Shown here piece after piece: positions 1 to 64,000 of a stretch of DNA of 64,000 bases; the stretch's first letter is position 1; the number at the start of each line of letters is the position of its first letter. The stretch is taken from the NCBI GenBank assembly GCA_030649135.1, contig JAUSGI010000004.1, positions 1 to 64,000 on the forward strand, written 5' to 3'. Origin of the DNA: a bacterium. GTDB lineage: Bacteria > Patescibacteriota > Minisyncoccia > Phycocordibacterales > Zambryskibacteraceae. The notes beneath the pieces were generated by a model. That model saw only the letters and a list, made by a program, of their open reading frames with translations, ran no database searches and was not told where the DNA came from. The position numbers and the translations under genes were made by a program.

Positions 1-378
1 CGAGCCGAAGAATTCTCTGTGCGGGGCAAAGGAGAGAAGGTCCGAGTAGTTTTTCTTTCTTCAGAAGCAAAAAGTGCCATCAAAAAATATCTTGAAAAAC
101 GGAAAGATATAGATAACGACTCAATGTTCCCAGTAACCGCCCGTTCCATCCAAAGAATCATTAAACACTATGCTATTAAGGCCGGTATTTCCAAGAAAGT
201 GACACCGCACGTAGTGCGCCACATGTTTGCCACCGACCTCTTAAGTAATGGTGCCGACCTTCGCAGTGTCCAAATGCTTCTTGGTCACGCTAATATCGCC
301 ACCACCCAAATCTATACTCACGTTACCGACAAAGCTCTTAGGGAAACCCACAAAAAGTTTCATTCGAGAAGGAAATAA
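1..378 (+). CDS. Tyrosine recombinase (XerC/XerD/phage-integrase family), C-terminal part; gene starts upstream of the window
   Basis: Frame continues from base 1 (…EFSVRGKGEKVRVVFLS…). C-terminal catalytic region LLGHANIATTQIYTHV with the conserved Tyr is typical of tyrosine recombinases. Confidence 0.8.
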   Translation, partial: RAEEFSVRGKGEKVRVVFLSSEAKSAIKKYLEKRKDIDNDSMFPVTARSIQRIIKHYAIKAGISKKVTPHVVRHMFATDLLSNGADLRSVQMLLGHANIATTQIYTHVTDKALRETHKKFHSRRK

Positions 379-443
379 TTTATTACTTGTATTTTTGGTC
401 CCGTCTTGGTATAAAGACCACGGACGCTTTAAAAGAGAGTGAA

Positions 444-743
444 ATGTCTCAAGATGAAATGTCGGAAGATGCGATCGAAGACGACGATTTCGATCAAGAT
501 AACCCAAAGAATTTGTGCTGGGCTATCATGGTGAACCCCGTGAAGCGAAGTTGGTACATCTGCTCGATCGAGAAAGGCGCAGAAGTTGGAGAGCGCCCCG
601 ATTTGTGCGGATACGACGAGAATGACATTGTTGGGGCTTTCTTCGATCAAGAGACCGATGCTTTTCTCGTGGCTCTTATTGAGCTTGGTGGTGATTCCGT
701 CGAGTTGGGAGGTAAGATTGAGTCGGTACTCAGTTTCGTTTAG
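444..743 (+). CDS. Hypothetical acidic protein (Asp/Glu-rich)
   Basis: ORF with an AGAGAGTGA SD-like sequence before ATG 444 (the longer 387 start is less likely). No recognizable domain. Lies between the recombinase and the Doc toxin. Confidence 0.4.
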   Translation: MSQDEMSEDAIEDDDFDQDNPKNLCWAIMVNPVKRSWYICSIEKGAEVGERPDLCGYDENDIVGAFFDQETDAFLVALIELGGDSVELGGKIESVLSFV

Positions 744-773
744 GTAATAATAAGTTGAATATGCTATAATGCA

Positions 774-968
774 TTGCAAATGATGACATTTATTACAAAT
801 TTGTTTAAAAAACAGGACAAATCGGTAGATATTAAAAGAGTTGCGGAAGAGCAACTCCAGGAGAATGTGCAAGTAATTAAATCACTACGCGACTATGATG
901 AAGGAAAAAAAGATATTTCAACCACTAACATCGAAAAACGTATGCCAAATATACGAGTTACTCGTTAA
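774..968 (+). CDS. Possible small antitoxin partner of the downstream Doc toxin (speculative)
   Basis: 64-aa ORF immediately upstream of, and overlapping, the Doc-family gene in another frame, the usual position of Phd-type antitoxins. No sequence motif was recognized. Confidence 0.25.
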   Translation: MQMMTFITNLFKKQDKSVDIKRVAEEQLQENVQVIKSLRDYDEGKKDISTTNIEKRMPNIRVTR

Positions 969-1311
969 ACACGAACTCGTTTCTTTTACCATTACCCCTG
1001 ATGGTATATCTAAAGTTGAGGCTCTTGTTGCTAACATAACAAATGCATACTTTGGCGAAGAGATTTATAAATCAACAGAAGAAAAAGTTGTTGCTTATTT
1101 GTACTTCCTAATTAAAGATCACCCGTTCATTGACGGAAATAAAAGAACGGCTTGTCTCACTTTCGAGGTTGCCTGCGCTGTGAACGATTTGTCACCAAAC
1201 TATAAAGGATTAGGGCTGGATTCTTTAGCAGTATTTATTGAAAAGATCCAAGAACCAAATCACCATGAAACGATTAAATCTCTTGTTAGAATACTTTTTC
1301 ATATTACATAG
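895..1311 (+). CDS. Doc/Fic-family toxin (death-on-curing type)
   Basis: Motif HPFIDGNKRTA matches the Fic/Doc core HxFx(D/E)GN(K/G)R. At about 138 aa it is Doc-sized. Confidence 0.7.
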   Translation: MMKEKKIFQPLTSKNVCQIYELLVKHELVSFTITPDGISKVEALVANITNAYFGEEIYKSTEEKVVAYLYFLIKDHPFIDGNKRTACLTFEVACAVNDLSPNYKGLGLDSLAVFIEKIQEPNHHETIKSLVRILFHIT

Positions 1312-1367
1312 TTGACAAAACTTGGGGCAGTTTGATACACTAGTGAAGCAACAAGTTTGATTGAGGT

Positions 1368-1389
1368 GGGTTCGCCGGAAGGCGAACCC
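1368..1389 (+). terminator. Perfect 9-bp stem hairpin (gggttcgcc-ggaa-ggcgaaccc) just upstream of nusA
   Basis: Inverted repeat seen directly. Followed by atttcgtaaaaaa, so the T-tract is weak; it could be a terminator or attenuator of the Doc gene. Confidence 0.4.
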
Positions 1390-1409
1390 ATTTCGTAAAA
1401 AATACAAAT

Positions 1410-2579
1410 ATGTTTGATTTAAAAGTTATCAATTCGGTGCTCGGCGAACTGGAAGAAGTGCGCGGTATTCCGCGCGCCTCAATTATTGAAGCGATAGAAG
1501 CGGCGCTCGCCACTGCTTATAAAAAGGAATACGGTAAAAAGGGCCAAATTATTCGCACCACCTTTGATTCCAATACTGGTGAGACTCATTTTTTCCAAGT
1601 GAAGATTGTGGTGGATGACTCGCGTGTAATTTTCGATGATGAAGAAGAACCCAAGGAGGGTCCCGCCTCCGCCGAGGCTACGGCGGGCAAGGATGAGCGC
1701 GTGGTTTACAATTCCGAGCACCATATTCTCTTGGAAGATGCCCGTAAAATTAAGAAAGATGCCCAACTGGACGAAGAAATCATCTTTCCTGTCGAGTCGA
1801 AGGGTGACTACGGTCGCATTGCCGCTCAGACCGCCAAACAAGTCATCATGCAGAAAATTCGTGAGGCGGAGAAGATTCATCTTGTTTCCGAGTTCGGCAA
1901 ACGCGAAGGTGAAATTGTATCGGGTACCGTGCAGAGGATGGAGAGGGGTAATGTATTTGTTGACCTCGGTAAAGCACCCGGACTTTTGCCTTATGAGGAG
2001 CAGATTCCCGGTGAGCATTTCAGTCAAGGAGAGCGGGTGCGCGCTTATCTCTACCGAGTGGAAGAAAGTCCAAGAGGAGTGTTCTTGCGTCTCTCGCGTT
2101 CACACCCCAAGTTTCTGGAAAAGCTTTTTGAATCAGAAACCCCCGAGTTGGCGAATGGCGCGGTAGTTATCAAAGCGATTGCTCGGGAAGCTGGCTATCG
2201 TTCCAAAATCGCCGCGGTAGCTCTCGACAACCACATCGACCCGGTAGGAGCGCTTGTGGGTCAGCGAGGAGTGCGAGTTTCTACTGTCATGTCTGAATTG
2301 CGCGGAGAAAAAATTGATATTATCGAGTGGTCCGCCGAGCCTAAGAAATTTATCGAAGAGGCTCTCTCACCGGCCAAGATTCTTAATATTGAAATTAATG
2401 ATGAAGAAAAAACCGCGACCGTAATGGTTTCCGAAGACCAGCAGTCACTCGCCATAGGCAAAGGCGGGCAAAATGTACGTTTGGCGGCCAAACTTACCGG
2501 TTGGAGAATAGATATCCAGTCTGCCAAGGGTGTGGAGCTTGCAGTTGCCGACGTTCCGGAAGATAATAAAGCAGTATGA
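1410..2579 (+). CDS. nusA: Transcription termination/antitermination factor NusA
   Basis: N-terminal MFDLKVINSVLGELEEVRGIPRASIIEAIEAAL, an S1-like region and tandem KH regions; typical NusA architecture. Confidence 0.95.
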   Translation: MFDLKVINSVLGELEEVRGIPRASIIEAIEAALATAYKKEYGKKGQIIRTTFDSNTGETHFFQVKIVVDDSRVIFDDEEEPKEGPASAEATAGKDERVVYNSEHHILLEDARKIKKDAQLDEEIIFPVESKGDYGRIAAQTAKQVIMQKIREAEKIHLVSEFGKREGEIVSGTVQRMERGNVFVDLGKAPGLLPYEEQIPGEHFSQGERVRAYLYRVEESPRGVFLRLSRSHPKFLEKLFESETPELANGAVVIKAIAREAGYRSKIAAVALDNHIDPVGALVGQRGVRVSTVMSELRGEKIDIIEWSAEPKKFIEEALSPAKILNIEINDEEKTATVMVSEDQQSLAIGKGGQNVRLAAKLTGWRIDIQSAKGVELAVADVPEDNKAV

Positions 2580-3103
2580 ATCTCTGGCACGACATAGAAC
2601 CTGGCACTAAAGAAGCGATGAACGTCATCGTGGAAATTAATAAGGGTTCGAAGAACAAATACGAAATAGACAAAAAGACTGGCCTGATTGCTCTCGACCG
2701 GGTCTCTTACACTACGCAAGATTTTCCTTTCGACTACGGCTTTGTGCCGCGCTCACTTTGGCATGACAAAGACGCTTTGGATGTTGTGCTTTTAACCACC
2801 CATCCCCTATTGCCCGGAATTCTCGTGCGGGCACGTCCGATTGCTCTTTTGAACATGATAGATGGGGGCGAGGGCGATGACAAAATTATTGCGGTGCCTA
2901 TTGATGACCCGCGTTTCGATAAAATCCAGGACCTCGGCGATATCAACCCGCACACACTCAAAGAAATCGAGCACTTTTACTCTACCTATAAAAAACTGCA
3001 AAATAAGGAAGTGGAAGTGAAGGGTTTTAAGGGGAGACAGGACGCCCAGGCCGCATTTGAGGAAGGACTCAAGTTATACACAAAACAATTTGAGACTAAA
3101 TAA
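2576..3103 (+). CDS. ppa: Inorganic pyrophosphatase (family I)
   Basis: MNLWHDIEPG…NVIVEINKGSKNKYEIDKKTG…DVVLL, characteristic of soluble PPase. Its ATGA start overlaps the nusA stop. Confidence 0.9.
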   Translation: MNLWHDIEPGTKEAMNVIVEINKGSKNKYEIDKKTGLIALDRVSYTTQDFPFDYGFVPRSLWHDKDALDVVLLTTHPLLPGILVRARPIALLNMIDGGEGDDKIIAVPIDDPRFDKIQDLGDINPHTLKEIEHFYSTYKKLQNKEVEVKGFKGRQDAQAAFEEGLKLYTKQFETK

Positions 3104-3112
3104 AAGAGGTTT

Positions 3113-3134
3113 GCCTACCTACCGATAGGCAGGT
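3113..3134. repeat. GC-rich palindromic motif, family A (gcctacct…aggcagg), copy 1
   Basis: gcctacctaccgataggcaggt. Related copies at 11422-11440 and 44728-44747. Confidence 0.5.
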
Positions 3135-3179
3135 TATAATGGGGGTATTATTACTAACGTTGGATTAAGACTATTAAGC

Positions 3180-3908
3180 ATGAAGAAACAATATTTTTCT
3201 GTCCTTATTTGCTTGGCGCTTGTGTTGGGAGCATTTTCTCCGGTATTGGCAGAAACAGCAACAGGGACAAAGGGCAATATCAACTCAACAACTAGGGCAA
3301 ACTACGAAGCCCAGAGAGTAAAGATGGAAGCTCAACGCGCGAAAATGAGGGCCGAGGCGGAAACTAGAAAGGCGGACGCAGAGTCCAAGGGCGATGAAGT
3401 TCGGGCTAGGCGCGAAGCCAAGAGCCTCGAACTTGAAACCAGAAGGGCGGAGATGGATACTAAACGGGAAGCCAAAAGAGTGGAGGCCGAAGCCAAAAGA
3501 GTTGAAGCCCAGAGCAAGCGGGTGGCGTTCCAAGAGGAAGCCGCTAAGCGCCAAGTGGAAAATGTCACCAAAGTCATTTTGGCCACCATCGGACGTCTCG
3601 AGACAAACATTATCGTACGAGTGGAATCTAGAATTGCCAAGGTTAAGGCTCGAGGAGGTGTTACTACCGAAAGCGAGGGGTTTATAGCCGCAGCCAAGGT
3701 GAACCTTGCTAATGCCAAGGCAGTCGTGGCTACTTTTGCCGGTATTGATCTCTCAAGTGAGAAGGCTCGCGAAAACTTCGAGAAAATCCGTACCGCGGCC
3801 AAAGAAGCACGAGAACATATTCGGGCTGCCCATCAAAATTTGATGATGGCGGTGCGGTCGCTTGGTTCGGTTGAAGTGAAAATAGAAACTGATGACTCGG
3901 TGGAATAG
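3180..3908 (+). CDS. Secreted coiled-coil protein (signal peptide; EAKRVEA repeats)
   Basis: N-terminal hydrophobic signal MKKQYFSVLICLALVLGAFSPVLA, then Ala/Lys/Glu/Arg heptad-like repeats. No catalytic motif. Confidence 0.6.
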   Translation: MKKQYFSVLICLALVLGAFSPVLAETATGTKGNINSTTRANYEAQRVKMEAQRAKMRAEAETRKADAESKGDEVRARREAKSLELETRRAEMDTKREAKRVEAEAKRVEAQSKRVAFQEEAAKRQVENVTKVILATIGRLETNIIVRVESRIAKVKARGGVTTESEGFIAAAKVNLANAKAVVATFAGIDLSSEKARENFEKIRTAAKEAREHIRAAHQNLMMAVRSLGSVEVKIETDDSVE

Positions 3909-3932
3909 TAATTATTCTTAACTAATATTGAA

Positions 3933-4190
3933 ATGGACGGAGAACAAAACAATGTAAATGTGGGCGCGGGAGAAGGTGGAGGCTCGAGCGGTCCTATCAT
4001 CGGGGCCATAGTTATTCTAGCTATTGTAGTACTTGGCGGTTTCTACTTCTGGAATCAGCGCGGTGGTAAGGAAATCACAAACGACACTACCAATACCCAG
4101 ACCGGAGCGGATGACGCCGCCGCTGCTATTGAAGCAGACCTTGATACGGTAGACATTGAAAATCTTGACGCGGAATTGAACGCCTCATAA
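3933..4190 (+). CDS. Small membrane protein (single TM helix, acidic tail)
   Basis: Gly-rich N-terminus, TM segment IIGAIVILAIVVLGGFYFW, then an Asp/Ala-rich tail. Confidence 0.4.
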   Translation: MDGEQNNVNVGAGEGGGSSGPIIGAIVILAIVVLGGFYFWNQRGGKEITNDTTNTQTGADDAAAAIEADLDTVDIENLDAELNAS

Positions 4191-4210
4191 GTTGGGGTTT
4201 CCGTGGACAT

Positions 4211-4249
4211 AACAAAGAGCCCGATAGTTGCGCTATCGGGCTCTTTGTT
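4211..4249 (+). terminator. Perfect 17-bp stem hairpin (aacaaagagcccgatag-ttgcg-ctatcgggctctttgtt) between the small ORF and clpP
   Basis: Inverted repeat seen directly. No clear U-tract follows; it may be a terminator, an RNA processing site or a regulatory element. Confidence 0.5.
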
Positions 4250-4263
4250 ATACGCTACTCGCC

Positions 4264-4839
4264 ATGGGTTATTTAATTCCAACAGTAATAGAAAAAAGCC
4301 AGTTCGGAGAGCGGGCATATGATATTTACTCGCGCCTTTTGCGTGAAAGAATAGTTTTTCTAGCTGGACCTATCAACGATGAGGTGGCCAACATTGTTAT
4401 TGCCCAACTTCTTTTTCTCCAGTCTGAAGACCCGAAGAAGGACATTTCCCTTTATGTTAATTCTCCCGGAGGTGCTGTCACGGCAGGGCTCGCCATCATT
4501 GATTGCATGAATCATATCAAGCCGAATGTTTCCACTGTTTGTTTAGGACTAGCTGCTTCGATGGGCGCTTGGATTCTTTCTTCCGGGCAAAAGGGTAAAC
4601 GTTTTGCCCTTCCCAATGCAGAAATCATGATCCACCAACCGCTTGGAGGAGTCGAAGGTCAGGCTGCCGATATCGAAATAGCCGCCAAACGCATTATTAA
4701 AAATCGTCAGACGATGAATGAGATTATGGCAAAAAATACTGGTCAGCCATTGGCTAAGGTTGCAAAAGACGTCGACAGGGACTTTTTTATGGACCCTGAA
4801 GAGGCCCAAAAATACGGCATCATAGACAAGATTCTATAA
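4264..4839 (+). CDS. clpP: ATP-dependent Clp protease proteolytic subunit ClpP
   Basis: [15 protein letters not shown]…VNSPGGAV…GLAASMGA…MIHQPLGG, the ClpP Ser/His region. Start at ATG 4264 is preferred over the 4228 ORF start, which runs through the hairpin. Confidence 0.95.
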
Positions 4840-4937
4840 CTGTAGTAGACTTCGGGTGTTCACTTAAAAAATTAATTAAAAAGTTTCGTTTCCCTCCTGC
4901 TTTTACGGTTACGACAGTCTGATTCCCCTCTACGTCT

Positions 4938-6467
4938 ATGTCTCTTAAATTAGCGCTACTTTTAGCATTGCTCGCCGCATCGGCCGGTATCGGCTTCGGT
5001 TATTTGTTGCGCCTCTTAATTTCCCTTGGCAAGAAGGGTTCGATGGAGCTCGACATCAAGCAGATGGAGCTTTCCGCCAAAGAGGAGGCGCAGAGGGTTA
5101 TCTCGGAAGCGGAAACTCAAGCGGCAGAAATTATCCAAAAAACTCAAAAAGAATTTAAAGAACGTGAAGAACGGGTTAAAAAAACCGAAGACCGTCTGGT
5201 GACCAAAGAAGAATTTCTCGACAAACGTCAGCTCGATTTGGATAAGGAGGTGGAGCATGTCAGACAAAAAGTGACGGAAACAGCCTCTCTCCGGGAGGAA
5301 GCGGAGACACTGGTCGAAGCTCGCCAGACGGAGCTTTCTAAGGTAGCCGGGCTGTCTCATGGCGAAGCTAAAAATGAACTCTTGAGAGTCGTAGAAAAGG
5401 ATGCCGAGGAAGATATTCTCATCCGTATGCAAAAACTTGAAATTGAAAGTGGAGAACGTCTCGAAGCGCGCGCCAAGGAAATTCTCTCCACTACGATTCA
5501 GAGATTGGCGGTCTCGACTGCTAGTGCCATGATGGGTACGACGGTTTCTCTGCCGTCGGACGAATTGAAAGGCAAAATTATCGGCAAAGAGGGTAGGAAT
5601 ATTAAAGCATTTGAACGCGCTACCGGGGTGGAGGTGATAGTGGATGATACCCCCAATTCCATTACCCTGTCCTCTTTCGACCCTGTACGCAGGGCAGTAG
5701 CAAAATTGGCGCTGGATAACCTGATTCTCGATGGGCGTATTCAGCCGGCCAAGATTGAAGAATTTGTGGAGCAGGCCACAGCTGAAACAAATAAAATTAT
5801 CAAAGAGAAGGGCGAGCAGGCGGCCATTGAATGCGGAGTCTACAATCTTGATTCGAAACTAGTCTCTCTTTTGGGCCGTCTGTATTTTCGTTCCAGTTAT
5901 GGCCAGAACGTGCTTGACCACTCCATAGAGATGAGCCACTTGGCGGGGATGATTGCCACCGAAGTCGGGGCGGATGTAGCGACGGCGAAAGCCGGAGCTC
6001 TTTTGCACGATATCGGCAAGGCTCTTGACCATGAGGTTTCCGGCACACACGTCGACATAGGCAAGAGGATTTTGGCCAAGTTCAATATCCCCGAGGCCGT
6101 CATTCAAGCAATGCAGTCGCATCACGAGGAGTATCCATACGAAACTATTGAGTCCGTTATAGTTCAGACGGCGGATGCTATTTCTGGAGGAAGACCGGGG
6201 GCCCGCCGAGACACTGCCGAGCGTTATCTTAAGCGTCTTGGAGACCTAGAGGCTATTGCCCTCTCCTTTGATGGGGTGGAGAAGGCTTACGCTCTGGCCG
6301 CCGGCCGTGAAGTTCGTGTTTTCGTACTGCCTGACAAAATTTCTGACCTGGAGGCCAAACAAATGGCTAGAGATATCGCTCTACGTATCGAAAGTGAACT
6401 TAAATATCCCGGTGAGATTAAGGTTAATGTCATCCGCGAGGCCCGTTCTATAGAATTTGCCCGCTAG
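4938..6467 (+). CDS. rny: Ribonuclease Y
   Basis: N-terminal TM helix, coiled coil, KH domain (GKIIGKEGRNIKAFERATGVEVIVDD) and HD domain (HSIEMSHLAGMIA…LLHDIGKA). Confidence 0.95.
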   Translation: MSLKLALLLALLAASAGIGFGYLLRLLISLGKKGSMELDIKQMELSAKEEAQRVISEAETQAAEIIQKTQKEFKEREERVKKTEDRLVTKEEFLDKRQLDLDKEVEHVRQKVTETASLREEAETLVEARQTELSKVAGLSHGEAKNELLRVVEKDAEEDILIRMQKLEIESGERLEARAKEILSTTIQRLAVSTASAMMGTTVSLPSDELKGKIIGKEGRNIKAFERATGVEVIVDDTPNSITLSSFDPVRRAVAKLALDNLILDGRIQPAKIEEFVEQATAETNKIIKEKGEQAAIECGVYNLDSKLVSLLGRLYFRSSYGQNVLDHSIEMSHLAGMIATEVGADVATAKAGALLHDIGKALDHEVSGTHVDIGKRILAKFNIPEAVIQAMQSHHEEYPYETIESVIVQTADAISGGRPGARRDTAERYLKRLGDLEAIALSFDGVEKAYALAAGREVRVFVLPDKISDLEAKQMARDIALRIESELKYPGEIKVNVIREARSIEFAR

Positions 6468-6578
6468 CTTGCCCCGACTTGGCGTGGGTTGCTTAAAAAA
6501 CGGCTTAGTATATAATCAAAAGCGAGTTCACAGGTGTTCAAAGCTAGGATTTATCAAATAAAAAATAACAGTAGACAA

Positions 6579-6851
6579 ATGAATAAGGTAGATATTGCAA
6601 ACGCAGTGCACGGTAAGCTCAATGGTACGAAAGTGCAGGCAGAAGAGGTTGTTGATATTGTCATTGATTCCATCGTCTCTACTCTCAAGAAAGGAGGCGA
6701 AGTTTCAATTGCTGGTCTAGGCATCTTCTCAACCAAGGTGCGCGCAGCGCGCCAAGCTAGGAACCCTCGTACCGGTCAAGCTATCTCAGTGCCATCAATG
6801 CGAGTACCTAAGTTTCGCCCAGCTAAGGCCTTGAAGGAAGCAGTTAAGTAG
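6579..6851 (+). CDS. hup: DNA-binding protein HU
   Basis: MNKVDIANAV…GEVSIAGLGIFSTKVRAARQARNPRTGQAISVPS, the HU/IHF fold signature. Start at the internal Met 6579. Confidence 0.9.
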   Translation: MNKVDIANAVHGKLNGTKVQAEEVVDIVIDSIVSTLKKGGEVSIAGLGIFSTKVRAARQARNPRTGQAISVPSMRVPKFRPAKALKEAVK

Positions 6852-6873
6852 ATTTCGTTAAATTTCCCACAAA

Positions 6874-6902
6874 CAAAAAATCCGCTTCGGCGGGTTTTTT
6901 GT
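6874..6902 (+). terminator. Rho-independent terminator after hup
   Basis: aaaaaatccgc-ttcg-gcgggtttttt: GC stem plus T-tract. Confidence 0.8.
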
Positions 6903-7161
6903 TTGAAATAATATAAAAGAAAGCCGCCCCCTCGTTACGAAACGAAAGTTTGGCTTTCGTCTCGCCCGAGTGGGGCGGTTATGGGCGAAGCATTGCGCTT
7001 CGCCCAGCTTTTTAACGTGGTTCACCCCACGGAGCTGTGGTCTCGTTCGCATGTTATTCAGGAATGGCTAGTTCCCTACTCCTACATGCGAATCCCCACT
7101 CACGTTTCACCTAACGGGTTTTATTGTCTAGGAGTTGTCCTTCTCCCTGAGAGTTACGAGC

Positions 7162-7563
7162 TCAGACTCGTCTAGCGGCAGCGTAGAACTTCTCTGTCTC
7201 TAGAACAGCTTGTGGCCTCTGCATTCTGCTCCAACAACCGTCGCAACCGCAGGTGGCAGCGTGCAGAATGTTGTTCACTAGATGCGGTGAACACTCGGCG
7301 AAGTAGCAGACAACTTCACATTCTTCCTGCTCTTCGTCCCAGCGGATGAATCCCGGTGGAATTTCTCGCCATCCCCGCTGCGCTTTCAGCAGTGACTCGA
7401 GACTGGCGCCTGCCTCTATCGCCGTGCGTAAGGCTTTGAGTGACAGCCGACTACGACGTTCCACCACGACATTAATGCAATGGCGATCGAAGAGGATAAG
7501 AGCGTTTCTCCTTGCGTCCGCGCACCACTTCCTCGAACGATTTTCCCTAAGTGGATTCGGCAT
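7162..7563 (-). CDS. GC-rich Cys-rich protein, HNH-like Zn-finger nuclease-like (tentative)
   Basis: Cys pairs (WCADARRN…DRHC; CEVVCYFAEC; CGCDGC) flank HLVNNILH (H-x3-N-x4-H), reminiscent of HNH. SD GGGGGTGAAAGG before ATG 7563. Much GC-richer than neighbours (by eye). Confidence 0.35.
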   Translation of the reverse strand: MPNPLRENRSRKWCADARRNALILFDRHCINVVVERRSRLSLKALRTAIEAGASLESLLKAQRGWREIPPGFIRWDEEQEECEVVCYFAECSPHLVNNILHAATCGCDGCWSRMQRPQAVLETEKFYAAARRV

Positions 7564-7898
7564 CCTTTCACCCCCTCTTATTCTCACTAGCCAAGTGAGA
7601 TTGATTTTAAAGAACAGAGCGAACTATATTCGCTCTTCTGAAAATCCAATTGACATTAGAATTTCGGAAGAGCGAGCGAACGGTGTTTTGTCCGTTCGCT
7701 CGTTGAGCTGTTTTTACGCGCAAGGAGGGGCCAAAAGGCTCGTGCCATAACCCCATCCAGAGGATCACCGACGTATCAGTGTCGTAGTGGGATTTTCACT
7801 TGCGCAACCCCGGGCAAGGGATACTTCGCCTTTCTGCCCGATCAATTAAGCGGGATCCAGATAACCACCCCCTTCAGCGTGATGGTTTGTGTTGCCAA

Positions 7899-8192
7899 TT
7901 ACGTCTTGCTTCTCGTGATGACGGCGGTCGGGAAGTTCATCTTTACTGAGAATGCTTCGCCCTCAAGCGCGATACGATTCAGGGTCCTGGTGAGCTTCAT
8001 GTGCCACGTCAGATCAGATTCACCGGTCGCTGTTTCTAGCTCGATCTGCACCGCAGGACATCCGCACCGGAGAAAGTTAACTGCCATCTCACGGTGTGCA
8101 ACGGTATTCGTTGAGATAACCGGAACTTCACCCTCACGAATCGTCACCACATCAACTGACTGCGTGATGAACACTGCGCTTGAGATACTCAT
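7899..8192 (-). CDS. GC-rich hypothetical protein (97 aa)
   Basis: ORF with SD AAAGGGAGGGG before ATG 8192 and a consensus promoter upstream. No recognized domain. Confidence 0.4.
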   Translation of the reverse strand: MSISSAVFITQSVDVVTIREGEVPVISTNTVAHREMAVNFLRCGCPAVQIELETATGESDLTWHMKLTRTLNRIALEGEAFSVKMNFPTAVITRSKT

Positions 8193-8267
8193 TCCGCCCC
8201 TCCCTTTGTTGTTGGCTGAAAGAACATGAGCGAACCATTTCGCCCACCAAAACTTTCATCTGTAACC

Positions 8268-8296
8268 ATTATACGCTAATTTTTATAATATGTCAA
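8268..8296 (-). promoter_or_regulatory. Consensus sigma70-type promoter (TTGACA-17-TATAAT) on the minus strand, driving the 7899-8192 ORF
   Basis: Minus-strand reading TTGACAtattataaaaattagcgTATAAT; both hexamers perfect, spacer 17. Confidence 0.6.
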
Positions 8297-8396
8297 TATT
8301 TAGGTCAAATATTTCTATAGGTACTCAAAATATTGCTTATTTACTTGATTAATGTATGATAAAAATGTTGACCTTTAGGCCGACATATTTAACAAA

Positions 8397-9137
8397 ATGA
8401 CCTCAACAGACCTACAAAACATTGGATTAGATGGAAAAGAGTCTACGGCGTATTTGGCCCTTCTTGAGCTTGGCGAAGCCACTATGGGCGGGCTCGTGAA
8501 GAAGTCCGGCCTGAAGCGCACCACCCTCTACGACACCATCGAGTCGCTTAAAGGCAAGGGACTAGTCAGTACAGCCAAAAGGCAGAAGAAAATCATCTAT
8601 ATAGCTGAGGATCCTAGGAAGATCCTGGAACAACTGGATGAAAAGAAATCAGCAGTAGAGAAAATGCTTCCCGAACTACTCTCTATTACCAATACTCTGA
8701 AACAAAAGCCGCGCATTAGATATTTTGAAGGCCTAGAAGGCATTAAAGAAGTGTATCGAGATACGTTGCGCTATCCAGATCAAAAAGTTCAGGCCTGGGT
8801 TTCTGAAGAAATGGTTCTCGAGTTTGATAAAAAGTTCATGGACGAATACCCGAAGAAGCGCACGGAGAAAAAAATATGGGCAGAGGTAATTGCGCCTGAT
8901 CTGCCGGAAATTCAGCGTTATAAAGGGCTCGATACAGCCTCACTCCGTACTACGCGACTCATTGATCCGGAGCGGTTCCCGCTTGCAGTCGAAATTAGCC
9001 TATATGGACCAGATCGCATCGGCATCATGTCGTTCCAAGACCAGCTAGGACTTATTATCGAAAGTGGTCCCATGGCCCGTACCTTAAAAAGTATCTTCGC
9101 TCTTCAATGGGAATCACTCGAAGATACTAAAGGATAA
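8397..9137 (+). CDS. TrmB-family transcriptional regulator (N-terminal wHTH)
   Basis: N-terminus LGLDGKESTAYLALLELGEATMGGLVKKSGLKRTTLYDTIESLKGKGLV matches the TrmB HTH. Confidence 0.75.
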   Translation: MTSTDLQNIGLDGKESTAYLALLELGEATMGGLVKKSGLKRTTLYDTIESLKGKGLVSTAKRQKKIIYIAEDPRKILEQLDEKKSAVEKMLPELLSITNTLKQKPRIRYFEGLEGIKEVYRDTLRYPDQKVQAWVSEEMVLEFDKKFMDEYPKKRTEKKIWAEVIAPDLPEIQRYKGLDTASLRTTRLIDPERFPLAVEISLYGPDRIGIMSFQDQLGLIIESGPMARTLKSIFALQWESLEDTKG

Positions 9138-9202
9138 AAACCATCCATAAACTTATTCACTTCCCTCTACACTTATAATCCGCTATAGCGTACTATAGAT
9201 GT

Positions 9203-9769
9203 ATGGGGAGGCTCGAAGAAGAAAATAGGAAGAGAGTGAGACGAGGAGAGATTCAGAAGTTAATTTTGAATTCAGTAAAAATTGCAGGAGTTTTAAGCAT
9301 TGGACTAGTTGCTCCTCAAGTGATTGGAGCTATGGGGAAGCTTGGGCTTATCACAAATAAGCGTCAGGATGAGATTGTGCGATCTTCCGCGAGCAAATTA
9401 GTGAAGAAAGGTTTGCTTAAGTATGAAAACAATAGATACAAGCTTACAGTAGATGGAGAAAAACAGTTAAGGCGATGGGAGCTACAGGACTATAAGCTTA
9501 CTCAACCAAAGAAATGGGATAAAAAGTGGCGGGTCATCATTTTCGATATTCCAGAGAAAAAGAAGAAAATCAGACATCAAATCCGTTATCTATTTACTAC
9601 TGCGGGGCTGTCTCGCCTGCAAGATAGTGTTTGGGTTTTTCCATATGACTGCGAAGATCTTATTGGTCTATTGAAAACAGATTTTGGTATTGGAAAAGAT
9701 CTTCTGTATTTGATTGTAGATGAGATAGAAAATGATAAACATCTACGCGAAGAATTCGGTCTTCTCTAG
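9203..9769 (+). CDS. PaaX-like transcriptional regulator (wHTH plus PaaX-C-like domain)
   Basis: W-rich C-terminal motif WDKKWRVIIFDIPEKKKKIRHQIRYLFTTAGLSRLQDSVWVFP resembles the PaaX C-terminal domain; N-terminal KKGLLKYENNRYKLTVDGEKQL is wHTH-like. Confidence 0.5.
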   Translation: MGRLEEENRKRVRRGEIQKLILNSVKIAGVLSIGLVAPQVIGAMGKLGLITNKRQDEIVRSSASKLVKKGLLKYENNRYKLTVDGEKQLRRWELQDYKLTQPKKWDKKWRVIIFDIPEKKKKIRHQIRYLFTTAGLSRLQDSVWVFPYDCEDLIGLLKTDFGIGKDLLYLIVDEIENDKHLREEFGLL

Positions 9770-9857
9770 TCACATCTATATTTTACTATAGAAAACTATC
9801 GATGTGAGAATTAAGTTCAGAATGATACTGAAATTATGCTGGAAATGGGGCGGGAAA

Positions 9858-11333
9858 CTATTGGACTTTGTATTCCTCTCGGATTTTTTCTATTTCTTTT
9901 TCTTCGTCACTTTGATTCTTGGCACGGGCCACTTTGCCAAGTCCGGCTAACTCTTCTGATTTGAGAGCATGTAACTCCCCCACTCTGCCTTCCATGTGCT
10001 CTGGGCTGTTAAGTTTGGGGTTCTCAAGCACTTCAGAGAGGAGAATTTCCAAGATGAAACCGATATGTGGGCCCGGGCCGGCTTTGGTTAGTCTCATGAT
10101 ATCGGCGCCGTTTATGCCAAGTTGTTTAACGGAGATTGGATCACGCAGGACTTCTTCAATCATTGATTTATATTTACGCAGACGGAAAGGGGTTTCTTTG
10201 GGTCGGCCGGTGCCGATGCGGTCGCAGACCCGCAGGTCCACCAAGTCCCAAATCAAGTCAGTGCCGACATTTCTAACAATCCTCCGCACGGCGCTTAATG
10301 TGATTTTTTCGGTGTCGGAGAAGAACATGTGCCATCGCACGAGCTTCACTGCTTTCTCCACAATTTCTTTAGGGAAATGCAGGTCTGTCAAAATTGTTCT
10401 GGAAAGCCGTGCTCCAACAACCTCGTGGTTATAGAAAGTCCATTGGTTCTTAAGACGCTTTCTTGTATGGGGTTTAGCAACATCATGGGCGAAGGCGGCA
10501 AGTCGCACGTGGAGGGGAAAGTCTTTCTTAGCGGCGTGATTTAGAGTGCGGAGGAGGTGTTCCCAGACGGTGTAGGCATGAGCCTGATTTTGTTCCATAC
10601 CTATCCCCTTTTCAAACTCCGGTGAAATAAAATTCAGGAGCCCGAGGCGACTAGCCAAATCTAAAGCGAGCGCGGGTGTCTCCGACATGATAATTTTTGT
10701 AAACTCATCACGTATTCGTTCGCGGGAGATGTGTTCCAGAAGTTCGGCGTGCGTCGTTATCGCGATTTGCGTATCATGTTCTATGGCAAAGTTTAATTCA
10801 CTAGCCAAACGCAATGCCCGAAACATGCGCAGGGCATCTTCACCAAATCTTTCGTCCGGTCTGCCCACGGTGCGAATCATTTTTTTTTCAATATCTTCCA
10901 GGCCTCCAAATGGGTCAAGTAAATCTTCGGTTAGAATATTGTAAGCAAGGGCGTTCATAGTGAAGTCTCGGCGCGCCAAGTCATCTTCTATGGTTTTACC
11001 CCACTCCACTTTATCCGGTCGGCGGAAGTCAGAATATCCCGACTCGATCCGGTACGGAGTAATCTCCACGACCTTGAGAGTTTTGTCACTCGTATCTTCG
11101 TTGACTACTCCAACTGTGCCGTACTCGTTTTCATAAAATGTTTTTGGGAAGATTTTTATTATTTCCTCTGGTTTGGCATTCGTCGCGATGTCCCAGTCTT
11201 TGGGAGCTCTGCCTATGACCAAGTCTCGTACGCATCCGCCAACGAGAAAACTTTCAAATCCGGCATCGGTAAGTATGCGTGAAATGTTTTTCACTTCTTC
11301 AGGAATCTCGAATTTGTATTTTGCGTCTTTCAT
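9858..11333 (-). CDS. cca: CCA-adding tRNA nucleotidyltransferase with HD domain
   Basis: GGCVRDLVIGRAPKDWDIATNA (Pol-beta nucleotidyltransferase head), a poly(A)-polymerase-like body and a C-terminal HD region (HD…H…D). Confidence 0.9.
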   Translation of the reverse strand: MKDAKYKFEIPEEVKNISRILTDAGFESFLVGGCVRDLVIGRAPKDWDIATNAKPEEIIKIFPKTFYENEYGTVGVVNEDTSDKTLKVVEITPYRIESGYSDFRRPDKVEWGKTIEDDLARRDFTMNALAYNILTEDLLDPFGGLEDIEKKMIRTVGRPDERFGEDALRMFRALRLASELNFAIEHDTQIAITTHAELLEHISRERIRDEFTKIIMSETPALALDLASRLGLLNFISPEFEKGIGMEQNQAHAYTVWEHLLRTLNHAAKKDFPLHVRLAAFAHDVAKPHTRKRLKNQWTFYNHEVVGARLSRTILTDLHFPKEIVEKAVKLVRWHMFFSDTEKITLSAVRRIVRNVGTDLIWDLVDLRVCDRIGTGRPKETPFRLRKYKSMIEEVLRDPISVKQLGINGADIMRLTKAGPGPHIGFILEILLSEVLENPKLNSPEHMEGRVGELHALKSEELAGLGKVARAKNQSDEEKEIEKIREEYKVQ

Positions 11334-11352
11334 ATTAGTGTCCAGCGCTTTG

Positions 11353-11423
11353 TGCCCCCAGCAGGAATCGAACCCACATCACCTGTTCCGAAGACAGGTA
11401 CTTTATCCGTTAAGCTATAGGGG
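11353..11423 (-). tRNA. tRNA-Arg (anticodon TCG)
   Basis: Minus-strand cloverleaf GCCCCTATAGCTTAACGGATAAAGTACCTGTCTTCGGAACAGG…GGTTCGATTCCTGCTGGGGGCA; anticodon loop CTTCGGA. Confidence 0.8.
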
Positions 11424-11440
11424 CCTACCTGCGCAGGCAG
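11422..11440. repeat. GC-rich palindromic motif, family A, copy 2 (abuts the 5' end of tRNA-Arg)
   Basis: gcctacctgcgcaggcagg. Its reverse complement matches 19 of 20 bases with the 44728 copy. Confidence 0.5.
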
Positions 11441-11505
11441 GCAACATCGATATCGTACCTCAAAACTCGATTTTTTTCCTTTAGTACGCTATTATCTTTT
11501 CACTC

Positions 11506-11576
11506 GCGGCTATGGTTTAGTGGTAGAACACGTCCTTGCCAAGGACGAGATTCGGGTTCGATTCCCGGTAGCCGCA
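11506..11576 (+). tRNA. tRNA-Gly (anticodon GCC)
   Basis: GCGGCTATGGTTTAGTGGTAGAACACGTCCTTGCCAAGGACG…GGTTCGATTCCCGGTAGCCGCA; anticodon loop TTGCCAA. Confidence 0.85.
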
Positions 11577-11577
11577 C

Positions 11578-11648
11578 CGGGCTGTAGTACAGCGGTAGTA
11601 TACACGCTTCGGGAGTGTGAGACCCGAGTTCGATTCTCGGCAGCCCGA
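11578..11648 (+). tRNA. tRNA-Pro (anticodon CGG)
   Basis: CGGGCTGTAGTACAGCGGTAGTATACACGCTTCGGGAGTGTG…CCGAGTTCGATTCTCGGCAGCCCGA. Perfect 7-bp acceptor with C1:G72 and A73, which are Pro identity elements; loop TTCGGGA. Confidence 0.8.
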
Positions 11649-11675
11649 TGCCAAGTTTTATTAAGCACATATAGA

Positions 11676-11746
11676 CGGGCCGTCGTATACCGGTAGTATT
11701 TGCGCTTTGGGAGCGTAAGGACTGGGTTCGATTCCCAGCGGCCCGA
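11676..11746 (+). tRNA. tRNA-Pro (anticodon TGG)
   Basis: CGGGCCGTCGTATACCGGTAGTATTTGCGCTTTGGGAGCGTA…CTGGGTTCGATTCCCAGCGGCCCGA; C1:G72; loop TTTGGGA. Confidence 0.8.
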
Positions 11747-11766
11747 TAAGATACAATTAAATATGC

Positions 11767-11837
11767 CGGGCTGTGGTATAACGGTATTACTCATGGCTGG
11801 GGGTCATGCAACCCGGGTTCAACTCCCGGCAGCCCGA
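11767..11837 (+). tRNA. tRNA-Pro (anticodon GGG)
   Basis: CGGGCTGTGGTATAACGGTATTACTCATGGCTGGGGGTCATG…CCGGGTTCAACTCCCGGCAGCCCGA; C1:G72; loop CTGGGGG. Confidence 0.8.
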
Positions 11838-11846
11838 AAGAATAAT

Positions 11847-11917
11847 GCGGGATTAGTTTAATGGTAGAACAATAGATTTCCAATCTGTTGGTGGGAGTTC
11901 GATTCCCCCATCCCGCA
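11847..11917 (+). tRNA. tRNA-Gly (anticodon TCC)
   Basis: GCGGGATTAGTTTAATGGTAGAACAATAGATTTCCAATCTGT…GGGAGTTCGATTCCCCCATCCCGCA; loop TTTCCAA. Confidence 0.85.
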
Positions 11918-11921
11918 CAAA

Positions 11922-11957
11922 ATCAAAATGCTCTGGCTTGTGCTATGGCATTTTGAT
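11922..11957 (+). other. Perfect 10-bp stem hairpin immediately 3' of tRNA-Gly(TCC)
   Basis: atcaaaatgc-[16 nt]-gcattttgat. Confidence 0.5.
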
Positions 11958-12075
11958 TTATGAGGGGGAATCGAACAGGAAGGGGGTCGGGGAAACTCTA
12001 GTTTCCTCGTGGAGGAAGGCAGGGCGAAGCCCGTCGGAAAACCGTGGGTTTCCGAGGAGTGAGATAGCGAAGCGT

Positions 12076-12089
12076 CCCCCATCCCGCAC
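12076..12089 (+). repeat. Direct repeat of the tRNA-Gly(TCC) 3' end (cccccatcccgcac), second copy
   Basis: Identical 14-15-mer at 11905-11918 (inside the tRNA) and again at 12076-12089, about 160 bp apart. Confidence 0.6.
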
Positions 12090-12096
12090 CGTAGGT

Positions 12097-12534
12097 CTAA
12101 ATAATCACATTGTCGATTAGCTCTACCCTGGCCTTTCGGGTTTGGTGGTCCATTTTGACAGTTACCAGATCTAACTGCCAATCAAGCTCGAGGTTCTTTT
12201 CTAATAAGTATGTTTGAATTGCTCTAGATAATCGTTTAAGTTTCCATGGGTGCATATTGTCTTCAGGTCTGTAGTCAGACGTTCCACGCCCGCCATCGCT
12301 ACGCTCAGGCGTTAGCGGGCGGGCATGTGTGACAGGTTCATCTAAAGTTACACGAGAAACTGATTTGACCTCCACAAAATGGATGACGTTAGATTTTCTA
12401 GCCACAATATCGATTTCTCCCCACTTTCTAAGATAATTTCTTTCTATAATTTCAAATCCCCTCTTCTCTAAAAAACCACAGGCTATATTCTCTCCGATGT
12501 CTCCAAGCCTTCTTTTTTCCGTTCTATTGTCCAT
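12097..12534 (-). CDS. YraN/UPF0102-family endonuclease-like protein with C-terminal extension
   Basis: GDIGENIACGFLEKRGFEIIERNYLRKWGEIDIVARKSNVIHFVEVKS matches the UPF0102 (YraN) PD-(D/E)xK-like core. Confidence 0.7.
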   Translation of the reverse strand: MDNRTEKRRLGDIGENIACGFLEKRGFEIIERNYLRKWGEIDIVARKSNVIHFVEVKSVSRVTLDEPVTHARPLTPERSDGGRGTSDYRPEDNMHPWKLKRLSRAIQTYLLEKNLELDWQLDLVTVKMDHQTRKARVELIDNVII

Positions 12535-13109
12535 AAAGTTTCATATGAAACTCTTATTTTAAGAAAAGGGCTATAATTAAGGACATATTGGTGTGCTGTC
12601 GCTTAAATATATGTCTTTTACTCCCCATATTCCACATAATTATCCACAGTTTCGCTAATTTATGGTCTAATTCTCCTTTAAATAAAGAGCTTTTTACGTT
12701 ATAAGATTAAGGACAAAATAAGTACAGCCCCTCGACTTTGCTCGGGGTAAACAAAAACCCGCCGGCAGGCAATCTGCTAGCGGGGTGATCCCGCTAAAGC
12801 GAGATCGGGTCGCCTCAGCTCTTACGAGCTTCGGCGGACCAAGGAAGATTATCCCAGAACGAGAATAGGGCCCAGAAGATGCACGTAACCAAAAAATAAA
12901 AAAGTTGAGGGTTCGTCATCCCTGCCCAAACTCCCAAACCAGAATAAACTTCCGGTAACTGGAATGGCCTTCCAAGAACACATGCCTGGATTCCAATCTC
13001 GATTAGAGAACCGATAATATCCACCAAGCGCCTGACGACATTCTATCTTATAAAGGACAAATTTGTAAGCACAAAGTTGTGGATAACTTTTGTCCTTTAT
13101 AATATGGCT

Positions 13110-13880
13110 TTATTTAAGCGTTAATTTGATAGGGCAGTGGTCTGAACCTAAAATATTGTCAAGTATTTCTGTAGACTTTATTTTCCCTAACATTTCCGGA
13201 GAGGAGAAAAAATAATCTATTCTCCATCCAATGTTTCTCTCTCTGGCAAAACTTTTCATATCCCAATAGGTATAAGCCCCGGCTTTATCAGGATAAAAGT
13301 GGCGGAAGACATCTGTCCAACCATTGGCAATGAGTTTGTTCATCCACGCCCTTTCTATGGGTAGGAAACCAACATGGGTCTCATTTTCCTTTGGTCTGGC
13401 CAGGTCTATTGGCTCGTGAGCGACGTTAATATCACCACACAGGATAATATTCGGTTGTTTCTTGTGTAACTTATTTATGAATTCTAGGAAATAGTCATAG
13501 AAATCTAACTTGTACCGTAGCCTCTCTGGAGCCCCTCCGCCGTTAGGGAAGTAGACGTTGATAAGAGTAAAATCCTTATATTCAGCCATAATTAGCCGGC
13601 CTTCCTTATCCATTTCTTCAATTCCTATGTCACGTGAAACATACAAAGGTTTAACCTTTGTATAGATGGCTACACCGCTGTAGCCTTTCTTAATGGTAGG
13701 GAAGTGGAAGTAAGAGTGGTACCCGTCTGGGTCTTTCAGCTCCGGTGGCAGTTGCTCGGGTAGTGTTTTAGTCTCCTGTATGCATAAAATATCTGGTTTC
13801 ATATGGAACACTTCAGCAATGTTTCCCTTGCGGTGCACCGCCCTAAGCCCATTGACGTTCCAGGAGATGATAGTTCGCAT
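13110..13880 (-). CDS. xth: Exodeoxyribonuclease III (AP endonuclease)
   Basis: MRTIISWNVNGLRA…PDILCIQETK…; EEP-family ExoIII pattern over the full length. Confidence 0.9.
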   Translation of the reverse strand: MRTIISWNVNGLRAVHRKGNIAEVFHMKPDILCIQETKTLPEQLPPELKDPDGYHSYFHFPTIKKGYSGVAIYTKVKPLYVSRDIGIEEMDKEGRLIMAEYKDFTLINVYFPNGGGAPERLRYKLDFYDYFLEFINKLHKKQPNIILCGDINVAHEPIDLARPKENETHVGFLPIERAWMNKLIANGWTDVFRHFYPDKAGAYTYWDMKSFARERNIGWRIDYFFSSPEMLGKIKSTEILDNILGSDHCPIKLTLK

Positions 13881-13914
13881 ATCTATTTAATAAGTAATGT
13901 TGCCACGCACAGGT

Positions 13915-14436
13915 TTACCCACAGCTGAGGCCAATCTTGAGTTCTTCGTCATGAGAAAGAAACATAAAATGGATACGGTATGTTTTTCCCGTAGCTGCCG
14001 ACGTTTTTTGCTTGTCTTTTAGTCCTACGTGGAAGTGGTCATATGGCGGAACACTGTTGATGAAGCCAAAAAATGATGAGGCAAGACCCCAACCCGGGAA
14101 CTCTTTTCCTACCATGCGAAGCCCAATTTTCGATTCCGGAATTTCATACTCGACTGAAACAATTCTGTACCCATATACACCGTAAATTGGACCACTATTT
14201 TTGACCGCTTCCGGCATTGCGTAATGATGCATTTCGCCAATTGGTTGGCCGTTTTCATCACGCGCCACTTCTGCTTCGGGATGAACGTGTGCCACATGAA
14301 TCACGCCTTCGGGTAGATCCTCCAGAGTTAATGTGCGTACTGTGGGTTTTTGCTTGATTGAAATAAATACCATGACCACGAGTAAAGCGAGAAAAACCAT
14401 GCCAATCACAAGGACTAATTTACGGGAGATAAACAT
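13915..14436 (-). CDS. Hypothetical membrane-anchored protein
   Basis: N-terminal TM helix; no recognizable motif. Confidence 0.45.
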   Translation of the reverse strand: MFISRKLVLVIGMVFLALLVVMVFISIKQKPTVRTLTLEDLPEGVIHVAHVHPEAEVARDENGQPIGEMHHYAMPEAVKNSGPIYGVYGYRIVSVEYEIPESKIGLRMVGKEFPGWGLASSFFGFINSVPPYDHFHVGLKDKQKTSAATGKTYRIHFMFLSHDEELKIGLSCG

Positions 14437-14440
14437 ACTT

Positions 14441-16087
14441 TTATTTTTCTTGCTTGCGCTTCAGACAGTATATCTCATTTGCAAATGTTGGTACAAAAAA
14501 GTTTTTTGTTATTGGATTGTAGGCACTTTTTGCAGTAATTCGTTCCGTGGCCTGGAAAAAAGCAGTATTTTTGCCAGTTTCTGCTTCAACCTCGTAGAAT
14601 CGCCCGTCGTTAGAGCCAATATAAATTTTCTCATCGACTAGTAGGGGAGAACTAAAAATTCTTCCTTTCGTTTCAAATTTCCACAATAAATTGCCCGTTT
14701 CTATCCCAAAGCAGTACAGATGTTTATCGAGAGAAGCGATGTAAAGTCGTCCGTCATAAATGAGTGGTGTCGAGTAGAGTGATTCGCCCACCTCAATTTT
14801 GTGGAGCAATCTGCCAGTCGCCATCTCGAGAACATAAGCGTGTCCATTGGAAGAGCAAAATGTCACAGCCTGTTCTTCTTTGTCGAAGGCAAATGATGCC
14901 CGAACTTCCCCTTCAATCTTGAGTTCCCATAACAATTTTCCGGTGTGTACGTTAAAAGCATATACAACTGAGTGATCTGTACTGGCCAAGACCACTCTGC
15001 GCCGGCTTGAGAATGCTGGGGAAGAGGAGATTCGTCCTTCCGCAAGGTATTCCCATCTTTTTTCTCCTGTCGCAGCATCAAGTGCGACTAGCCCACCCCG
15101 TTTTTTCCAAAGGCCGAATTCAAGCCCCACAAAAATTAGGCCAACGTCTTGTGCGATGACCGGAGAAGAGTTTATCCAATCAGCCTCCATAAAAACCCAC
15201 TTTTTCTTTCCGGTATTGGTATCCAATGCATAAAAATTACCGTCATAAGCGCCGAAATAAATTATATCTTTGTAAAGTGCCGGTGAGGAAAAAATCATTT
15301 TCTTGCCTCGCCCCAGAATGCTATATTGCCAGGCAATAGACCCATCACTTTGATTTAATGCCCAGAAGGTACCGTTATCAGCACCGAAATAGACTTTTTG
15401 ATCAGCTATAACTGGGGCTGACTTGGGAATAACATGGAAGTAATTTGGATTCTCACTCTTAAAGCACCACTCAGCACGAAATAGCATTGGTACAGGCGCC
15501 TCTTTTTTGTTAGGCAGATTGGCAACCCCAAGTGCTTCCGCGAAGTCGTCAAGAGTAAACAGGGAAACAATCCTAATGCCTCTGTCATGAAAATATTTGT
15601 AATACTCTGGGCTACGAAAACGCAGAATGGCAAATATCGCATCCACTTTTTTGCCAAGCGATTCTAGTATTTCTACCTGTCTAATGAAACTCTGTCCGGT
15701 ATTTAGTATGTCGTCAACTAAAATTATCCTTTTTTCATTCACTTCCCCCTCAATCATGCGGAGTAGTCCATCTTTTTTGCGCGATTTACGGATAAAAAAA
15801 CCGTCAGTGTCTTGCTCTCGTTCGCTCAAGCTCATGATCATGCCGGTGACTAGAGGAATAGCCGCAACCTCAATCCCGCCGATTTGAAGACCGGAGGTGT
15901 CCGGAAATTCTTTTAGAAAAAGTTCAGTAACAGCGCGAATTACCCGCGGTTTCAGAAGAATTTTTCTGAAGTCGAAAATCCAATTAGATTGGTTGCCACC
16001 AGGAGAGACAAAGTTCTCCTTGCCTCTTGGTATAAAGACTTTCTGCGAAATGACTTCCTTCAAATATGTGCGTGGATCCTGGGTCAC
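14441..16087 (-). CDS. Fusion protein: N-terminal type I phosphoribosyltransferase (OPRT-like) domain plus C-terminal PQQ-like beta-propeller repeats
   Basis: PRPP-binding loop RIILVDDILNTGQS in the first roughly 190 aa, followed by repeated YxGxxDGxxYALDxxTGKxxW PQQ/BamB-like blades. Confidence 0.65.
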   Translation of the reverse strand: MTQDPRTYLKEVISQKVFIPRGKENFVSPGGNQSNWIFDFRKILLKPRVIRAVTELFLKEFPDTSGLQIGGIEVAAIPLVTGMIMSLSEREQDTDGFFIRKSRKKDGLLRMIEGEVNEKRIILVDDILNTGQSFIRQVEILESLGKKVDAIFAILRFRSPEYYKYFHDRGIRIVSLFTLDDFAEALGVANLPNKKEAPVPMLFRAEWCFKSENPNYFHVIPKSAPVIADQKVYFGADNGTFWALNQSDGSIAWQYSILGRGKKMIFSSPALYKDIIYFGAYDGNFYALDTNTGKKKWVFMEADWINSSPVIAQDVGLIFVGLEFGLWKKRGGLVALDAATGEKRWEYLAEGRISSSPAFSSRRRVVLASTDHSVVYAFNVHTGKLLWELKIEGEVRASFAFDKEEQAVTFCSSNGHAYVLEMATGRLLHKIEVGESLYSTPLIYDGRLYIASLDKHLYCFGIETGNLLWKFETKGRIFSSPLLVDEKIYIGSNDGRFYEVEAETGKNTAFFQATERITAKSAYNPITKNFFVPTFANEIYCLKRKQEK

Positions 16088-16139
16088 AGTGTTTGGCCAT
16101 GATTATACCTCATGCCCCGTGATATGATGAGTTTCTGCA

Positions 16140-18083
16140 ATGTTAGGGGGATTTTTTAAAAAATTTACCGAGCAAGCCGATGATTTTTACCACAGTCACC
16201 AGATTGAAGAGTTCTTTGCATGGCTTCATTCCAGCGTACCGCCCAAAGATCAAGAACTAGTATTTTTAAACTTACCACTACAAGAGGAGCTTCTTGATAG
16301 CCGGACCCGCCAAAGGGGGCGTCGTGACAGCGGTTCTATTCTAGCCTTCGTGTTTTGTGAGCCTGGACAACTAGATTCCTCCCTGAAAAAACTTGATCGG
16401 CCTCAAGATAAAGTGCAATGGTATCTGGTTTTTTATGCAGCCGGTATAGAAATATGGGAAAACCCGTCGCGCCACTCCAAAGCACTGCCTATTCGTCTAG
16501 GAGTTGGTAAAGAAGAGAAAAGTAAACTCCTCTCCTTTTCCAGAAAATGTATGGAGGATTTTTTTAAGGAGCCGACCATTCATATTCTCCATAACACGAA
16601 TGGAGAGGATTTAATGGAAGGGGATAGGGTTAGTGTAGACGTGGCGTTATGGATAAACGGGAGCCTTCGCGGGTCTATCATTGTCGAAAATCAGTCTCTT
16701 TACGAAGCAATTAAGCGGGCAAGTTTGGGAGCGTTGCGTGATAACAGAATGAAGCCGGTTGAAGAGCATGAATTGGCTCAAGCACTGATAGAAATTACCG
16801 TTTTTTCAAATTTAAGATTGCCTCTGAGAAAAGCGGATATTACTGATTTCAATATTGATGGACGAAGAGGTTATTATGTCGCTAATGAAGGAAAGAGGGG
16901 GTGGTACCTTCCAGCAGTATTCAACTGCGTAAAATTCAAAGGCATGGCGCATATGCGCGAAAGCCTTATACGGGAGAAGGCAAAAATTTCTCGCGACATG
17001 ATGGATAAGGTACAACTCTATGCTTTTATGGTCGAGGGATTTATTGAAGGAAGAGGAGGTCGTGTGTTGCTTCTTGAGGGGACCGTTGCTTTTGAGGAGG
17101 TGGCTGTTGAAGATTCCTGGTCATCATTCATTGAAGAAGCTCATGTTAGAGGAGATTTGGCAGCCGAATGGGTTATGACGATGCAGGATAAGGACGGGTT
17201 TATGCCGCTTTATGCTGACCCACTCTGCTCTTCTTTTGGCAGAATAGACTGGGCGCGACTGGCCTGTACTACTCACGCTCTTTCATGTTATGGCCAAGTA
17301 ACTCGAAGTGAGCCGTTTCAGAAAGGAGCACGGAATACACTTAGCTATCTTTCACGCCACCTCCTAGAAGTTAGCACTATTGCTGTGAACGTGCGCATTC
17401 CGGCATTGGTGTATTTGGCGCGCGCAGCCATGGTCCTGAAAGAGGAAACTGTGCTCTCAGACATTATGACGCAAATACCGCTTTATTGGCGAAGTCTAAA
17501 TTATCAGCCAATCTTGGCGGCCAATATGGCCACACTCTTCGCTCTGCAGGCAATAAGGAGCAACGGGGCTTTTTTAGCAGAAAGTATAGAGCTTGCTGAA
17601 CAGGTGTTTGCTGATTTTAAGATCAAATATGATGCCGCCCAGCGTATTCAACTTGCCGAGTATCCCGAACTTGCCCATGCCCTCGATCTACTTCACCAGA
17701 TAACAGGAAAAGATGTTTATGCAAAAAAGGCCCAGCAAGTAAAAGAATGGCTTATTGAGCAACAGTTCGAAAATGGTGCGTTTCCATCATATACCAACTC
17801 ATGGTGTGCTTATACCCGTGGTACAGGAAAGATTTTTGAAGCTCTGACAGGGATTCCCGCTTCATACGAAAAAGCTGTCAAAAGCTCGTTTTACTGGCTC
17901 GTACGAATGCAATATGGGGAACATAACATGTATTTTGTGCCTCTAGCGTTTAGGAACAGGGTAGATGGGGGTCTGCGTCATGATCATGCCAATTCTGAAG
18001 CTTGGATTGACGCCGCAGCTCATTTTTTGCTCGGCATCTCGAGAATAATTTCGAGAAAACATGACCCGGAGATACATTCATAG
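16140..18083 (+). CDS. AMMECR1-domain protein with C-terminal alpha/alpha-toroid (prenyltransferase/terpene-cyclase-like) repeats
   Basis: VDVALWINGSLRGSIIVENQSLYEAIKRASLGALRDNRMKP…LIEITVFSNLRL is AMMECR1-like. The C-terminal half has QW-like repeats (QQFENGAFPSY…). Confidence 0.55.
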   Translation: MLGGFFKKFTEQADDFYHSHQIEEFFAWLHSSVPPKDQELVFLNLPLQEELLDSRTRQRGRRDSGSILAFVFCEPGQLDSSLKKLDRPQDKVQWYLVFYAAGIEIWENPSRHSKALPIRLGVGKEEKSKLLSFSRKCMEDFFKEPTIHILHNTNGEDLMEGDRVSVDVALWINGSLRGSIIVENQSLYEAIKRASLGALRDNRMKPVEEHELAQALIEITVFSNLRLPLRKADITDFNIDGRRGYYVANEGKRGWYLPAVFNCVKFKGMAHMRESLIREKAKISRDMMDKVQLYAFMVEGFIEGRGGRVLLLEGTVAFEEVAVEDSWSSFIEEAHVRGDLAAEWVMTMQDKDGFMPLYADPLCSSFGRIDWARLACTTHALSCYGQVTRSEPFQKGARNTLSYLSRHLLEVSTIAVNVRIPALVYLARAAMVLKEETVLSDIMTQIPLYWRSLNYQPILAANMATLFALQAIRSNGAFLAESIELAEQVFADFKIKYDAAQRIQLAEYPELAHALDLLHQITGKDVYAKKAQQVKEWLIEQQFENGAFPSYTNSWCAYTRGTGKIFEALTGIPASYEKAVKSSFYWLVRMQYGEHNMYFVPLAFRNRVDGGLRHDHANSEAWIDAAAHFLLGISRIISRKHDPEIHS

Positions 18084-18165
18084 CGCTTCTTCTGTCTTGG
18101 TAACATTTTGATCTGTGGATAAAAAACTTGCATATCAATAATGAATTGTCTGATATACTTAAGGT

Positions 18166-18408
18166 ATGACTATTAAGGTAAAGAAGGTCACTAAATATTC
18201 GAGATATTTTTTACTTCTTGCCGTCGCATCGCTTGCCTCGTTGGTATTAGCAGAAAGAAGTGGGGGCAGTCTTTCTGATACCTCACAAGGTGGGGTAATC
18301 CCTATTGTACACGCTGACGCTCCTGGTGGTGATAGTGGTGATAGTGGTGACGGTGACGCTGGTAGTGGTGGTGGTAGTGATTGTGGTAGTGCCGGTGACT
18401 GCTTATAA
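18166..18408 (+). CDS. Small secreted Gly/Asp/Ser-rich protein encoded by a short tandem repeat
   Basis: Signal-like N-terminus, then GGDSGDSGDGDAGSGGGSDCGSAGDC encoded by the ggtgatagt/ggtggtagt repeats. Confidence 0.4.
   Translation: MTIKVKKVTKYSRYFLLLAVASLASLVLAERSGGSLSDTSQGGVIPIVHADAPGGDSGDSGDGDAGSGGGSDCGSAGDCL
18325..18392 (+). repeat. Coding microsatellite (ggtgatagtggtgatagtggtgacggtgac… 9-mer-like tandem repeats)
   Basis: Seen directly. It produces the spurious poly-Val ORF in the other frame (18305 start). Confidence 0.7.
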
Positions 18409-18442
18409 GTGTCGGAGACCCCCCTTTAATTTTATCGATACC

Positions 18443-19537
18443 ATGGAAGAGAAAAATAGCGTCATAAAACCCACCATTGTTATATTTGCGGTAATAGTTA
18501 TCATCGCCATCATCCCATTTGTTTATTGGTATTCCCGAAAATCAGCAGAGCCCCAGAAATCGTTTTATACGCAACTGCTTGAAAAAAACAATGAATTTGC
18601 ATATGCCGAAGGACTTTTGAAGTCAAATAGATATGATGAGGCGGCAAGCTACTTTAGGCTTGCTCTTGAGCAAGCAGAGGGATATAAGGAAGAAGGTCAG
18701 TTGAAATACATGATTGCCACATCGGATGGTGAGGGTAGCAATCCAATTAATGGTATTGTCTTGCTCAAGGAAGTTGTAGCAAATAAAAATTATACACCGA
18801 TGATACGGGCGTATGCGGTGCAGTACATCGGGCATCTTCTTTATTCATACAACACATCAGAAATAAAAAACGAAGTGTTTAAGGACGAACCTTATAAAAG
18901 CTTTCTAGTCGAAGGAGATTATTCTCTTGCGCTTCGTAAGTTGTTTGAATACGCTTCCTCCTTTTACCCTCTTGGTATTCCTGAATTGAGAATTGCCAAG
19001 TGGTATTCAGCCGAAGTGCTGAAATTAACCCAAGGTGGAGTTAACGATGAGGCAACAGAGAGTGAAATAGAAAAAATGAAGTTTATTATCAGACAAAAGT
19101 TGTTAAATGTCGATAAATATCTTCTCGATATTGCAAAAGATGAGCAGGCCAGACATTACGGAGCAGAGGTGCTATATAGAAAGGGAGCGGTGCTGGGGGA
19201 GCTTTATCTCGCGGACGATACCAGTTTTGGTGACCCGGAAGAGACATTCAAAAAGGCTTTAGAATTTTCAGCAATCAGAACGGGGCAAGAATCCTCAGCG
19301 AGGTATTATTATGCAGTTTTCCTTGCAAAAATGTATGGTGAAAAAAGAGCTAATGACATACAAAAATTACTCAATGACTTTTATGCCGGTGACGAGTTCA
19401 GTAGGACTAATACCGTTAAGTCCATTAAAAACGAAAAGAACAACTCATTAGGTCTGAAAAGTGATATTCTTCTTCTCGCGGAAATCGATAGTAATTTTGC
19501 AACATTTCTCAAGACTCTTGGTTGGGTGATTAAATAA
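18443..19537 (+). CDS. Membrane-anchored hypothetical protein (helical, TPR-like)
   Basis: Start at ATG 18443 (MEEKNSVIKPTIVIFAVIVIIAIIPFVYWY, a TM helix); the remainder is helical and repeat-like. The 18305 start is an artefact of the microsatellite. Confidence 0.5.
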   Translation: MEEKNSVIKPTIVIFAVIVIIAIIPFVYWYSRKSAEPQKSFYTQLLEKNNEFAYAEGLLKSNRYDEAASYFRLALEQAEGYKEEGQLKYMIATSDGEGSNPINGIVLLKEVVANKNYTPMIRAYAVQYIGHLLYSYNTSEIKNEVFKDEPYKSFLVEGDYSLALRKLFEYASSFYPLGIPELRIAKWYSAEVLKLTQGGVNDEATESEIEKMKFIIRQKLLNVDKYLLDIAKDEQARHYGAEVLYRKGAVLGELYLADDTSFGDPEETFKKALEFSAIRTGQESSARYYYAVFLAKMYGEKRANDIQKLLNDFYAGDEFSRTNTVKSIKNEKNNSLGLKSDILLLAEIDSNFATFLKTLGWVIK

Positions 19538-19569
19538 ATTTTTATCTCATAACAAAGGGAGTCCGTAAT

Positions 19570-20004
19570 ATGAAACGATACGAAAAGATAATACTGGTTA
19601 TACTTGCCGTTATCGCTACAGTACTAGCAATCTACCTTACCCCACTTAAGAACCTCAACCTCATAGAACCAAGGATTAATACTATTGACCCTAAAACTTT
19701 CTATGATGCCTATGTAAAGAATCCAGATGCGTATGTGTTCATTGATGTCCGCCCGGATAGTAGTTATCAGAGCATTCACGCTCCCGGGTCGATCAATGTT
19801 CCCTTGCACACACTTTATGACGAACGACGTGTACTGCCGAAACGCGGCAAAACAATAGTGCTTATCTGTAGTGGCAACCGTGCTTCTAGAGTTGGTTACG
19901 GATATCTCGAACACTACGGCTTTCTAAATTTGATGCAAATTGAAGGTGGAATAGAAAACTGGCAGCTAGAAGGATTGCCCGTTGAAACCAGAGGCATATT
20001 ATGA
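19570..20004 (+). CDS. Rhodanese-domain sulfurtransferase (membrane-anchored)
   Basis: N-terminal TM helix; rhodanese fold with active-site loop LICSGNRAS (catalytic Cys). Confidence 0.8.
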   Translation: MKRYEKIILVILAVIATVLAIYLTPLKNLNLIEPRINTIDPKTFYDAYVKNPDAYVFIDVRPDSSYQSIHAPGSINVPLHTLYDERRVLPKRGKTIVLICSGNRASRVGYGYLEHYGFLNLMQIEGGIENWQLEGLPVETRGIL

Positions 20005-20678
20005 AAGTTAGGGGAGTTCAGGTGATCGTCGCTATCTTGGTGCTTGTTGGCATTTATATTGCCGTACTGTTCTTTTCGCAAAATGACCAAACTACAGGAG
20101 GTGCTGCTTATCGACAGCCAGAATTAAAATTATCGTTTCGAGAAAACGAGCGTCTCTTGGGTACGGCTACTGCGTCGGTTAAAATAGTTGAATATGCTGA
20201 AGTGGAATGCATTTATTGTAAACGTCTCCACTCGGTGCTTCTGCGCGTCATTGGTGAGAGCGAGGGTAAAGTAGCGCTAGTATACCGGCACTTTCCCCTC
20301 CCGATCCATCCAAAATCTTTTACCGAAGCCATAGCCCTAGAATGTGCCGCTGAAGCAGGCGGCGACTCCACTTTTTTTAGGTACCTCGAGGCCCTTTATG
20401 AAGCCACCCCGTCCAATAATAAAATAGATCTGGCGATACTGCCAGAGCTTGCTCGAACTATCGGTATTTCTAAAGAGATATTTAATAAGTGTTTGGCGGG
20501 TGATCGTCACAAGATGCGCGTGCGTGACGATATGGAATCTGGTTTCGCGCTTGATGTTGATTCTGTGCCACAGCTTTTTGTTATTGCGCCCAATGGTAAG
20601 GTATTTGTATTTAGGAATTCGCCGAGCTATGCCGTACTCAACGCCACTATTATTGCGGCACTCGGGTTAACAAATTAA
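20001..20678 (+). CDS. DsbA-like thiol:disulfide oxidoreductase (thioredoxin fold, CxxC)
   Basis: N-terminal TM/signal segment; active site CIYC in a thioredoxin-like context (…EYAEVECIYCKRLH…). Confidence 0.75.
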   Translation: MKVRGVQVIVAILVLVGIYIAVLFFSQNDQTTGGAAYRQPELKLSFRENERLLGTATASVKIVEYAEVECIYCKRLHSVLLRVIGESEGKVALVYRHFPLPIHPKSFTEAIALECAAEAGGDSTFFRYLEALYEATPSNNKIDLAILPELARTIGISKEIFNKCLAGDRHKMRVRDDMESGFALDVDSVPQLFVIAPNGKVFVFRNSPSYAVLNATIIAALGLTN

Positions 20679-20688
20679 GAGAAGTACC

Positions 20689-21210
20689 ATGGGGTTAATT
20701 ATTATTTTCAAAAGACTCAACTATATTTTTCTAGTTGTATTGACTGCGCTTTTGGTTTTTTTAGCACTGACATTTTCTGCCAATATAGGTATTGTGGGCA
20801 GTGTTGTTTTCGCTGGTGCTCTTCCTGCCTCGACTAAAATAAACATTCTCTTGAATATCCCATACGGATATATTTCTGAATTTTCATCACAATCTCTCGT
20901 CGCAATATTATTTTCTTTGCTTTTCGGTGTTAACCTCGCTGGGTTCGTCTATTATGTGCGGCTCTACAGAGCAACTGCCATCTCTGCCGTTGCTGCGCTA
21001 GGTAGCGGAAGTATTATAAGTGCGATTGTTGGCGTTGGTTGTATTTCGTGTGGTTCGCTTGTCGCCGCCTTTCTCGCTTCGCTATTTGGCGCCTCAAGTC
21101 TGTCGATCATTCTTCCGTTTGGGGGTACTGAATTTAGTCTCGTCAGTATCCTGCTCCTGCTTATATCGATAATGCTCTTGAATCAGAAAATAAAACAAGC
21201 GTATCTATAA
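20689..21210 (+). CDS. Polytopic membrane protein with intramembrane CxxC (CISC)
   Basis: Four or five predicted TM helices; the only two Cys form CISC inside a helix. Adjacent to DsbA. Confidence 0.45.
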   Translation: MGLIIIFKRLNYIFLVVLTALLVFLALTFSANIGIVGSVVFAGALPASTKINILLNIPYGYISEFSSQSLVAILFSLLFGVNLAGFVYYVRLYRATAISAVAALGSGSIISAIVGVGCISCGSLVAAFLASLFGASSLSIILPFGGTEFSLVSILLLLISIMLLNQKIKQAYL

Positions 21211-21219
21211 AAAATAAGC

Positions 21220-21250
21220 GGGACGTGGAGGTTGTGACCCTCCACGTCCC
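21220..21250. terminator. Perfect 12-bp stem hairpin (gggacgtggagg-ttgtga-ccctccacgtccc), a bidirectional terminator candidate between convergent genes
   Basis: Seen directly; a second hairpin gcggttc-tgg-gaaccgc lies at 21254-21270. Confidence 0.6.
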
Positions 21251-21274
21251 GTTGCGGTTCTGGGAACCGCGAGA

Positions 21275-21835
21275 CTAACGAACCTTCTCGAGCGTACCGA
21301 CCCAGGAGAGGCCCGGGCCAGTGACCGTTGCGTGTAGTCGTCCGTCTTGCTTGATGGAGAGCAAGTAGACGTTACCTTTGGAGTCGGTAACGACTATCTT
21401 CTCACCATCAGCCCGTACCTTGGCCTCACGGCGGCCCGACCAGGTCCTGCCATAGTTCTGGTCACGTCCGCCGACATAGCGGCCGATACCACTAGACACC
21501 ATGGTGGTCGCCAGAGGCGAGATCCTCTCGAACGCGAGTACCTGATGGGCCATCAGGACGTTTGCCGATCCGCCACGAAATTCGCCGACCCAGACACCAG
21601 AGAGCCCGGCAACTTCCGTCGGGACACTAGGGTCCGGCGGGGTGATGTTGATGTCCGGGAGCACGGGCACATCCGGGACATGCTTCCGTATGACTTCCGT
21701 AAGCGATGTCGTCTCCATGCTGGGAGACGCAGCCTGCGCCACCTGGTTTCCGTCGGCCTGCTGGGCCGACGCCGGCACGTTGATGCTGGTGATGAAAAGA
21801 GCGATTACCACTGCGATCAGTGAAAAAGTCTTCAC
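21275..21835 (-). CDS. GC-rich secreted hypothetical protein
   Basis: GTG start at 21835, preceded by GGAGG with a 5-nt spacer; signal peptide KTFSLIAVVIALFITSINVPASA. The region is markedly GC-richer than its flanks (by eye). Confidence 0.5.
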   Translation of the reverse strand: MKTFSLIAVVIALFITSINVPASAQQADGNQVAQAASPSMETTSLTEVIRKHVPDVPVLPDINITPPDPSVPTEVAGLSGVWVGEFRGGSANVLMAHQVLAFERISPLATTMVSSGIGRYVGGRDQNYGRTWSGRREAKVRADGEKIVVTDSKGNVYLLSIKQDGRLHATVTGPGLSWVGTLEKVR

Positions 21836-21997
21836 GATGACCTCCTGTGTGTTTAGGGTGAGCTGCTTGATGGGGATTGTCTGTGCGTAGTATACCATAT
21901 ACTACCTACAAATACAACGACCTGGGTGCGTGCCCATAATATGGCCAATTAGCCTGACTTTTCAATTTTTGAATAAAGTAGTGAAAAAGCATATCAT

Positions 21998-22813
21998 GTG
22001 GATATCATGAAACGGTGGCAGAATTTTTTATTAGTGATTATCGTAGTCGTATTTATTTCCGTCTATACAAGTAGAGATTCTCTTGCGCTACTTGTTTGGC
22101 AGGAGTATCACTTGCCCCAAATGGCAGTTCTGCTTGACGGCAATAATGCAGAGTTAGCGATGTCTATGGGGGGCTACTATTTTAATAGCGTAAATGGAGG
22201 CGGGGAATATAATGTCGAGGTTGCCGAAAAAGCTTACGAAAAAGCAGTTTCGATAAATCCAGGAATTTTGTGGGGGCACTATCAGTTGGCACGGATTCAT
22301 TTTGTGAAAGGTGATTTCGCCGGCGCACTTGAAGAAATAAATAAAGAACTTGAAGCCAACCCAGAGAATCTTCGTTCGCTTTACATACGCGGACTTATCT
22401 ATGGCTATCGGAATGAAGTAGGGGATTTGGAAAAAGCTGAGGCCGACTTTCGCCGGTTCACGGAGTGGGCTCCTTCTGAATGGGCTGGATACAATGATTT
22501 GGCCTGGGTTCTCTTAAAGGAGGGGAAATATGCAGATACAGAAATTGAACTAAAAAGGGCGTTTGAGAATATATCAGAGGGAAATATGAACCCGTGGCTC
22601 TGGAATGCTCGAGGAGTGGCAGAGTTAAATCTTAGAAAATATTCTCGTGCCACTAATTCTTTTAAAAGAGCCAAAGAGTTGGCAGAGAAATTGACTCTGG
22701 AAGATTGGCGGCGTTCTTATCCGGGCAATAATCCTGCCACAAGTGGCGAAGGGTTCTCGGCTTTTCGAAGAGCTATTGACGAGAATCTTCGTCGCGCCGA
22801 GAGTAAAAGATAG
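21998..22813 (+). CDS. Membrane-anchored TPR-repeat protein
   Basis: N-terminal TM helix, then TPR-like helical pairs (…AYEKAVSINPG…YQLARIHFVKGDFAGALEEINKELEANPEN…). Confidence 0.6.
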   Translation: MDIMKRWQNFLLVIIVVVFISVYTSRDSLALLVWQEYHLPQMAVLLDGNNAELAMSMGGYYFNSVNGGGEYNVEVAEKAYEKAVSINPGILWGHYQLARIHFVKGDFAGALEEINKELEANPENLRSLYIRGLIYGYRNEVGDLEKAEADFRRFTEWAPSEWAGYNDLAWVLLKEGKYADTEIELKRAFENISEGNMNPWLWNARGVAELNLRKYSRATNSFKRAKELAEKLTLEDWRRSYPGNNPATSGEGFSAFRRAIDENLRRAESKR

Positions 22814-22865
22814 CTGTGGATAACGGTTGGGGGCTCTCAGCGGGTATTTTGCTATACTTTAACTA

Positions 22866-24605
22866 GTGGTAAACACACTTTTGTCTAAGAAGAAAATTCT
22901 TCCCGTAGCTATACTTTTGGGCGGTTTGTTAATCGCTTTGGGTGTTTTTATATCGGCTAATTTTGCTTCAGCTCAATCTTATAATGTTTCGCAATGGACT
23001 GAAGAAACCGGGGCCGGGATCTCTACACCCGCCTGTAGCTCCGCGGCTCCTTCGGTAACCTGTGTAGGCAACAAGCCGAAGGTGACCCTCTCCTGGGCCT
23101 ATGATACTCGTATTCCAAGCAAGCATGGGGAATGCGTCAAGGCAGCATACTCTATTTGGTCACCGGGTATTGATGATACCTTAATAGAATGGGGTGATAA
23201 CAAAAATTGTACTGATGAAAAGAGTCTTGTTAATCTTGCGAACAATACACCCTACTCCTACAAAATTTATTGGGTAACGGTGACTGATATTGTTACCAGT
23301 GATGAGTTAGTGCGCTCATTCACCACACCGAATTGCACAGTGGATCCTCCGGCAACGCCAAACCTTAGTGTCGTCGCGAGCTGTTCTGCTGCCAACGTGC
23401 CGCAGGCGACGCTCTCATGGACTGTTTCTTCTGTAACGGGAATCAGTAATTACCACATTGAACGTTGCAGGGGAGTAAGTTGCACAGCATTTTTACAAAT
23501 TAACACCTCTACTACCTCTCCTTATACAAGCCCCGTCCTCGCGACGAGTACTACCTATCGTTATCGAGTTCGCTCCCACAGTCACACCAATACATTTTTT
23601 AGTCCGTACTCAAACGTTGTGACCGTGACAATGCCGGCAAGCTGTGTCCTTTCCCCTGACCTTACTGCAGGAGCCACTACAGCAATGCCATCACCCAGTA
23701 TTCCTGGGGAGAGCGTCTCATTTTCATCAAGTGTTTCCAACATTGGCACCGATGTTGCTTTAAACTTCCACAACATCTTCCAAGTCTCCAACAGCAGTAT
23801 GACCTCGACAATTGTAAGGGTGGACACGGGAATAGTTCCTTCACTTGCCGTAGGTTCCAGCACCAATATCTCCGGTTCTCACGCCTTTGTTTCTTCCGGC
23901 ACCTATAATGTTCGCGCTTGTGCCAATATGTTGACCTCTGGGAATATGAATATTGACATCGATGGCGAATCAGACGTGACCAACAATTGTGGTTTATGGA
24001 CGATAGTGGAAGTTTCATCGTTCGACTACAGTCTGTCCAATTCCGGCACATCGAATGTGACCAAGGCGAGTGGTAATGCTTTCACTACTAATACTATTAC
24101 CAAAACGTTACTTTCTGTGTCGACACAATCAGTAACTCTTGACGTGTCAGGTGAGCCATCTGGTGTAACACATTCCATTTCCAACCAGGGGTGCTCTCCC
24201 ACATGCACTTCGGTCATCACTTTCACCGTTCCCCCGAGTACTCCCAATGGTACTTACCTCATCAGGGTTACCGGTTCTCCTCTCAACAAACAGACGAGCT
24301 TCAACTTGGTTGTCTCGGGTAACCCCATGAGCGTCTCATGCTCATCTTCTCCGAAGACGGCGTTAGTTGGCGAACTTGTCACTTGGACAGCGAGTGTCTC
24401 CGGAGGCACTCCGCCACTATCATATTCGTGGAGCGGCACTAATATCCCAACTAGTCCGGCTCCCACTACCAACCCATTCAGTATTCGCTACAGTACCATT
24501 GGACCGAAAACTGCCACCATTACGGTTACTGACACGAATTCCGTACAAGCCTCATGCCCGTCTACCATTCAAATTAACTTTAACCCCCTGTTTGAGGAAT
24601 TTTAA
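22866..24605 (+). CDS. Large secreted surface protein with CARDB-like and PKD-like domains (paralog 1)
   Basis: Signal or TM N-terminus; PDLTAG…SNIGT (CARDB-like); C-terminal LVTWTASVSGGTPPLSYSWSGTN (PKD-like). Thr/Ser-rich. Confidence 0.7.
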   Translation: MVNTLLSKKKILPVAILLGGLLIALGVFISANFASAQSYNVSQWTEETGAGISTPACSSAAPSVTCVGNKPKVTLSWAYDTRIPSKHGECVKAAYSIWSPGIDDTLIEWGDNKNCTDEKSLVNLANNTPYSYKIYWVTVTDIVTSDELVRSFTTPNCTVDPPATPNLSVVASCSAANVPQATLSWTVSSVTGISNYHIERCRGVSCTAFLQINTSTTSPYTSPVLATSTTYRYRVRSHSHTNTFFSPYSNVVTVTMPASCVLSPDLTAGATTAMPSPSIPGESVSFSSSVSNIGTDVALNFHNIFQVSNSSMTSTIVRVDTGIVPSLAVGSSTNISGSHAFVSSGTYNVRACANMLTSGNMNIDIDGESDVTNNCGLWTIVEVSSFDYSLSNSGTSNVTKASGNAFTTNTITKTLLSVSTQSVTLDVSGEPSGVTHSISNQGCSPTCTSVITFTVPPSTPNGTYLIRVTGSPLNKQTSFNLVVSGNPMSVSCSSSPKTALVGELVTWTASVSGGTPPLSYSWSGTNIPTSPAPTTNPFSIRYSTIGPKTATITVTDTNSVQASCPSTIQINFNPLFEEF

Positions 24606-24615
24606 TTTCTCGGTA
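24036..24615 (+). repeat. Roughly 580-bp near-identical repeat, copy 1 (3' end of paralog 1)
   Basis: Almost base-for-base identical to 26451-27030, about 95 percent or more by eye, including the stop codon and first bases downstream. Confidence 0.85.
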
Positions 24616-24683
24616 CCACGGTAATTTTGCCAGCTTACTCGCATTGTGAAGTGGAAGAGTTCGGCATATACTAAAGTGTAGTA

Positions 24684-27020
24684 ATGACCTTCAAGCACGC
24701 GTCAATCCAACCTAATGTCTTACTTGCACTAATTTTTGCAGTAAGTTTTTTATTTGTATCTACCCCCACTGCCATCGCAGTTGATACCTGTAATGTCTCA
24801 CCACAAACTGCTGTTATCGGTGAATTAGTCACCTGGTCAGTCAGTGGTGTGCGGGGCCCTTTTTTGAGCGCAACTTACGAGTGGTCCGGGACTGATGGCC
24901 TTTCTGGCTCAACTCGGCTTGTACAGAAGTCGTACTCAAGCGCTGGAACGAAAAATGGATATGTGGAGTCCAGGACTCGGGGCATAGGGGAGGAAAGTTG
25001 CAGTATGACTGTGCTACCCGCTCCACTGCTTGTTGTTTCCTGTAGCGTTTCTCCGACGTCTGCCAGTCTTAATCAACCTGTCACGTGGTCTGCGACAGCT
25101 TCGGGAGGAGATTTGTTGGCGACGTCTCAGACTAGAAACTTTGGTAATCAGCCGTTGACAACCACGGTCTTTGACTTTAGTGGCCTTGTCGGCAGTGCGT
25201 CCGTGGATTCTTTTTATGTGTCATATGACTGGCAGTGGGAAGACGGGGGAAATGATGGTGTTGCTAAGGGAAACAGGAAAGTAAATGTTGGTCAGACTGG
25301 TCTTATCTTCTCGGCCTTGAAGGATGATGACAGTCACGGTGTGCCTGGCCCGAATTGTCTGGGCTATACTGGAAACTCTGACGCCTATGATTACTGCATG
25401 TCGATTCACAGTTCAAGCTGGAATAACGCTGCGAAGAAGCTCACCGTGCAATGGGAGGGTGTCACGGATAGAGATATCAACACTGTCACCAGATTTAATG
25501 TCACTGCCAAAGCCCCAGCCGAACATATTTTCTCGTGGTCAGGAACCAACGGCCTCTCCGGAACAACTGCCTCAGTTTCAAAATCATATTCCACTACTGG
25601 GGTAAAAACTGGGAACGTGACCGTCACATCTGGAAGTCAGTCGGTCACAGGAGTCTGTGATAATTCGGTGTCTGTGCTAGGCCCTCTTCCCGACCTTACC
25701 GCCGGCCCCGTTTTCCCTACTTCAGCGACAGCAGGTACCGCAAAGATATTTACCTCAACGATCAGTAATAAGGGTTCTCTAAGTACTGGTATCTCGTTTA
25801 ATAATTTCATGCAAGTGGCGACTGCTCCCAATGGTAGTGGGATTGTCAGTGATACTTCTTTCGTCGGTATGGCCGCTCTGGCCGCCGGTAGTGCCAATAC
25901 ATTTAGTAAATCGCATACTTTTGTTTCAGCCGGTATCTACTCACTTCGTGTGTGCGCTGACAAGAGTTCAGCTACAAACGCCGGTGTGATTAATGAGGGG
26001 ACAAACGAAGGGAACAACTGTGGCGCGTGGACAACAGTGACCGTATCGAATCTTCCCGACCTTACCGCCGGCCCCGTTTCTCCTAACTCGGCAACAGTAA
26101 GTATCGCAACCACTCTGTCCGCACCGGTCTCAAATATCGGAACGGGTTCGACCAGAGTGGGCTTTACCAGTCTCTTCCAGAAAGCCACGAGTAACACTGG
26201 TGCAAATGCTGCAGATATAGGTACTTTCACCAGGTCAAGTGCGTTTCTCGCAGGCGGTTCAATGACGGCTTCTCTTTCCTACACCTTCCCAAGTGCTGAT
26301 GGGGGCACGACCCGTTATATTCGTGTGTGTGCTGACAAGAGCTCTGCTACAAACGTTGGTGTGATTACGGAGTCGAACGAAAACAATAACTGTGGTGATT
26401 GGACTGATGTATCTGTGCTGGTGCCGCCATCGGCGTTCAACTACAATCTTTCCAATTCCGGCAACTCCAATGTGACCAAGGCGAGTGGTAATGCCTTTAC
26501 CACCAATACTATTACCAAAACGTTACTTTCCGTGTCGACACAATCAGTAACTCTTGACGTGTCAGGTGAGCCATCTGGTGTAACACATTCCATTTCCAAC
26601 CAGGGGTGCTCCCCCAGGTGTACCTCGGTTATCACTTTCACCGTTCCCCCGAGTACTCCCAATGGTACTTACCTCATCAGGGTTACCGGTTCTCCTCTCA
26701 ATAAACAGACGAGCTTCAACTTAGTTGTCTCGGGTAACCCCATGAGTGTCTCATGCTCATCTTCTCCTAGAACAGCATTAGTTGGCGAGCTTGTCACTTG
26801 GACGGCGAGTGTGACTGGAGGTACCCCACCTCTCGCATATTTATGGAGCGGCACCAACATCCCAACCAGTCCGGCTCCCACCACCAATCCGTTTAGTATC
26901 CGCTATAGCACTATCGGACCGAAAACTGCCACCATTACGGTTACTGACACGAATTCCGTACGAGCCTCATGCCCGTCTACCATTCAAATTAACTTTAACC
27001 CCCTGTTTGAGGAATTTTAG
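24684..27020 (+). CDS. Large secreted surface protein with PKD-like and tandem CARDB-like domains (paralog 2)
   Basis: N-terminal PKD-like motif (VTWSVSGVRGPFLSATYEWSGTDG). Two tandem CARDB-like modules (LPDLTAGPV…VCADKSSATN[AV]GVI…NNCG[AD]WT), then the shared C-terminal module. Confidence 0.7.
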   Translation: MTFKHASIQPNVLLALIFAVSFLFVSTPTAIAVDTCNVSPQTAVIGELVTWSVSGVRGPFLSATYEWSGTDGLSGSTRLVQKSYSSAGTKNGYVESRTRGIGEESCSMTVLPAPLLVVSCSVSPTSASLNQPVTWSATASGGDLLATSQTRNFGNQPLTTTVFDFSGLVGSASVDSFYVSYDWQWEDGGNDGVAKGNRKVNVGQTGLIFSALKDDDSHGVPGPNCLGYTGNSDAYDYCMSIHSSSWNNAAKKLTVQWEGVTDRDINTVTRFNVTAKAPAEHIFSWSGTNGLSGTTASVSKSYSTTGVKTGNVTVTSGSQSVTGVCDNSVSVLGPLPDLTAGPVFPTSATAGTAKIFTSTISNKGSLSTGISFNNFMQVATAPNGSGIVSDTSFVGMAALAAGSANTFSKSHTFVSAGIYSLRVCADKSSATNAGVINEGTNEGNNCGAWTTVTVSNLPDLTAGPVSPNSATVSIATTLSAPVSNIGTGSTRVGFTSLFQKATSNTGANAADIGTFTRSSAFLAGGSMTASLSYTFPSADGGTTRYIRVCADKSSATNVGVITESNENNNCGDWTDVSVLVPPSAFNYNLSNSGNSNVTKASGNAFTTNTITKTLLSVSTQSVTLDVSGEPSGVTHSISNQGCSPRCTSVITFTVPPSTPNGTYLIRVTGSPLNKQTSFNLVVSGNPMSVSCSSSPRTALVGELVTWTASVTGGTPPLAYLWSGTNIPTSPAPTTNPFSIRYSTIGPKTATITVTDTNSVRASCPSTIQINFNPLFEEF

Positions 27021-27030
27021 TTTCTTGGTA
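26451..27030 (+). repeat. Roughly 580-bp near-identical repeat, copy 2 (3' end of paralog 2)
   Basis: See copy 1. Confidence 0.85.
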
Positions 27031-27087
27031 TCGCCTTAATGTTTGCAAGTTCACTTGTACTGTTTTGCATGATAAAATGGTTCAATT

Positions 27088-27109
27088 CACCCCGCCATGG
27101 CGGCGGGGC
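27088..27109 (+). repeat. GC-rich palindromic motif, family B (caccccgccatggcgg[cg]gggc), copy 1
   Basis: Related copies at 48743-48767 and 57957-57998, each just after a plus-strand stop codon. Confidence 0.5.
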
Positions 27110-27130
27110 AAGCAATAAATAAAGTGAATT

Positions 27131-28885
27131 ATGCATATTGACGAAAATAAGCTTGAGAGTTTTATGATGGACTCGGGTCTGGTCTCTAAGAAGGAGATTG
27201 AGCTCGCTAAAAGTGAAATTAAGGGCAAAGATACGAGTATCGGAGAAGCGTTGGTGAACAAGGGCGCTTTAACCGAAGATGATTTGCGCCGAATGCAGGC
27301 CTATATTCTCGGTATCCCTTTCGTTGACCTGAAGAATCAGAAACTCGATTTCTCCGTGCTCTCTCTTATTCCCGAGCCCATTGCGAGAAATCACAACATT
27401 ATTGCTTTCAGAAAGATTGAGGACAGTCTGGAAGTAGCCATGCTTGATACCGAAGACCTGACGGCCATCGATTTTGTTAAAAAGAAAGTGGGGCTTAAAA
27501 TCTTGCCTCGTCTGACGGATGACGAATCTATGAAGTGGGCATTACTTTCTTACCAGAAGACGCTTAAAGCGGAATTCGGGGACATCATTCAGAAAGAAGC
27601 CAACTCGCTTAGAGCCATGAGCGACAAAATTGGCGGAGAGGATATCACTGAAGGGGACCTAAAAAAACTGGCCGAGGATATACCGGTGGTACGCATTGTC
27701 GACACGCTCTTGAAACACGCTATCATTCAAGATGCTTCCGATATTCATATTGAACCGGAGGAGGATAAGGTGTTGGTGCGCTATCGCATAGACGGCATCT
27801 TGCGCGACGCCATGATTTTGCCGAAGAATACCGCCTCCGGCATCACCGCTCGTATCAAGGTGTTATCCAGTCTAAAGCTCGACGAGAAGCGGGTGCCGCA
27901 GGATGGCCGTTTTAAGATTGATGCCGGAGGCGAGAAGGTTTCTTTCAGAGTTTCCACTCTACCGGTTTATTATGGCGAGAAGACGGTCATGCGTCTTTTG
28001 CGCGAGAGCGTTTCCGGTTTTACTTTAGAGAGTCTCGGGTTTCATGGGCACGGTCTCGATAGTTTGCATAAATCGCTCAAGGCGACTACCGGCATGATTC
28101 TTGCCACCGGTCCGACCGGCTCCGGCAAAACTACTACTCTCTACACCATGCTCGATATTGTTAATACTCCAAACGTTAACATCTCCACCATCGAAGACCC
28201 TGTCGAATATCAGATGATGCGCATCAACCAGACTCAAGTACGTCCGGAAATTGGTCTCACCTTTGCCAACGGCCTGCGCACTCTGGTGCGCCAGGACCCG
28301 GACATTATCATGGTCGGAGAAATCCGCGACAACGAGACGGCGGCGCTGGCTATCAACGCATCACTCACCGGTCACTTGGTGCTCTCGACTCTCCACACCA
28401 ATTCCGCAGCAGGTGCTATCCCGAGGCTCTTAGACATGAAAGTTGAACCATTTCTCCTAGTTTCTACTTTGAATATTGTGATTGCTCAACGTTTGGTCAG
28501 AAAGCTTTCGGCCTCGAAGACCAAGTATTTTCTAAACAAGGGGGAACTAGCCTCGCTTGGCAATGTTATCTCACTTGAGAGAATGCTCGGTCTCCTTAGG
28601 GCCGAGAAGATTATCGGTGAGAAAGACGGTTTCGATAAAATTCCGTTTTGGAAGCCGACTCCCGGCAAAGACAGCGAAGACGGTTATTCAAGTCGTATCG
28701 GTATTCACGAAGTGCTCACGGTGACGCCGACTGTGAAAAACTTGATTATGAAAGGGGCGACGGCAGGGGAGATAGAGGAGCGGGCGACATCGGAGGGCAT
28801 GATGACGATGATTGAAGACGGCATTTTCAAAGCGGCGCAAGGTATTACCACTATAGAAGAGGTCTTAAGAGTGGTGTCGGAATAA
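27131..28885 (+). CDS. pilB: Type IV pilus assembly ATPase PilB / GspE family
   Basis: Walker A GPTGSGKTTTLYTML, Asp box, His box and a GspE N-terminal domain. Confidence 0.9.
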   Translation: MHIDENKLESFMMDSGLVSKKEIELAKSEIKGKDTSIGEALVNKGALTEDDLRRMQAYILGIPFVDLKNQKLDFSVLSLIPEPIARNHNIIAFRKIEDSLEVAMLDTEDLTAIDFVKKKVGLKILPRLTDDESMKWALLSYQKTLKAEFGDIIQKEANSLRAMSDKIGGEDITEGDLKKLAEDIPVVRIVDTLLKHAIIQDASDIHIEPEEDKVLVRYRIDGILRDAMILPKNTASGITARIKVLSSLKLDEKRVPQDGRFKIDAGGEKVSFRVSTLPVYYGEKTVMRLLRESVSGFTLESLGFHGHGLDSLHKSLKATTGMILATGPTGSGKTTTLYTMLDIVNTPNVNISTIEDPVEYQMMRINQTQVRPEIGLTFANGLRTLVRQDPDIIMVGEIRDNETAALAINASLTGHLVLSTLHTNSAAGAIPRLLDMKVEPFLLVSTLNIVIAQRLVRKLSASKTKYFLNKGELASLGNVISLERMLGLLRAEKIIGEKDGFDKIPFWKPTPGKDSEDGYSSRIGIHEVLTVTPTVKNLIMKGATAGEIEERATSEGMMTMIEDGIFKAAQGITTIEEVLRVVSE

Positions 28886-28917
28886 TTTAAAATTTTCAAT
28901 TAATTTTTACTTAAATA

Positions 28918-29298
28918 ATGACCCAAATTGACAGAAAATACGATTTAGAAGAAAGGACAGCATTGTTCGGAGAATCAGTAATAAAATTATGCAGAAATAT
29001 TAAGCAAGATAATGTCATATATCCGATTGTCGGACAGCTTATCCGATCCTCGACCAGTATCGGCGCTAATTATATGGAAGCTAACGGAGCTAGTTCTAAA
29101 AAAGATTTTGTCAGTAAAATTTTCATTTGTAAAAAAGAGTCCCAAGAAACAAAGCACTGGCTAAGAATGCTTAATTCTTGTGGAATAGAATCAATTTCTC
29201 TTAATTTGTCTCCAATGCAGAAAGAATGTCAGGAATTAATTTTTATTTTTACAAAAATTGCCAGCTCGTCTCGTGCCAATCAGCAACTCACCAACTAA
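28918..29298 (+). CDS. Four-helix-bundle protein of the 23S rRNA intervening-sequence (IVS) protein family
   Basis: GQLIRSSTSIGANYMEANGASSKKDFVSKIFICKKESQETKHWLRM matches the IVS-protein core (…IPANIAEG.GR.S.KEF..FL.IA.GS..E…HL). Confidence 0.7.
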   Translation: MTQIDRKYDLEERTALFGESVIKLCRNIKQDNVIYPIVGQLIRSSTSIGANYMEANGASSKKDFVSKIFICKKESQETKHWLRMLNSCGIESISLNLSPMQKECQELIFIFTKIASSSRANQQLTN

Positions 29299-29373
29299 CC
29301 TCTTTTTTATTGTATAATTAATTCATTGAGAATTTAATGGAAATTGAAAATTCTAAATTGAAAATTACTCCCC

Positions 29374-30585
29374 ATGTCTCTCTACAAATATAAAGCCAAG
29401 GATAAGGAAGGTCAGGTATACGAACGTACGCTCGAGGTCAAAAATCGCTCCGACTTGTATGGTGTGATTCGCGAGGAAGGCGGTAGTGTGGTTTCTATTC
29501 AAGAGCTCAAAAGTTTTACTCCCTTGATTTCTCTCGGCAATATATTGGGCGGCGTCAAAACTCATCAAAAAATTACTTTTGCCAAAAACCTTGGTCTGAT
29601 GATGACCGCCGGTTTGCCGGTAACCCGCGCTCTCTCCGTGATGAGCAAACAATCGAAAAGTAAACCATTCAAAAAGTTACTCTCTGACCTCGAAGAAGAT
29701 GTTAGCCACGGCAAAACTCTTTCTGAATCGTTGGGTAAACGGCCCAAAGTGTTTTCCGCGCTTTTTATTTCTATGGTTAAGGCCGGCGAAGAATCGGGTT
29801 CCGTCTCGGCCTCACTTGGCATTGTCGCAAACCAGATGGAGAAGTCTTACCTCTTGGCGAAGAAGGTGCGTGGCGCGCTTATTTATCCGGCAGTGATTAT
29901 CTCGGTCATGATTATCCTTGCCATTCTCCTGCTCATTTTCATGGTGCCTACTTTGACCGCCACTTTTGAGGGCATTGGGGTCAAGTTGCCTTTGTCCACA
30001 CGGGTGCTCATCGCTGTTAGCGGTTTTCTGGTGGACTATACGCTTCCCGTGGTTGCCGGACTTATCGCGCTTTTGGTTTCTTCCGTTCTATTCATACGCA
30101 GTGGTATTGGTCGGAATCTGACGGACATAATTTCCCTGCGTATCCCGGTCATTGGCGAGTTGGTCAAGGAAGTCCAAGTGGCTCGTACCGCACGCACACT
30201 CTCCTCGCTCCTCTCCGCAGGTGTGCAGATTGTGGTGGCGCTTGAGGTGACTAGCGAAGTTTTACAAAACCATCTCTACCGAAGCGCGATCGAGCGCGCA
30301 CGTGATGCTATCCAGAAGGGGGAGCCGATGTCGGCGGTCTTTGTTGAATATGAGCGTCTCTACCCGCTTTTTGTTGGCGAGATGGTGGCTGTGGGCGAAG
30401 AGACCGGTAAAATCGCGGAAATGCTCATGGGCGTCGCAAACTATTACGAGGAAGAGGTGGACCAGAAGACCAAAGACCTCTCGACCATTATTGAACCGAT
30501 ATTGATGATTATCATCGGTATTGGAGTGGGCATCTTCGCCATTTCGATGCTTGCACCGACTTATTCTCTGGTGGATTACATTTAA
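29374..30585 (+). CDS. pilC: Type IV pilus inner-membrane platform protein PilC / GspF family
   Basis: Two GspF repeats and three TM segments; typical PilC length and motifs. Confidence 0.9.
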   Translation: MSLYKYKAKDKEGQVYERTLEVKNRSDLYGVIREEGGSVVSIQELKSFTPLISLGNILGGVKTHQKITFAKNLGLMMTAGLPVTRALSVMSKQSKSKPFKKLLSDLEEDVSHGKTLSESLGKRPKVFSALFISMVKAGEESGSVSASLGIVANQMEKSYLLAKKVRGALIYPAVIISVMIILAILLLIFMVPTLTATFEGIGVKLPLSTRVLIAVSGFLVDYTLPVVAGLIALLVSSVLFIRSGIGRNLTDIISLRIPVIGELVKEVQVARTARTLSSLLSAGVQIVVALEVTSEVLQNHLYRSAIERARDAIQKGEPMSAVFVEYERLYPLFVGEMVAVGEETGKIAEMLMGVANYYEEEVDQKTKDLSTIIEPILMIIIGIGVGIFAISMLAPTYSLVDYI

Positions 30586-30590
30586 TCTTT

Positions 30591-31049
30591 ATGAAAGACA
30601 AAGGATTTAGCATGCTCGAAATCCTTTTGGTCCTTTTTATACTATCGCTCGTGGTTGCCATGGTCGCTTTCTCATTTTCTAAATTTAATTCTTCCAAAGC
30701 GCTCAACCAGAGCGCCTCTTTAGTCGTCGCCATTTTGGATGAGGCGCGGTCTCTCACGCTTTCTTCGGTTGATGCTTCCGGGTATGGTGTTAATTTCCAA
30801 GAATCGCAAGTGGTGTTGTTTAAGGGCGTCACTTATTCACCGTCTGACCCATCAAATGTAGTTACCGATATTAACGCCCTGGTAAATCTTCGCAACATTG
30901 TTCTCTCCGGCGGGGGTACAAGCGTAGTTTTTAAACGTCTGACCGGTAACACGGACGAGGCGGGTACGGTGGAAGTGTTTCTCAAAGCTACGCCAGAAAT
31001 TTTTCGTACCGTCAGTATCAGCAATACGGGAGTGGCGGCATCGAACTGA
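30591..31049 (+). CDS. Prepilin-type N-terminal cleavage/methylation domain protein (pilin or pseudopilin)
   Basis: KGFSMLEILLVLFILSLVVAMV: G|F(S/T)LxE class III signal. Confidence 0.75.
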   Translation: MKDKGFSMLEILLVLFILSLVVAMVAFSFSKFNSSKALNQSASLVVAILDEARSLTLSSVDASGYGVNFQESQVVLFKGVTYSPSDPSNVVTDINALVNLRNIVLSGGGTSVVFKRLTGNTDEAGTVEVFLKATPEIFRTVSISNTGVAASN

Positions 31050-31058
31050 CATCTATTT

Positions 31059-31550
31059 ATGAAAAATCCCCAAAAACATTTGAATCGCGGCCTAACTTTG
31101 GTGGAGGTGTTGATTGCCACTTCTATTATCCTGATTTTCCTCATGGCATTGCTCGGTGCCCATAATCTTTACCTCAAAACCGCCTTGGCGAACGGTGAAG
31201 TGGTCAAGGGGGCTTATCTGGCCGAGGAAGGCGCGGAAGTCGTCCGATTTCTGAGAGATTCTTCTTGGGATACCAATATTGCGTCACTTTCTCTAGACAC
31301 GGATTACTATCTGGTTTGGTCAGGGGGAGCCTGGCAGGTCACTACCGCCGAGACTCTCATAGATTCTGTCTTCGAGAGAACAATAACTCTTTCCGCGGTT
31401 TATCGTGACGCTTCCGCTGACATTGTTTCGTCAGGCGGGACGCTTGACCCGGACACTTTGATGGTAGTCTCGAGCGTGTCTTGGCCCAAAAATGGGATAA
31501 CCACCACCAAATCGATTTCGACTTATATCACTAATATCTTTGATGACTGA
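31059..31550 (+). CDS. Prepilin-type N-terminal domain protein (minor pilin)
   Basis: NRGLTLVEVLIATSIILIFLMALLG prepilin motif. Confidence 0.7.
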   Translation: MKNPQKHLNRGLTLVEVLIATSIILIFLMALLGAHNLYLKTALANGEVVKGAYLAEEGAEVVRFLRDSSWDTNIASLSLDTDYYLVWSGGAWQVTTAETLIDSVFERTITLSAVYRDASADIVSSGGTLDPDTLMVVSSVSWPKNGITTTKSISTYITNIFDD

Positions 31551-32058
31551 CATGCCGTACTCCTTCTATCGTCGCGGATTTTCTTTGGTGGAGATGCTTA
31601 TTTATATTTCTATTCTGGTTCTCATGCTTGCCGTTATCATGAACGTGATCGTTTCCATGACTGGCGCAGAGCGGGTGATTAAAGCTTTAAGAAATATAGA
31701 AAATTCCGCTACAGTAGGTCTGGAGCGTGTGGTGAGAGAAACACGGCAGGCCGAGAACATCAATGTCGCTTCGAGTATTCTCGGTTCAGATCCTGGCACG
31801 CTCGTGCTCAATGGCACTGATGCTCTCGGTAATCCGCGGGTTGTAGAGTTTTATCTCTCCTCGGGTAAACTTTTACTGAAGGAAAATGGAGTAGAAGTCG
31901 GGGCCCTGACTCAGGAGGATGCCCAGGTCAGCGGTTTGATTTTTTACCTGTTTTCCGCATCGGATGTCGAAGGTGTCAGAACCGAAATGACGATTGAAAG
32001 TGGTACCAGCACTTATTATCGTTCCGAAAAGTTTTATGCCTCGGCGCTTTTACGTTAG
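31540..32058 (+). CDS. Prepilin-type N-terminal domain protein (minor pilin)
   Basis: RRGFSLVEMLIYISILVLMLAVIMNV prepilin motif. Confidence 0.7.
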   Translation: MMTDMPYSFYRRGFSLVEMLIYISILVLMLAVIMNVIVSMTGAERVIKALRNIENSATVGLERVVRETRQAENINVASSILGSDPGTLVLNGTDALGNPRVVEFYLSSGKLLLKENGVEVGALTQEDAQVSGLIFYLFSASDVEGVRTEMTIESGTSTYYRSEKFYASALLR

Positions 32059-32060
32059 CT

Positions 32061-33380
32061 ATGAGAAATCAAACGCCCATTGCTCTAAATCGCGGACAAG
32101 CCCCTCGACTGGACTCGGGGCAAGCCATGATGATGGCCACCTTATTTTTCTTGGTGGTTTCTGTCACGATGATTTTCGGTTTGGTGGGTCCGGTATTAAG
32201 ACAACAAAAAATCTCTTCCAATTTGGTTTTATCGCGCCAAAGTTATTTTCTCGCGGAAGCCGGTCTCGAAGACGTGGTCTATAGATTGAGCACCGGTCAA
32301 CCGGTCTCCAGTACCGAGGTCCTGAACCTATCAGGTAGTACGGCCACGATAGTAACCACTGATACTCTGGAGGGCAAGCAGGTGATTGCCACGGCTGATG
32401 TTCAGAGCGTAGTGCGCAAAGTGGAGACTAACCTAACCTTGGGGGACGGGGCGGCTTTCTACTATGGTGTTCAGACCGGACAGGGAGGTTTTATTATCGG
32501 CAACGCGACGGTAAATGGCAGTGTTTATTCCAATGGCGCTATTACCGGCGCCAACGGGGCAAAAATTACCGGCTCGGCCGTCTCCGCGGAATCTTCCGGG
32601 TTAATTGATAACATTGATGTCGGTCAAGACGGAGTGGGTGAAGCTTGGTCGCATACCGTAAAAGATTCAATAATTGCCGGGGCTCTGTATTGCCAAGTCG
32701 GACAAAGTAACGACAAATCTTGCGACACGACTCGGCCCGATGCGCCGATGATTGATTTTCCAATTACTGACGCGCAAATGGCGGAGTGGAAAGCAGACGC
32801 TCTCCTCGGGGGCACCATCGGTTCCTATAATCCCAGCGTAGATGCCTCTTTGGGACCCAAGAAAATCAGTGGCAACATGACTTTGGATGATGTCAATCTC
32901 GATCTCACGATTAACGGAGTCGTTCACGTTACGGGTGATGTTGATTTAAGCAATAACCAAGGGTCGGTGCGTTGCGCCTCTGCTTTTACTTCTAATTCCT
33001 GCATGATTATTGCCGATGGGTCTATTCATATCAAAAATAACATCACTTTTGCCGGGTCCGGTCAGGCGGGGAGCTTCCTTCTCCTCGCTTCTACCTTGGA
33101 CTGTGACGGCACAGAGACACAGAGTCCGACTTCCGGCAAACTGTGCGGACATCACAATAGCGCGATTGATTTGCATAATAACAGCATCGGTTCCATTATC
33201 TACGCATCTCACGGTAAGTTGTATTTGCATCCGGGTGTCAATATCACCGGAGCGACGGCCTACCGGACGGAGCTTGAAAACAATGCGGTGGTAAATTACA
33301 ATCAAGGCCTAATTAACGCTGTTTTCTCCAGCGGTCCAAGTGGCGGTTATGAGATTCAGAATTGGAAAGAAATAGAGTAG
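32061..33380 (+). CDS. Large PilX-like minor pilin / putative pilus tip protein with beta-helix-like Gly/Asn repeats
   Basis: PilX-N-like hydrophobic N-terminus (GQAMMMATLFFLVVSVTMIFGLV), then repetitive NGSVYSNGAITGANGAKITGSAV segments. Confidence 0.5.
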   Translation: MRNQTPIALNRGQAPRLDSGQAMMMATLFFLVVSVTMIFGLVGPVLRQQKISSNLVLSRQSYFLAEAGLEDVVYRLSTGQPVSSTEVLNLSGSTATIVTTDTLEGKQVIATADVQSVVRKVETNLTLGDGAAFYYGVQTGQGGFIIGNATVNGSVYSNGAITGANGAKITGSAVSAESSGLIDNIDVGQDGVGEAWSHTVKDSIIAGALYCQVGQSNDKSCDTTRPDAPMIDFPITDAQMAEWKADALLGGTIGSYNPSVDASLGPKKISGNMTLDDVNLDLTINGVVHVTGDVDLSNNQGSVRCASAFTSNSCMIIADGSIHIKNNITFAGSGQAGSFLLLASTLDCDGTETQSPTSGKLCGHHNSAIDLHNNSIGSIIYASHGKLYLHPGVNITGATAYRTELENNAVVNYNQGLINAVFSSGPSGGYEIQNWKEIE

Positions 33381-33392
33381 TATGAGAGTGTC

Positions 33393-34157
33393 ATGGCTAA
33401 GCCTATTCTAGTCGCGAATTGGAAAAATCATCCCGGCTCGCTCTCCGAAGCCGGGGTTCTACTGAAACAGCTTTCGGGAAGTGCGCGTCTCTACCAGAAG
33501 TTGTCTCTCTTTATTGCTCCGCCCTTACCGTACCTGGAGTCTGTGTCTCTTCGTACCGGAAATTTTGCCCACTTGGCCTTGCAAGACTTTCCCGCTTCAT
33601 CGGATGGGACGCACACCGGGATGGTTACGCCGGATATTTTAAAAAGTTTCGGAGTTAAACTTGCTATTATCGGCCATAGTGAACGGCGGGCGCTAGGCGA
33701 GACGAATGACTCGGTTGCCCAGAAAGTCAAAGCCGCTCTACGCTCCGGCATCTTATCTCTGGTCTGTGTTGGTGAGTTGTCTCGAGACCAGGATGGTGAA
33801 CACTTCGAATTCCTGCGTGAACAAATTAAACTCTCGCTTGCCGGTTTGAATCGGAAAACGGATATTTCTAAATTAGCGCTTGCTTACGAACCGGTTTGGG
33901 CCATAGGCAAGCGCGCGGATGATGCAATCACGCCTGCCGACCTGTCGCAGTCCGTCATTTTTATCAAAAAGGTTCTCGTCGATATGTTCGGTCGCACTAT
34001 CGCTGAGCGCATTCCTATTCTTTATGGTGGCGCCGTTGAGCCAGTCGATGCGACTGCTCTTTTTGGCGGAACAGGCATCAAAGGCTTTTTGGTCGGACAT
34101 GCCTCTCTTAACGCCAAAAGTTTCAAGACTATCGCCGAATCACTTATTCGAAAATGA
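33393..34157 (+). CDS. tpiA: Triosephosphate isomerase
   Basis: VANWKNH…, IIGHSERR, catalytic E in AYEPVWAIG, and GG…V TIM motifs. Confidence 0.9.
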   Translation: MAKPILVANWKNHPGSLSEAGVLLKQLSGSARLYQKLSLFIAPPLPYLESVSLRTGNFAHLALQDFPASSDGTHTGMVTPDILKSFGVKLAIIGHSERRALGETNDSVAQKVKAALRSGILSLVCVGELSRDQDGEHFEFLREQIKLSLAGLNRKTDISKLALAYEPVWAIGKRADDAITPADLSQSVIFIKKVLVDMFGRTIAERIPILYGGAVEPVDATALFGGTGIKGFLVGHASLNAKSFKTIAESLIRK

Positions 34158-35155
34158 ACCCCAAATCAATTACTGAAGCAGGAGATTTGAAAGGCAAGAG
34201 AGTGCTCGTTAGAGTAGATTGGAATGTGCCGATAGAGGATGGCAAAGTGATTGATGATTTTCGTATCAAAAAATCTTTACCGACCCTCGAATATTTGAAA
34301 AACGCCGGGGCAAAGGTGACAATTATTACTCACTTGGAACCGAAAGGCACTTCGGTTGAATTTCTCAAGATGTATGTACCGGAAGGCATGGAGCTTCTCG
34401 AAAACTTACGAGATAATCTGGGGGAAGAAAGCAATTCGGAGGCATTCGCCAAAGAATTGGCATCTGGAGCCGATATTTATGTGAACGAAGCTTTCTCGGT
34501 AGCGCATCGCAGACATGCTTCGATAGTAGGAGTGCCCTCGCTTCTGCCGAGTTTCATTGGCCTGCAATTCGCTCTCGAAATCAAAGAACTTTCTAAAGCC
34601 TTCTACCCTAAGAAGCCGTTCCTCTTCATTCTTGGAGGCGCCAAATTTGATACCAAACTGCCACTTCTGAAAAAATTTATCCATATTGCCGACTATATTT
34701 TTGTCGGGGGCGCTTTAGCCAATAATTTTTTCAAAGAGCAGGGTATGGATGTTGACGGTTCGCTAGTGAAAGAAGGAAACTTTGGGCTTAAAGAACTTTT
34801 GAAGACCGGTAAAATTATTTTGCCGGAGGACACTATCGTAAAAGACGGCAAAATTCTTGATGCCGGTCCTAAGGCTATGGAGAACTTGAAGCCCATAATT
34901 TCTGCTTCGAAGCTGGTGTTGTGGAACGGTCCTTTGGGAGGTTACGAGCATGGTTACAATGTGGCCACACTTGCTTTGGCCCAAATGATTTCTGAGTTTG
35001 CAAGTGAGTCTATCATAGGAGGAGGGGATACGATTGCGGCCATAAGGGAATTAAATCTTTTTGACAAATTTTCTTTTGTTTCGACAGGCGGCGGCGCGAT
35101 GCTTGATTTCCTGGCCACCGGTACTTTGCCCGGCATTGAGGCTATGAAACAATAG
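34154..35155 (+). CDS. pgk: Phosphoglycerate kinase (short form)
   Basis: LKGKRVLVRVDWNVPIEDGKVIDDFRIKKSLPT N-terminus; VNEAFSVAHRRHASIVG; C-terminal GGGDTIAAI…STGGGAMLDFLATGTLPGIEAM. Shorter than typical PGK (about 400 aa), but both termini are canonical. Confidence 0.85.
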   Translation: MNPKSITEAGDLKGKRVLVRVDWNVPIEDGKVIDDFRIKKSLPTLEYLKNAGAKVTIITHLEPKGTSVEFLKMYVPEGMELLENLRDNLGEESNSEAFAKELASGADIYVNEAFSVAHRRHASIVGVPSLLPSFIGLQFALEIKELSKAFYPKKPFLFILGGAKFDTKLPLLKKFIHIADYIFVGGALANNFFKEQGMDVDGSLVKEGNFGLKELLKTGKIILPEDTIVKDGKILDAGPKAMENLKPIISASKLVLWNGPLGGYEHGYNVATLALAQMISEFASESIIGGGDTIAAIRELNLFDKFSFVSTGGGAMLDFLATGTLPGIEAMKQ

Positions 35156-35513
35156 CTTGACGGATTTTCTCGGAGTTAGCTACAAAATCTTTTGCGTTGC
35201 CTGAAACACTAGGGTCCGGAAAGACCCAAATGTGCGCGTGCTCCACTTCGTCGCCGATTATTTTGGAAAGTATAAAATCTGTGCCAAACGCCTTTTGTTG
35301 AGCTAGGGCAATCTTCTTTACAACTTCGAAATACTCGCCCGCATTAGGCACATCCCAAACCCATCTGTGGTGTTTTTTAGTAACCACTTGAGTGTGTCCG
35401 GGAGACTGCGGGTTAATGTCGAGGAATGCCAGAAAATTTTCGTCCTCGTAGACCTTATGTGAAGGAATTTCGCCACTGACAATTTTACAAAATACGCAGT
35501 TCGTGTCCGCCAT
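35142..35513 (-). CDS. HIT-family (histidine triad) hydrolase
   Basis: CVFCKIVSGEIPSHKVYEDENFLAFLDINPQSPGHTQVV… and the His triad (EHAHIWVF). Confidence 0.85.
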   Translation of the reverse strand: MADTNCVFCKIVSGEIPSHKVYEDENFLAFLDINPQSPGHTQVVTKKHHRWVWDVPNAGEYFEVVKKIALAQQKAFGTDFILSKIIGDEVEHAHIWVFPDPSVSGNAKDFVANSEKIRQAIVS

Positions 35514-35518
35514 TTTAT

Positions 35519-36430
35519 TTAGTAAGTATAATCATCTGCCAATCGGCCTAGTTGGTCGAACAATTCTATAGTCTCATACTTTTGGGCCCACATTTCCCAG
35601 CCCTTGCCGAGAAATATTCGCCATGTCCGGCCGAAAAAATTCGAGTCGGTGGAATGATTGGCAATACAAGCACTATAATTGAAATGGCTTTTGATAAAGG
35701 CGACACAAGAACCGGAAAATAATTTACCATCCACGCAGTTGTAGCAAATATCTCCTTCCGCGTTGCGGGTATTGAATTCTGGCGTACGGCAAGGTGATAG
35801 CCTTTCTATAAATTCTCGACACTCGTTTTCAAGCGCGTTGACTCCGGGTTCATTGGCCGGTACGGGGCAATTGCGTGTGAGCGCCGGGGTAAATGTGTAT
35901 TCGGACAAGTCTTCCAAGAAGCCCGAACAAATATTTTCTTTGAAGCTGACAATTTTGTATGGTGACTGCGGTCCGGCCGAGCCGGTAGTGACGACGGCTG
36001 TCTCACCGCTTTGGAGTACTGCGTTCTGTAAGATATTGGAACCGGTTGGTGAGACATAGAGCGCTGCCTGACCGATAACCGCGGTGTCCGCCGGGAAATA
36101 TCGAAGCACACCACCGGAATTGTAGGCGCGCTTATCTTTACCGTTTTTCAGTTGCCAGCCGGTAATGTTGACCGGCTCTCTGTCCCTGTTGTCTATGGTA
36201 ATGTACTCCTCGTATGGTTGATAAGCATAGGACGCGTTGCCGGCGCCAAGAGAAACATTTCGTACTTGGGACGAGCCCAGTGTAGTCGTATTAGCGCCGA
36301 TACTGGTATTACCGGAAGGACTGGATGGATTGGCCGTGAGGTTGGGCGCTCCCTTGGGTGTCACTAATATGATGACAATGAGTACGGCCAAAATCACGAT
36401 GCCTTCCGCGGTGCCGTTGCCGTCTTTCAT
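35519..36430 (-). CDS. Membrane-anchored surface protein with lamin-tail-like (LTD) domain and Cys-rich C-terminus
   Basis: N-terminal TM; EYITIDNRDREPVNITGWQLKNGKDKRAY…FPADTAVIG resembles LTD; many Cys in the last third. Confidence 0.5.
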   Translation of the reverse strand: MKDGNGTAEGIVILAVLIVIILVTPKGAPNLTANPSSPSGNTSIGANTTTLGSSQVRNVSLGAGNASYAYQPYEEYITIDNRDREPVNITGWQLKNGKDKRAYNSGGVLRYFPADTAVIGQAALYVSPTGSNILQNAVLQSGETAVVTTGSAGPQSPYKIVSFKENICSGFLEDLSEYTFTPALTRNCPVPANEPGVNALENECREFIERLSPCRTPEFNTRNAEGDICYNCVDGKLFSGSCVAFIKSHFNYSACIANHSTDSNFFGRTWRIFLGKGWEMWAQKYETIELFDQLGRLADDYTY

Positions 36431-36464
36431 AAGTCTATCTTAATACGCGTGCTAGAATAGTCCA

Positions 36465-38099
36465 ATGCAGCATTTCCCTGAATTATTTGAGACCCTGCTT
36501 AAACAGCGAGGCATCCTACCGGAGGAACAAGAAGATTTTTTGAGTCCTGACTATGAGAAGCTTTATGACCCCTTACTTCTGCCGGATATGCTCAAAGCTC
36601 GTGACAGAGTAATTAAAGCTATTAAGAACAATGAGCATATTGTCATCTTCTCCGACTATGACTGTGACGGCTTGCCGGGCGCGGTGGTATTCTCTGATTT
36701 TTTTGTGAGGATGAATTATGAAAACGTATCATTCTATATTCCACACAGGCATGATGAAGGCTTCGGTCTCAATCTCGGCGCGATAGAAGAAATCGCCGCC
36801 CGTGGCGCCGGACTCATGATTACTATCGATTGCGGTATCGCCAATACGGCGGAAGTGGCGTTCGCCAACGATAAGGGTATTGATGTTATCATCACCGACC
36901 ATCACAAACCGAACCCGACTCTGCCGGCGGCTTATGCTGTCGTCAATCAGAATAGGGAAGATTCAGATTATCCGTTCAAAGGACTCTGCGGCGCAGCCGT
37001 GGCGTTCAAGTTGGTGCAGGCTATAACCGCCCACGAAACTTTCGGCGTGAAGCCGGGTATGGAAAAGTGGTCTCTTGATATGGTGGCCATCGCCACACTC
37101 TCGGATATGGTACCGCTGACGGGTGAGAACAGAATTCTCGCAAGCTTTGGACTTAGTGTCTTGCGCAAATCTCCGCGACCCGGTCTGGCGGCACTTTTCA
37201 AAAGAATGAATCTCGACCAGAGAACTGTTTCGGAGGACGATGTTACATTCATGATTACCCCGCGCATTAATGCCGCCTCGCGCATGGGTATGCCGGAGGA
37301 TGCCTTCAAACTCTTGAAGACCAAAGACCACGAAGAAGCCGAGAGACTGGCTCTTCACCTAGAGAAAATCAACAATGAACGCAAAGGGGTGGTAGCAAGC
37401 GTTGTAAAAGAAGCTAAGTCACATTTAGCAAAACGCGAAGTGATTACCGATGTGATTGTGATCGGTAATCCGGATTGGCGTCCCGCGCTTCTGGGTTTGG
37501 TAGCAAATTCTTTGGTTGAGGAATATGAGAGGCCGGCATTTGTCTGGGGTCGAAGCGGTGACGGAACACTTAAAGGTTCGTGCCGTTCGTACAATGGCCA
37601 TGACCTGTTTGCTCTGATGAGTGTTACTGGTGATGCATTCGTGGAGTTTGGCGGACATGCCGGAGCTGGCGGCTTTTCTGTCACCCTCGAGAGTCTCACT
37701 ACGCTTGAAGAGAGGCTGTCCCAAGCTCTACCCGATTTGGGGGCCGGACTCACAGAGGCAGATGTGCCCGCTCTCCATATAAAATTGGACGATATCGGGG
37801 ACCACCTCTGGAGTCTCGTCTCACGATTTGCGCCGTTCGGCATGGGAAACGAGAAACCTGTTTTTAAAATTCCGCAAGCGGAAATCAAATCGGTAAAAAG
37901 ATTTGGCAAGGAGAATAATCATCTGGAACTTATGTTTAACGGCGGAGTCAAGGCTATTTCTTTTTTCTCCGACCCTGCTTCATACTCCGTCCTCCTTACT
38001 CCCGGCACTCGTATTTCTCTGCTTGCCAATCTAGAAAAATCTTTTTTCCGTAATCGTCCCGAATTGCGCTTGAGGATTGTTGATATCGTAGAATCATGA
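36465..38099 (+). CDS. recJ: Single-stranded-DNA-specific exonuclease RecJ (DHH/DHHA1)
   Basis: DHH motifs (IFSDYDCDGL, ITDHH) and a DHHA1 region (…GGHAGAGG). Confidence 0.9.
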   Translation: MQHFPELFETLLKQRGILPEEQEDFLSPDYEKLYDPLLLPDMLKARDRVIKAIKNNEHIVIFSDYDCDGLPGAVVFSDFFVRMNYENVSFYIPHRHDEGFGLNLGAIEEIAARGAGLMITIDCGIANTAEVAFANDKGIDVIITDHHKPNPTLPAAYAVVNQNREDSDYPFKGLCGAAVAFKLVQAITAHETFGVKPGMEKWSLDMVAIATLSDMVPLTGENRILASFGLSVLRKSPRPGLAALFKRMNLDQRTVSEDDVTFMITPRINAASRMGMPEDAFKLLKTKDHEEAERLALHLEKINNERKGVVASVVKEAKSHLAKREVITDVIVIGNPDWRPALLGLVANSLVEEYERPAFVWGRSGDGTLKGSCRSYNGHDLFALMSVTGDAFVEFGGHAGAGGFSVTLESLTTLEERLSQALPDLGAGLTEADVPALHIKLDDIGDHLWSLVSRFAPFGMGNEKPVFKIPQAEIKSVKRFGKENNHLELMFNGGVKAISFFSDPASYSVLLTPGTRISLLANLEKSFFRNRPELRLRIVDIVES

Positions 38100-38554
38100 C
38101 TATTATTTACACAGATGGGGCGTCGAGGGGAAACCCTGGACCGGGGGGGTGGGGGGCAATAATTTCGAACGACAATTCCGTGGTAGAAATTGGCGGAAGG
38201 GAAGAGCATACGACAAATAACCGCATGGAACTTACGGCGGCAATCAAAGCTCTAGAATCGACACCGGATAAAGAAGTTACCGTTTACGCGGATTCGGAAT
38301 ATGTGACGAAGGGCATGACCGAATGGATCAAGAGATGGCAACAGAAAGGCTGGAGGACGGCAGGTAAGAAGCCGGTACTCAGCCAAGATTTATGGCAGAA
38401 ACTCCTCGAGCTTACGGAGGGAAGACGAGTGGAGTGGAAATATGTGGCAGGACATGCCGGTGTGCCTCTCAATGAGCGCGCGGACGAGATAGCTACCACT
38501 TTTGCCGATAATCTTCTACCCAAACTTTATAATGGACCAAGAGGTAAGTACTAA
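38096..38554 (+). CDS. rnhA: Ribonuclease HI
   Basis: IYTDGASRGNPGPGGWGAII…TNNRMELTAAIKALE…; DEDD catalytic residues in RNase H order. Confidence 0.9.
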   Translation: MTIIYTDGASRGNPGPGGWGAIISNDNSVVEIGGREEHTTNNRMELTAAIKALESTPDKEVTVYADSEYVTKGMTEWIKRWQQKGWRTAGKKPVLSQDLWQKLLELTEGRRVEWKYVAGHAGVPLNERADEIATTFADNLLPKLYNGPRGKY

Positions 38555-39983
38555 AAGTATTTTCGTATTTATATTTGGTTCTATCTTCGGTATTCTGATT
38601 TCTTCTTTTGTTTTTATTGCTCCGCTGGTGGGCGTTTTGTTTATCATTATCGGTTCGGCCTTACTTAATGTGGAGAAACTTTGGAATAAAATAATAAATA
38701 AAGAAGTTTTATTTCTCTCTCTTGCGTTTCTATCGTTCGGCCTCGGTGTCCTGCGTTATTCGATTAAAGATTTTCACGAGCCGCTCGTTCCAACTTTCCA
38801 AGGCGTTGTTATAAGCGAGCCGGAACAGGGAGAAAATACTACTCGTTTTGTCTTGCGGACAGACAATGGCGAAAAAGTTTTAGTGAGTACGGATTTGTAT
38901 AGTGCTGTGCAGTATGGAGATGATGTTAAGGCCGCAGGTAAGCTGGAAAAGCCGGGTATTATTGATAATGATACCGGCCGGCCGTTTAATTATGCCGAGT
39001 ATCTTTCGAAAGACGATATTTATTACACTCTAAGTTTTGCGAAAGTCGAAATTTTGTCACACGACCACGGCAATCCCGCGAAGAGCATTCTCTTGAAGAT
39101 AAAAAGGAGTTTCGTAGCCAAAACCAAAGAAATTCTGGCCGAGCCATATGCTAGCCTGCTTTCTGGTCTCATTGTTTCAGGCAAGGAAGCGATGCCGAAA
39201 AATATTCTCGAAGAGTTTCGTCGGGCCGGCATCATACATATCGTGGTACTCTCCGGCTATAACATCACTATCATTGCGGAGTTTGTGAGAACGGTGTTTA
39301 GAAGCGCAGGGTTCTCTATCGTAGGAATTATTCTCTTTGTCATTATGACGGGAGCGCAAGCCACGGTTGTGCGCGCGGCACTTATGGTACTTGCGGTGAT
39401 TCTCGCTAAGGTTTTTCATAGAAAGTTTTCGGCTCCCAGAGCGCTTCTCGTTGCGGCCTTCTTAATGCTTCTCCAGAATCCGAAAATTCTTGTCTTTGAC
39501 CCGTCTTTTCAACTTTCGTTTCTTGCGACTCTCGGCTTAATTTATGTTGTGCCTATAGTCGACCGGTATTTAAAATGGATACCGGGGAAGTGGGGTCTGC
39601 GGGTGGCCATTGCCACTACCTTAGCTACCCAAGTGACCGTTCTGCCCTTCCTCATCTATTCTATGGGTAATGTTTCTTTAGTGTCGCTTCCTGCCAATAT
39701 TATGATTTTGCTCATCATACCCGCCACCATGCTTGCGGGCTTTGTCGCAACACTTGTTGCATACGTAAGTTCTGTCTTAGCCTTACCATTTTCTTACATA
39801 GCCCATCTTCTTTTGGCTTGGATTCTCGGTGTTTCTCACTATCTCGGTAGTTTTTCTTTCGCTTCTATTGCTGTTCCACCTGTGCCCTGGTGGTTAGTGG
39901 TTTTGATTTACCTTGCGATAGTTATTTTTATACAGCGTTGGAAACCTAACGGAGTGGCATATGATACTGTAAACAAGATATGA
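38502..39983 (+). CDS. comEC: ComEC/Rec2-family competence protein, N-terminal part (DUF4131 plus competence domain; lacks the MBL domain)
   Basis: Polytopic membrane protein with a ComEC core region; it ends without the metallo-beta-lactamase domain. The start may be internal (MDQEVSTKS…), because the 5' end overlaps rnhA. Confidence 0.7.
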   Translation: MPIIFYPNFIMDQEVSTKSIFVFIFGSIFGILISSFVFIAPLVGVLFIIIGSALLNVEKLWNKIINKEVLFLSLAFLSFGLGVLRYSIKDFHEPLVPTFQGVVISEPEQGENTTRFVLRTDNGEKVLVSTDLYSAVQYGDDVKAAGKLEKPGIIDNDTGRPFNYAEYLSKDDIYYTLSFAKVEILSHDHGNPAKSILLKIKRSFVAKTKEILAEPYASLLSGLIVSGKEAMPKNILEEFRRAGIIHIVVLSGYNITIIAEFVRTVFRSAGFSIVGIILFVIMTGAQATVVRAALMVLAVILAKVFHRKFSAPRALLVAAFLMLLQNPKILVFDPSFQLSFLATLGLIYVVPIVDRYLKWIPGKWGLRVAIATTLATQVTVLPFLIYSMGNVSLVSLPANIMILLIIPATMLAGFVATLVAYVSSVLALPFSYIAHLLLAWILGVSHYLGSFSFASIAVPPVPWWLVVLIYLAIVIFIQRWKPNGVAYDTVNKI

Positions 39984-40639
39984 CTTACTATGATACTCGA
40001 GAACAAATCACTAGGGGGCTTCCTCTGGAGGAAATTAAGAAAATTAATATCATCGAAACTAATGAGCCATTGGTTGAAATTATTGAGAATGATAGAATCA
40101 AGCTTTTAAGTGATCATAAATATTTGTCTCCCAATTTACGTAAAAGTGCCAGAGATATTTTATATATAGCAGCTGGCAATTTGCCACCAGACAATAAATT
40201 ACTCATTGTTACGGCGTATCGGTCTATTCAGATGCAAAAAGAATTGTATAACTCTAGATTAAAGCAACTTGCGATGAAACACCCATTCAAAATGGTATTT
40301 GATTACAAAGGATGGAAGAAAACAGTTGGCCTCTATACATCTCCACCAGGGGGATCATCTCACCAGTCTGGGGGGGCTCTGGATTTAACAGTAATCGATG
40401 CGGAAGGCGATAGACTAGATATGGGAACGGAACTAACCGATTTTGGAGTGAAGGTTCATACTGAAAATAATTTGATTACAGATGAGCAGAGAAAAAATAG
40501 GAAGATATTGTATGACGCAATGACGAAAGCTGGCTTTGTAAACTATCCGCTCGAGTGGTGGCACTATTCTTATGGGGACAGAATGTGGGCTGCTTATAGC
40601 AGGAGAGAAGAATGTTTTTACGGACCCATTCCTGACTAG
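39980..40639 (+). CDS. ddpX: D-alanyl-D-alanine dipeptidase (VanX/DdpX, M15D)
   Basis: SSHQSGGALDL (SxHxxGxAxD) and EWWHYSYGD motifs. Confidence 0.75.
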   Translation: MTYYDTREQITRGLPLEEIKKINIIETNEPLVEIIENDRIKLLSDHKYLSPNLRKSARDILYIAAGNLPPDNKLLIVTAYRSIQMQKELYNSRLKQLAMKHPFKMVFDYKGWKKTVGLYTSPPGGSSHQSGGALDLTVIDAEGDRLDMGTELTDFGVKVHTENNLITDEQRKNRKILYDAMTKAGFVNYPLEWWHYSYGDRMWAAYSRREECFYGPIPD

Positions 40640-40734
40640 CAGTTTTAAAATTCTTCTCCACCCCAGTAGTAGAGCAAAGCTCACTACGGGGCAGGCATTC
40701 TGCCAATTGAGATTTCCCCCAAAAGCTTTGATGC

Positions 40735-41508
40735 TCACCCTTCGATGCAAGCAAGTATTCTGCTTATATGCTCTTTAGAAATTCTAGTTTTAAAATATTC
40801 CTTAGTCAGAGTCTTAGGATAATGATCGATGGGCTCCGACGCAATATGTAACTCATGAAGATTTTTGATGAACACTTCTACTACGTGGTCAAAGTTGATC
40901 GTTGTATCCGCAAAATTGCCAATGAGAAAATGTGGTAGAAGATGAAATTTTGGCCTTTTTCTATAATTTAGTAAGGTGGCAGCAACCGAAAAGAAAGTTT
41001 TAGGGTCAATGTGTTCAATGATAATATTTACGCGTTCGGCAGGATAATCCGACTGCCTTTGGAGGTATTCATTAAACCATTTGGATTTCCAGATGTAGTC
41101 TTCCGCTCCAAGTACATGAATAAGCTTCATTAAGCCAATGATTAGGGCGTACTTCCTTTGTTTCCAGAATGGGATACTTAAACACTCGGTATTTATGAAA
41201 GGCTCCATTGCCAGTATGGCTTTACAGTTTTTGCCTAGCTTTGCCTTGTTCACTACCAGAAAGCCAAAGGAAATGCCTCCAACCACGTATTTATCGGAGT
41301 TTAAATCAGCTATTTTCTGGTCAAGGTAATTCGCAAATTTTTCTACAGTTATAGGCCACTTTAATGGGGGAATATCCCTATGAAACCCAGGCAGGTCGAC
41401 GAAATGGACAGTAAAGTAGTCAGAAAGAAATTCAGTTAGCCCATGCAGTAACACGCTGTTTGTTGGAAAAGAGTGTACAAGGAGCAAGTCCGGTTTTGGG
41501 GAATACAT
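40735..41508 (-). CDS. Alpha/beta-hydrolase-fold protein (esterase-like)
   Basis: HGLTEF…VHFVDLPGFHRD… and GGISFG (nucleophile elbow GxSxG). Confidence 0.5.
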   Translation of the reverse strand: MYSPKPDLLLVHSFPTNSVLLHGLTEFLSDYFTVHFVDLPGFHRDIPPLKWPITVEKFANYLDQKIADLNSDKYVVGGISFGFLVVNKAKLGKNCKAILAMEPFINTECLSIPFWKQRKYALIIGLMKLIHVLGAEDYIWKSKWFNEYLQRQSDYPAERVNIIIEHIDPKTFFSVAATLLNYRKRPKFHLLPHFLIGNFADTTINFDHVVEVFIKNLHELHIASEPIDHYPKTLTKEYFKTRISKEHISRILACIEG

Positions 41509-41524
41509 TGGGAATTTTCAGTTA

Positions 41525-42121
41525 TTATTTTGCATCTAAAAAATTTTGTTCGACGTTACCCCAGTTCAGGTTCTCGAAGAAGGCTTCAATGTATTTCTTT
41601 TTTTCCGCGGGAGTGTAGTCGATAAAATATGCATGTTCCCACATGTCGAGCACCAGAATCGGTGCAGGGCCAACGAGTTGACCCAGATGATGTTCGTCCA
41701 CCCAAGCGTTTAGAAGTCTTTTAGTATGAGGGTCGTAATAAAGGATGGCCCAGCCGATACCGCGGGTGAGCGCAATGGATTTGAATCTATTTAACCACTT
41801 ATCGAAGTCGCCCCATTCTTCCTCGACTGCTTTTTTGAGAGAACTTTCTACGGTAAGTGCGGTCGAACCATTCTCAAAATGCGCGAAATAGTATTCGTGA
41901 TTCCTCATGCCATCGAATTCGAAAGCGAATCGGCGTTGGATTTCCCCGAGAGCGTAAGCGTTAGCTTCGGCATTTTCCGCATACTCATCTATTTTCGTCA
42001 GGATAGTGTTGGTGTTTTTCACATAACCCGAATAGAGGCCGAGATGTATCTCAATCGCTTTCTCGCTAATGCCATTGAGTTTGGGAATATTAAACTTCTT
42101 TTCTTCAAATAATTTGGTCAT
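41525..42121 (-). CDS. sodA: Fe/Mn superoxide dismutase
   Basis: H…H N-terminal ligands and DMWEHAYF C-terminal signature. Confidence 0.9.
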   Translation of the reverse strand: MTKLFEEKKFNIPKLNGISEKAIEIHLGLYSGYVKNTNTILTKIDEYAENAEANAYALGEIQRRFAFEFDGMRNHEYYFAHFENGSTALTVESSLKKAVEEEWGDFDKWLNRFKSIALTRGIGWAILYYDPHTKRLLNAWVDEHHLGQLVGPAPILVLDMWEHAYFIDYTPAEKKKYIEAFFENLNWGNVEQNFLDAK

Positions 42122-42144
42122 AGTGCCTAGATTATACTATAGGT

Positions 42145-43002
42145 ATGGATTTCCTGAAAAAGTATTCCCAAGAAGCAGTTTTGGCGGTACTTGTTCTCTC
42201 GAATATCTTTGTATGGTTTGCGGTCTACCAAAGACAGCCGAGTAATATTCTTAGCGTCTATTTCCTCGACATTGGCCAGGGTGATGCTATTTTTATCGAC
42301 TCACCCGCGCATGGTCGTCTGCTTCTTGATGGCGGTAAGAACAGGTCAGTATTGACGGAACTAGGCAAAATTTTGCCTTTTGCCGACAAGCGTATAGATG
42401 TGATGATTGAATCTCATCCCGACGCTGACCACATTGGCGGTCTGCCGGAAGTAGTTTCGAGATACGATGTCGGAATGTTTCTTGAACCCGGGGTGGAATC
42501 TGATAATAGTATTGATGACGAACTTCACAGGCGAGTAGATGAGAAAAATATTCCGAAAATACTTGCGAGAAGGGGAATGGTGGTGAACTTTGGTGACGGT
42601 GCGAAGCTCCAGATACTTTTTCCTAATCAAGGTGTTTCTAATTGGGAGACAAATAGAGCCTCTATTGTGGCAAAATTGGTGTACGGAAACAAATCTTTCT
42701 TGCTGACAGGAGATTCGCCCATAGCGATTGAAAATGTTTTAATTAATCTTGACCAAAAAATCTTAGATTCTGATGTTTTGAAAGCCGGTCATCACGGTTC
42801 ACGCACCTCTACCTCTCTAGTTTATGCTCAAGCTGTATCGCCAGAATATGCCGTCATTTCTGCCGGCAAAGATAATACTTATGGTCATCCGCACAAAGAA
42901 GTGCTCGATATTTTACAAAAAGTCGGCGCGAAGGTGGTTAGTACCGCCTCCTCCGGCACCATCAAATTTGAAACGGACGGAAAAAATTTAAAATCTAAAT
43001 GA
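42145..43002 (+). CDS. MBL-fold metallo-hydrolase, ComEC C-terminal-domain-like (stand-alone)
   Basis: YFLDIGQGDAIFI…IESHPDADHIGG…KAGHHGSRTS, as in the ComEC lactamase_B domain; N-terminal TM helix. Confidence 0.75.
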   Translation: MDFLKKYSQEAVLAVLVLSNIFVWFAVYQRQPSNILSVYFLDIGQGDAIFIDSPAHGRLLLDGGKNRSVLTELGKILPFADKRIDVMIESHPDADHIGGLPEVVSRYDVGMFLEPGVESDNSIDDELHRRVDEKNIPKILARRGMVVNFGDGAKLQILFPNQGVSNWETNRASIVAKLVYGNKSFLLTGDSPIAIENVLINLDQKILDSDVLKAGHHGSRTSTSLVYAQAVSPEYAVISAGKDNTYGHPHKEVLDILQKVGAKVVSTASSGTIKFETDGKNLKSK

Positions 43003-43043
43003 AGAGGGCGTCACCGTGTGACCGGCGACGCCCTTGTGTCGGA

Positions 43044-44504
43044 CTAGAGTCCGAGTTTCTGCTTCCATCGTTCCGCAACAGCCCTCGCTTTCTTGGGGGC
43101 GATGCCGATATAGAGTGATGGATTCGAGATGACGCTTCGCTGGCGTGGCGTCATCTTCTCGAGGTAGTCCGCCAACTCCGCATCACCCATGACCACCTCC
43201 TCGAGTGGTCGCGATTCGCGTCTAGCTTGGCGCGCCAGGATTCGCACCTTCTCGTGGGCATGAGAATGTCCCAGCGCGGAGAGAATGAGCTGTAACGGCT
43301 CGGCGGCAGTCCCTCCCTTCGTCATGTTGAGATTTCTCTGAAGGTTTTCATGGTTCACCGTGAGTTTATTCATCACTCTCGTCAGGCGTTTAGCCATGGA
43401 AAAGACGTAGGCCACAACCTCGCCATAAGTTCGGGCCGAGGCGGAGTTCGTGAGGTCGCGTTGGTGTTCGCTGATCTGATCAAGGAACACAGTAATGATG
43501 CGCGGCATGACGACCTTCCAGAGACTCTTGGCGTTCTCAAAGTTGATGGGGTTCATCTTCTGCGGCATAGTCGAGGAGCCGACCTGGTCCTCTTCGACTG
43601 GTTCTCCTACCTCAGCGATTTCTGTGCGCTGGAGATGGCGCATATCGTCGGCGAGATTGGCCAGTATGCCGGCAGTAATGGTGACTTCACAGAGAAGACG
43701 CGTCATCGCTTCGGGCGGTACAATCTGGGTTGAGTATTCGGCCGGGATGAGTCCCATCTCGGCAAGTACTTCAGCTTCGAAGACCTCTGGGTCGTCGAAG
43801 AAGAGCGAAGAAGCGTTGTATGCTCCGACTGCTCCCGAGAACTTCCCGGGGAGTTTATCAGCACGAAGCTTCAGCTCTTCGATTGAACCGCCGATGCGAC
43901 TGACGTACTCGGCGATTGCGAAGCCGAACGAGGTCGGGACCGCATGCTGACCATGGGTTCTTCCGGCTTGGGGTGTCTCGGCTTCGTTGTCGGCGAGTGT
44001 GATAAGGACTTTTTCCAACTCGATGAGCGCTGGGATGACCACAATTTCGACAACGTGCTTGTAGCGTGCAGCGTTGGCCGATTCGATGATATCGAATGAT
44101 GTTGCCGATAGATGGACAAACGGTTTCGCGCGATCGCTCAGTCTCGTCTGGATGCGATTCACGAGAGCTCGGATGTCATGCCCGATTCGACCTTCCTCAT
44201 CGTACACTTCTTCGGTCACGACTTCGCCACAGGCCGCCACGATTTCACGCAAAGTGTCTTCGGAGCAAACTCCCCGGCGCTCTAATACGGTTGCAAGTGC
44301 TCGCTCCACACGGAGCTTGTAACGGGTGAACCCGTTCTCGGAGAGATACTTCGCTACTTCGGCATCCCAGTATCGATAATCGATCGGTGAAAGGCTGTCG
44401 AACACATCACGCATTCTCATATCATCCTCCTGTAAAGGTGCGATTCTCGAAACAAAAACTTCGTGTTCCTCGCTAAACCTATCAGTTTCCACCCATCTTT
44501 TCAA
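43044..44504 (-). CDS. purB: Adenylosuccinate lyase (class II fumarate-lyase family); GC-rich gene
   Basis: SPIDYRY…; GRTHGQHAVPTSFG; family signature GSSTMPQKMNP. The real start may be the internal Met near 44420. GC is clearly higher than flanking genes (by eye). Confidence 0.75.
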   Translation of the reverse strand: MKRWVETDRFSEEHEVFVSRIAPLQEDDMRMRDVFDSLSPIDYRYWDAEVAKYLSENGFTRYKLRVERALATVLERRGVCSEDTLREIVAACGEVVTEEVYDEEGRIGHDIRALVNRIQTRLSDRAKPFVHLSATSFDIIESANAARYKHVVEIVVIPALIELEKVLITLADNEAETPQAGRTHGQHAVPTSFGFAIAEYVSRIGGSIEELKLRADKLPGKFSGAVGAYNASSLFFDDPEVFEAEVLAEMGLIPAEYSTQIVPPEAMTRLLCEVTITAGILANLADDMRHLQRTEIAEVGEPVEEDQVGSSTMPQKMNPINFENAKSLWKVVMPRIITVFLDQISEHQRDLTNSASARTYGEVVAYVFSMAKRLTRVMNKLTVNHENLQRNLNMTKGGTAAEPLQLILSALGHSHAHEKVRILARQARRESRPLEEVVMGDAELADYLEKMTPRQRSVISNPSLYIGIAPKKARAVAERWKQKLGL

Positions 44505-44688
44505 TCAGCAGTCCGAGTTGCTCATGTATGACTTTTGCTTCGGCAAGGGTCACATTATTTTCCGTATTGGACGTGGGTCCTGATATAAAAATTGAGACTC
44601 CTTTGATACCTTCTATGTCTTTCGCACTTACTTGGACATCAATTGCGTTCCCAAGTTCGTTTATAAATTTTTTCTCGTATTTCTGCAT
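44482..44688 (-). CDS. Small hypothetical protein (68 aa)
   Basis: AT-rich ORF upstream of purB; no motif. It overlaps the longest purB start. Confidence 0.25.
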   Translation of the reverse strand: MQKYEKKFINELGNAIDVQVSAKDIEGIKGVSIFISGPTSNTENNVTLAEAKVIHEQLGLLIEKMGGN

Positions 44689-44727
44689 ATTTTTTAATTG
44701 AATATTTATTTGTTATCCATCTGGCCT

Positions 44728-44747
44728 GCCTGCGCAGGTAGGGGTGA
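44728..44747. repeat. GC-rich palindromic motif, family A, copy 3
   Basis: gcctgcctgcgcaggtaggg. Confidence 0.5.
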
Positions 44748-44760
44748 TGTTTGAGTCAGT

Positions 44761-45558
44761 CTAAGTAGTTATAGGAAAGATTGCGGAGGGTCCTTCTGTA
44801 AAATCCTGAACTAAACTTCGACTACCAGCTATGAGGTCTGTGTTTCTATAATCATAGGAAGTGCTTCCTATATTAATTACCGTTCCCCCTGCTTCAGAAA
44901 CCAATAGAGAACCTGGAGCAAAGTCATAATCTTTGCCGAATGGGTCAAAACATATCCTTCCTTCTATCTTGCCAGTGGCAACCAGAACAAACTCGTAACC
45001 AGCGCTTATAGTTTGAAGCAAAAGAGATTTCGCCCGTATCTTATTTCGAATCTCCACATTTGCTGGCTTGGCTTGGTTGGTTTCGAGCGCCACAATCGAC
45101 TGATTGGTTGGGCGATCACTGACACTAATCCTTTTTCCATCCTCAAATGCCCCTTTGCCTTTTTCTGCGTGATACATAATATCATTTCTGAAATCATAGA
45201 TTGCAGAAAAGATAACCTGACCATCTTCAACCAAGGCAACCATAGTTGTACAAAACGGTATACCTCGTACAAAGTGCATAGTTCCATCTATCGGATCTAC
45301 AAGCCATAATTTCTTACCATCCCGACTACCTCCAAATTCTTCGCCCACAAATTCTATTGTCGGATCAATTTTCTTGAATTCAGCTCTAAGATACTGCTCT
45401 ACTTCATGATCCAGTTTCGTGACCACATTATGGGGAGACTCATCTTTTTGGCTTACGATTTCTACTTTGCCGTAAAAGGGTAAAGTGATGCTTCTCGTGG
45501 AGCGAATAATTGATAAAGCTTCTTCGGTAACGGTTTTCATATCTTGAGAATACCACAA
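44761..45558 (-). CDS. Inositol-monophosphatase-family protein (SuhB/CysQ-like)
   Basis: WLVDPIDGT…; E…DP.DGT…; C-terminal (W/F)D.AAG motifs. Confidence 0.85.
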   Translation of the reverse strand: MWYSQDMKTVTEEALSIIRSTRSITLPFYGKVEIVSQKDESPHNVVTKLDHEVEQYLRAEFKKIDPTIEFVGEEFGGSRDGKKLWLVDPIDGTMHFVRGIPFCTTMVALVEDGQVIFSAIYDFRNDIMYHAEKGKGAFEDGKRISVSDRPTNQSIVALETNQAKPANVEIRNKIRAKSLLLQTISAGYEFVLVATGKIEGRICFDPFGKDYDFAPGSLLVSEAGGTVINIGSTSYDYRNTDLIAGSRSLVQDFTEGPSAIFPITT

Positions 45559-45583
45559 GCTGGCTGTCTGGCACGATACAGAC

Positions 45584-45856
45584 CTATTTTAAGGAAATAA
45601 TTTGGAGGCCTTTTTCGTCAATATCTTTGCGAGGATAGAATACAGTTAAGTCATCAATCTTCTTTCTGTCGACATAACTAACCTGTTTCTCCAACTCTCG
45701 ACCGGTATAATTCTTAGCCACTGGGTCCCATTCTTTAAGAACCAAAGTGTCTCCTTCAGCAATGTCAAAATCATTTAAGCGTAATTCAAATGTCTTCTTG
45801 CCATCAAGAATGGCTTGGAAAGATTCCGGCCAAATTTTCTTTTCTACTTTTCTCAT
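45584..45856 (-). CDS. DUF3850 (ASCH-like) domain protein
   Basis: KIWPESFQAILDGKKTFELRLNDFDIAEGDTLVLKEWD matches the DUF3850 consensus. Confidence 0.65.
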   Translation of the reverse strand: MRKVEKKIWPESFQAILDGKKTFELRLNDFDIAEGDTLVLKEWDPVAKNYTGRELEKQVSYVDRKKIDDLTVFYPRKDIDEKGLQIISLK

Positions 45857-45897
45857 AATCTAATTTTATACTACCTGCACAACGTGTTTCATGGATT

Positions 45898-46848
45898 CTA
45901 CTTTTTTGTTCTGGCACGAGCCCCAGCAGAGCTTTTTGGCTGGACAACTGTTTTTTTGGGACCGGCGTCTTCCTTGGTAGAACCAAGTTTTTTGGGAGCA
46001 ATTACATCTATGTAATGTGAGCTGGCATCATCATCTTTTTTATTAACAATATGTATAAGTTTTTTTAGTTCCGTTAAATATTCATCAGAATTTTTAGAAT
46101 CTTCAATTTTAAGTCCCATATCTTTGCAGGCATCTCTGTCGTAACAGTGTCCATGAGAGAAAGTGTTTCTCGCAAGGTCTCTGGATATGTCTCTTGCCAC
46201 ATTCTTGTCATAGCCAGCCAATTCTAATAGCTCATCAGCATAGAATTGTGCCTCCCACACTATTGTTTCCATCTCTCTGTAATGTACTATGTCTATTTTT
46301 TCTACCATTTGTTTCCATGGTATAGGCATTTCGTCAGGTGTCATTTTCTTAAACTTGCGTTCGATGTCATTGACCTTTTCTATAATTCCATAGCTAGAAA
46401 CCCATTCTCCTCTGTATCGTATCTGAGGGTCAATGGGGGTTAGGTATCCAAGATCGCCAAGAGTGATATTGTTACCCGCAAGTGACATTAATGTGGCTCC
46501 GCTCGCTGCCTCATAAGGAACAAAAACATGCAAAAAATCAAATCTCTTCCTAAGAAATCTGGCTATATTATAGGCGGAAGAAAGACTACCACCAGGGGAA
46601 TGAAGAAGTAAAAATGCTTTTTTTACGTTCTGGCAGTTTTTATCCACTTCCTCCTCGAGTTTATATACATCATTGGTGGATATTGAGACTGAACTGTAAC
46701 TTGCAGGATTGATTCTTATTAATTTATCTGAGGCAATAAAAGTAATAACGGCAACTGCGTTTCTGTCTGCTATCTTTTGCAACGGCTCCAGTTCTTCTTC
46801 AGTAAACATAATCGAGTACATCCTTTCATAAAGGCAACTAATATTCAA
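45898..46848 (-). CDS. S49-family ClpP-like serine peptidase (SDH-type)
   Basis: LLLHSPGGSLSSAYNIARFLRKRFDFLHVFVPYEAASGATLMSLAGNNI matches the serine-dehydrogenase-proteinase / S49 core; basic C-terminal tail. Confidence 0.55.
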   Translation of the reverse strand: MNISCLYERMYSIMFTEEELEPLQKIADRNAVAVITFIASDKLIRINPASYSSVSISTNDVYKLEEEVDKNCQNVKKAFLLLHSPGGSLSSAYNIARFLRKRFDFLHVFVPYEAASGATLMSLAGNNITLGDLGYLTPIDPQIRYRGEWVSSYGIIEKVNDIERKFKKMTPDEMPIPWKQMVEKIDIVHYREMETIVWEAQFYADELLELAGYDKNVARDISRDLARNTFSHGHCYDRDACKDMGLKIEDSKNSDEYLTELKKLIHIVNKKDDDASSHYIDVIAPKKLGSTKEDAGPKKTVVQPKSSAGARARTKK

Positions 46849-46920
46849 CTCTCTCTAATTCTAAGTGCACCTAATTGACGCGTTATTGGCAGGGAGGCTC
46901 TAAAACAAGACTCTCAAAAC

Positions 46921-47163
46921 TTAAATCACCCCGGCTTTTTTGAGGACGGAGTGGGCGCCGCGTTTGTTAATGGTCTTGATGGCTCTGGTGGAGAGAATGA
47001 GAGTAATAGTCTTCTTCAGTTCCGGCACGTAAATGCGCTTTTTCTGGAGATTGGGGTACTTACGAACAGACCCGGTGGGGTTAAATTGGGTGGCACGGGT
47101 GCGGTTGGAATATCCGCCTCCCATCCTCGAACCCTTGCTGTTTATTGGACAAATTCTCGGCAT
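46921..47163 (-). CDS. rpmB: Ribosomal protein L28
   Basis: MPRICPINSKGSRMGGGYS…N-terminal L28 pattern and size. Confidence 0.8.
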   Translation of the reverse strand: MPRICPINSKGSRMGGGYSNRTRATQFNPTGSVRKYPNLQKKRIYVPELKKTITLILSTRAIKTINKRGAHSVLKKAGVI

Positions 47164-47195
47164 AATCGAGTTAATTTACATGATATAATCGGCAA

Positions 47196-47804
47196 ATGCA
47201 AGTCGATTTTATCTTCCAAATCGCCATTCTCATCATGTCGGTGGTCATTCACGAAGTCTCTCACGGTTATGTCGCAAGCTATCTGGGGGACCAGACTGCC
47301 CGATATCAAGGTCGTCTGACCCTCAACCCCATCAAGCACCTCGATATGACTGGTTCAATATTGGTGCCAGCCCTTTCCTACTTTCTGGGTGGTTTCATTT
47401 TCGGTTGGGCCAAGCCCGTGCCATATAATCCCTACAACCTAAGGCCGGGACGCTGGTCGGAGGCGGCCGTGGCGGCCGCCGGTCCGGTCTCCAATCTTCT
47501 CCTGGCACTTATTTTCGGCCTGCTTCTACGCGTTGGTATTTCCGACGACCCTGCTTTTGTCAAAATCACGGCGATGATTGTCTTTATCAATATTCTGCTC
47601 GCCATCTTTAATCTGGTGCCCATCCCACCTCTTGATGGCTCTAAACTGCTTTTTGCCGTTTTTCCTAATAAACTCTTCCAAATCAGAGGATTCTTTGAGA
47701 GATACGGTCTCGTCCTTATCCTTTTCTTCATCTTCTTCCTCTGGCAGTTTATTTCCCCGGTCATTGTCCTACTCTTTCGCCTGATTACCGGTATTGCAAT
47801 TTAG
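47196..47804 (+). CDS. Site-2-protease-family (M50) membrane metalloprotease
   Basis: HEVSHG (HExxH) in TM1 and [10 protein letters not shown] (LDG motif). Confidence 0.75.
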
Positions 47805-47851
47805 GCTACTGTTTAGTAGAGTTACGGTCTCCCGCTGGGAGCATTTTTGTA

Positions 47852-48265
47852 ATGAGCACCATCAATCAACTCATCAAGCGCAAAAGGAAAAAGATTGCCC
47901 GCAAAACCAAGGCAATTGCTTTGACGCGTGGCTTTAATACCATCAAGAACCGCCCTGTTTTCTACAAATCTCCCTTCAAGCGGGGAGTGGCTACTAAAGT
48001 AACAACCAAGACTCCCAAGAAACCAAACTCCGCCATCAGAAAGATTGCCAGAGTCCGTCTGACCAATGGTATGGAGGTCACCGCCTATATCCCCGGCATC
48101 GGGCACAATTTACAGGAGCACTCGGTGGTTGTGATTCGCGGCGGGCGCGTTAAGGATGTGGGTCTGCGTTACACTATTGTGCGCGGGGTGCTTGACGCCA
48201 CTGGAGTTGAGAACAGGAAGCAGACCCGAAGTCAGTACGGAGTCAAAAAACCTAAAAATAAATGA
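47852..48265 (+). CDS. rpsL: Ribosomal protein S12
   Basis: [14 protein letters not shown]…[10 protein letters not shown]…; full-length S12. Confidence 0.95.
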
Positions 48266-48732
48266 GACGCAAACTTAAAGCCAAGCCCAAGATAAATCCC
48301 GATTTCGTTTATGATTCGGAGAAAGTCACGAAGTTTATTAACTACTGCATGGAACGCGGCAAGAAGACTACCGCCCGCAAAATTGTCTACCAATCTTTTG
48401 ATGTAATAAAAGAGAAGACCAAGAACCCGAACCCCTTGGAAGTCTTTGAGTCAGCGCTCAAAAATACCGGTCCGACCATGGAAGTACGCTCAAGACGTGT
48501 CGGCGGAGCCAACTATCAGATTCCCCGCGAAGTACGTCCGGAACGCCGCCAATTTCTCTCGATGATGTGGATTATCGATGCCGCTCGCCACAAGAAAGGT
48601 AAACCCATGCATGAAAAATTAGCCGAAGAAATTATTGCCGCTTCCAATAATGAAGGTGACGCAGTCCGCAAGCGCGAGAATACTCACAAAATGGCGGAAG
48701 CCAACAAGGCCTTCGCCCACTTCGCGTGGTGA
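48262..48732 (+). CDS. rpsG: Ribosomal protein S7
   Basis: …[14 protein letters not shown]…[16 protein letters not shown]…; full-length S7. Confidence 0.95.
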
Positions 48733-48742
48733 GGGTCTGAAA

Positions 48743-48767
48743 GACCCCACCCCGCCATGGCGGGGTC
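48743..48767 (+). repeat. GC-rich palindromic motif, family B, copy 2 (gacccc-accccgccatggcgggg-tc), terminator-like after rpsG
   Basis: Nested palindrome followed by a gattttat T-rich stretch. Confidence 0.55.
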
Positions 48768-48807
48768 TAAGATTTTATAATTCATTTCATTCATAATAAA
48801 ATCTAAG

Positions 48808-50976
48808 ATGGAACGAGACTATCCTTTAGAACGCGTCAGAAATTTTGGAATAATTGCGCATATTGACGCTGGTAAGACCACCACTTCCGAACGAGTACTT
48901 TTTTATACCGGTTCACAGCACGATATTGGCGAAGTGCATGAGGGAGATACCACTACCGACTGGATGGAACAAGAACGCGAACGCGGTATCACTATCACTG
49001 CCGCTGCCATTACCTGTTTCTGGGCGCCGACTTATCTAACCGAAGCTGAAAGACTGAAAAAAGAAAATAAGTTTCGTTTCAATATTATCGATACCCCCGG
49101 CCACATCGACTTTACCGTGGAAGTGAAGCGCTCGCTTAGGGTGCTTGACGGCGCGGTGGTCGTTTTCGACGGGGTGGCCGGTGTGGAACCGCAGTCCGAG
49201 ACCAACTGGCGTTATGCCGAAGAAGCTCTGGTACCTCGTATTTGCTTCGTCAATAAACTGGACCGCACCGGCGCATCCTTCGAGCGCTCATACAAATCAA
49301 TTCTTGACCGGCTTTCCAAAAAAGCGGTGCGCATGCAGATTCCGATAGGGGAAGAAGCCAAACACGAGGGTGTAATAGATTTGCTCAAAATGAAAGCTTA
49401 TTATTTCGAAGGTAATATGGGCAACTTGGTGATTGAGAAAGAAATTCCGGAAAATCTGCGTGCCGATGCGGAAAAGTATCGTGCCGAATTGGTGGAAAAG
49501 GTGGCGGAGAGTGATGAAGTGCTTATGAACATGTATCTCGAAGGCAAAGAGAAAGAGATTAGTCTTGATGCTCTTAAAGCGACCCTTCGTAAAGCGGTTA
49601 TCGCCAATAAAATTTTCCCGGTCTTTGCCGGCTCGGCTCTCAAGAATAAAGGCGTCCAGCTTGTACTTGATTCGGTGGTAGATTTCCTGCCTTCTCCTCT
49701 CGACATTCCTAGCATTCGCGGTATTGACCCTCGCACCGGAGAGGAAGTAGAGCGCCATGCATCGGATAGTGAACCATTCTCGGCCTTGGCATTCAAACTC
49801 CAGTCCGACCCGTTCGTTGGTCAACTGACTTTCTTCCGCGTCTATTCCGGCACGATTGAATCCGGCACTTATTTGCATAATTCAACCACTGGCGAGAACG
49901 AGCGACTCGGCCGCATCGTACGTCTGCAGGCTAATCAGCGGGAGGAGGTTAAAAAAGTTTTTGCCGGAGAAATTGCCGCCGCTGTTGGTCTAAAGAATGC
50001 CAAGACTTCGCATACTTTCTCAGACGAAGCTCACCCCATTATTCTCGGAGAGATTTCATTCCCGGAACCGGTCATCTCTCTGCGCATCGAACCGAAGACT
50101 AAGGCTGACCAAGAGAAAATGGGTATGGCTCTCAAGCGATTATCCGATGAGGACCCGACTTTCAAAATTAAATCGGACCAGGAGACCGGCGAGACGGTCA
50201 TCATGGGTATGGGCGAACTTCATCTCGAAATTATTGTGGACCGTATGAAGCGGGAATTTTCCGTTGAAGCTAATGTTGGCAAACCACAAGTGGCGTACAA
50301 AGAGACCATTACAGGCGAAGCGGAGGTGGAAAATAAATATATCAAGCAAACCGGAGGTAAGGGTCAGTACGGACACGTCAAAATTAAGATTAAGCCTCTG
50401 CCTAAATATGACCCTGAAGAAAAAGTGCCGAAGAATGCTTCTCGCGAGCCCGGATTCGAATTTATTAATGCTATTAAAGGAGGTGTCATCCCGCAGGAAT
50501 TTATTCCAGCTGTGGAGAAAGGTATTAGAGAAGCTATGGACAGAGGTATCGTGGCTGGCTATAAGATGACGGATATTTCGGCCGAACTTAATTACGGTTC
50601 TTACCACGACGTTGACTCTTCAGAAATTGCCTACAAAATTGCGGCCTCGCAGGCTTTCCAAGAAGCGGCAAGGAAAGCCAAACCGGTGCTCCTCGAACCT
50701 ATTATGAAAGTAGAAGTAGTAATGCCGGAGAAGTTTATGGGCGATATCACCGGTAATCTCTCTGGCAAGCGGGCCCAAATCGAAGCTATGGAAGATAGGG
50801 GAGAACTCAAAGTAGTCCGGGCCAAAGTGCCTCTCTCCGAAATGTTCGGTTATGTCACCTCGCTTCGCTCTATGACCGAAGGCCGCGGTTCCTCGACTAT
50901 GGAATTCGACCACTATGCCATCGTGCCGACAAACGTTGCTCTAACTATCATCGAAGCGAGAACAGGCGGGAAATAG
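48808..50976 (+). CDS. fusA: Elongation factor G
   Basis: GIIAHIDAGKTTTSERVLFYTG… G domain and all five EF-G domains. Confidence 0.97.
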   Translation: MERDYPLERVRNFGIIAHIDAGKTTTSERVLFYTGSQHDIGEVHEGDTTTDWMEQERERGITITAAAITCFWAPTYLTEAERLKKENKFRFNIIDTPGHIDFTVEVKRSLRVLDGAVVVFDGVAGVEPQSETNWRYAEEALVPRICFVNKLDRTGASFERSYKSILDRLSKKAVRMQIPIGEEAKHEGVIDLLKMKAYYFEGNMGNLVIEKEIPENLRADAEKYRAELVEKVAESDEVLMNMYLEGKEKEISLDALKATLRKAVIANKIFPVFAGSALKNKGVQLVLDSVVDFLPSPLDIPSIRGIDPRTGEEVERHASDSEPFSALAFKLQSDPFVGQLTFFRVYSGTIESGTYLHNSTTGENERLGRIVRLQANQREEVKKVFAGEIAAAVGLKNAKTSHTFSDEAHPIILGEISFPEPVISLRIEPKTKADQEKMGMALKRLSDEDPTFKIKSDQETGETVIMGMGELHLEIIVDRMKREFSVEANVGKPQVAYKETITGEAEVENKYIKQTGGKGQYGHVKIKIKPLPKYDPEEKVPKNASREPGFEFINAIKGGVIPQEFIPAVEKGIREAMDRGIVAGYKMTDISAELNYGSYHDVDSSEIAYKIAASQAFQEAARKAKPVLLEPIMKVEVVMPEKFMGDITGNLSGKRAQIEAMEDRGELKVVRAKVPLSEMFGYVTSLRSMTEGRGSSTMEFDHYAIVPTNVALTIIEARTGGK

Positions 50977-51070
50977 CTTTTAATACGGAAAATTTGACAT
51001 TGTGATTAGTTTGTGACAGAGTGAAAGTAGACGTACGGCCCTGCGGGCCAAATTCAAGGAGGACACTATC

Positions 51071-51337
51071 ATGTTGCGTTGGGGTGCTATGCTCTTCATC
51101 GGCGTGCTGATCTTTCTGTGCGGGGTGTTTGTGTCAGACAGGTGGGTGGTCGTCGGTAAGGCAGAGGCCATATCATCCGGCCGTCCACACTGTCAGGCGT
51201 ACATGGACCACGCCGTTCGGGCGGTCCAGGAAAGTGAGCATCAGTATGGAGCGCCGAACTACGCGAAAGCAGTAGCATCGACGGCCTGGAGTGCCATCTA
51301 CCGTAACTGCATGGGGGGGGCCCTACTAGTCCGGTAA
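51071..51337 (+). CDS. GC-rich small membrane protein (cassette between fusA and tuf)
   Basis: SD CAAGGAGG before the ATG; TM helix MLFIGVLIFLCGVFV; a terminator follows. GC is much higher than in fusA or tuf (by eye). Confidence 0.45.
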   Translation: MLRWGAMLFIGVLIFLCGVFVSDRWVVVGKAEAISSGRPHCQAYMDHAVRAVQESEHQYGAPNYAKAVASTAWSAIYRNCMGGALLVR

Positions 51338-51375
51338 GGGACTTCCAATGCGCTAATCTTTTTTCATGTTCGCCG

Positions 51376-51409
51376 CCGGTCTGCTTACCCAGACCGGCTT
51401 TATTATTTC
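51376..51409 (+). terminator. Intrinsic terminator (ccggtctg-cttaccc-agaccgg plus ctttattatttc)
   Basis: Stem plus T-tract after the 51071 ORF. Confidence 0.65.
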
Positions 51410-51442
51410 TTACTTTGAAGATTGCACATTCAGAATTTTCGG

Positions 51443-51471
51443 TTGACGAATTTTATATTAAGTCTTATAAT
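51443..51471 (+). promoter_or_regulatory. Consensus sigma70-type promoter TTGACG-17-TATAAT for the 51522 ORF
   Basis: TTGACGaattttatattaagtctTATAAT. Confidence 0.6.
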
Positions 51472-51521
51472 ATAGGAAGGAACGAACACGAGTTAACCCT
51501 CTATCCATAAAGGGGGAAGAG

Positions 51522-51803
51522 ATGAAAAAGGTTATCGTCCTCTTACTGCTTCTCGGCACCGATTACTGGATTGACCAAGACAACCGAATCATCTTCGGCA
51601 GGACGCCGAAGATCGTGAACGAGATTTGCTTCATGAGGGGAGGGGCGTTTTTCGGAAAAAACGGCAGAAGGCTCGTCTGGGCCGACGGCTGTCATGACCC
51701 GTGGGACGATGTAATGATTCTCCCGCTCGAGGCCCGGAGCCCCGAGCACTACATTCACAGGCACGAACTCAAGCACCGTCTCGACGGTGCTTGGCATGAC
51801 TGA
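51522..51803 (+). CDS. GC-rich small secreted protein (second cassette between fusA and tuf)
   Basis: SD AAAGGGGGAAG before the ATG; signal peptide MKKVIVLLLLLG; a terminator follows. Confidence 0.45.
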   Translation: MKKVIVLLLLLGTDYWIDQDNRIIFGRTPKIVNEICFMRGGAFFGKNGRRLVWADGCHDPWDDVMILPLEARSPEHYIHRHELKHRLDGAWHD

Positions 51804-51820
51804 CAATGAGGGAGCTGGAC

Positions 51821-51850
51821 CCCCGGCACGCACGCGTGCCGGGGTTTTCG
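51821..51850 (+). terminator. Intrinsic terminator (ccccggcacgc…gcgtgccgggg plus ttttcg)
   Basis: GC stem plus a short T-tract after the 51522 ORF. Confidence 0.55.
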
Positions 51851-51991
51851 CTGGATTGACTATTTCTGCCCTTTTGTATACCATAGCCCTTACGCGTTAA
51901 CGTTTGTTGGTACTTTGATATTTTCTTCATAGACCATATAGCGGTTTAGTGCGTTAAAACATTAATATCTATTCAATAATAATTTACTAAT

Positions 51992-53185
51992 ATGGCAGCA
52001 GAATTTGATCGCTCCAAACCGCACATCAACGTAGGCACCATCGGCCACGTTGACCACGGCAAGACCACTCTTACCGCGGCTATTCTTAATGTGCTTCACC
52101 GCGCAGGCAAGAATGCCACGATTAAGAGCGTTGACCAAATCGATAACTCTCCGGAAGAAAAAGCTCGGGGCATTACCATCGCCCTTTCCCACTCGGAATA
52201 CGAGACCGACTTGCGCCACTACGCACACGTTGATGCTCCCGGCCACGCGGACTACATAAAGAACATGATTACCGGTGCCGCCCAAATGGACGGAGCTATT
52301 CTCGTGGTTGCCGCTACCGATGGTGTGATGCCTCAGACTCGCGAACACATTCTGCTTGCCAAACAGGTTGGAGTGCCGAAGATTGTAGTTTTCCTCAACA
52401 AGTGCGACATGGTTCCCGACAAGGAACTCATTGCTCTAGTCGAAGAAGAAGTTCGCGACCTCTTGAAGAAATATGACTATGACGGTGCCAATGCGCCGAT
52501 TATCCAAGGTTCGGCCCTTAAAGCTCTGGAAGCCACCGGTATTGACGACGAATGGTCAAAGAAAATCTTGGAACTTACAGATGCTCTCGACACCTATTTC
52601 CCAATTCCGGTGCGCGAAACCGACAAGCCATTCCTCATGCCTATTGAAGACATCTTCTCCATTGAAGGCCGCGGCACGGTTGTGACCGGTCGTATCGAGC
52701 GAGGCAAGGTGAAAGTGGGTGAAGAAGTCGAAATTGTGGGTATCAAGGATACTGCCAAAACTACGGTGACGGGTATCGAGATGTTTAACAAGTCTCTCCA
52801 AGAGGGTCTGGCTGGAGATAATGCCGGCGTTCTCTTGCGAGGTGTGAAGAAGGAAGATTTGCACCGAGGACAAGTCTTGTCCAAACCTGGTTCCGTTACC
52901 CCTCATACCAACTTTACTGCCGAGGTCTACATTCTGAAAAAGGAAGAAGGTGGTCGACACACGCCATTCTTTACCGGCTACAAACCGCAGTTCTACATTC
53001 GTACTACTGACGTAACCGGAGAAGTTACTTTGGCTGAAGGTGTAGAGATGGTTATGCCCGGAGATACCGCCACCTTTACGGTTAAGCTGGTTGCGCCTGT
53101 CGCTCTCGAAAATGAACAGCGCTTTGCCATCCGCGAAGGTGGTAAGACTGTCGGAGCCGGCGTGGTTACCAAAGTCATCGCGTAA
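51992..53185 (+). CDS. tuf: Elongation factor Tu
   Basis: [14 protein letters not shown]…[20 protein letters not shown]…NKCD…; full-length EF-Tu. Confidence 0.97.
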
Positions 53186-53190
53186 ATTAC

Positions 53191-53583
53191 GTGCCCAAAA
53201 AAGTACCTCTAAAACCAAAAAGGGTTCTTAAACCTAAAGTTCCTAAGGCTCCCAAAGTTCCCAAAGCGGAAGAAGTAACCTCGCGTCTGCGTATCCGAGT
53301 GATGGCTTATGAGTCCAAGCTTTTGGACCTCTCGGTCAAACAAATCATAGACACAGCACTCCGTTATGACGCCAAGGTGCAAGGTCCGATTCCTCTGCCA
53401 ACGGGAATCAAGAAATACACGGTTAATCGTGCCGCATTTATCTACAAAAATGCGCGTGAGCAGTTCGAGATGCGGATTCACAAGCGGTTAATCGATATTC
53501 TGAATCCCACTCCCAAGATTATCGAGTCGCTCACCAACTTGAGTTTGCCGAGTGGGGTCAACATTGATGTCAAGCTCATATGA
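53191..53583 (+). CDS. rpsJ: Ribosomal protein S10 with Lys/Pro-rich N-terminal extension
   Basis: …RLRIRVMAYESKLLDLSVKQIIDTA… S10 core preceded by a KPKxPK-rich tail. Confidence 0.9.
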   Translation: MPKKVPLKPKRVLKPKVPKAPKVPKAEEVTSRLRIRVMAYESKLLDLSVKQIIDTALRYDAKVQGPIPLPTGIKKYTVNRAAFIYKNAREQFEMRIHKRLIDILNPTPKIIESLTNLSLPSGVNIDVKLI

Positions 53584-54053
53584 AAAAGCTTATTGCCAAG
53601 AAGGTAAATATGACCCAAATTTTCGGCGAAACCGGGGAGGTTTACCCTGTGACTGTGGTCATGCCAGTAGAAAAAGGTCAGACCTTAAGTACTGATTCCC
53701 AAGGTCTGACCTTGGATACTGGCGACGATTTCCAGGAGGGTGAAATGGTCAATGTCTCCGGTACATCGAAAGGCAAGGGTTTCCAGGGAGTAGTTAAGAG
53801 GCACAAGTTTGAAGGCGGCCGCCGCTCGCACGGACAGAAACATTCCGAGCGTGAAGCGGGTTCCATCGGCGGCGGCGGCCGCGCGGGAGGCCGGGTCATC
53901 AAGGGTATGCGCATGGCTGGTCGGATGGGCAACGAGCGAGTGACGGTCAAGAACCTGAAAATTATCAAGATTCTTCCCGAAACACGAGAAATCTTCATTC
54001 AGGGAGCCATTCCCGGCCGACGAGGCAGTACGGTTGAGATTAAAGCCAGATAA
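53580..54053 (+). CDS. rplC: Ribosomal protein L3 (short form)
   Basis: GKGFQGVVKRHKFEGG…SHG…GSIGGGG…GRVIKGMRMAGRMGNERVTVKNLKII. Confidence 0.85.
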   Translation: MKKLIAKKVNMTQIFGETGEVYPVTVVMPVEKGQTLSTDSQGLTLDTGDDFQEGEMVNVSGTSKGKGFQGVVKRHKFEGGRRSHGQKHSEREAGSIGGGGRAGGRVIKGMRMAGRMGNERVTVKNLKIIKILPETREIFIQGAIPGRRGSTVEIKAR

Positions 54054-54057
54054 AATT

Positions 54058-54705
54058 ATGGACGCAACAGTCTATAGCATCGATGGCAAGAAGTCCGGTA
54101 CGGTATCCCTGCCGGAGAACGTCTTCGGTATTCATTGGAACGCTGACTTGGTCAAACAAGTGGCAGATTCACTGCTTTCAGCAAAGCGTAAAAATGTTGC
54201 CCACACCAAGGACCGAAGCGAGGTGCGGGGTGGAGGCAAGAAGCCGTGGAAACAGAAAGGTACCGGTCGCGCGCGGCACGGTTCCATCCGTTCTCCCATC
54301 TGGGTGGGTGGCGGTGTGACCGGTGGCCCGAGAAATGAAAAAAATTTCGAGCGTAAGGTTTCAAAGAAAATGAGGACCAAGGCACTCTACACCATTCTCT
54401 CCCGCAAATGGCATGATGGCGAAATACTTTTTGTTGATTCGGTGGCGCTTGCCGAGCCCAAGACGAGAGTGGCCGTGAAGGCCCTCCAGTCTCTCTCTGG
54501 CATCAAGGGGTTTGAAAGTATTTTTTCGAAGAGAAACAACGCAACAGTTATCGCTCTGTCGGGTAAAAATAAGGAAACCGAACGCGCCTTCGATAATCTC
54601 GGTAATATTGAAGTGGTCGAAGCAAGAAACTTAAACCCTCTCTTGCTGCTTGAGCACAAATATTTAATAATCGAGAATCCCAAATTGATTTATGGCAAAT
54701 CTTAA
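54058..54705 (+). CDS. rplD: Ribosomal protein L4
   Basis: …RGGGKKPWKQKGTGRARHGSIRSPIWVGGGV…; start at the internal Met after the L3 stop. Confidence 0.9.
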   Translation: MDATVYSIDGKKSGTVSLPENVFGIHWNADLVKQVADSLLSAKRKNVAHTKDRSEVRGGGKKPWKQKGTGRARHGSIRSPIWVGGGVTGGPRNEKNFERKVSKKMRTKALYTILSRKWHDGEILFVDSVALAEPKTRVAVKALQSLSGIKGFESIFSKRNNATVIALSGKNKETERAFDNLGNIEVVEARNLNPLLLLEHKYLIIENPKLIYGKS

Positions 54706-54985
54706 TTTAAAGCCGAATAATGTTCTCTTGCGCCCTCGTATTACCGAGAAGGCCGCTTTGGGAGCCGACAAGTCCAATGTCTATGTTTTTGAGGTGACAA
54801 CGGACGCCACCAAAAAGTCCATCAGCGCTTCCGTTCGCGATGCTTACGGAGTGACGCCCAAACAGGTGCATGTTGCCGCCATTCCTTCCAAACGAGTTTT
54901 TGTCCGGGGCAAAAGAGGGGTAAAGGGTGGAGGCAAGAAAGCGTATGTCTATCTGAAGAAGGGGGATAAAATCGAACTAATATAA
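54692..54985 (+). CDS. rplW: Ribosomal protein L23
   Basis: …LLRPRITEKA…NVYVFEV… L23 pattern. Confidence 0.9.
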   Translation: MANLNLKPNNVLLRPRITEKAALGADKSNVYVFEVTTDATKKSISASVRDAYGVTPKQVHVAAIPSKRVFVRGKRGVKGGGKKAYVYLKKGDKIELI

Positions 54986-55824
54986 TGAAAAAGTACCGAC
55001 CAACAACAGATTCCCGTCGCCATATGTCTGGCATAGACTTCCGCAAGATTCTTACTTCAGATAAACCTGAAAAGTCTCTGACTAGTGGCTTCAGGCGTGG
55101 TACCGGTCGGAATAATCGTGGTCGTATTACCACTCGGCATAAAGGCGGGGGTCATAAACGTCTTTTTCGGGAGGTTGATTTTTCCTACGATAAGTATGAC
55201 GTACCCTTTACCATAAAGACCATCGAATATGATCCCAATCGTTCCGGTTTTATCGGGCTCGCGGTCTACCGAGACGGGGAGAAGAGATATGTGCTTTTGC
55301 ACAATAGCGCGCGAGTCGGGCAAACTTTTGTGGTTTCCGAGAATGCTCCACAAGTGCCTGGTAATCGTTTGCCTCTCGGCAATATCTCTGTCGGCACTTT
55401 TGTTTATAACGTTGAACTTAAACACAAGGGTGGCGCGAAAATTGCCCGCTCTGGAGGTGATTATGTAGAAATATTGGCTAAGGAGGGGGGCTTTGTTGAT
55501 TTGAAAATGCCTTCAAGCGAGGTGCGTAAAGTGCCTATTAACGCCTGGGCCTCTATCGGGGAAGTTTCTAATAATGAAAATCGTTTGGTAACCATCGGCA
55601 AGGCCGGTCGTTCACGTTGGCTTGGTATCCGCCCACACGTCCGCGGTACCGCTATGAATCCGGTAGACCATCCGCACGGAGGTGGAGAAGGCCGTTCCGG
55701 CCGAGGTCGCAGGCGTGCTATTTCTTACTACGGTAAACCGACTGGCAAGGGTCAGAAATCTCGCCGAACCAAAAAATATTCAAACAAGTTTATGGTCAGT
55801 CGCCGAAAAGTAGGGAAGAGGTAG
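54985..55824 (+). CDS. rplB: Ribosomal protein L2
   Basis: …GRNNRGRITTRHKGGGHKR…GNISVGTFVYNVEL…HGGGEGR…. Confidence 0.95.
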   Translation: MKKYRPTTDSRRHMSGIDFRKILTSDKPEKSLTSGFRRGTGRNNRGRITTRHKGGGHKRLFREVDFSYDKYDVPFTIKTIEYDPNRSGFIGLAVYRDGEKRYVLLHNSARVGQTFVVSENAPQVPGNRLPLGNISVGTFVYNVELKHKGGAKIARSGGDYVEILAKEGGFVDLKMPSSEVRKVPINAWASIGEVSNNENRLVTIGKAGRSRWLGIRPHVRGTAMNPVDHPHGGGEGRSGRGRRRAISYYGKPTGKGQKSRRTKKYSNKFMVSRRKVGKR

Positions 55825-55830
55825 GTAATG

Positions 55831-55859
55831 TTGACGCCAGCTTCTCGTTAGTGTATAAT
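55831..55859 (+). promoter_or_regulatory. Consensus sigma70-type promoter TTGACG-17-TATAAT for the 55897 ORF
   Basis: TTGACGccagcttctcgttagtgTATAAT immediately after the rplB stop. Confidence 0.6.
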
Positions 55860-55896
55860 GTAGGTAGGAGTACCAAGAATTACCAGGAGGGGGGAC

Positions 55897-56322
55897 ATGA
55901 CAGTTGCGGGAACGTTGTTTAACAAGTTGTTGAGGGTGTGCGGCAAGCGGGTGGTCGACTCCGCTAGCAACAGGAAGGAGTTCGTCGACAACGGCACCTT
56001 GTTTCCGGTGCCCAACATCGGCCAGGAGATGTACCTATTCCCGGTCACTCGCCGTCTCACCGGTGATGAGGCAGAGGACGCCTATGCATCTTTTGGCCTC
56101 GAAGCTGCCGGGTGGGAGGAGCTCGCTCTGGCCAATGACGCCAACCCTGCCATGGCGTCAGAGAGACCCAACGCCACTCAATGGCGGGATCGGGGGCGGT
56201 GGTGCTACATCACCTTCTCCGAGCCTGGGGAGAACTATCTCCTTCGGGCGGGGAAGGTCGATAGGTGGGACCCCGGGTGGTGGCTCGCAGGTCGTCCCAT
56301 CAAGTGGGACGAGTACCGGTAA
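55897..56322 (+). CDS. GC-rich hypothetical protein (Trp-rich; cassette between rplB and rplJ)
   Basis: SD AGGAGGGGGG before the ATG; a strong terminator follows. No recognized domain. Confidence 0.45.
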   Translation: MTVAGTLFNKLLRVCGKRVVDSASNRKEFVDNGTLFPVPNIGQEMYLFPVTRRLTGDEAEDAYASFGLEAAGWEELALANDANPAMASERPNATQWRDRGRWCYITFSEPGENYLLRAGKVDRWDPGWWLAGRPIKWDEYR

Positions 56323-56332
56323 TTCGGGGTCT

Positions 56333-56370
56333 GGGCGTTCGGACAGTCGTCCGAACGCCCTTTTCGTTTG
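56333..56370 (+). terminator. Strong intrinsic terminator (gggcgttcggac-agtc-gtccgaacgccc plus ttttcgtttg)
   Basis: Perfect 12-bp stem plus T-tract. Confidence 0.8.
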
Positions 56371-56479
56371 TATACTTGCATTAAATTTTTATTCCTGTAA
56401 GGTATTTCTCCATAAGGTCAAAGACAGTAGGCATCCATAAGCCCTACCGAGACTAAACCACTCTGGCCTTATTAAATTA

Positions 56480-56968
56480 ATGGCCATTTCGAAAGCCAAA
56501 AAGGGAGAAGTGCTCACGAAGCTTAAGGCGGCCTTCAAAAGTGCCAAGTCTTTGGTGTTCATTAACTTTAAGGGCTTGAATGTGGCCAATGCCACTCAAA
56601 TGCGCCGTGCTCTCAAAAGTGAAGGTATTTCTTACACGGTTGCCAAAAAGACTCTAACCAACTTAGCGCTTGAGGGAGAGAAGTTTCAGGGCACAGCACC
56701 AGTGCTCGAAGGTGAGTTAGCTCTTGCGTGGGGAGAAGACTTGGTGGCTCCGGCTCGCGGAGTTTATGGTTTCCAGAAAAAGTTTCCGGAGAGTCTCAAG
56801 ATTATGGGTGGAGTCTTCGAAGGTCGTTTTATGACGGCAGTCGAAATGGAGGAGATTGCCCAGATTCCTACGCTCGAGGTGCTTCGCGGCAAGTTCGTCA
56901 ATATTATTAATTCCCCGATACAGCGCTTTGTGATTGGGCTTAATGAAATTAGTAAGATTAAGAGTTAA
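56480..56968 (+). CDS. rplJ: Ribosomal protein L10
   Basis: MAISKAKKGEVLTKLKAAFKSAKSLVFINFKGLNVANATQMRRALKSEG… L10 pattern. Confidence 0.9.
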   Translation: MAISKAKKGEVLTKLKAAFKSAKSLVFINFKGLNVANATQMRRALKSEGISYTVAKKTLTNLALEGEKFQGTAPVLEGELALAWGEDLVAPARGVYGFQKKFPESLKIMGGVFEGRFMTAVEMEEIAQIPTLEVLRGKFVNIINSPIQRFVIGLNEISKIKS

Positions 56969-56972
56969 AAAC

Positions 56973-57386
56973 ATGGAAGATACACAAAATACAAATACCG
57001 AAATAGTTAAGGAAGTTCCTACAAAGTTCAAAAAGATTGTTGAAGAAGTTGAGACCATGTCGGTACTTGAACTCAATGAACTGGTGAAAGTTTTCGAAAA
57101 CAAGTTCGGAGTTTCTGCTACAGCTGTAGCCGCGCCCGCCTCCGCGCAAGGCTCCGGCGAGGCAATAGAAGAGAAATTGACAGCAAGCGTGGAGCTCACT
57201 AATAGCGGTGCCAACAAAATCGCCATCATCAAGGTGGTCAAAGAAGTGCTCGGCCTCGGTCTCAAAGAAGCTAAGGACCTCGTCGATGCTGCTCCCTCGA
57301 TGCTTAAAGCAGACATGAAGAAAGAAGAGGCAGAAGCGCTCAAAAAGCAGATAGAAGACGCTGGTGGTAAAGTGACGCTCAAGTAG
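56973..57386 (+). CDS. rplL: Ribosomal protein L7/L12
   Basis: …MSVLELNELVKVFENKFGVSA…AKDLVDAAP…EAEALKKQIEDAGGKVTLK; start at the internal Met 56973. Confidence 0.9.
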   Translation: MEDTQNTNTEIVKEVPTKFKKIVEEVETMSVLELNELVKVFENKFGVSATAVAAPASAQGSGEAIEEKLTASVELTNSGANKIAIIKVVKEVLGLGLKEAKDLVDAAPSMLKADMKKEEAEALKKQIEDAGGKVTLK

Positions 57387-57398
57387 TAGAATGGGCGC

Positions 57399-57956
57399 AT
57401 GAAATCCGTTTCCCACATCTTCGGCGGAGAGGCCAAAGTAAAGATTATGCGCCTGTTTATCTTTAACCCAGGTCTCACTTTTACTTCCGCTGAAGTGGCC
57501 CACCGTGCCAAAGAGAGACCTCATACGGCCCGCAAGGAACTTAGAATTCTCGCCAAGGCGGGTCTCATCAAGCGACGCACGAAGGGCTTTGCTCTCAACT
57601 CTTCCTACCTGTATCTTCCCGCGATTGAAAATTTTCTGATAGATGCCACGCCCATCACGGAGAAAGAGATAATCCAGAAAGTTTCTCGCGCCGGCAACAT
57701 CAGACTTGTCTTAATTTCCGGTGTCTTTCTACATGACCGTGATTCTCGTGTGGACATCCTCGTCGTGGGGGACCATCTCAAAGGAGCCAAACTCTTGTCG
57801 GCTATATCATCGATTGAAGCTCTCTTGGGCAAGGAGTTGCGTTATGCCGCTTTCGAGACCGCCGATTTCCGATATCGTCTGGGTATCTACGACAAGCTTA
57901 TTAGAGATATTCTGGACTACCAGCACGAGAAGATTCTTAATAAATTGGGTATTTAA
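57399..57956 (+). CDS. Hypothetical protein with N-terminal wHTH-like region (putative regulator)
   Basis: MRLFIFNPGLTFTSAEVAHRAKERPHTARKELRILAKAGLIKRR is wHTH-like; the C-terminal domain is unrecognized. Confidence 0.4.
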   Translation: MKSVSHIFGGEAKVKIMRLFIFNPGLTFTSAEVAHRAKERPHTARKELRILAKAGLIKRRTKGFALNSSYLYLPAIENFLIDATPITEKEIIQKVSRAGNIRLVLISGVFLHDRDSRVDILVVGDHLKGAKLLSAISSIEALLGKELRYAAFETADFRYRLGIYDKLIRDILDYQHEKILNKLGI

Positions 57957-57998
57957 CCCCGCTTCACCCCGCCTTGGCGGGGCAAGCGGCGGGGCAGG
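57957..57998 (+). repeat. GC-rich palindromic motif, family B, copy 3 (ccccgcttcaccccgccttggcggggcaagcggcggggcagg)
   Basis: Directly after the stop codon at 57956. Confidence 0.5.
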
Positions 57999-58116
57999 AT
58001 TATCCACACCCCAATAAACCTCGTATTTTATAGGTGTATAATGAATCGCGTACCCCTTTTAGAGTGGTCACAATTAGAAGCTAAGTGCATTTGCACAGAC
58101 ATCGAGCTAAGAATAT

Positions 58117-58815
58117 ATGTTATTAAACACATGGGGAGAAGTGCTAACCCTTTCCTTCCAGAATCTTTGGGTAGGAGTGGTTAACTTTGTCCCGAACCTT
58201 GTTATTGCTATCGTCATCCTTATCCTAGGATGGTTAGTTGGCGCGCTTATCGGCCGAGCAATTTGGCAAGTGTTCAAGTCTCTGAAAGTTGATGACGCTC
58301 TTCGCCAGGCGGGATTCGACTCTTTTGTGCGTCGTGGAGGTATTGACCTTGATTCCGGCGCGTTTGTTGGTGGTTTGGTGAAGTGGTTTGTGATAGTGAT
58401 GTTTTTAGTGGCAGCTCTGGATGTTTTAGGCCTTTCACAAGTCAACTTCTTCCTCCAAGACGTAGTACTTGGCTATTTGCCTCGTGTACTCGCTGCGGCT
58501 TTGGTTCTCTTGGTGGCTGGCGTTATCGGTGATGTCACCGGACGTGTGGTTGTCACAGCAGCTCGGACGGCAGGTATTGATTCAGCACATTTTGTGGGTG
58601 CTGTGGCCAAGTGGGCCATCTGGATTTTCGCCATTCTCGTAGCTCTTTCCCAACTGGGTATTGCTGCGGCGTTTAGTCAGACTCTCTTCACAGGCATTGT
58701 CATCGCGGTCTCTCTCGCCCTCGGTCTCTCCTTCGGTCTCGGCGGACAGGAAGCGGCATCTCGCTTCCTCGAAAAGCTTCGCGGAGAAATGAGTGGTAAA
58801 AACCACAACGGTTAA
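58117..58815 (+). CDS. Polytopic membrane protein with conserved TM-helix repeats
   Basis: Repeated hydrophobic segments with a recurring …VV.FLVAALDVLGL… pattern. Confidence 0.5.
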   Translation: MLLNTWGEVLTLSFQNLWVGVVNFVPNLVIAIVILILGWLVGALIGRAIWQVFKSLKVDDALRQAGFDSFVRRGGIDLDSGAFVGGLVKWFVIVMFLVAALDVLGLSQVNFFLQDVVLGYLPRVLAAALVLLVAGVIGDVTGRVVVTAARTAGIDSAHFVGAVAKWAIWIFAILVALSQLGIAAAFSQTLFTGIVIAVSLALGLSFGLGGQEAASRFLEKLRGEMSGKNHNG

Positions 58816-58861
58816 CCTCGAGGTATTACTTAGCTAGATAATACCCGGATAATCTGTAGGG

Positions 58862-58890
58862 AAGAGCCCGTTTTCGGGCTCTTTTCTGTT
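58862..58890 (+). terminator. Intrinsic terminator (aagagcccg-tttt-cgggctctt plus ttctgtt)
   Basis: Stem plus T-tract after the membrane-protein gene. Confidence 0.7.
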
Positions 58891-58893
58891 CTA

Positions 58894-58922
58894 TTGACTT
58901 TTAAACCTCATTGTGATATGAT
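58894..58922 (+). promoter_or_regulatory. Sigma70-type promoter TTGACT-17-TATGAT for the 58997 ORF
   Basis: TTGACTtttaaacctcattgtgaTATGAT. Confidence 0.55.
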
Positions 58923-58996
58923 TAGGGCAGGATGGGCATTGGCCCATAAGACGATCTTCGTTTACTACCTTCAAGGCTACACCTTAGGAGAGTGTC

Positions 58997-59506
58997 ATGA
59001 GCGTAGTGGAGAAAGCCGAACTCTCGCCAATCCTGGGTAGCGTACCGGTCGTGATGTTTTTCTTCAACGTCACCGACAAGAGGCTCGTGCCTTGGTGGGC
59101 GAAGACCGTGTCGGGCCTCGAGCAGAAGCCGGCCACCGAAGGTCAGCCCTCCGGTGTCGAGTTGATCAGGGGCAAGCACGTGAATCTCTATTCCGTTCTC
59201 GACGAGATCGGAGAGCAGGGATTCATTCCGGTCCGGCTCCTCGTCATCGAGAGGGGTCAAGGTAGGGTTCGTATGGCCCTGGTGTGCGTTCACTCGGATC
59301 ACCTGAAAGAGGGCGATCGACGGATGCCCCGGAGAGAGGAAGCTGATGTACGGGGGCTTCTCAAGAAGCTCTGGGACGTTCGGGTTCATCGTAACCCGGG
59401 CGAGCACGGAGGGAACTTCATCATCGGGTGTGCCTACCCGGCGATGGGGAATTCCAGGGGCAAGCTGCTCGTCGCCGACGGGCAGTTCCGGTTGGAGACG
59501 AAGTAG
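58997..59506 (+). CDS. GC-rich hypothetical protein (cassette upstream of rpsS)
   Basis: SD TAGGAGAG before the ATG; a terminator follows. No recognized domain. Confidence 0.45.
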   Translation: MSVVEKAELSPILGSVPVVMFFFNVTDKRLVPWWAKTVSGLEQKPATEGQPSGVELIRGKHVNLYSVLDEIGEQGFIPVRLLVIERGQGRVRMALVCVHSDHLKEGDRRMPRREEADVRGLLKKLWDVRVHRNPGEHGGNFIIGCAYPAMGNSRGKLLVADGQFRLETK

Positions 59507-59517
59507 CTGTGAGGTCT

Positions 59518-59560
59518 GGACCGGGGGCGCAACGCGCGCTCCCGGTCCTTTACTTTTTAC
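59518..59560 (+). terminator. Intrinsic terminator (ggaccggg…cccggtcc plus tttactttttac)
   Basis: GC stem plus T-tract. Confidence 0.65.
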
Positions 59561-59613
59561 GTTGATTTATATACTATATCCCGCATAGCTCGCTCGAGCT
59601 TTTTCATTTAATA

Positions 59614-59955
59614 ATGACCAGGTCATCTAAAAAAGGTCCATACGTCGACCCTCGAGTACTCAAGAAGTTAGAGGGCAAAAGCCCCACGACCGCTGGGGTT
59701 ATAAAGACGTGGTCGAGGGCCTGCCAAATTGCTCCGGAGATGGTTGGTTTTACCTTCGGGGTTCATAATGGTAAGGACCACGTAGCGGTGTTTGTCAGCG
59801 AAGACATGGTCGGACATCGCCTTGGCGAGTTTTCGCTAACGCGCAAATTTACAAGACACGGCGGTAGAATGCAGAAGGACCTTGAACAGAAGCAAAAGGA
59901 GTCCGAAATTGCTGCCGCTAAGGCAGTCAAGGGTGCGGCGGAATCAAAGAAGTAG
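59614..59955 (+). CDS. rpsS: Ribosomal protein S19 (with C-terminal extension)
   Basis: …[13 protein letters not shown]…[44 protein letters not shown]…. Confidence 0.9.
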
Positions 59956-59980
59956 ATTCAAGATTTAGAATTTAAGATTT

Positions 59981-60316
59981 ATGAATGAAGCAACAGCACA
60001 ACTTAATAACTACCGACAATCTCCACGCAAGGTGCGTTTAGTGGTGGATACTCTGCGTGGCAAAAAAATAGAGGAAGCAATTACTCTACTCTCGTTTATC
60101 CCAAGGCGTTCCGCCCTGCCACTTCAGAAACTTTTGACCTCGGCTTTGGCAAATGCCAAAGACCTTGCTTTGCCTACGGAAGATTTAATTGTCAAAGAGA
60201 TTAGAGTTGATGCCGGTGGCACCCTTTACCGCCGCCGCCCGCGTTCGAAAGGTATGGCCAACCCGATTCGTAAAAGGACGTCGCGTATTCGCGTAACGCT
60301 TGCTCCCAAGAAATAA
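59981..60316 (+). CDS. rplV: Ribosomal protein L22
   Basis: …YRQSPRKVRLVVDTLRGKKIEEAITLLSF…ANAKDLA…. Confidence 0.9.
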   Translation: MNEATAQLNNYRQSPRKVRLVVDTLRGKKIEEAITLLSFIPRRSALPLQKLLTSALANAKDLALPTEDLIVKEIRVDAGGTLYRRRPRSKGMANPIRKRTSRIRVTLAPKK

Positions 60317-60317
60317 T

Positions 60318-60974
60318 ATGACACACACAGTACATCCATATTCACATCGTCTTGGTATCCTGCGGGATTGGAAATCGCGTTGGTTTGCGCCGAAGGGTAA
60401 ATACAAATACATTTTGCGTGGTGATATTTTGATTAGGCAATATTTGGAGAAGAAACTTAAAGGATTTTTCGTGGCCGATGTTGAAATAGAGAGAAGTGAG
60501 AAGTCCTTGCGCATTATTGTCAGCTCCTCTCGTCCGGGCATGATTATCGGCCGTCAAGGTGACGGCGCGGAATTGCTTCGTAAAGAAATTAAGTCATTCC
60601 TTTTGAAACATAAATTACTTGAGGAAAAAGTGGACGTCAGGCTCGACATCAAAGAAATTAAATCGGCCGAGACCAATGCCGCCATCGTGTCGCAGATGAT
60701 AGTCGAGGGATTGGAGAAACGTTTGCCGTTCAGAAGGGTGATGAAGCAGATGCTTGAGAAGGTCATGGCTAATCGCGACGTGCTCGGGGTGCGAATCTTT
60801 CTGGCTGGCCGCTTGGGTGGTGCCACTATGAGCCGCACGGAAGACCGCAAGCTCGGCCGTATTCCTTTGCAGACTCTGCGCGCTGATGTTGACTACGCTC
60901 TTACCAAAGCAGTAATGCCCTACGGCACTATTGGGGTCAAGGTTTGGATATATAAAGGCGATATATTTAAATAA
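60318..60974 (+). CDS. rpsC: Ribosomal protein S3
   Basis: MTHTVHPYSHRLGILRDWKSRWFA… plus a KH domain (…RPGMIIGRQG…). Confidence 0.9.
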   Translation: MTHTVHPYSHRLGILRDWKSRWFAPKGKYKYILRGDILIRQYLEKKLKGFFVADVEIERSEKSLRIIVSSSRPGMIIGRQGDGAELLRKEIKSFLLKHKLLEEKVDVRLDIKEIKSAETNAAIVSQMIVEGLEKRLPFRRVMKQMLEKVMANRDVLGVRIFLAGRLGGATMSRTEDRKLGRIPLQTLRADVDYALTKAVMPYGTIGVKVWIYKGDIFK

Positions 60975-60975
60975 C

Positions 60976-61392
60976 ATGCTCTTTCCCAAAAAAGTTAAAC
61001 ATCGAAAGTGGCACACCATGCGAAGGAATCCATCGAGGGTCTCCGTGGCCACTCGTGGACTCTCGGTAGCGTTCGGCTCGTATGGATTGAAGGCACTCGG
61101 CTCCGCTCGTATCCGCTCCAATCAAATTGAATCTTCGAGGAAAGTCTTATCTCGCTCTGTAGGTAAGACCGGTCGCTTCTGGATTCGAATTTTCCCGGAC
61201 ATGCCTTATACCACCAAGCCTGCGGAAGTGAAGCTCGGTAAGGGCAAGGGAGATTTGGCAGGTTATGCGGCGCCGGTTCTCCCCGGTAGAATCATTTTTG
61301 AGGTAGACGGTATCAGCGAGGTAGATGCCCGGGAAGCGCTTCGTAAAGCGGGTACTAAACTACCGGTCAAGACTAAAGTAGTAGCCAGATAG
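60976..61392 (+). CDS. rplP: Ribosomal protein L16
   Basis: MLFPKKVKHRKWH…GRFWIRIFPD…. Confidence 0.9.
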   Translation: MLFPKKVKHRKWHTMRRNPSRVSVATRGLSVAFGSYGLKALGSARIRSNQIESSRKVLSRSVGKTGRFWIRIFPDMPYTTKPAEVKLGKGKGDLAGYAAPVLPGRIIFEVDGISEVDAREALRKAGTKLPVKTKVVAR

Positions 61393-61416
61393 TTCGACAA
61401 GCTCACCATAAATAAT

Positions 61417-61599
61417 ATGAAGAAAACTATCTACATCGGCAAATCAAAACAGGATTTGGTAAAAGCCCTCGGAGAGAGGCGAGAAATTTTGCGTAAACTA
61501 AGATTCGGAGCTTCCGGTTCCAAGACCCGCAATGTGAAAGAAGGTATGGTTATCAGAAAAGATATTGCCCGTATCATGACTGAACTTAATAAAGCGTAA
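61417..61599 (+). CDS. rpmC: Ribosomal protein L29
   Basis: …KSKQDLVKALGERREILRKLRF…. Confidence 0.85.
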   Translation: MKKTIYIGKSKQDLVKALGERREILRKLRFGASGSKTRNVKEGMVIRKDIARIMTELNKA

Positions 61600-61600
61600 T

Positions 61601-61849
61601 ATGGAAACTGACAAAACAAAAAAGCCCCAAATTTTTTCCGGCACGGTAGTCTCGGATAAAATGAAAGACACTATCGTGGTCTCGGTCGAGCGCTATGAAA
61701 AACATCCCCGATATTCCAAATTCATCAGGCGACGTAAGAAATTCAAGGTGCATGACGCTGGTAATACCGCCAAGGTGGGTGATAAAGTACAAATCATCGC
61801 TACTAGGCCGATATCGAAGGATAAAAGTTTCAAATTGTTAACTTCCTAA
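61601..61849 (+). CDS. rpsQ: Ribosomal protein S17
   Basis: …FSGTVVSDKMKDTIVVSVERYEKHPRYSKFIRRRKKFKVHD…. Confidence 0.9.
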   Translation: METDKTKKPQIFSGTVVSDKMKDTIVVSVERYEKHPRYSKFIRRRKKFKVHDAGNTAKVGDKVQIIATRPISKDKSFKLLTS

Positions 61850-61852
61850 GCC

Positions 61853-62224
61853 ATGATTCAACCACAATCCATTGTGCAAATAGCAGACAATTCCGGGGCA
61901 AAACTCGGTCGCGTTTTCAAGGTGCTTGGAAGCTCAAAAAAACGCTACGCTTCCATCGGAGAGCTGGTGGTGCTCTCGGTTCAAAAGGCCGAACCCAGGA
62001 AGCTGGTAAAGAAAAAGGATATTCTTTACGGGATAGTGGTGAGACAAAGGGCGCCTTTCCGACGCAAGGATGGTACGTATGTACGTTTTGACGAAAATGC
62101 CGTGGTTATCCTGGATAGTACCAAAAAGGAGCCAATGGCGGGCCGAGTTTTCGGCCCGGTACCCAGAGAAATTGGCGAAATGGGATTCCAGAAAATTATT
62201 TCTTTAGCGCCGGAAGTAGTTTAA
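61853..62224 (+). CDS. rplN: Ribosomal protein L14
   Basis: [17 protein letters not shown]…; full-length L14. Confidence 0.95.
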
Positions 62225-62229
62225 ATATC

Positions 62230-62454
62230 ATGCATGTAAAAAAGGGAGACAACGTAATAGTTTTAACGGGAAAAGATAAAGGTAAGATTGGTAAAATCTT
62301 GCGCGCCTTTCCAAAACAAGACCAAGTGCTGGTGGAAGGGGTGAATACCAAAAAGGTTCACGAACGGCCGAAAAAGAGTGGCGCCAAAGGTACCATTATC
62401 GAAAAGAATTTTCCCATTCACGTCTCTAATGTAAAAATCCATGGAAAATCTTAG
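62230..62454 (+). CDS. rplX: Ribosomal protein L24
   Basis: [24 protein letters not shown]… KOW motif. Confidence 0.9.
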
Positions 62455-62953
62455 AGAAAAATCAAAAACGATTCCGGGTTATAAAAACCCCATGCAGGCG
62501 CCACGAGTTTTGAAGGTGGTGGTCTCTTCCGGAGTCGGTTCATTTAAAGACAAGAACAAATTTAAAGTAGTGGAAGACCGTCTGGCGCGTATTACCGGAC
62601 AGAAAGCAGCCCCACGAGGAGCTAAAATTTCGATCGCTACTTTCAAATCTCGACAAGGAGACATTGTGGGCTACCAAGTAACTTTGCGTGGCAAGCGTAT
62701 GTACGATTTTTTGGACAGATTAGTACATCTTGCCCTTCCGCGCACCAAAGACTTCCGTGGTATTTCCCCGAACGCTGTTGATGAGATGGGCAATTATACT
62801 TTGGGTATCAAAGAACACAACATTTTTCCCGAAACTTCCGACGAAGAGCTTAAAGACGTCTTCGGTCTCGCTGTGACCATCGTCACTACCGCCAAGTCCA
62901 AAGAAGAAGTGCTCGCTTTCCTTGCCCATCTCGGTTTCCCGTTCAAGAAGTAG
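62441..62953 (+). CDS. rplE: Ribosomal protein L5
   Basis: …[15 protein letters not shown]…; full-length L5. Confidence 0.95.
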
Positions 62954-62991
62954 AAGTTATCTACATTATATAAAATAGAAAAATCCCCGCG

Positions 62992-63019
62992 CACAGTGCT
63001 CTGTGCGCGGGGGTCTGAA
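62992..63019. terminator. Perfect 12-bp stem hairpin (ccccgcgcacag-tgct-ctgtgcgcgggg). The T-tract is on the minus strand, so it terminates the 63034-63630 gene and is possibly bidirectional after rplE.
   Basis: Seen directly; minus strand continues …GGGGATTTTTCTATTTT. Confidence 0.75.
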
Positions 63020-63033
63020 ATTGTGACGGATAG

Positions 63034-63630
63034 CTATGAGTCCGACAGGATGCGAACATCCGCTTCTGCCGTCGGGCCCTTTTGTGTCAGGAAAGCGATG
63101 GCGCGGGCGAGTAACGCCGGGCTGTCCCGGAACATGGATAGTCCCATGTTGCAGAGCTTGCAGAGCAATGCCATTCTTCTCGCGCCGTAGTGCGCCGCCC
63201 CATAGAGCGAAAGTGGCAATGCCTGCCCAATCTCATCGCATGAGGTTTCGGGCTGGCTGCAGATCGCGCACCGACCACCCTGCTTCTTGAAGAGTTCATT
63301 GTAGTGACCGTTCATTTTCACGGCAGGGTGCGGATGGGTCTGCGCAAGTGGCGGAGCTGCTGATATGACAGCAGGCAATCCCGTGCTCACACCATCGTGG
63401 AGCTTGCAGTTTTGTCTGGTCCTGATGCTACCCCCATATGGGTATGTCCCAAACTCCTCGATTGGCCTGTTTTCTCCGCACTCCTTGCAAGGTCTTGTTT
63501 CCATACCAACCTGCTTTCCTTCCTGAACGTGAAGGTTGCAATCTCGCTGTGCACGACCTCCCGCACCAAGCTTGAAACTGTCCAATGGCCTCATTTTCTC
63601 GCACTTAATGCAGTATCTTTTCCCTCCCAT
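63034..63630 (-). CDS. GC-rich endonuclease VII-like (phage recombination endonuclease family) Zn-finger protein with degenerate catalytic motif
   Basis: C-terminal QGGRCAICSQPE…MALLCKLCNMGLSMFRDSPALLARAIAFL aligns with the Endo VII core QGGxCAICGxxE…GLLCxxCNxGLGxFxDDPxLLxxAIxYL. Two N-terminal Cx2C…CxLH repeats. The expected HVDHDH box is replaced by LSLYGAAHYG. SD AAGGGAG before the ATG. Confidence 0.6.
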   Translation of the reverse strand: MGGKRYCIKCEKMRPLDSFKLGAGGRAQRDCNLHVQEGKQVGMETRPCKECGENRPIEEFGTYPYGGSIRTRQNCKLHDGVSTGLPAVISAAPPLAQTHPHPAVKMNGHYNELFKKQGGRCAICSQPETSCDEIGQALPLSLYGAAHYGARRMALLCKLCNMGLSMFRDSPALLARAIAFLTQKGPTAEADVRILSDS

Positions 63631-63795
63631 GCCATGCTCCCTTCTTTAGGGACGGCAACCAATATGGTCGTCTGAACTTGAGTCTGGCGCGAATCCTACA
63701 TTGTGTCCACGGGTATGGCAAGTCTAAGGTTTGACAATACCCCTTTCAGTTGATAAGCTGAAACGCGAGCTTTTCGAAGCTTTTTTAGTTTAATT

Positions 63796-63981
63796 ATGGC
63801 CAAAACGTCAGTTATTGCTCGGTCGAAAAAGAAGCCCAAGTTCTCCACTAGGGCGACTTCACGCTGTTTCCGTTGCGGCAGGGGCCGCGGTTACATGCGC
63901 GACTTCGACCTTTGTCGTATCTGCTTTCGGGAGCTTGCCAATGAAGGTAAGATTCCGGGTGTAAAAAAGTCTTCTTGGTAA
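63796..63981 (+). CDS. rpsN: Ribosomal protein S14 type Z (Zn-binding)
   Basis: …[26 protein letters not shown]… with C4 zinc ribbon; 61 aa. Confidence 0.9.
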
Positions 63982-64000
63982 TTTCATATGGATACGATTT

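Follow-up and report, generated by a model that had tools for sequence, protein, structure and literature searches.

A probably ancient foreign gene with its own expression signals, encoding a predicted secreted calycin-like barrel, in a Zambryskibacteria-like genome

A short, GC-rich gene in the chromosome of a Zambryskibacteria-like bacterium, here called gene X (21275-21835 on the minus strand of the 64,000-nt stretch of DNA analyzed, hereafter 'the window'), is likely to be an old horizontal acquisition: a moron-like, autonomous gene for a secreted calycin-type barrel that has been inherited vertically since its arrival. A moron is an extra gene lying between genes that are adjacent in relatives, with its own promoter and terminator and a differing GC content (Hendrix; reviewed in PMC3594210). 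Gene X resembles phage morons in its insertion between otherwise adjacent genes, its own promoter and terminator, and its deviating GC, but differs in its location, which is a bacterial chromosome with housekeeping and envelope genes around it and not a phage or prophage, in having no PHROG or viral structural match, and in being old and clade-fixed rather than strain-specific. Both categories into which it falls are familiar: candidate-phyla-radiation genomes are known to contain foreign genes, and the protein family, though uncharacterised, is of known fold.

The coding sequence comprises 186 codons and a stop, running from GTG (21835-21833) to TAG (21277-21275), with a GGAGG Shine-Dalgarno sequence at 21845-21841, 5 nt upstream of the start. 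An initial annotation of this DNA had described a minus-strand gene with this start and ribosome-binding sequence, all of which are present, and had given the product as 187 amino acids, a figure that holds for codons if the stop is counted; the protein itself has 186 residues. The signal peptide claimed there is also visible, with an n-region, an h-region and an AxA cleavage motif in MKTFSLIAVVIALFITSINVPASA, directly followed by QQ. We read residues 1-24 (21764-21835, minus strand) as a predicted Sec-type signal peptide cleaved between ASA and QQ and conserved in orthologues; the same region has a pLDDT of 55-59 in the structural model discussed below. The public annotation of this gene (Q7R69_00585) is 207 amino acids long and starts 21 codons further upstream, at an in-frame ATG (21898-21896). 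We prefer the 186-residue model because that ATG falls inside the promoter, between the -35 and -10 elements, and because all orthologues start at the position of the GTG (with ATG, in an alignment of six loci); the public model is probably 21 codons too long. Dual coding on the antisense strand was considered and rejected, as the plus-strand open reading frame at 21347-21823 is not conserved: antisense stop-free stretches span 161 codons in the window and 177 in relative L002, and 111 and 64 in L007/L008 and L012. An assembly artefact was likewise rejected, the arrangement being identical in independent NCBI, Logan, JGI and ENA assemblies.

Gene X has a GC content of 0.60 (0.62, 0.48 and 0.71 at the first, second and third codon positions), and in a 200-nt sliding window GC stays above 0.55 without interruption over 21204-21899, with a peak of 0.66. 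Neighbouring genes have GC 0.40-0.47 and GC at third codon positions (GC3) of 0.30-0.42, the two flanking genes GC3 0.38-0.42. Measured against the 58 other genes of the window, whose GC3 is 0.477 +/- 0.069 with a maximum of 0.62, gene X lies at z=3.4 for GC and z=3.3 for GC3. The GC-rich block of the initial annotation is therefore real; that annotation would have been undone had composition proved indistinguishable from the neighbours, and at 3.3-3.4 standard deviations from the 58 other genes it is clearly distinct. The deviation recurs in orthologues, which have GC 0.56-0.61 and, where measured, GC3 0.75-0.78, in hosts of GC 0.44-0.47 whose flanking genes have GC 0.38-0.49. It is not a by-product of amino-acid content, since GC is also high at four-fold sites (0.61-0.82 in gene X, 0.26-0.56 in neighbours).

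The 5' end carries a complete promoter. The TATACT that had been noted as a -10-like element lies at 21894-21889 on the minus strand and is the -10 of a unit in which TTGTAT (21917-21912) and TATACT are separated by 17 nt, with TG at the extended -10 position (TGG-TATACT, 21889-21897). The -35 hexamer reads TTGCAT or TTGTAT in all six aligned loci, and the extended -10 is ATGGTATACT in the window, L002, L007 and L100, and TGCTTTACT and TGCTACACT in L101 and L008, respectively. Taking a transcription start near 21882 from the position of the -10, the leader would be about 46 nt long (21836-21882, minus strand), containing a box, AGCAGCTCACC (21867-21857), that is conserved across the six loci together with the Shine-Dalgarno sequence. 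Promoter, box and Shine-Dalgarno sequence all align in the six loci, whereas the surrounding intergenic DNA does not.

At the 3' end, two hairpins follow in close succession. The smaller (21254-21270, minus strand), which starts 4 nt past the stop codon, has a perfect 7-bp stem (21254-21260/21264-21270) and a 3-nt loop, and its position is kept in L002, L101 and L008 with bases changed on both sides. The larger forms a putative intrinsic terminator (21205-21251, minus strand) with a perfectly paired stem, CGGGACGTGGAGG/CCTCCACGTCCCG (21219-21231/21239-21251), a 7-nt loop and then CTTATTTTTTATAG; the stem gives way to CTTATTTTTT on the minus strand, and our scan classed the site as terminator-like. 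Both hairpins had been noted from the start, the larger one with a stem of 12 bp that is in fact 13 bp. Folded as RNA, the 73-nt 3' region reaches -39.7 kcal/mol (z=-8.85), and none of 200 shuffled sequences folds as well. The T-tract overlaps the stop codon (21208-21210) of the convergent gene for a 173-aa membrane protein. Five of the six orthologues compared share this layout of a small hairpin, a strong GC-rich hairpin (stem of 12-15 bp) and a T-rich tail, the exception being the copy in L012, which lies in a shifted slot and ends in a weaker, AT-rich hairpin. Across six aligned same-slot 3' regions (L012 excluded), 10 of 21 predicted pairs show compensatory changes, and stem sequences differ between orthologues while pairing is kept. 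We thus read the large hairpin as an intrinsic terminator, and the small one as probably a stabilising stem, rather than as the boundary of a cassette. A repeated hairpin or miniature transposon was rejected on the grounds that the large hairpin is unique in the window, with no second copy at up to 2 mismatches, and an Rfam scan of the window returned nothing near gene X, its only matches at the gathering threshold being six tRNA genes at 11.3-11.9 kb. Because promoter, leader and two-hairpin 3' end are all conserved, the gene X unit is, by sequence criteria, transcriptionally autonomous.

The non-ribosomal setting between a membrane protein and a TPR protein, as originally described, is confirmed on both sides: one flank encodes the 173-aa hydrophobic protein, which contains a CxxC motif and has no Pfam match, and the other the TPR protein. 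The order across the neighbourhood is PQQ-repeat protein, AMMECR1, two small or unknown proteins, (rhodanese), DsbA-like protein, CxxC membrane protein, gene X and TPR protein, with type IV pilus genes also nearby. A comparison of synteny, which had been proposed alongside the initial annotation, places gene X in the same slot, between the CxxC membrane protein and the TPR protein, in at least six related Zambryskibacteria-like genomes (the window, L002, L007 (=L099, L102), L008-L010, L100 and L101), convergent with the membrane-protein gene in each same-slot relative and always present in the closer ones. In the more distant L106-L108, an empty gap of 105 bp separates the membrane-protein gene from the TPR gene; in L012/L013 these two genes overlap, and gene X lies about 2 kb off, between other genes of the neighbourhood; and in L105 and L109/L110 a different gene, of host composition, follows the membrane-protein gene. 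Since the flanking genes are adjacent or overlapping in distant relatives, gene X is an insertion relative to an older arrangement. No mobility gene adjoins gene X in the window, no recombinase occurs among the genes within about 7 kb of it, and the block is flanked by no direct repeats or target-site duplication, only by short repeats at chance level. A diversity-generating retroelement target was rejected, there being no template/variable repeat pair near gene X. As a separate observation, the gap upstream of gene X holds toxin-antitoxin or Abi modules and an integrase in relatives.

The product belongs to an unnamed family. A word-indexed protein search recovered only the protein itself and one homologue, while an exhaustive HMMER search, which carried out the homology search proposed earlier, found 55 representative clusters at E<=1e-3 (11 at <=1e-10), 4 of which are spurious repeat proteins, leaving about 50 homologous clusters. 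The gene X protein has no Pfam, NCBIfam, PHROG or PADLOC match, a Pfam scan of 29 family members gave none, and the closest PDB profile match is a FABP at E=0.2, with no significant match to a characterised calycin. Family members are typically about 150 amino acids long with a signal peptide or lipoprotein box, and some contain two or three tandem copies of the domain. An AlphaFold2 model built from a 29-sequence alignment has a mean pLDDT of 88, with 10-residue blocks of the domain mostly at or above 94 and one at 89, and the protein is confidently predicted to be an eight-stranded calycin-type barrel (about residues 60-186; 21278-21658, minus strand), its eight strands following two short helices (residues 45-52 and 73-76). 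The top natural matches of this model in a Foldseek search of the PDB are fatty-acid- and bile-acid-binding proteins, nitrobindins and lipocalins (E 5e-4 to 7e-3), and de novo designed barrels are also among the top matches. G80 and W82 are invariant, and a K or R occurs in the last strand of nearly all 29 members; G-x-W on the first strand with a basic residue on the last is what we take, from Flower's work in the lipocalin literature, to be the calycin signature.

The model thus resembles the calycin superfamily (Blc lipocalins, fatty-acid-binding proteins, nitrobindins) in its predicted eight-stranded up-and-down barrel, in carrying both G-x-W and the basic residue, and in the secretion or lipoprotein signals of family members, but differs in that it significantly matches no Pfam calycin family or PDB chain, and it has no lipocalin-type C-terminal helix, the short helices preceding the barrel instead. 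Because there is no sequence-significant match to characterised calycins, ligand binding is argued from fold class, and we would describe the product as a predicted exported ligand- or surface-binding barrel. Lacking any cysteine, the protein does not suggest itself as a substrate for the DsbA-like system encoded next to it. A phage origin of the gene was rejected, as there is no PHROG match and no meaningful structural match in BFVD (TM <=0.4).

From these features we infer a course of events that covers the direction and source of transfer as well as the transcription of gene X, the termination activity of its hairpins, the export of its product and ligand binding. The ancestor of one Zambryskibacteria-like subclade (Parcubacteria, candidate phyla radiation) would have acquired gene X from a higher-GC source, after which the gene would have been passed on vertically. 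Transcription would proceed from the gene's own extended -10 promoter, with the strong Shine-Dalgarno sequence and GTG start driving translation of a pre-protein that the Sec signal peptide would export, and once outside the cell the mature 160-residue barrel would most likely bind a surface molecule or a small hydrophobic ligand. The two 3' hairpins would end and stabilise the transcript and prevent it from running antisense into the convergent operon, shielding genes for a rhodanese, the DsbA-like protein and the CxxC membrane protein. Candidate-phyla-radiation organisms depend on hosts for lipids and other building blocks, and for this reason an exported ligand-binding barrel, if the model is right, is a reasonable candidate for a part of the host interface. 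It is tempting to speculate that the protein plays a role in capturing lipids or nutrients from hosts.

The settings of homologues elsewhere are consistent with spread of the family on mobile DNA and with its being common among bacteria of higher GC. P0057, which shares the full architecture (37% identical, GC3 0.86), lies between two serine-recombinase genes in contigs of 59-63% GC; P0058 adjoins an IS110 transposase and three tyrosine recombinases; P0005 is on a short contig of about 63-65% GC, and two further weak matches are on contigs of 64-67% GC. The contigs of these distant homologues identified no donor lineage. Horizontally transferred genes and genomic islands have been described in Patescibacteria, where transfers are mostly not recent and old ones escape detection as their composition ameliorates (PMC12455944). 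Gene X is alike in being a foreign gene in a streamlined candidate-phyla-radiation genome, but differs from the genes of that survey (PMC12455944) in that its compositional signal persists after about one synonymous substitution per site.

The age of the insertion can be gauged from divergence. Between lineages, gene X proteins are 41-47% identical, compared with 62-78% for the neighbours, but synonymous divergence is alike (dS 0.94-1.4 in gene X vs 0.75-1.7 in neighbours), and since dS equals that of the neighbours, gene X is as old as the split of these lineages. The copies of the clade cluster together in a neighbour-joining tree. With dN/dS of 0.24-0.49 (vs 0.11-0.24 in neighbours), the gene appears from sequence comparison to be under purifying selection that is relaxed or partly diversifying. 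Synonymous changes polarised with outgroups comprise 38 from GC to AT and 17 from AT to GC, a count drawn from small numbers and overlapping comparisons and subject to parsimony bias, and this lean is in the direction expected if a foreign GC-rich gene were ameliorating to host composition. The L012 copy of gene X still has a GC3 of 0.62 vs about 0.46, in a genome where four-fold sites of the neighbouring genes have reached saturation (identity 0.22-0.31).

How so much GC could survive is less simple. A back-of-envelope HKY-type estimate assumes a host equilibrium GC3 of 0.42-0.48 and, for each lineage, about 0.5 synonymous substitutions per site. On these terms the excess of GC shrinks to about 0.47 of its value at the lineage split, and GC3 would have to have exceeded 1 in the ancestor to leave the 0.71-0.78 observed today. 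Either decay has been slowed or the simple neutral model is too crude. Slowing might come from selection on codons or mRNA, from biased conversion or from occasional refreshment from outside, and failing these the model is inadequate; we put this forward as the main rival to our reading and not as a finding. In its fullest form, the rival holds that gene X is native and that its GC-rich codons are kept by selection or a gene-specific process rather than left over from a foreign past, whether through mRNA structure and stability, translation rate, or GC-biased gene conversion in a recombining surface-protein gene. The persistence of GC3 at 0.71-0.78 in all orthologues despite a dS of about 1, the L012 copy beside its saturated neighbours, the shortfall of neutral decay and the fast evolution of the protein would all fit. 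We nevertheless judge a native origin improbable: gene X is missing from the slot in more distant relatives, its family is found in high-GC contigs beside recombinases, the roughly 2:1 excess of GC-to-AT changes indicates that it is not at equilibrium, and its codon signature is common to clearly variable cargo genes elsewhere in the window. Biased gene conversion, moreover, is reported to shift bacterial GC3 by only a few percent.

Refreshment from outside can be put more specifically, as a slot that is repeatedly refilled when diverged homologues from an external GC-rich pool replace gene X via conserved flanks. What invites this idea is a contrast between the window and L002, which are about 97% identical over roughly 135 nt at the 3' boundary, a segment that begins at the stop codon, takes in both hairpins and runs on into the final 22 codons of the membrane-protein gene, while their gene X proteins are only 46% identical and, by eye, the DNA of the 3' half is visibly more divergent than that of the 5' half; the L012 copy, too, is as close to that of L002 (58%) as copies within the clade are to each other. 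The agreement in dS with the neighbours and the clustering of the clade copies weigh against replacement, however, as does the 5' half, which is collinear and similarly diverged together with promoter and leader, and among 5.8 billion proteins we found no GC-rich close relative of any single clade copy. Refilling accordingly seems to us quite unlikely, and we retain the reading of a single old acquisition followed by vertical descent.

Gene X is one of six GC-rich units in the window. The other five lie in the translation-gene cluster (51071-51337, 51522-51803, 55897-56322, 58997-59506 and 63034-63630), and each has a sigma-70-like near-consensus promoter, a strong Shine-Dalgarno sequence and a GC-rich hairpin with T-tract. 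Two are located between EF-G and EF-Tu, one between L2 and L10, one between a membrane-protein gene and S19, and one, encoding an Endonuclease VII / HNH-type protein, between L5 and S14. In 23 relatives, four translation-cluster slots are either vacant (23-190 bp) or occupied by different cargo, 0.3-2.8 kb long and with GC3 of 0.30-0.80, and in the closest relative only the L2/L10 unit has a homologue, at 45% identity. Codon usage in gene X correlates with that of the other five units pooled at 0.79 and with bulk genes at 0.50, compared with 0.36 and 0.76, respectively, for control genes. The initial annotation had placed gene X in a genome-wide cassette family. Architecture and codon usage (correlation 0.79) are indeed common to the six units, but the idea of a family does not hold beyond that: the six proteins show no similarity to each other, the hairpins have no common sequence and that of gene X is unique, no boundary or flanking repeats were found, and gene X is fixed while the other units vary. 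Gene X has style and composition in common with the other units, but not membership in a sequence family.

These units do raise the prospect that gene X belongs to a mobile cassette system, integron-like or of a homing type, with the hairpins as recombination or recognition sites. Each of the six ends in a strong hairpin, and 5 of the 9 perfect-stem hairpin-plus-T sites in the 64 kb are theirs; the empty or variably filled slots, the HNH-type product, the displaced position of gene X in L012 and the modules and integrase taken up by the upstream gap in relatives would also be in keeping with mobility. Integron gene cassettes are similar in that a single small gene is followed by a palindrome, perfect or imperfect, with neighbouring slots variable between relatives. 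Such cassettes normally have no promoter of their own, and their attC sites have conserved core sites and extrahelical bases. The gene X unit, in contrast, has its own promoter, stands as a single unit outside any array with no integrase nearby, and ends in a palindrome with a T-tract and no attC features, the core sites (RYYYAAC...GTTRRRY) being absent from its stem CGGGACGTGGAGG/CCTCCACGTCCCG. Because a T-tract comes after each hairpin of the six units when read in the sense of the gene to which it belongs, the hairpins are better read as terminators than as recombination sites; their sequences are unrelated, as are the cargo proteins, and gene X has stayed in place and diverged in step with its neighbours over a dS of about 1. 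We give a cassette system very little credence, and continue to regard gene X as an old foreign gene that has since been inherited with the chromosome.

In our reading, gene X offers a clean, datable case of a streamlined candidate-phyla-radiation genome in which a foreign gene, equipped with its own expression signals, became fixed, and it adds an unnamed but confidently modelled family of predicted secreted calycin-like barrels. Two side observations may outweigh the gene itself: that foreign composition was kept after about one synonymous substitution per site, and that variable cargo, often GC-rich, sits within the conserved translation-gene clusters of the lineage. A bolder proposal, which we think doubtful, is that Zambryskibacteria-like genomes carry a class of autonomous, fast-evolving accessory genes, which may include gene X and the GC-rich units of the translation cluster, whose GC richness is actively maintained. 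Maintenance could come about through a circulating pool of GC-rich genes that recombine into promoter/terminator gaps between conserved genes, or through a selective or conversion bias specific to the gene class; were this so, composition would mark a functional or mechanistic class of genes and not just recent foreign origin. A conserved membrane protein of the translation cluster is 77-95% identical to proteins from Candidatus Zambryskibacteria and other Parcubacteria MAGs, which places the source of the window in that group of candidate-phyla-radiation bacteria. Also in the window, 58117-58815 encodes a mechanosensitive-channel-type membrane protein.

All four of the intergenic slots compared in the window's translation-gene cluster are occupied by GC-rich promoter-gene-terminator units, namely those between EF-G and EF-Tu (50977-51991), L2 and L10 (55825-56479), a membrane-protein gene and S19 (58816-59613), and L5 and S14 (62954-63795). 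Among 23 Zambryskibacteria-like relatives (loci L015-L036 and L044), the same slots are either empty, with gaps of 23-190 bp, or hold differing cargo of 0.3-2.8 kb whose GC at third codon positions (GC3) ranges from 0.30 to 0.80. Because the slots are empty or variably filled in this way, the conserved ribosomal-protein operons of this lineage act as hot spots for insertion.

The product of the L5/S14 unit (63034-63630, minus strand) is a CxxC-rich protein of 198 aa that matches Endonuclease VII (Pfam PF02945, E=5e-8) as well as PHROGs of phage endonuclease VII. If it is a free-standing nuclease gene of the homing type, this would account for the unit's insertion next to a highly conserved gene. 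In four of the relatives (L015, L018, L026 and L044) the L5/S14 gap is just 23-24 bp. The unit at 58997-59506, in turn, appears to sit inserted within the promoter of S19, as seen from its junction regions (58880-58925 and 59540-59580). At the upstream junction a resident -35 element, TTGACT, now lies ahead of the unit's own -10 element, TATGAT, and 3' of its terminator a promoter for S19 is re-created (TTTACT-17-TACTAT); in relatives whose slot is empty the S19 promoter is undivided. The operon order in this part of the cluster is itself unusual. L2 and S19 are normally neighbours; in the window they are separated (54985-59955) by L10, L7/L12, an unknown protein of 185 aa and a membrane protein of the mechanosensitive-channel type, an arrangement that the relatives share.

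The slot of the target gene, which encodes the GC-rich secreted protein, is likewise a hot spot for insertion. In related loci, further cargo has entered the gap that separates the target gene's promoter from the TPR-protein gene (L008, 4405-6529; L010, 1429-3553; L009, 4020-5680; L101, 2577-5000); it includes AbiEii plus nucleotidyltransferase/HepT toxin-antitoxin modules, an integrase of the rve type, and unknown DNA of ~2.4 kb. On the other side of the target gene, ~135 nt of the window (21140-21275) are ~97% identical to the related locus L002 (745-880), a stretch spanning the target stop codon, both hairpins and the final 22 codons of the adjacent membrane-protein gene, whereas the remainder of that gene is only 48% identical at four-fold sites. 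This disparity suggests that the segment was recently exchanged, or else that it is under unrecognised constraint. The membrane protein itself (20689-21210; 173 aa, hydrophobic) has a conserved CxxC motif, GCISCG, and found no match in Pfam or NCBIfam; its gene adjoins DsbA-like and rhodanese genes, and it could be a membrane partner of the DsbA-like oxidoreductase.

Elsewhere in the window, the adenylosuccinate-lyase gene (43044-44504, minus strand; Pfam Lyase_1 and ASL_C) stands alone among the large housekeeping-type genes in having a raised GC3 (0.62, with an overall GC of 0.55), and may likewise be foreign. A moderately GC-rich patch at 6980-7710 (GC 0.54-0.58) may be an additional unit in the style of the GC-rich promoter-gene-terminator units; it contains three hairpin-plus-T sites (6982-7006, 7616-7636 and 7673-7702) and a 141-aa minus-strand ORF without a match in family scans. 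Two large predicted surface proteins, both threonine/serine-rich (22866-24605, 579 aa; 24684-27020, 778 aa), are almost identical over their C-terminal ~200 aa, which terminate in FNPLFEEF, and this points to recent duplication or gene conversion. Finally, six tRNA genes lie tightly clustered at 11352-11918 (Arg-TCG on the minus strand, then Gly-GCC, Pro-CGG, Pro-TGG, Pro-GGG and Gly-TCC). They include all three isoacceptors that read the CCN codons of Pro, and Pro codons ending in G or C are therefore decodable.

Follow-up and report, generated by a model that had tools for sequence, protein, structure and literature searches.

Directly upstream of pilB, the gene of a type IV pilus assembly ATPase, the window examined here (the whole stretch of 64,000 nucleotides, from an ultra-small bacterium of the Patescibacteria) carries two ORFs on the same strand, genes 1 and 2, whose products (p1 and p2) share a similar C-terminal part. 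It is important to ask how this shared 3' end has arisen and been maintained, and what such proteins might do at a pilus locus. An initial annotation had ascribed the similarity to recent gene conversion or recombination between giant surface proteins.

Two tandem genes and their proteins

The coordinates of all features are listed in Table 1. With 579 and 778 aa, p1 and p2 are not giant proteins. From N- to C-terminus, p1, which is identical to NCBI protein P0121, consists of a Sec signal peptide (ASA|Q), an N-terminal domain, a Fn3-like domain, a divergent CARDB domain and the C-terminal module, and p2 of a signal peptide (AIA|V), PKD1, PKD2 (interrupted by an insertion of ~140 aa), CARDB1, CARDB2 and the module. 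The NCBI record of p2 (P0001) starts at M108, and therefore the signal peptide is missing from it. A domain search bore out the annotated PKD/CARDB make-up: CARDB scored above the Pfam cut-off in p1 and p2 (32.8 and 40.6 bits versus 22.7), and PKD_4 was slightly under its cut-off (25.4 versus 27). The Thr/Ser-rich composition was also found as annotated, Ser+Thr content being 28-29% in both proteins, and the internal CARDB duplication of gene 2 is real: its two copies share 49% aa identity, and 50% of their four-fold sites are identical (random expectation 26%). The CARDB domain of P0002 and L001 is orthologous to CARDB2 (67% aa identity). p1 and p2 are tandem paralogues belonging to a Paceibacteria/Parcubacteria family of Sec-secreted, non-pilin, multi-Ig-domain proteins.

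Table 1. Positions of the features of the adhesin-pilus region in the window
Feature	Position	Strand	Description
TPR protein	21998..22813	+	Membrane-anchored; Pfam TPR_2 and related families
Gene 1 (p1)	22866..24605	+	579 aa, GTG start
Divergent CARDB of p1	23655-24020		
Repeat unit, copy 1	~24019-24683		About 0.67 kb; module and downstream spacer
Module copy 1	24021..24602	+	aa 386-579 of p1; tail NPLFEEF-COOH at 24582-24602
Low-divergence tract	24115..24284	+	Two exact runs, about 80 and 71 nt
Central module patch	24321..24497	+	Old synonymous divergence; dS 1.09, omega 0.03
Last 35 codons of module	24499..24602	+	1 synonymous and 1 non-synonymous difference; dS 0.04
Spacer after gene 1	24606..24683	+	Degenerate version of the spacer between adhesin gene and pilB, reaching the ATG of gene 2
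Gene 2 (p2)	24684..27020	+	778 aa
CARDB1 of p2	25689-26054		
CARDB2 of p2	26055-26435		
Repeat unit, copy 2	26434-27130		Module and downstream spacer
Module copy 2	26436..27017	+	aa 585-778 of p2; tail NPLFEEF-COOH at 26997-27017
Gene 2-pilB intergenic region	27021..27130	+	Contains GC hairpin 27090-27108
pilB	27131..28885	+	Type IV pilus assembly ATPase; Pfam T2SSE 1.4e-120, MshEN
pilC	29374..30585	+	Platform protein; Pfam T2SSF 8e-58
Three minor pilins	30591-31049, 31059-31550, 31540-32058	+	Pfam N_methyl; GspH/I/J-like order
Tip pilin	32061..33380	+	ComZ/PilX(PilK)-like; AlphaFold2 model, Foldseek, NCBI name

The two genes have in common a direct repeat, which is in register at an offset of 2415. 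The repeat is real, but its description as near-identical was too strong: the span first annotated (24036-24615 versus 26451-27030) shows 91.4% nucleotide identity, and the last 195 codons of p1 and p2 share 91% at the nucleotide and 95% at the amino acid level, with 52 substitutions in 585 nt. Homology runs on beyond the stop codon, as had been noticed, and in fact takes in the complete downstream region. A five-way alignment comprised the spacers of genes 1 and 2, P0122, L001 and P0002. In it, all 78 nt of the spacer 3' of gene 1 align, if indels are allowed, with the 110 nt between gene 2 and pilB, and also with the corresponding spacers of relatives. No third copy of the module could be identified in the 64-kb window.

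A new C-terminal module

The module comprises 195 aa: two beta-sandwiches, the first Ig-like and bearing a CxxxC motif, the second PKD-like, and then a free tail, NPxFEEF-COOH. No Pfam or NCBIfam model covers its first domain or the tail. The module is previously undescribed: a hitherto unannotated Ig-like domain precedes the PKD-like one, and the tail is near-invariant. We collected 113 proteins with the full module, which lies at the extreme C-terminus in all but one of them (112/113) and ends in [FLYI][EKQ]EF in about 107. Three residues of the tail (P574, E578 and F579 in p1 numbering) were at least 90% conserved among 73 proteins. In the AlphaFold2 model of module copy 1 (mean pLDDT 89.7), the last eight residues are unstructured and the last three have pLDDT below 50. 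The N-terminal parts of module proteins are diverse (CARDB, InlB B-repeat, LamG/DUF2341 'MshQ-like', SdrD-B, TSP1 and Fn3), and to judge from the sequences they are freely swapped among family members.

Conversion or recombination, and selection, in the shared 3' end

At conserved residues, 90 of 114 four-fold sites (79%) are identical between the two modules, compared with 3 of 24 (12%) in the adjacent, saturated CARDB domain (Fisher P = 1e-9; random expectation 26%). The modules of p1 and p2 are also closer to each other than to orthologues that are single-copy in related genomes. Their nucleotide identity of 91% compares with 80-82% for either copy against P0122 or P0002, their dS (Nei-Gojobori) of 0.35 with 0.77-1.01 for either copy against its orthologues, and p1 and p2 agree against P0002 at 99 sites, the alternative groupings being found at 27 and 31. 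Finally, dS along the module is mosaic, with 0.21 in the Ig-like half and far higher and lower values in the central patch and the last 35 codons (Table 1). Synonymous differences are clustered to a degree reached in 0 of 20,000 permutations, and 19 codons differ within the densest window of 35 codons, in the central patch. The zero-difference run near the module end has a P of about 0.01, although assembler bubble-popping could inflate such tracts. Three features therefore support gene conversion or recombination between the 3' ends of genes 1 and 2: synonymous divergence changes in a step, the two modules are sisters within the genome, and dS is mosaic.

Purifying selection alone on an old duplication, with no conversion at all, could hardly be the explanation. 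The module is indeed kept family-wide (44-88% aa identity across species), and dN between p1 and p2 is only 0.024 (omega 0.07). However, synonymous sites and the non-coding spacer are alike too, and the older tandem pairs in L016 and L026 cluster by orthologue, not within the genome. The selection-only reading is contradicted by the four-fold-site step, the orthologue identities and dS.

The similarity of the repeat has two causes, strong purifying selection on the module and patchy conversion or homologous recombination, the latter postdating the split of this lineage from its single-copy relatives. The word 'recent' in the initial annotation fits only sub-tracts of the repeat, considering the overall dS. 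The last 35 codons are the most recently homogenised tract. The central patch, in which the protein is still 95% identical despite its high dS, was probably not converted, or was imported; within 24438-24498, p1 agrees with P0002 and p2 differs. The bodies upstream of the module are old and were inherited independently, p1-type and p2-type each having orthologues elsewhere.

Origin of the tandem pair

Relatives occupy the same slot with one gene. P0122, a full-length p1 orthologue (67% identity), comes from a relative at about genus level. It is the only gene between the TPR gene and pilB in its own genome, and the same holds for P0002, in which a p1 N-terminus is fused to a p2-type body. The slot holds one gene in close relatives and two in the present genome.

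It is rather unlikely that the second gene came from another strain by Campbell-type or homologous integration via module and spacer, in which case the mosaic would consist of donor and recipient segments and ongoing conversion of long-resident paralogues would not be needed. The p1-type and p2-type bodies are alternative single genes in the TPR-pilB slot of relatives, the repeat unit is exactly module plus spacer, as expected from a single crossover there, and dS in the central patch is as high as between genomes. On the other hand, p1 and p2 are mutually closest along most of the module, there is symmetry between the alternative site patterns (27 versus 31), and no donor-like sequence was found, a metagenome scan with the p2 N-terminus giving nothing. 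Intragenomic conversion cannot be separated from the integration of a foreign allele via the shared module.

The chance is very small that the duplication is an assembly artefact, either through the mis-joining of two strain alleles or through collapse and re-expansion of a repeat. It should be noted that the window is a short-read MAG contig with no independent assembly across the region, that relatives have one gene in the slot, and that a de Bruijn graph could become tangled at exact runs as long as 80 nt. However, the bodies are unique, each with its own signal peptide, and the tandem path requires reads joining the gene 1 spacer to the start of gene 2, which two single-gene alleles cannot supply. 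Moreover, path switching within the repeat would leave the positions of pairwise differences unchanged. On these logical grounds, an artefact is unlikely. The annotated hazard of assembly collapse is likewise small, since the copies are 9% different and their longest exact runs only ~80 nt.

Linkage to the pilus locus

The location upstream of pilB agrees with the initial annotation, and the link to the pilus locus is much stronger than was then known, because the synteny is conserved in at least 20 species-level genomes. Of 28 species-representative loci, 25 of them informative, 20 have pilB downstream of the module gene, within 700 nt in 17 of these 20 and often after a gap of only 4-30 nt. 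The module gene is usually present once and is followed by pilB-pilC, the genes of three minor pilins and that of a ComZ-like tip pilin. In one member of the Nomurabacteria (L072) the same pil operon is present without a module gene; therefore, the module protein is accessory and not core. Each minor pilin in the window has a class III signal peptide and Glu at +5. The tip pilin, named 'PilX N-terminal domain-containing protein' by NCBI, lacks Glu at +5. In its AlphaFold2 model, the helix and sheet of a pilin are combined with an inserted beta-solenoid, a flexible linker and a C-terminal strand that is conserved. Among the homologues of this pilin, 96 of 120 end in aromatic-x-E-hydrophobic, typically GG[YW]xIxxW[KE]E[IV]E.

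On the basis of the domain content, the initial proposal of a host-attachment locus is plausible. We infer a pilus-docking function from synteny, architecture and analogy: p1 and p2 are probably a pair of pilus-associated, interchangeable adhesins docked via the conserved module, with a converted and selected 3' end. The module might be a docking or retention device that keeps proteins which could otherwise be released attached to the type IV pilus apparatus, and the variable N-terminal domains might recognise targets, for example host cell surfaces. With two paralogues, one pilus system would thus have two binding specificities, and the shared module could serve as the homology that allows cassettes to be gained, lost and exchanged.

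A somewhat doubtful alternative is that module and tail serve Patescibacteria as a general signal for retention at the cell surface and that the pilus link is mere co-regulation. Retention would then involve non-covalent binding to the wall, to the S-layer or to a receptor in the membrane, for example to the TPR protein encoded next door, whose extracytoplasmic domain could clamp the acidic FEEF-COOH; TPR domains are well known to bind C-terminal peptides, EEVD and PTS1 among them. A membrane-anchored TPR protein, with an N-terminal TM helix and a TPR domain predicted to face outside, is indeed encoded by the gene that directly precedes the adhesin gene, both in the window and in seven close relatives (L001, L002, L009, L012, L032, L069 and L065). 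In addition, EF endings were found in 59 and E-x endings in about 92 of 120 homologues of gene 2, and xEF tails occur on many CARDB/PKD proteins with other last domains, several of them encoded far from pil genes (for example, L066-L068). The xEF tail may be a general surface signal that is not pilus-specific. Against this, the full 195-aa module is tightly linked to pilB, as described above, and the TPR gene upstream of the module gene is confined to one small clade.

Comparison with known systems

The docking reading draws on the PilC/PilY1 tip adhesins of type IVa pili. Like p1 and p2, these are large Sec-secreted non-pilins encoded with pilus genes, they have a conserved C-terminal and a variable N-terminal binding part, as in the module family, and Neisseria carries two paralogous copies per genome (pilC1 and pilC2). 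Their extreme C-terminal peptide is functionally critical, the last ~10 residues docking the adhesin on the minor pilin PilK by beta-strand addition (PMC13533445), and the tail of p1 and p2 is conserved and free. In contrast with PilC/PilY1, p1 and p2 have no beta-propeller and no PilC/PilY1 Pfam match, the model consisting of two beta-sandwiches, and they are encoded upstream of pilB, not after the minor pilins. A further difference speaks against docking: judging from its model, the ComZ-like tip pilin appears to carry its own C-terminal strand, which is typical of systems that need no adhesin-donated strand (PMC13533445).

MshQ of the Vibrio MSHA pilus (DUF2341 + LamG) is predicted by AlphaFold to dock C-terminally on MshP (PMC13533445). 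Some module proteins have DUF2341 + Laminin_G_3 N-terminal parts and the NCBI name 'MshQ-like', and both kinds are encoded in a pilus operon. However, p1 and p2 are without DUF2341 and LamG, and the module is unrelated to the MshQ C-terminus.

Sortase (LPXTG), PEP-CTERM and GlyGly-CTERM signals are likewise short conserved C-terminal signatures on secreted surface proteins. Unlike in these, neither a hydrophobic helix nor a basic tail follows the motif of the module tail, the motif itself forms the very C-terminus and has a free carboxylate, and no NCBIfam sorting-domain model matches it. The sharp synonymous boundary, the within-genome similarity exceeding that to orthologues and the mosaic tracts are also features of concerted evolution, or segmental conversion, of tandem surface-protein genes in general. 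Here, however, conversion is limited to the conserved putative docking module and spacer, and the bodies are alternative 'alleles' that are single in the same slot of relatives.

The best Foldseek match of the tip pilin is ComZ (6qvi, E 2e-6), which forms the tip of the competence pilus in Thermus thermophilus. In both pilins a large beta-solenoid is inserted into a pilin fold, and ComEC and RecJ are near the tip-pilin locus; however, sequence identity is ~12%, and the conserved ...W[KE]E[IV]E ending is peculiar to the Patescibacteria family. An identical ComZ-like gene is carried by SRR13727527.

The tandem genes and their shared 3' repeat

The two genes lying 5' of pilB (gene 1 and gene 2, encoding p1 and p2; see the table below) share a genuine repeat at their 3' ends, as the initial annotation had noticed: both the repeat finder and pairwise alignment returned an in-register direct repeat with an offset of 2415. 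Nucleotide identity between 24036-24615 and 26451-27030 was 91.4%, and the final 195 codons (hereafter the module) were 91% identical in nucleotides and 95% in amino acids. With 52 nucleotide differences in the module, the term 'near-identical' was an overstatement, and proteins of 579 and 778 residues are not giant. Homology did not stop at the end of the coding sequence but ran on to the next ATG: the 78-nt spacer 3' of gene 1 could be aligned over its whole length, allowing for indels, with the 110-nt gene 2-pilB spacer as well as with the corresponding spacers in relatives. Thus, the repeat unit consists of the module plus the spacer. The exact end of this homology at the ATG at 24684 supports, on sequence grounds, that position as the probable start of a longer gene 2. 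The NCBI record of p2 (P0001, 671 aa) begins only at Met108 and thus lacks both the signal peptide and PKD-like domain 1.

Features of the adhesin-like locus, the pil operon and their surroundings
Feature	Position	Strand	Remarks
tRNA cluster	11352-11918		Arg(tcg) on the minus strand, then Gly(gcc), Pro(cgg), Pro(tgg), Pro(ggg), Gly(tcc)
Rhodanese, DsbA-like thioredoxin and Cys-containing polytopic membrane protein genes	19570-21210		just 5' of the TPR and adhesin genes
Gene 1 (p1)	22866-24605	+	579 aa, GTG start
Repeat unit, first copy	about 24019-24683		module plus spacer
Central patch of the module	24321-24497		
Gene 2 (p2)	24684-27020	same as gene 1	778 aa
CARDB copies in gene 2	25689-26054; 26055-26435		
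Repeat unit, second copy	about 26434-27130		module plus spacer
Palindromic hairpin	27090-27108		gene 2-pilB spacer
pilB	27131-28885		
23S rRNA intervening-sequence protein family gene	28918-29298	+	PF05635, four-helix bundle
pilC			
Three minor pilin genes			Glu at +5
ComZ/PilX(PilK)-type tip pilin gene	32061-33380		439 aa; NCBI: PilX_N-containing
RecJ, RNase H and ComEC genes	36465-39983		
Near-copy of the hairpin	48747-48765		another intergenic region

The internal CARDB duplication proposed for gene 2 also proved to be real but older, since the two copies share only 49% amino acid identity and 50% of their four-fold sites, against 26% expected at random. A scan of 22800-27131 for phase-variation signals found no homopolymers of at least 7 nt and, as the sole short repeat, one trivial (GT)4. 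The GC-rich hairpin between gene 2 and pilB (CCCCGCC-ATGGC-GGCGGGG; -15.9 kcal/mol, z -2.1) has a near-copy elsewhere in the window (2 matches against 0.17 expected) and is missing from the adhesin-pilB spacers of relatives; candidate explanations are a small palindromic element and a terminator that lacks a U-tract.

Domains and secretion signals of the two proteins

The CARDB assignment was borne out by Pfam (PF07705), with 32.8 bits for p1 and 40.6 bits over two stretches for p2, both exceeding the gathering score of 22.7. When PKD was tested with PF18911 and PF00801, p2 reached 25.4 bits for PKD_4 against a cut-off of 27, and p1 gave only a weak Ig_3 match; among 73 family members, PKD was weakly matched in four and PKD_4 in two. 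The predicted fold of the region is a beta-sandwich.

Both proteins carry signal peptidase I-type Sec signal peptides lacking the class III motif, and the Pfam N_methyl model matched neither of these ordinary Sec N-termini. Modular type IV pilins, such as S. sanguinis PilB/PilC, start with a class III (prepilin) signal peptide and a pilin helix, and an assignment of p1 and p2 to this group was rejected. No membrane anchor, lipobox or sortase signal was found in p1 or p2. Both end in INFNPLFEEF-COOH with nothing after the motif; a sortase/LPXTG-type sorting signal was dismissed, as the hydrophobic segment and basic tail are missing after the motif, and none of the known C-terminal sorting-domain models in NCBIfam matched. 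The adhesins contain 14-15 cysteines, and conservation was seen for four of these, located in the module. The rhodanese, DsbA-like and polytopic membrane protein genes nearby may represent a local disulfide-formation system.

A strictly C-terminal module family

Hits of homologue searches with p2 and p1 were pooled with those of a profile run against 1.8 billion representative proteins. A full 195-aa module was present in 113 of the collected proteins and ended exactly at the C-terminus in 112 of them, with the tail [FLYI][EKQ]EF at the end of about 107. The N-terminal parts were far from uniform, with lengths between 15 and over 1,300 residues. In the 73 proteins scanned, they included InlB B-repeats (Flg_new_2, 27 proteins), CARDB (8) and Laminin_G_3 (6), and DUF2341 (named 'MshQ-like' by NCBI), SdrD_B, TSP1, N_BRCA1_IG and Fn3 were also observed.

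In the AlphaFold2 model (mean pLDDT 89.7), the module folds confidently into two beta-sandwich domains. No secondary structure was predicted for the last eight residues (NPLFEEF), and pLDDT was below 50 for the last three, while P574, E578 and F579 of this tail are at least 90% conserved. Such a conserved stretch outside the predicted fold is a signature of a linear motif that would act on another molecule. A Foldseek search of the PDB with the module returned generic tandem Ig folds and nothing specific, neither the first domain nor the tail is covered by a Pfam or NCBIfam model, and no description of either module or tail was found in the searchable literature on Patescibacteria/Parcubacteria surface proteins and pilus adhesins. 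Curated libraries and that literature seem to contain no account of the module family or of its linkage to pilB.

Probable conversion or recombination, and purifying selection, in the module

The bodies of the two genes were compared with the single genes that occupy the interval between a TPR gene and pilB in relatives. In an approximately genus-level relative (PilB 96% identical in amino acids and 87.5% in nucleotides), this sole gene encodes P0122, which is 67% identical to p1 over the full length, the odd CARDB domain of p1 included. In another relative (locus L065), the sole gene encodes P0002, with a p1-like N-terminus and a p2-like remainder, flanked by the 3' end of the TPR gene upstream and by the start of pilB 35 nt downstream; the slot is likewise occupied by one gene in a third locus, L001. 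P0002 is thus a chimera joined at a domain boundary, and its sequence provides evidence for probable cassette shuffling at the TPR-pilB slot. The second CARDB domain of p2 is orthologous to the CARDB domains of P0002 and L001 (67% amino acid identity). The p1 CARDB domain is 35-40% identical to this second domain of p2 and to the domains of P0002 and L001, and it has its own orthologue in P0122. Orthologues of both body types in other genomes, together with saturated synonymous sites, led to the rejection of a recent whole-gene duplication followed by fast divergence.

The modules gave a different grouping. Nucleotide identity was 91% between p1 and p2, compared with 80-82% between either of them and P0122 or P0002, so that each paralogous module has its nearest counterpart in the other paralogue and not in an orthologue, whereas the flanks group with orthologues (P0122 for the p1 body; P0002 and L001 for the second CARDB domain of p2). 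Likewise, p1 and p2 agreed against P0002 at 99 sites, the alternative groupings receiving 27 and 31. Because old bodies with separate orthologues carry modules that are mutually closest, the module was probably homogenised within this lineage, which supports gene conversion or recombination, the core inference of the initial annotation. The patterns may stem from intragenomic conversion or, indistinguishably here, from integration of a second allele by way of the common module and spacer. Within-genome clustering was not seen in three other tandem pairs (L004, L016 and L026), which are older and orthologous across genomes; thus, concerted evolution does not characterise the family as a whole.

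The differences in the module comprised about 41.5 synonymous and 10.5 non-synonymous changes, and the Nei-Gojobori estimates (dS 0.35, dN 0.024, omega 0.07) therefore indicate strong purifying selection. Purifying selection by itself does not account for the similarity pattern. At conserved residues, 79% of the four-fold sites were identical in the module (90/114) against 12% (3/24) in the neighbouring homologous CARDB domain, which is saturated (26% expected at random; Fisher P = 1e-9); synonymous divergence thus falls sharply in the module relative to its homologous flank, and the non-coding spacer is likewise homologous between the copies. Along the module, dS was 0.21 in the Ig-like half, 1.09 in the central patch and 0.04 in the last 35 codons. 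Synonymous differences were clustered (the density of the densest window was reached in 0 of 20,000 permutations), and the zero-difference run at the module end had P ~0.01. A DGR-type cause of this clustering was rejected, the differences being ordinary third-position changes between two coding copies.

On the basis of the synonymous step, the within-genome closeness and the mosaic dS, the proposed conversion or recombination stands, but strong purifying selection acts too, and 'recent' is too strong for the module as a whole at this dS, low-dS sub-tracts notwithstanding. We are confident in this combined description of conversion and selection on the module, and the conversion event itself is an ordinary kind of phenomenon. 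What the window would make visible is a mechanism of diversification, in which bodies that are alternatives in the single slot of relatives are stacked here via the common module, which is then subject to patchy conversion.

As an artefact of assembly had been raised, other records were searched. No independent assembly spanning the tandem region was found, exact-protein look-ups for p1 and p2 gave no match, the one Logan contig from the same organism begins within pilC, and the unique N-terminal part of p2, used to scan metagenomes, recovered no relatives. On logical grounds, a tandem path could be assembled only from reads in which the degenerate spacer runs into the start of gene 2, and path switching inside the repeat cannot shift the positions of the pairwise differences. 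Bubble-popping by the assembler could have exaggerated the zero-difference tracts.

Linkage to the pilus operon

Genomic context was counted in 28 species-representative genomes with a full module, 25 of them informative. We found pilB downstream of the module gene in 20 (20/28; 20/25 informative), at no more than 700 nt in 17 and at 4-30 nt in several. In the other eight loci, three contigs end just past the gene, three have downstream of it TIM, the gene that normally closes the pil cluster, and two have neither. The membrane-anchored TPR gene 5' of the adhesin gene was confined to the closest clade, and the TPR protein was rejected as a general partner of the module, since an HMM built from its orthologues matched that clade alone. 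The same operon of pilB, pilC, pilins, ComZ-like pilin and TIM, but without an upstream module gene, was observed in a Nomurabacteria locus (L072, 4442-15521).

Other genes were noted at these and further loci. The PF05635 gene separates pilB from pilC in the window, while the two adjoin in most relatives, and L069 and L070 have an ORF of 155-161 aa at its position. In L072, pilC and the pilins are separated by a Tsp45I-like gene, and a DGR-like pair of bAvd and reverse transcriptase is nearby. In a Parcubacteria locus (L068, 10001-16595), the ribosomal protein operon is interrupted, at the L2-S19 junction, by the insertion of two tandem CARDB/PKD genes and an IS200-like Y1 transposase, and the first of these CARDB/PKD genes (P0068) ends in ..AYEEF.

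The 439-aa protein encoded 3' of the minor pilins has the features of a ComZ/PilX(PilK)-type tip pilin in sequence, AlphaFold2 model, Foldseek match and NCBI name. It lacks Glu at +5; the model combines a pilin helix and sheet with an inserted beta-solenoid, a flexible linker and a terminal strand predicted with confidence; and Foldseek matched it best to ComZ, the tip pilin of the Thermus competence pilus. A few kb 3' of the operon are genes for RecJ, RNase H and ComEC, and a ComZ-like gene adjoins ComEC in L073 (10001-12906), which suggests a competence-type (DNA-uptake) pilus. Within the ComZ/PilX-like family (P0224-P0343), 96 of 120 members end in GG[YW]xIxxW[KE]E[IV]E-COOH, and this end resembles the adhesin tail F[EQK]EF-COOH. 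Among 1,462 ORFs of the fetched loci, aromatic-x-E-hydrophobic ends occurred almost only in these two families, a C-terminal likeness that is suggestive at the sequence level.

Proposed function and comparison with known systems

Patescibacteria (CPR) are mostly uncultured epibionts and, to our knowledge, type IV pili are their only broadly conserved candidate machinery for recognising and holding a host. Because p1 and p2 have a signal peptidase I-type signal but lack an anchor, a lipobox and a sortase signal, they would be expected to leave the cell after secretion if nothing retained them. The module is their sole conserved part and is tied genetically to the pilus operon; therefore, it is the best candidate for a docking device. 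It would dock the secreted protein on the pilus, and the variable N-termini would supply binding specificity. For a pilus-associated adhesin role of p1 and p2 we see roughly even chances, whereas docking by addition of the tail as a strand seems unlikely. Equally speculative, and in our opinion doubtful, is the full reading, a 'plug' specific to Patescibacteria that consists of the free FEEF-COOH tail and the module and by which interchangeable non-pilin adhesins would be mounted at the tip of a competence-type pilus. The plug would act by beta-strand addition, possibly competing with or replacing the C-terminal strand of the ComZ-like pilin (..W-K-E-I-E); the many xEF-tailed CARDB/PKD proteins dispersed through these genomes would form a repertoire of alternative pilus tips; and module-mediated cassette exchange, as in the window, might retarget the pilus to new hosts.

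A local repeat has thus become a family-level lead: an unannotated, strictly C-terminal, pilB-linked module with an invariant free tail that caps more than 100 different adhesin-like architectures. If it docks on the pilus, the specificity determinants of these pili would be identified, the high N-terminal variability would be explained, and the module HMM with the xEF tail would offer a sequence handle for host-binding repertoires in metagenomes. If docking is wrong, ordinary segmental gene conversion between tandem surface-protein paralogues remains.

The closest known mechanism to the proposed docking is that of PilC/PilY1, in which the ~10 residues at the C-terminus supply an additional beta-strand to the minor pilin PilK; the same C-terminal strand addition has been predicted for MshQ (PMC13533445). 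Similar to PilC/PilY1, p1 and p2 are non-pilin, Sec-dependent proteins linked to type IV pilus genes (the module gene lies directly 5' of pilB in 20 of the 25 informative genomes). Their conserved tail, free in the single-chain model, would be compatible with strand addition to a PilK-family pilin. However, they have two predicted beta-sandwiches and no C-terminal beta-propeller or PilC/PilY1 Pfam match, and the ComZ-like pilin here seems to furnish its own strand. The pil operon of L072 without a module gene, and xEF-tailed proteins with other last domains encoded away from pil genes, also argue against direct equivalence. The family is best classed among pilus-associated, non-pilin adhesins, as a new variant. 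Regarding MshQ, its DUF2341 and Laminin_G_3 domains are missing from p1 and p2 but present in other module-bearing proteins.

Follow-up and report, generated by a model that had tools for sequence, protein, structure and literature searches.

Two putative foreign mini-cassettes at a hypervariable fusA-tuf junction in a groundwater patescibacterium

What are two small GC-rich open reading frames doing between fusA and tuf, in the middle of the ribosomal gene cluster of a groundwater bacterium, and how did they get there? The source is a Paceibacteria-like Patescibacteria metagenome-assembled genome (MAG), from which a continuous stretch of 64,000 nucleotides (hereafter the window) was analyzed; the closest matches to its fusA come from Kaiserbacteria, Nomurabacteria, and Paceibacterota MAGs. 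On the forward strand, the window reads rpsL-rpsG-fusA, then a gap, then tuf-rpsJ-rplC onward, with the S10 operon beyond. The gap between the end of fusA (EF-G, a 722-aa ORF, 48808-50976) and the start of tuf (EF-Tu, a 397-aa ORF, 51992-53185) measures 1015 bp and houses an 88-aa ORF (ORF-A, 51071-51337) and a 93-aa ORF (ORF-B, 51522-51803), both on the forward strand and 184 bp apart, with GC contents of 59% and 55%, respectively, compared with 46.8% for the window, which bears out the description of the junction in an earlier note on this DNA. The inserted part, from the fusA stop codon to the conserved tuf promoter, spans 50977-51850 (∼875 bp). A consensus scan of the region found six promoter-like sites, compared with 1.9 expected, and a search of Rfam gave no match in the region. 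The arrangement is considered real because a separately assembled Logan contig of 1078 bp (L001) is 100% identical to the window from the 3′ end of fusA through ORF-A and ORF-B to the tuf promoter; this contig possibly derives from the same read set as the MAG, so that it speaks chiefly against a binning error and less against every kind of assembly artefact.

To place the gap among relatives, nine metagenome loci recovered with the conserved tuf leader as a DNA pattern were combined with the closest GTDB species representative (L061; EF-G 91% and EF-Tu 96% identical to the window), giving ten close relatives (L088-L096 and L061) with EF-G proteins 91-97% and EF-Tu proteins 94-97% identical to those of the window. 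None of the ten carries the two ORFs, so the finding that would have spoken against an insertion in the earlier note, namely the same ORFs with host-like composition in relatives, was not encountered. The spacer from the fusA stop to the tuf ATG is 141 bp and empty in two relatives (L088, L089), 432 bp with a 52-aa ORF unrelated to the window ORFs in two (L061, L096), 683 bp with a 132-aa Cys-rich ORF in L091, ∼700 bp with a 131-aa membrane protein in L090, 991 bp with two 73-aa ORFs in L092 and L094, and 1132 bp in L095, where a 73-aa ORF like that of L092 and L094 is joined by a 133-aa anchored protein. In L093 the spacer is 1010 bp and contains a 110-aa ORF and, by contrast with the window, a recognizable toxin gene, HicA (PF07927, E = 1.6e-11), at the same site. 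Upstream of the tuf promoter and leader, the content is unrelated between most genomes. Turnover is fast, as shown by cargo that differs even within a tight cluster of four loci with 91-94% nucleotide identity in fusA and tuf, two of which are empty (L088, L089), whereas the others carry 73- and 73-aa (L094) or 73- and 133-aa (L095) ORFs.

The same variability extends beyond the close relatives. In 48 wider Paceibacteria loci, the gap between fusA and tuf ranges from ∼110 to >4800 bp, and thus the premise that the two genes are normally adjacent fails in this clade. The cargo of these loci includes RelB/YafQ (twice), ParE/Phd, HepT with a nucleotidyltransferase, peptidoglycan-binding proteins, an S8 peptidase, and nucleotide-metabolism genes, among others; in ∼30 further loci, tuf was not found in the downstream DNA (up to 6 kb, with some contigs ending sooner). 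Long fusA matches that resembled inteins were rejected as cross-matches between the G domains of fusA and tuf. No insertion extended beyond the interval from the fusA stop to the tuf −35 box, and the locus shows the hallmarks of a flexible islet, that is, the same core flanks, differing or absent cargo in close relatives, and sharp borders. The fusA-tuf junction is a long-standing variable site in the class.

The right border of the variable segment is sharp and is more conserved than the coding flanks. It consists of the tuf promoter (TTGACT-17-TACCAT, 51856-51884) and a leader of ∼110 nt, together spanning 51853-51991 on the forward strand. A TTGACT-17-TAnnAT promoter followed by this leader lies directly upstream of tuf in 10 of 10 close relatives, including the two with empty sites, in which the block abuts the fusA stop codon (TAG-G-TTGACTAT). 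For eight of the nine metagenome loci, blastn gives 79-94% identity between this block and that of the window, and identity reaches 95-96% among the relatives; the blocks of L061 and L096 are recognizably homologous to that of the window, with L061 reading TTGACT-17-TATAAC. No covariation support was obtained for a secondary structure in the leader. Judged from these signals, tuf in the window most likely depends on its own promoter, with two strong terminators lying upstream. The earlier suggestion that the terminators, if functional, would uncouple tuf from the str operon promoter is therefore probably right about the outcome and wrong about its origin, since a promoter present in all ten relatives, empty sites included, is independent of the insertion.

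Both ORFs stand apart from the host in composition and translation signals. GC3 is 0.69 in ORF-A and 0.73 in ORF-B, compared with a host mean of 0.47 (sd 0.073, range 0.34-0.64, 26 host genes). A Shine-Dalgarno (SD) sequence, AAGGAGG, ends 8 nt before the ATG of ORF-A, and AAGGGGGAAGAG precedes ORF-B, both sites being properly spaced; an SD-like 5-mer core at −20 to −4 precedes both inserted ORFs but only 2 of the 52 host ORFs that reach 150 aa, with the host start codon taken as the first ATG, and no SD site was found upstream of rpsL, rpsG, fusA, tuf, rpsJ, rplC, rplD, or rplW. The agreement of composition and translation signals points to a foreign origin of both ORFs, and the result is a sharp contrast of SD-bearing genes within an essentially SD-less host. 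We regard it as probable that 50977-51850 is a lineage-specific insert composed of two independent, horizontally acquired mini-cassettes in a hypervariable site. Each cassette would be a single-gene unit with a sigma-70-like promoter, a strong SD, a small ORF whose product is hydrophobic near the N terminus, and an intrinsic terminator, which is close to the earlier picture of two self-contained small-ORF cassettes of atypical composition, each with its own SD and terminator, interrupting fusA and tuf.

Cassette 1 spans ∼50990-51408 and begins with a promoter-like piece (TTGACA-17-CAGAGT, 50990-51016) that has a weak −10 and was missed by the promoter scan. This 27-nt piece is 89% identical to positions 408-434 of the L095 gap, where it reads TTGACA-17-TAAGAT upstream of a different ORF. 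ORF-A may also be read through from the str operon, because no terminator lies between fusA and ORF-A. A 5-bp GC hairpin upstream of ORF-A, mentioned in the earlier note, folds no better than shuffled sequences (z = −0.11) and is not followed by a U-tract. ORF-A itself is probably a gene, to judge from its frame, which is the best of six under the host codon model (−0.02 vs. −0.37 or lower), its SD site, its terminator, and its N-terminal hydrophobic helix, a predicted anchor at residues 4-22 with a Kyte-Doolittle maximum of 3.0 over 15 residues. It is an orphan, with only self-matches in a k-mer protein search, no tblastn match in phage and plasmid collections, and nothing from Pfam, NCBIfam, PADLOC, or PHROGs; a single-sequence AF2 model is weak (pLDDT 69.5) and all helical, with a hairpin that bears C41 and C80. 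The cassette closes with terminator T1 (51375-51408; hairpin 51375-51398), a 9-bp stem of GCCGGTCTG/CAGACCGGC followed by TTTATTATTT, with a folding energy of −17.9 kcal/mol (z = −4.85 vs. shuffles). T1 is identical at 28 of 28 nt in L095, where it follows the 133-aa ORF, and a T1-related stem follows yet another ORF in L091. Despite these common flanks, ORF-A and the 133-aa ORF share no significant similarity (E = 8.9).

Cassette 2 spans ∼51415-51850, between T1 and the tuf −35 box. Its promoter, the TTGACG-17-TATAAT described earlier, lies at 51443-51471 and matches the consensus at 11 of 12 positions, and ORF-B is annotated at NCBI as a MAG hypothetical protein (Q7R69_00745, bacterium). Downstream lies terminator T2 (51821-51850; hairpin 51821-51844), a perfect 11-bp inverted repeat of CCCCGGCACGC/GCGTGCCGGGG followed by TTTTCG, of which the terminator scan counts 10 pairs (−25.2 kcal/mol, z = −3.6 vs. 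shuffles).

The search for homologs that had been proposed for both peptides found none for ORF-A and a small family for ORF-B. When 1.84 billion cluster representatives were searched exhaustively with phmmer, ORF-B had 11 further matches at E ≤ 0.001. Ten are small, at 92-174 aa (best E = 5.6e-14; 35-51% identity), and a profile search added four members; the eleventh phmmer match, a repetitive protein of 1181 aa (P0011), is probably spurious and was excluded from the family alignments. The family is very rare, with ∼15 remote homologs among ∼15 billion proteins. ORF-B gave self-matches only in the k-mer protein search and nothing from Pfam, NCBIfam, PADLOC, or PHROGs, and the family is without any Pfam, NCBIfam, or PHROGs model; tblastn searches of the phage and plasmid collections with ORF-B and with two homologs gave no match. 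A single viral-contig match to the homolog P0013 (L087) lies inside a reverse-strand 815-aa gene and is spurious. In the family alignment, C36, C57, H81, E82, and H85 are invariant, the last three across 15 sequences, and G89 and H92 are near-invariant (HExxH...G..H). ORF-B is, on the evidence of its remote homologs with the invariant Cys, Cys, and HExxH and of a confident structural model, a real gene. The locus thereby uncovers a family of small HExxH proteins that has not been catalogued and whose members occur on phage-like contigs.

The N terminus of ORF-B departs from that of its relatives. In 12 of 14 homologs, the protein opens with a lipoprotein signal that terminates in L-x-[GA]-C, whereas the window ORF-B reads MKKVIVLLLLLG-T-DYW; the lipobox Cys that marks bacterial lipoproteins and a linker of 5-8 residues have been lost, and a short signal-like hydrophobic segment has been kept. 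The loss could mean relaxed selection. The idea that the 93-aa product is a secreted peptide is plausible in view of the lipobox in most homologs, with the reservation that the window copy itself has lost the Cys.

These features bear on the possibility that old insertions have left only a decaying remnant here, with ORFs that are no longer expressed or functional. ORF-A, with its degenerate −10 (CAGAGT) and no homolog, could be a chance or decaying ORF, and the lost lipobox of ORF-B could be read in the same way. GC-rich DNA also yields long chance ORFs, such as a 113-aa antisense ORF at 51543-51884, and in the codon test the ORF-B frame scores no better than the antisense frame (0.106 vs. 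0.134), so that the choice between the two is made by homology. On the other hand, ORF-B retains all of the invariant residues, an intact frame, a near-consensus promoter, an SD, and a strong terminator, ORF-A occupies the best of its six frames, and the quick turnover of the site suggests that dead inserts are removed fast; we consider decay an unlikely explanation of the insert.

Still less likely is that ORF-A and ORF-B form a functional pair, such as a toxin and its immunity protein or a secreted protease and its membrane inhibitor, acquired as one module, as the earlier note hinted with its mention of toxin/immunity-like small proteins. The two ORFs are adjacent, lie on the same strand, are both hydrophobic at the N terminus, and are both compositionally foreign; toxin-antitoxin (TA) modules recur at the site in relatives, and a Listeria phage-derived pair of a metzincin and a TIMP-like lipoprotein is reported in PMC8235301. 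Each ORF, however, has its own promoter and terminator, and the comparison with L095, L091, and L094 separates the two further. At the position occupied by cassette 2 in the window, these three loci lead straight into the tuf promoter, and in L095 the promoter piece and terminator of cassette 1 surround a different ORF with no ORF-B present. The cassettes therefore appear to be separate acquisitions, which argues against a toxin/immunity pair. Moreover, the neighbors of the examined ORF-B homologs show no similarity to ORF-A, and neither the single operon nor the recognizable domain expected of a type II TA module was found, with the two ORFs in predicted separate transcription units and nothing for either ORF in Pfam, NCBIfam, PADLOC, or PHROGs. 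From sequence, ORF-A and ORF-B look like independent foreign cassettes, not a pair.

A dedicated site-specific system, integron-like or MITE-like, that delivers cassettes to the junction is highly improbable, since the occurrence of insertions only after the fusA stop and before the tuf −35 box, the conserved promoter piece and terminator around different ORFs, and an imperfect 15-nt direct repeat (12/15) bracketing cassette 2 (51396-51410 and 51853-51867) are offset by the lack of a transposase or integrase near the site (the sole tyrosine recombinase fragment lies at 19-375, ∼50 kb off), by promoters that integron cassettes would not carry, by the absence of an attC-like repeat common to the cassettes, by terminator and promoter pieces that are not dispersed repeats and recur neither elsewhere in the window nor at other loci, and by a search for target-site duplications and inverted repeats at the cassette borders that found only short imperfect repeats of doubtful meaning, short two-copy repeats often being chance matches.

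Cassettes might turn over via DNA uptake and homologous recombination in the conserved flanks. The window encodes ComEC (38502-39980), RecJ (36465-38096), and a PilB-like ATPase (27131-28882), and competence and recombination genes are described in Patescibacteria, with tuf and rpsL listed among the genes called horizontally acquired (PMC12455944); together, these lend indirect support to such a route. The cassettes and their terminators would insulate tuf from str-operon read-through without disturbance, because tuf keeps its own promoter and leader.

The genomic contexts of the ORF-B homologs suggest where cassette 2 may have come from. Of five contexts examined, four are phage-like, on short or partial contigs of 61-68% GC: a methyltransferase and a T7-type head-tail connector (PF12236, E = 8e-34) neighbor one homolog, a phage DNA polymerase (phrog_17) another, and phrog_9027 a third, and the fourth homolog lies on a 30.5-kb contig with tightly packed small genes, along with a transglycosylase that has matches in phage families of endolysins and internal virion proteins. 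The fifth (L097, 1044 bp, 53% GC) was uninformative. The position of the homolog varies between the phage-like contigs, as expected of an accessory “moron” gene, and an ORF-A-like neighbor was absent from those examined. By analogy with the accessory lipoproteins of phages, ORF-B would act extracytoplasmically on the cell envelope.

What ORF-B might do there is suggested by its predicted structure. The AF2 model (pLDDT 86.7, pTM 0.75) shows a small beta-sheet, a helix at residues 29-38 with C36, and a helix at residues 77-88 that carries HExxH, as in the active-site helix of zincins. Fold searches gave no significant match; among the weak matches, zincins recurred, namely IrrE/PprI, projannalysin, proabylysin, selecase, PPEP-2, collagenases, BepA, ADAM-8, ArdC, and SprT. 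The exact metzincin spacing, HExxHxxGxxH, is present in four homologs (P0007, P0009, P0012, and P0014), another (P0006) is without the third His, and in the window ORF-B, HELKHRLDGAWH, the Gly comes one residue later than the metzincin spacing would have it. A Met-turn and a C-terminal subdomain below the metal site are absent from the family, because only 0-2 residues follow the putative third His. As a tentative reading of the model, ORF-B might be an extracytoplasmic zinc-binding, zincin-like mini-protein that acts on an envelope component. A zinc-peptidase-like function is no more than a lead.

Two bolder readings, which we think unlikely, are that the ORF-B proteins represent a previously unknown, minimal fold of zinc metallopeptidase that bears a metzincin-like HExxHxxGxxH motif, and that the fusA-tuf junction is a recombinase-independent “expression slot.” If the first were true, the enzyme would comprise ∼75-80 residues past the hydrophobic segment and would be encoded by a phage lipoprotein accessory gene, a copy of which had been captured by a patescibacterium; we know of no metallopeptidase as small. 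If the second were true, a promoter piece and an identical terminator would flank interchangeable ORFs for small surface proteins beside a highly conserved gene.

The significance of the locus lies mainly in what it says about gene flux. The genomes of Patescibacteria are tiny and streamlined, the cells live attached to other cells, and to our knowledge little is known of how these bacteria gain and lose surface and defense genes. Here, accessory mini-genes, including TA modules and small envelope proteins of phage type, are in quick turnover inside a ribosomal-protein supercluster. The locus could be a convenient strain-level marker of gene flux in metagenomes, because its conserved flanks can serve as anchors for PCR or read recruitment.

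The E. coli-type str operon is rpsL-rpsG-fusA-tufA, and the window likewise has rpsL-rpsG-fusA-tuf followed by the S10 operon; it differs in that tuf has a dedicated, conserved promoter and leader and is split from fusA by two terminators and two genes of apparently foreign origin. The basic picture of the operon is unchanged. The window cassettes do not fit integron gene cassettes, in which a promoterless ORF with attC lies beside intI. The phage morons and small phage lipoproteins, such as Llp of T5, Cor, and Ltp of TP-J34, offer a parallel: the ORF-B homologs are small, mostly lipobox-bearing, and scattered at non-conserved positions in phage-like contigs, and the window ORF-B shares the layout with its own promoter and terminator. 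In contrast to Llp, Cor, and Ltp, the ORF-B family has HExxH...G..H and no sequence or detectable fold relation to them, and the window copy lies in a bacterial chromosome with no surrounding prophage and lacks the lipobox Cys. ORF-B resembles the minimal zincins (the minigluzincins projannalysin, proabylysin, and selecase; IrrE/PprI; SprT-like proteins) in its predicted small alpha/beta domain with an HExxH helix after a beta-sheet.

The best fit is with flexible genomic islets and replacement hotspots, which are maintained by homologous recombination in their flanks. There, as here, variable cargo with sharp borders lies between conserved genes, what relatives carry differs or is missing, the cargo typically includes TA modules and small proteins that are secreted or lie in the membrane, and the genome has competence and recombination genes. 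Unlike the usual flexible islets, the site in the window is immediately upstream of tuf, within the str/S10 ribosomal supercluster, and its units are tiny (0.3-0.5 kb), single-gene, and equipped with their own promoter, SD, and terminator, with recombination presumed. The locus is thus of a known kind, in which core genes enclose a small flexible islet whose cargo here consists of self-contained mini-genes of foreign origin, and it stands out for its location inside the str/S10 supercluster, its sharp and conserved right border, its SD-bearing cargo in an SD-less genome, and the uncatalogued HExxH family to which ORF-B belongs.

Shine-Dalgarno sequences were essentially absent from host genes, with only 2 of 52 host ORFs of at least 150 aa across the whole window showing a 5-mer core between positions -20 and -4; the host starts considered included, for example, those at 47852, 48262, 48808, 51992, 53191, and 53580. 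GGAG or GAGG cores, by contrast, preceded both of the small ORFs inserted between fusA and tuf, ORF-A (51071-51337, 88 aa) and ORF-B (51522-51803, 93 aa), as well as 7 of the 10 cassette ORFs that fill the same stretch in relatives.

ORF-B contains, within its 3′ end, an inverted repeat of 11 bp (CAAGCACCGTC / GACGGTGCTTG, 51770-51793) that is perfect and spans the codons of the conserved KHRLDGAW motif. An ORF of 113 aa overlaps ORF-B on the minus strand (51543-51884); its host-codon score of 0.17 is on a par with that of ORF-B itself, no homologs were recovered among the fetched loci, and it probably arises as a side effect of coding DNA that is rich in GC.

Downstream of the inserted ORFs, the non-coding tuf promoter and leader (51853-51991) shared 91-94% identity by blastn with those of six of the ten close relatives compared (loci L088-L096 and L061), against only 83-88%, where measured, for the fusA and tuf coding DNA of the same relatives. 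Judged by this sequence identity, the promoter and leader appear to be under constraint. RNAalifold predicted a weak hairpin with zero covarying pairs in the leader, and the promoter and leader had no match in Rfam. On the other side of tuf, its stop lies 6 nt from the GTG start of rpsJ (S10; 53191-53583), which carries a Lys/Pro-rich N-terminal extension of ∼27 aa ahead of the conserved S10 core.

Elsewhere, the window encodes a toolkit for DNA uptake and recombination, comprising ComEC (38502-39980; PF03772), RecJ (36465-38096), a PilB-like type IV pilus/T2SS ATPase (27131-28882), and a tyrosine recombinase that is cut by the window edge, so that a C-terminal fragment (19-375) is what the window contains. 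A six-gene tRNA cluster is also present (11352-11918), in which Arg-TCG on the minus strand is followed on the plus strand by Gly-GCC, Pro-CGG, Pro-TGG, Pro-GGG, and Gly-TCC, in that order.

In the close relative represented by locus L093, the gap (4642-5654, minus strand) holds a 110-aa ORF and a HicA toxin (PF07927, E = 1.6e-11; phrog_353) where the window has ORF-A and ORF-B. The composition of this L093 insert is low in GC and resembles that of the host. Among the wider Paceibacteria, the fusA-tuf gap of Nomurabacteria GW2011_GWA2_40_9 (L027, 6470-9787) contains ∼9 small ORFs of 76-101 aa in tandem, including a RelB/YafQ pair, and the same pair occurs in locus L003 (7284-7826). Such content looks like a toxin-antitoxin mini-island, occupying the same site as the cassettes of the window.
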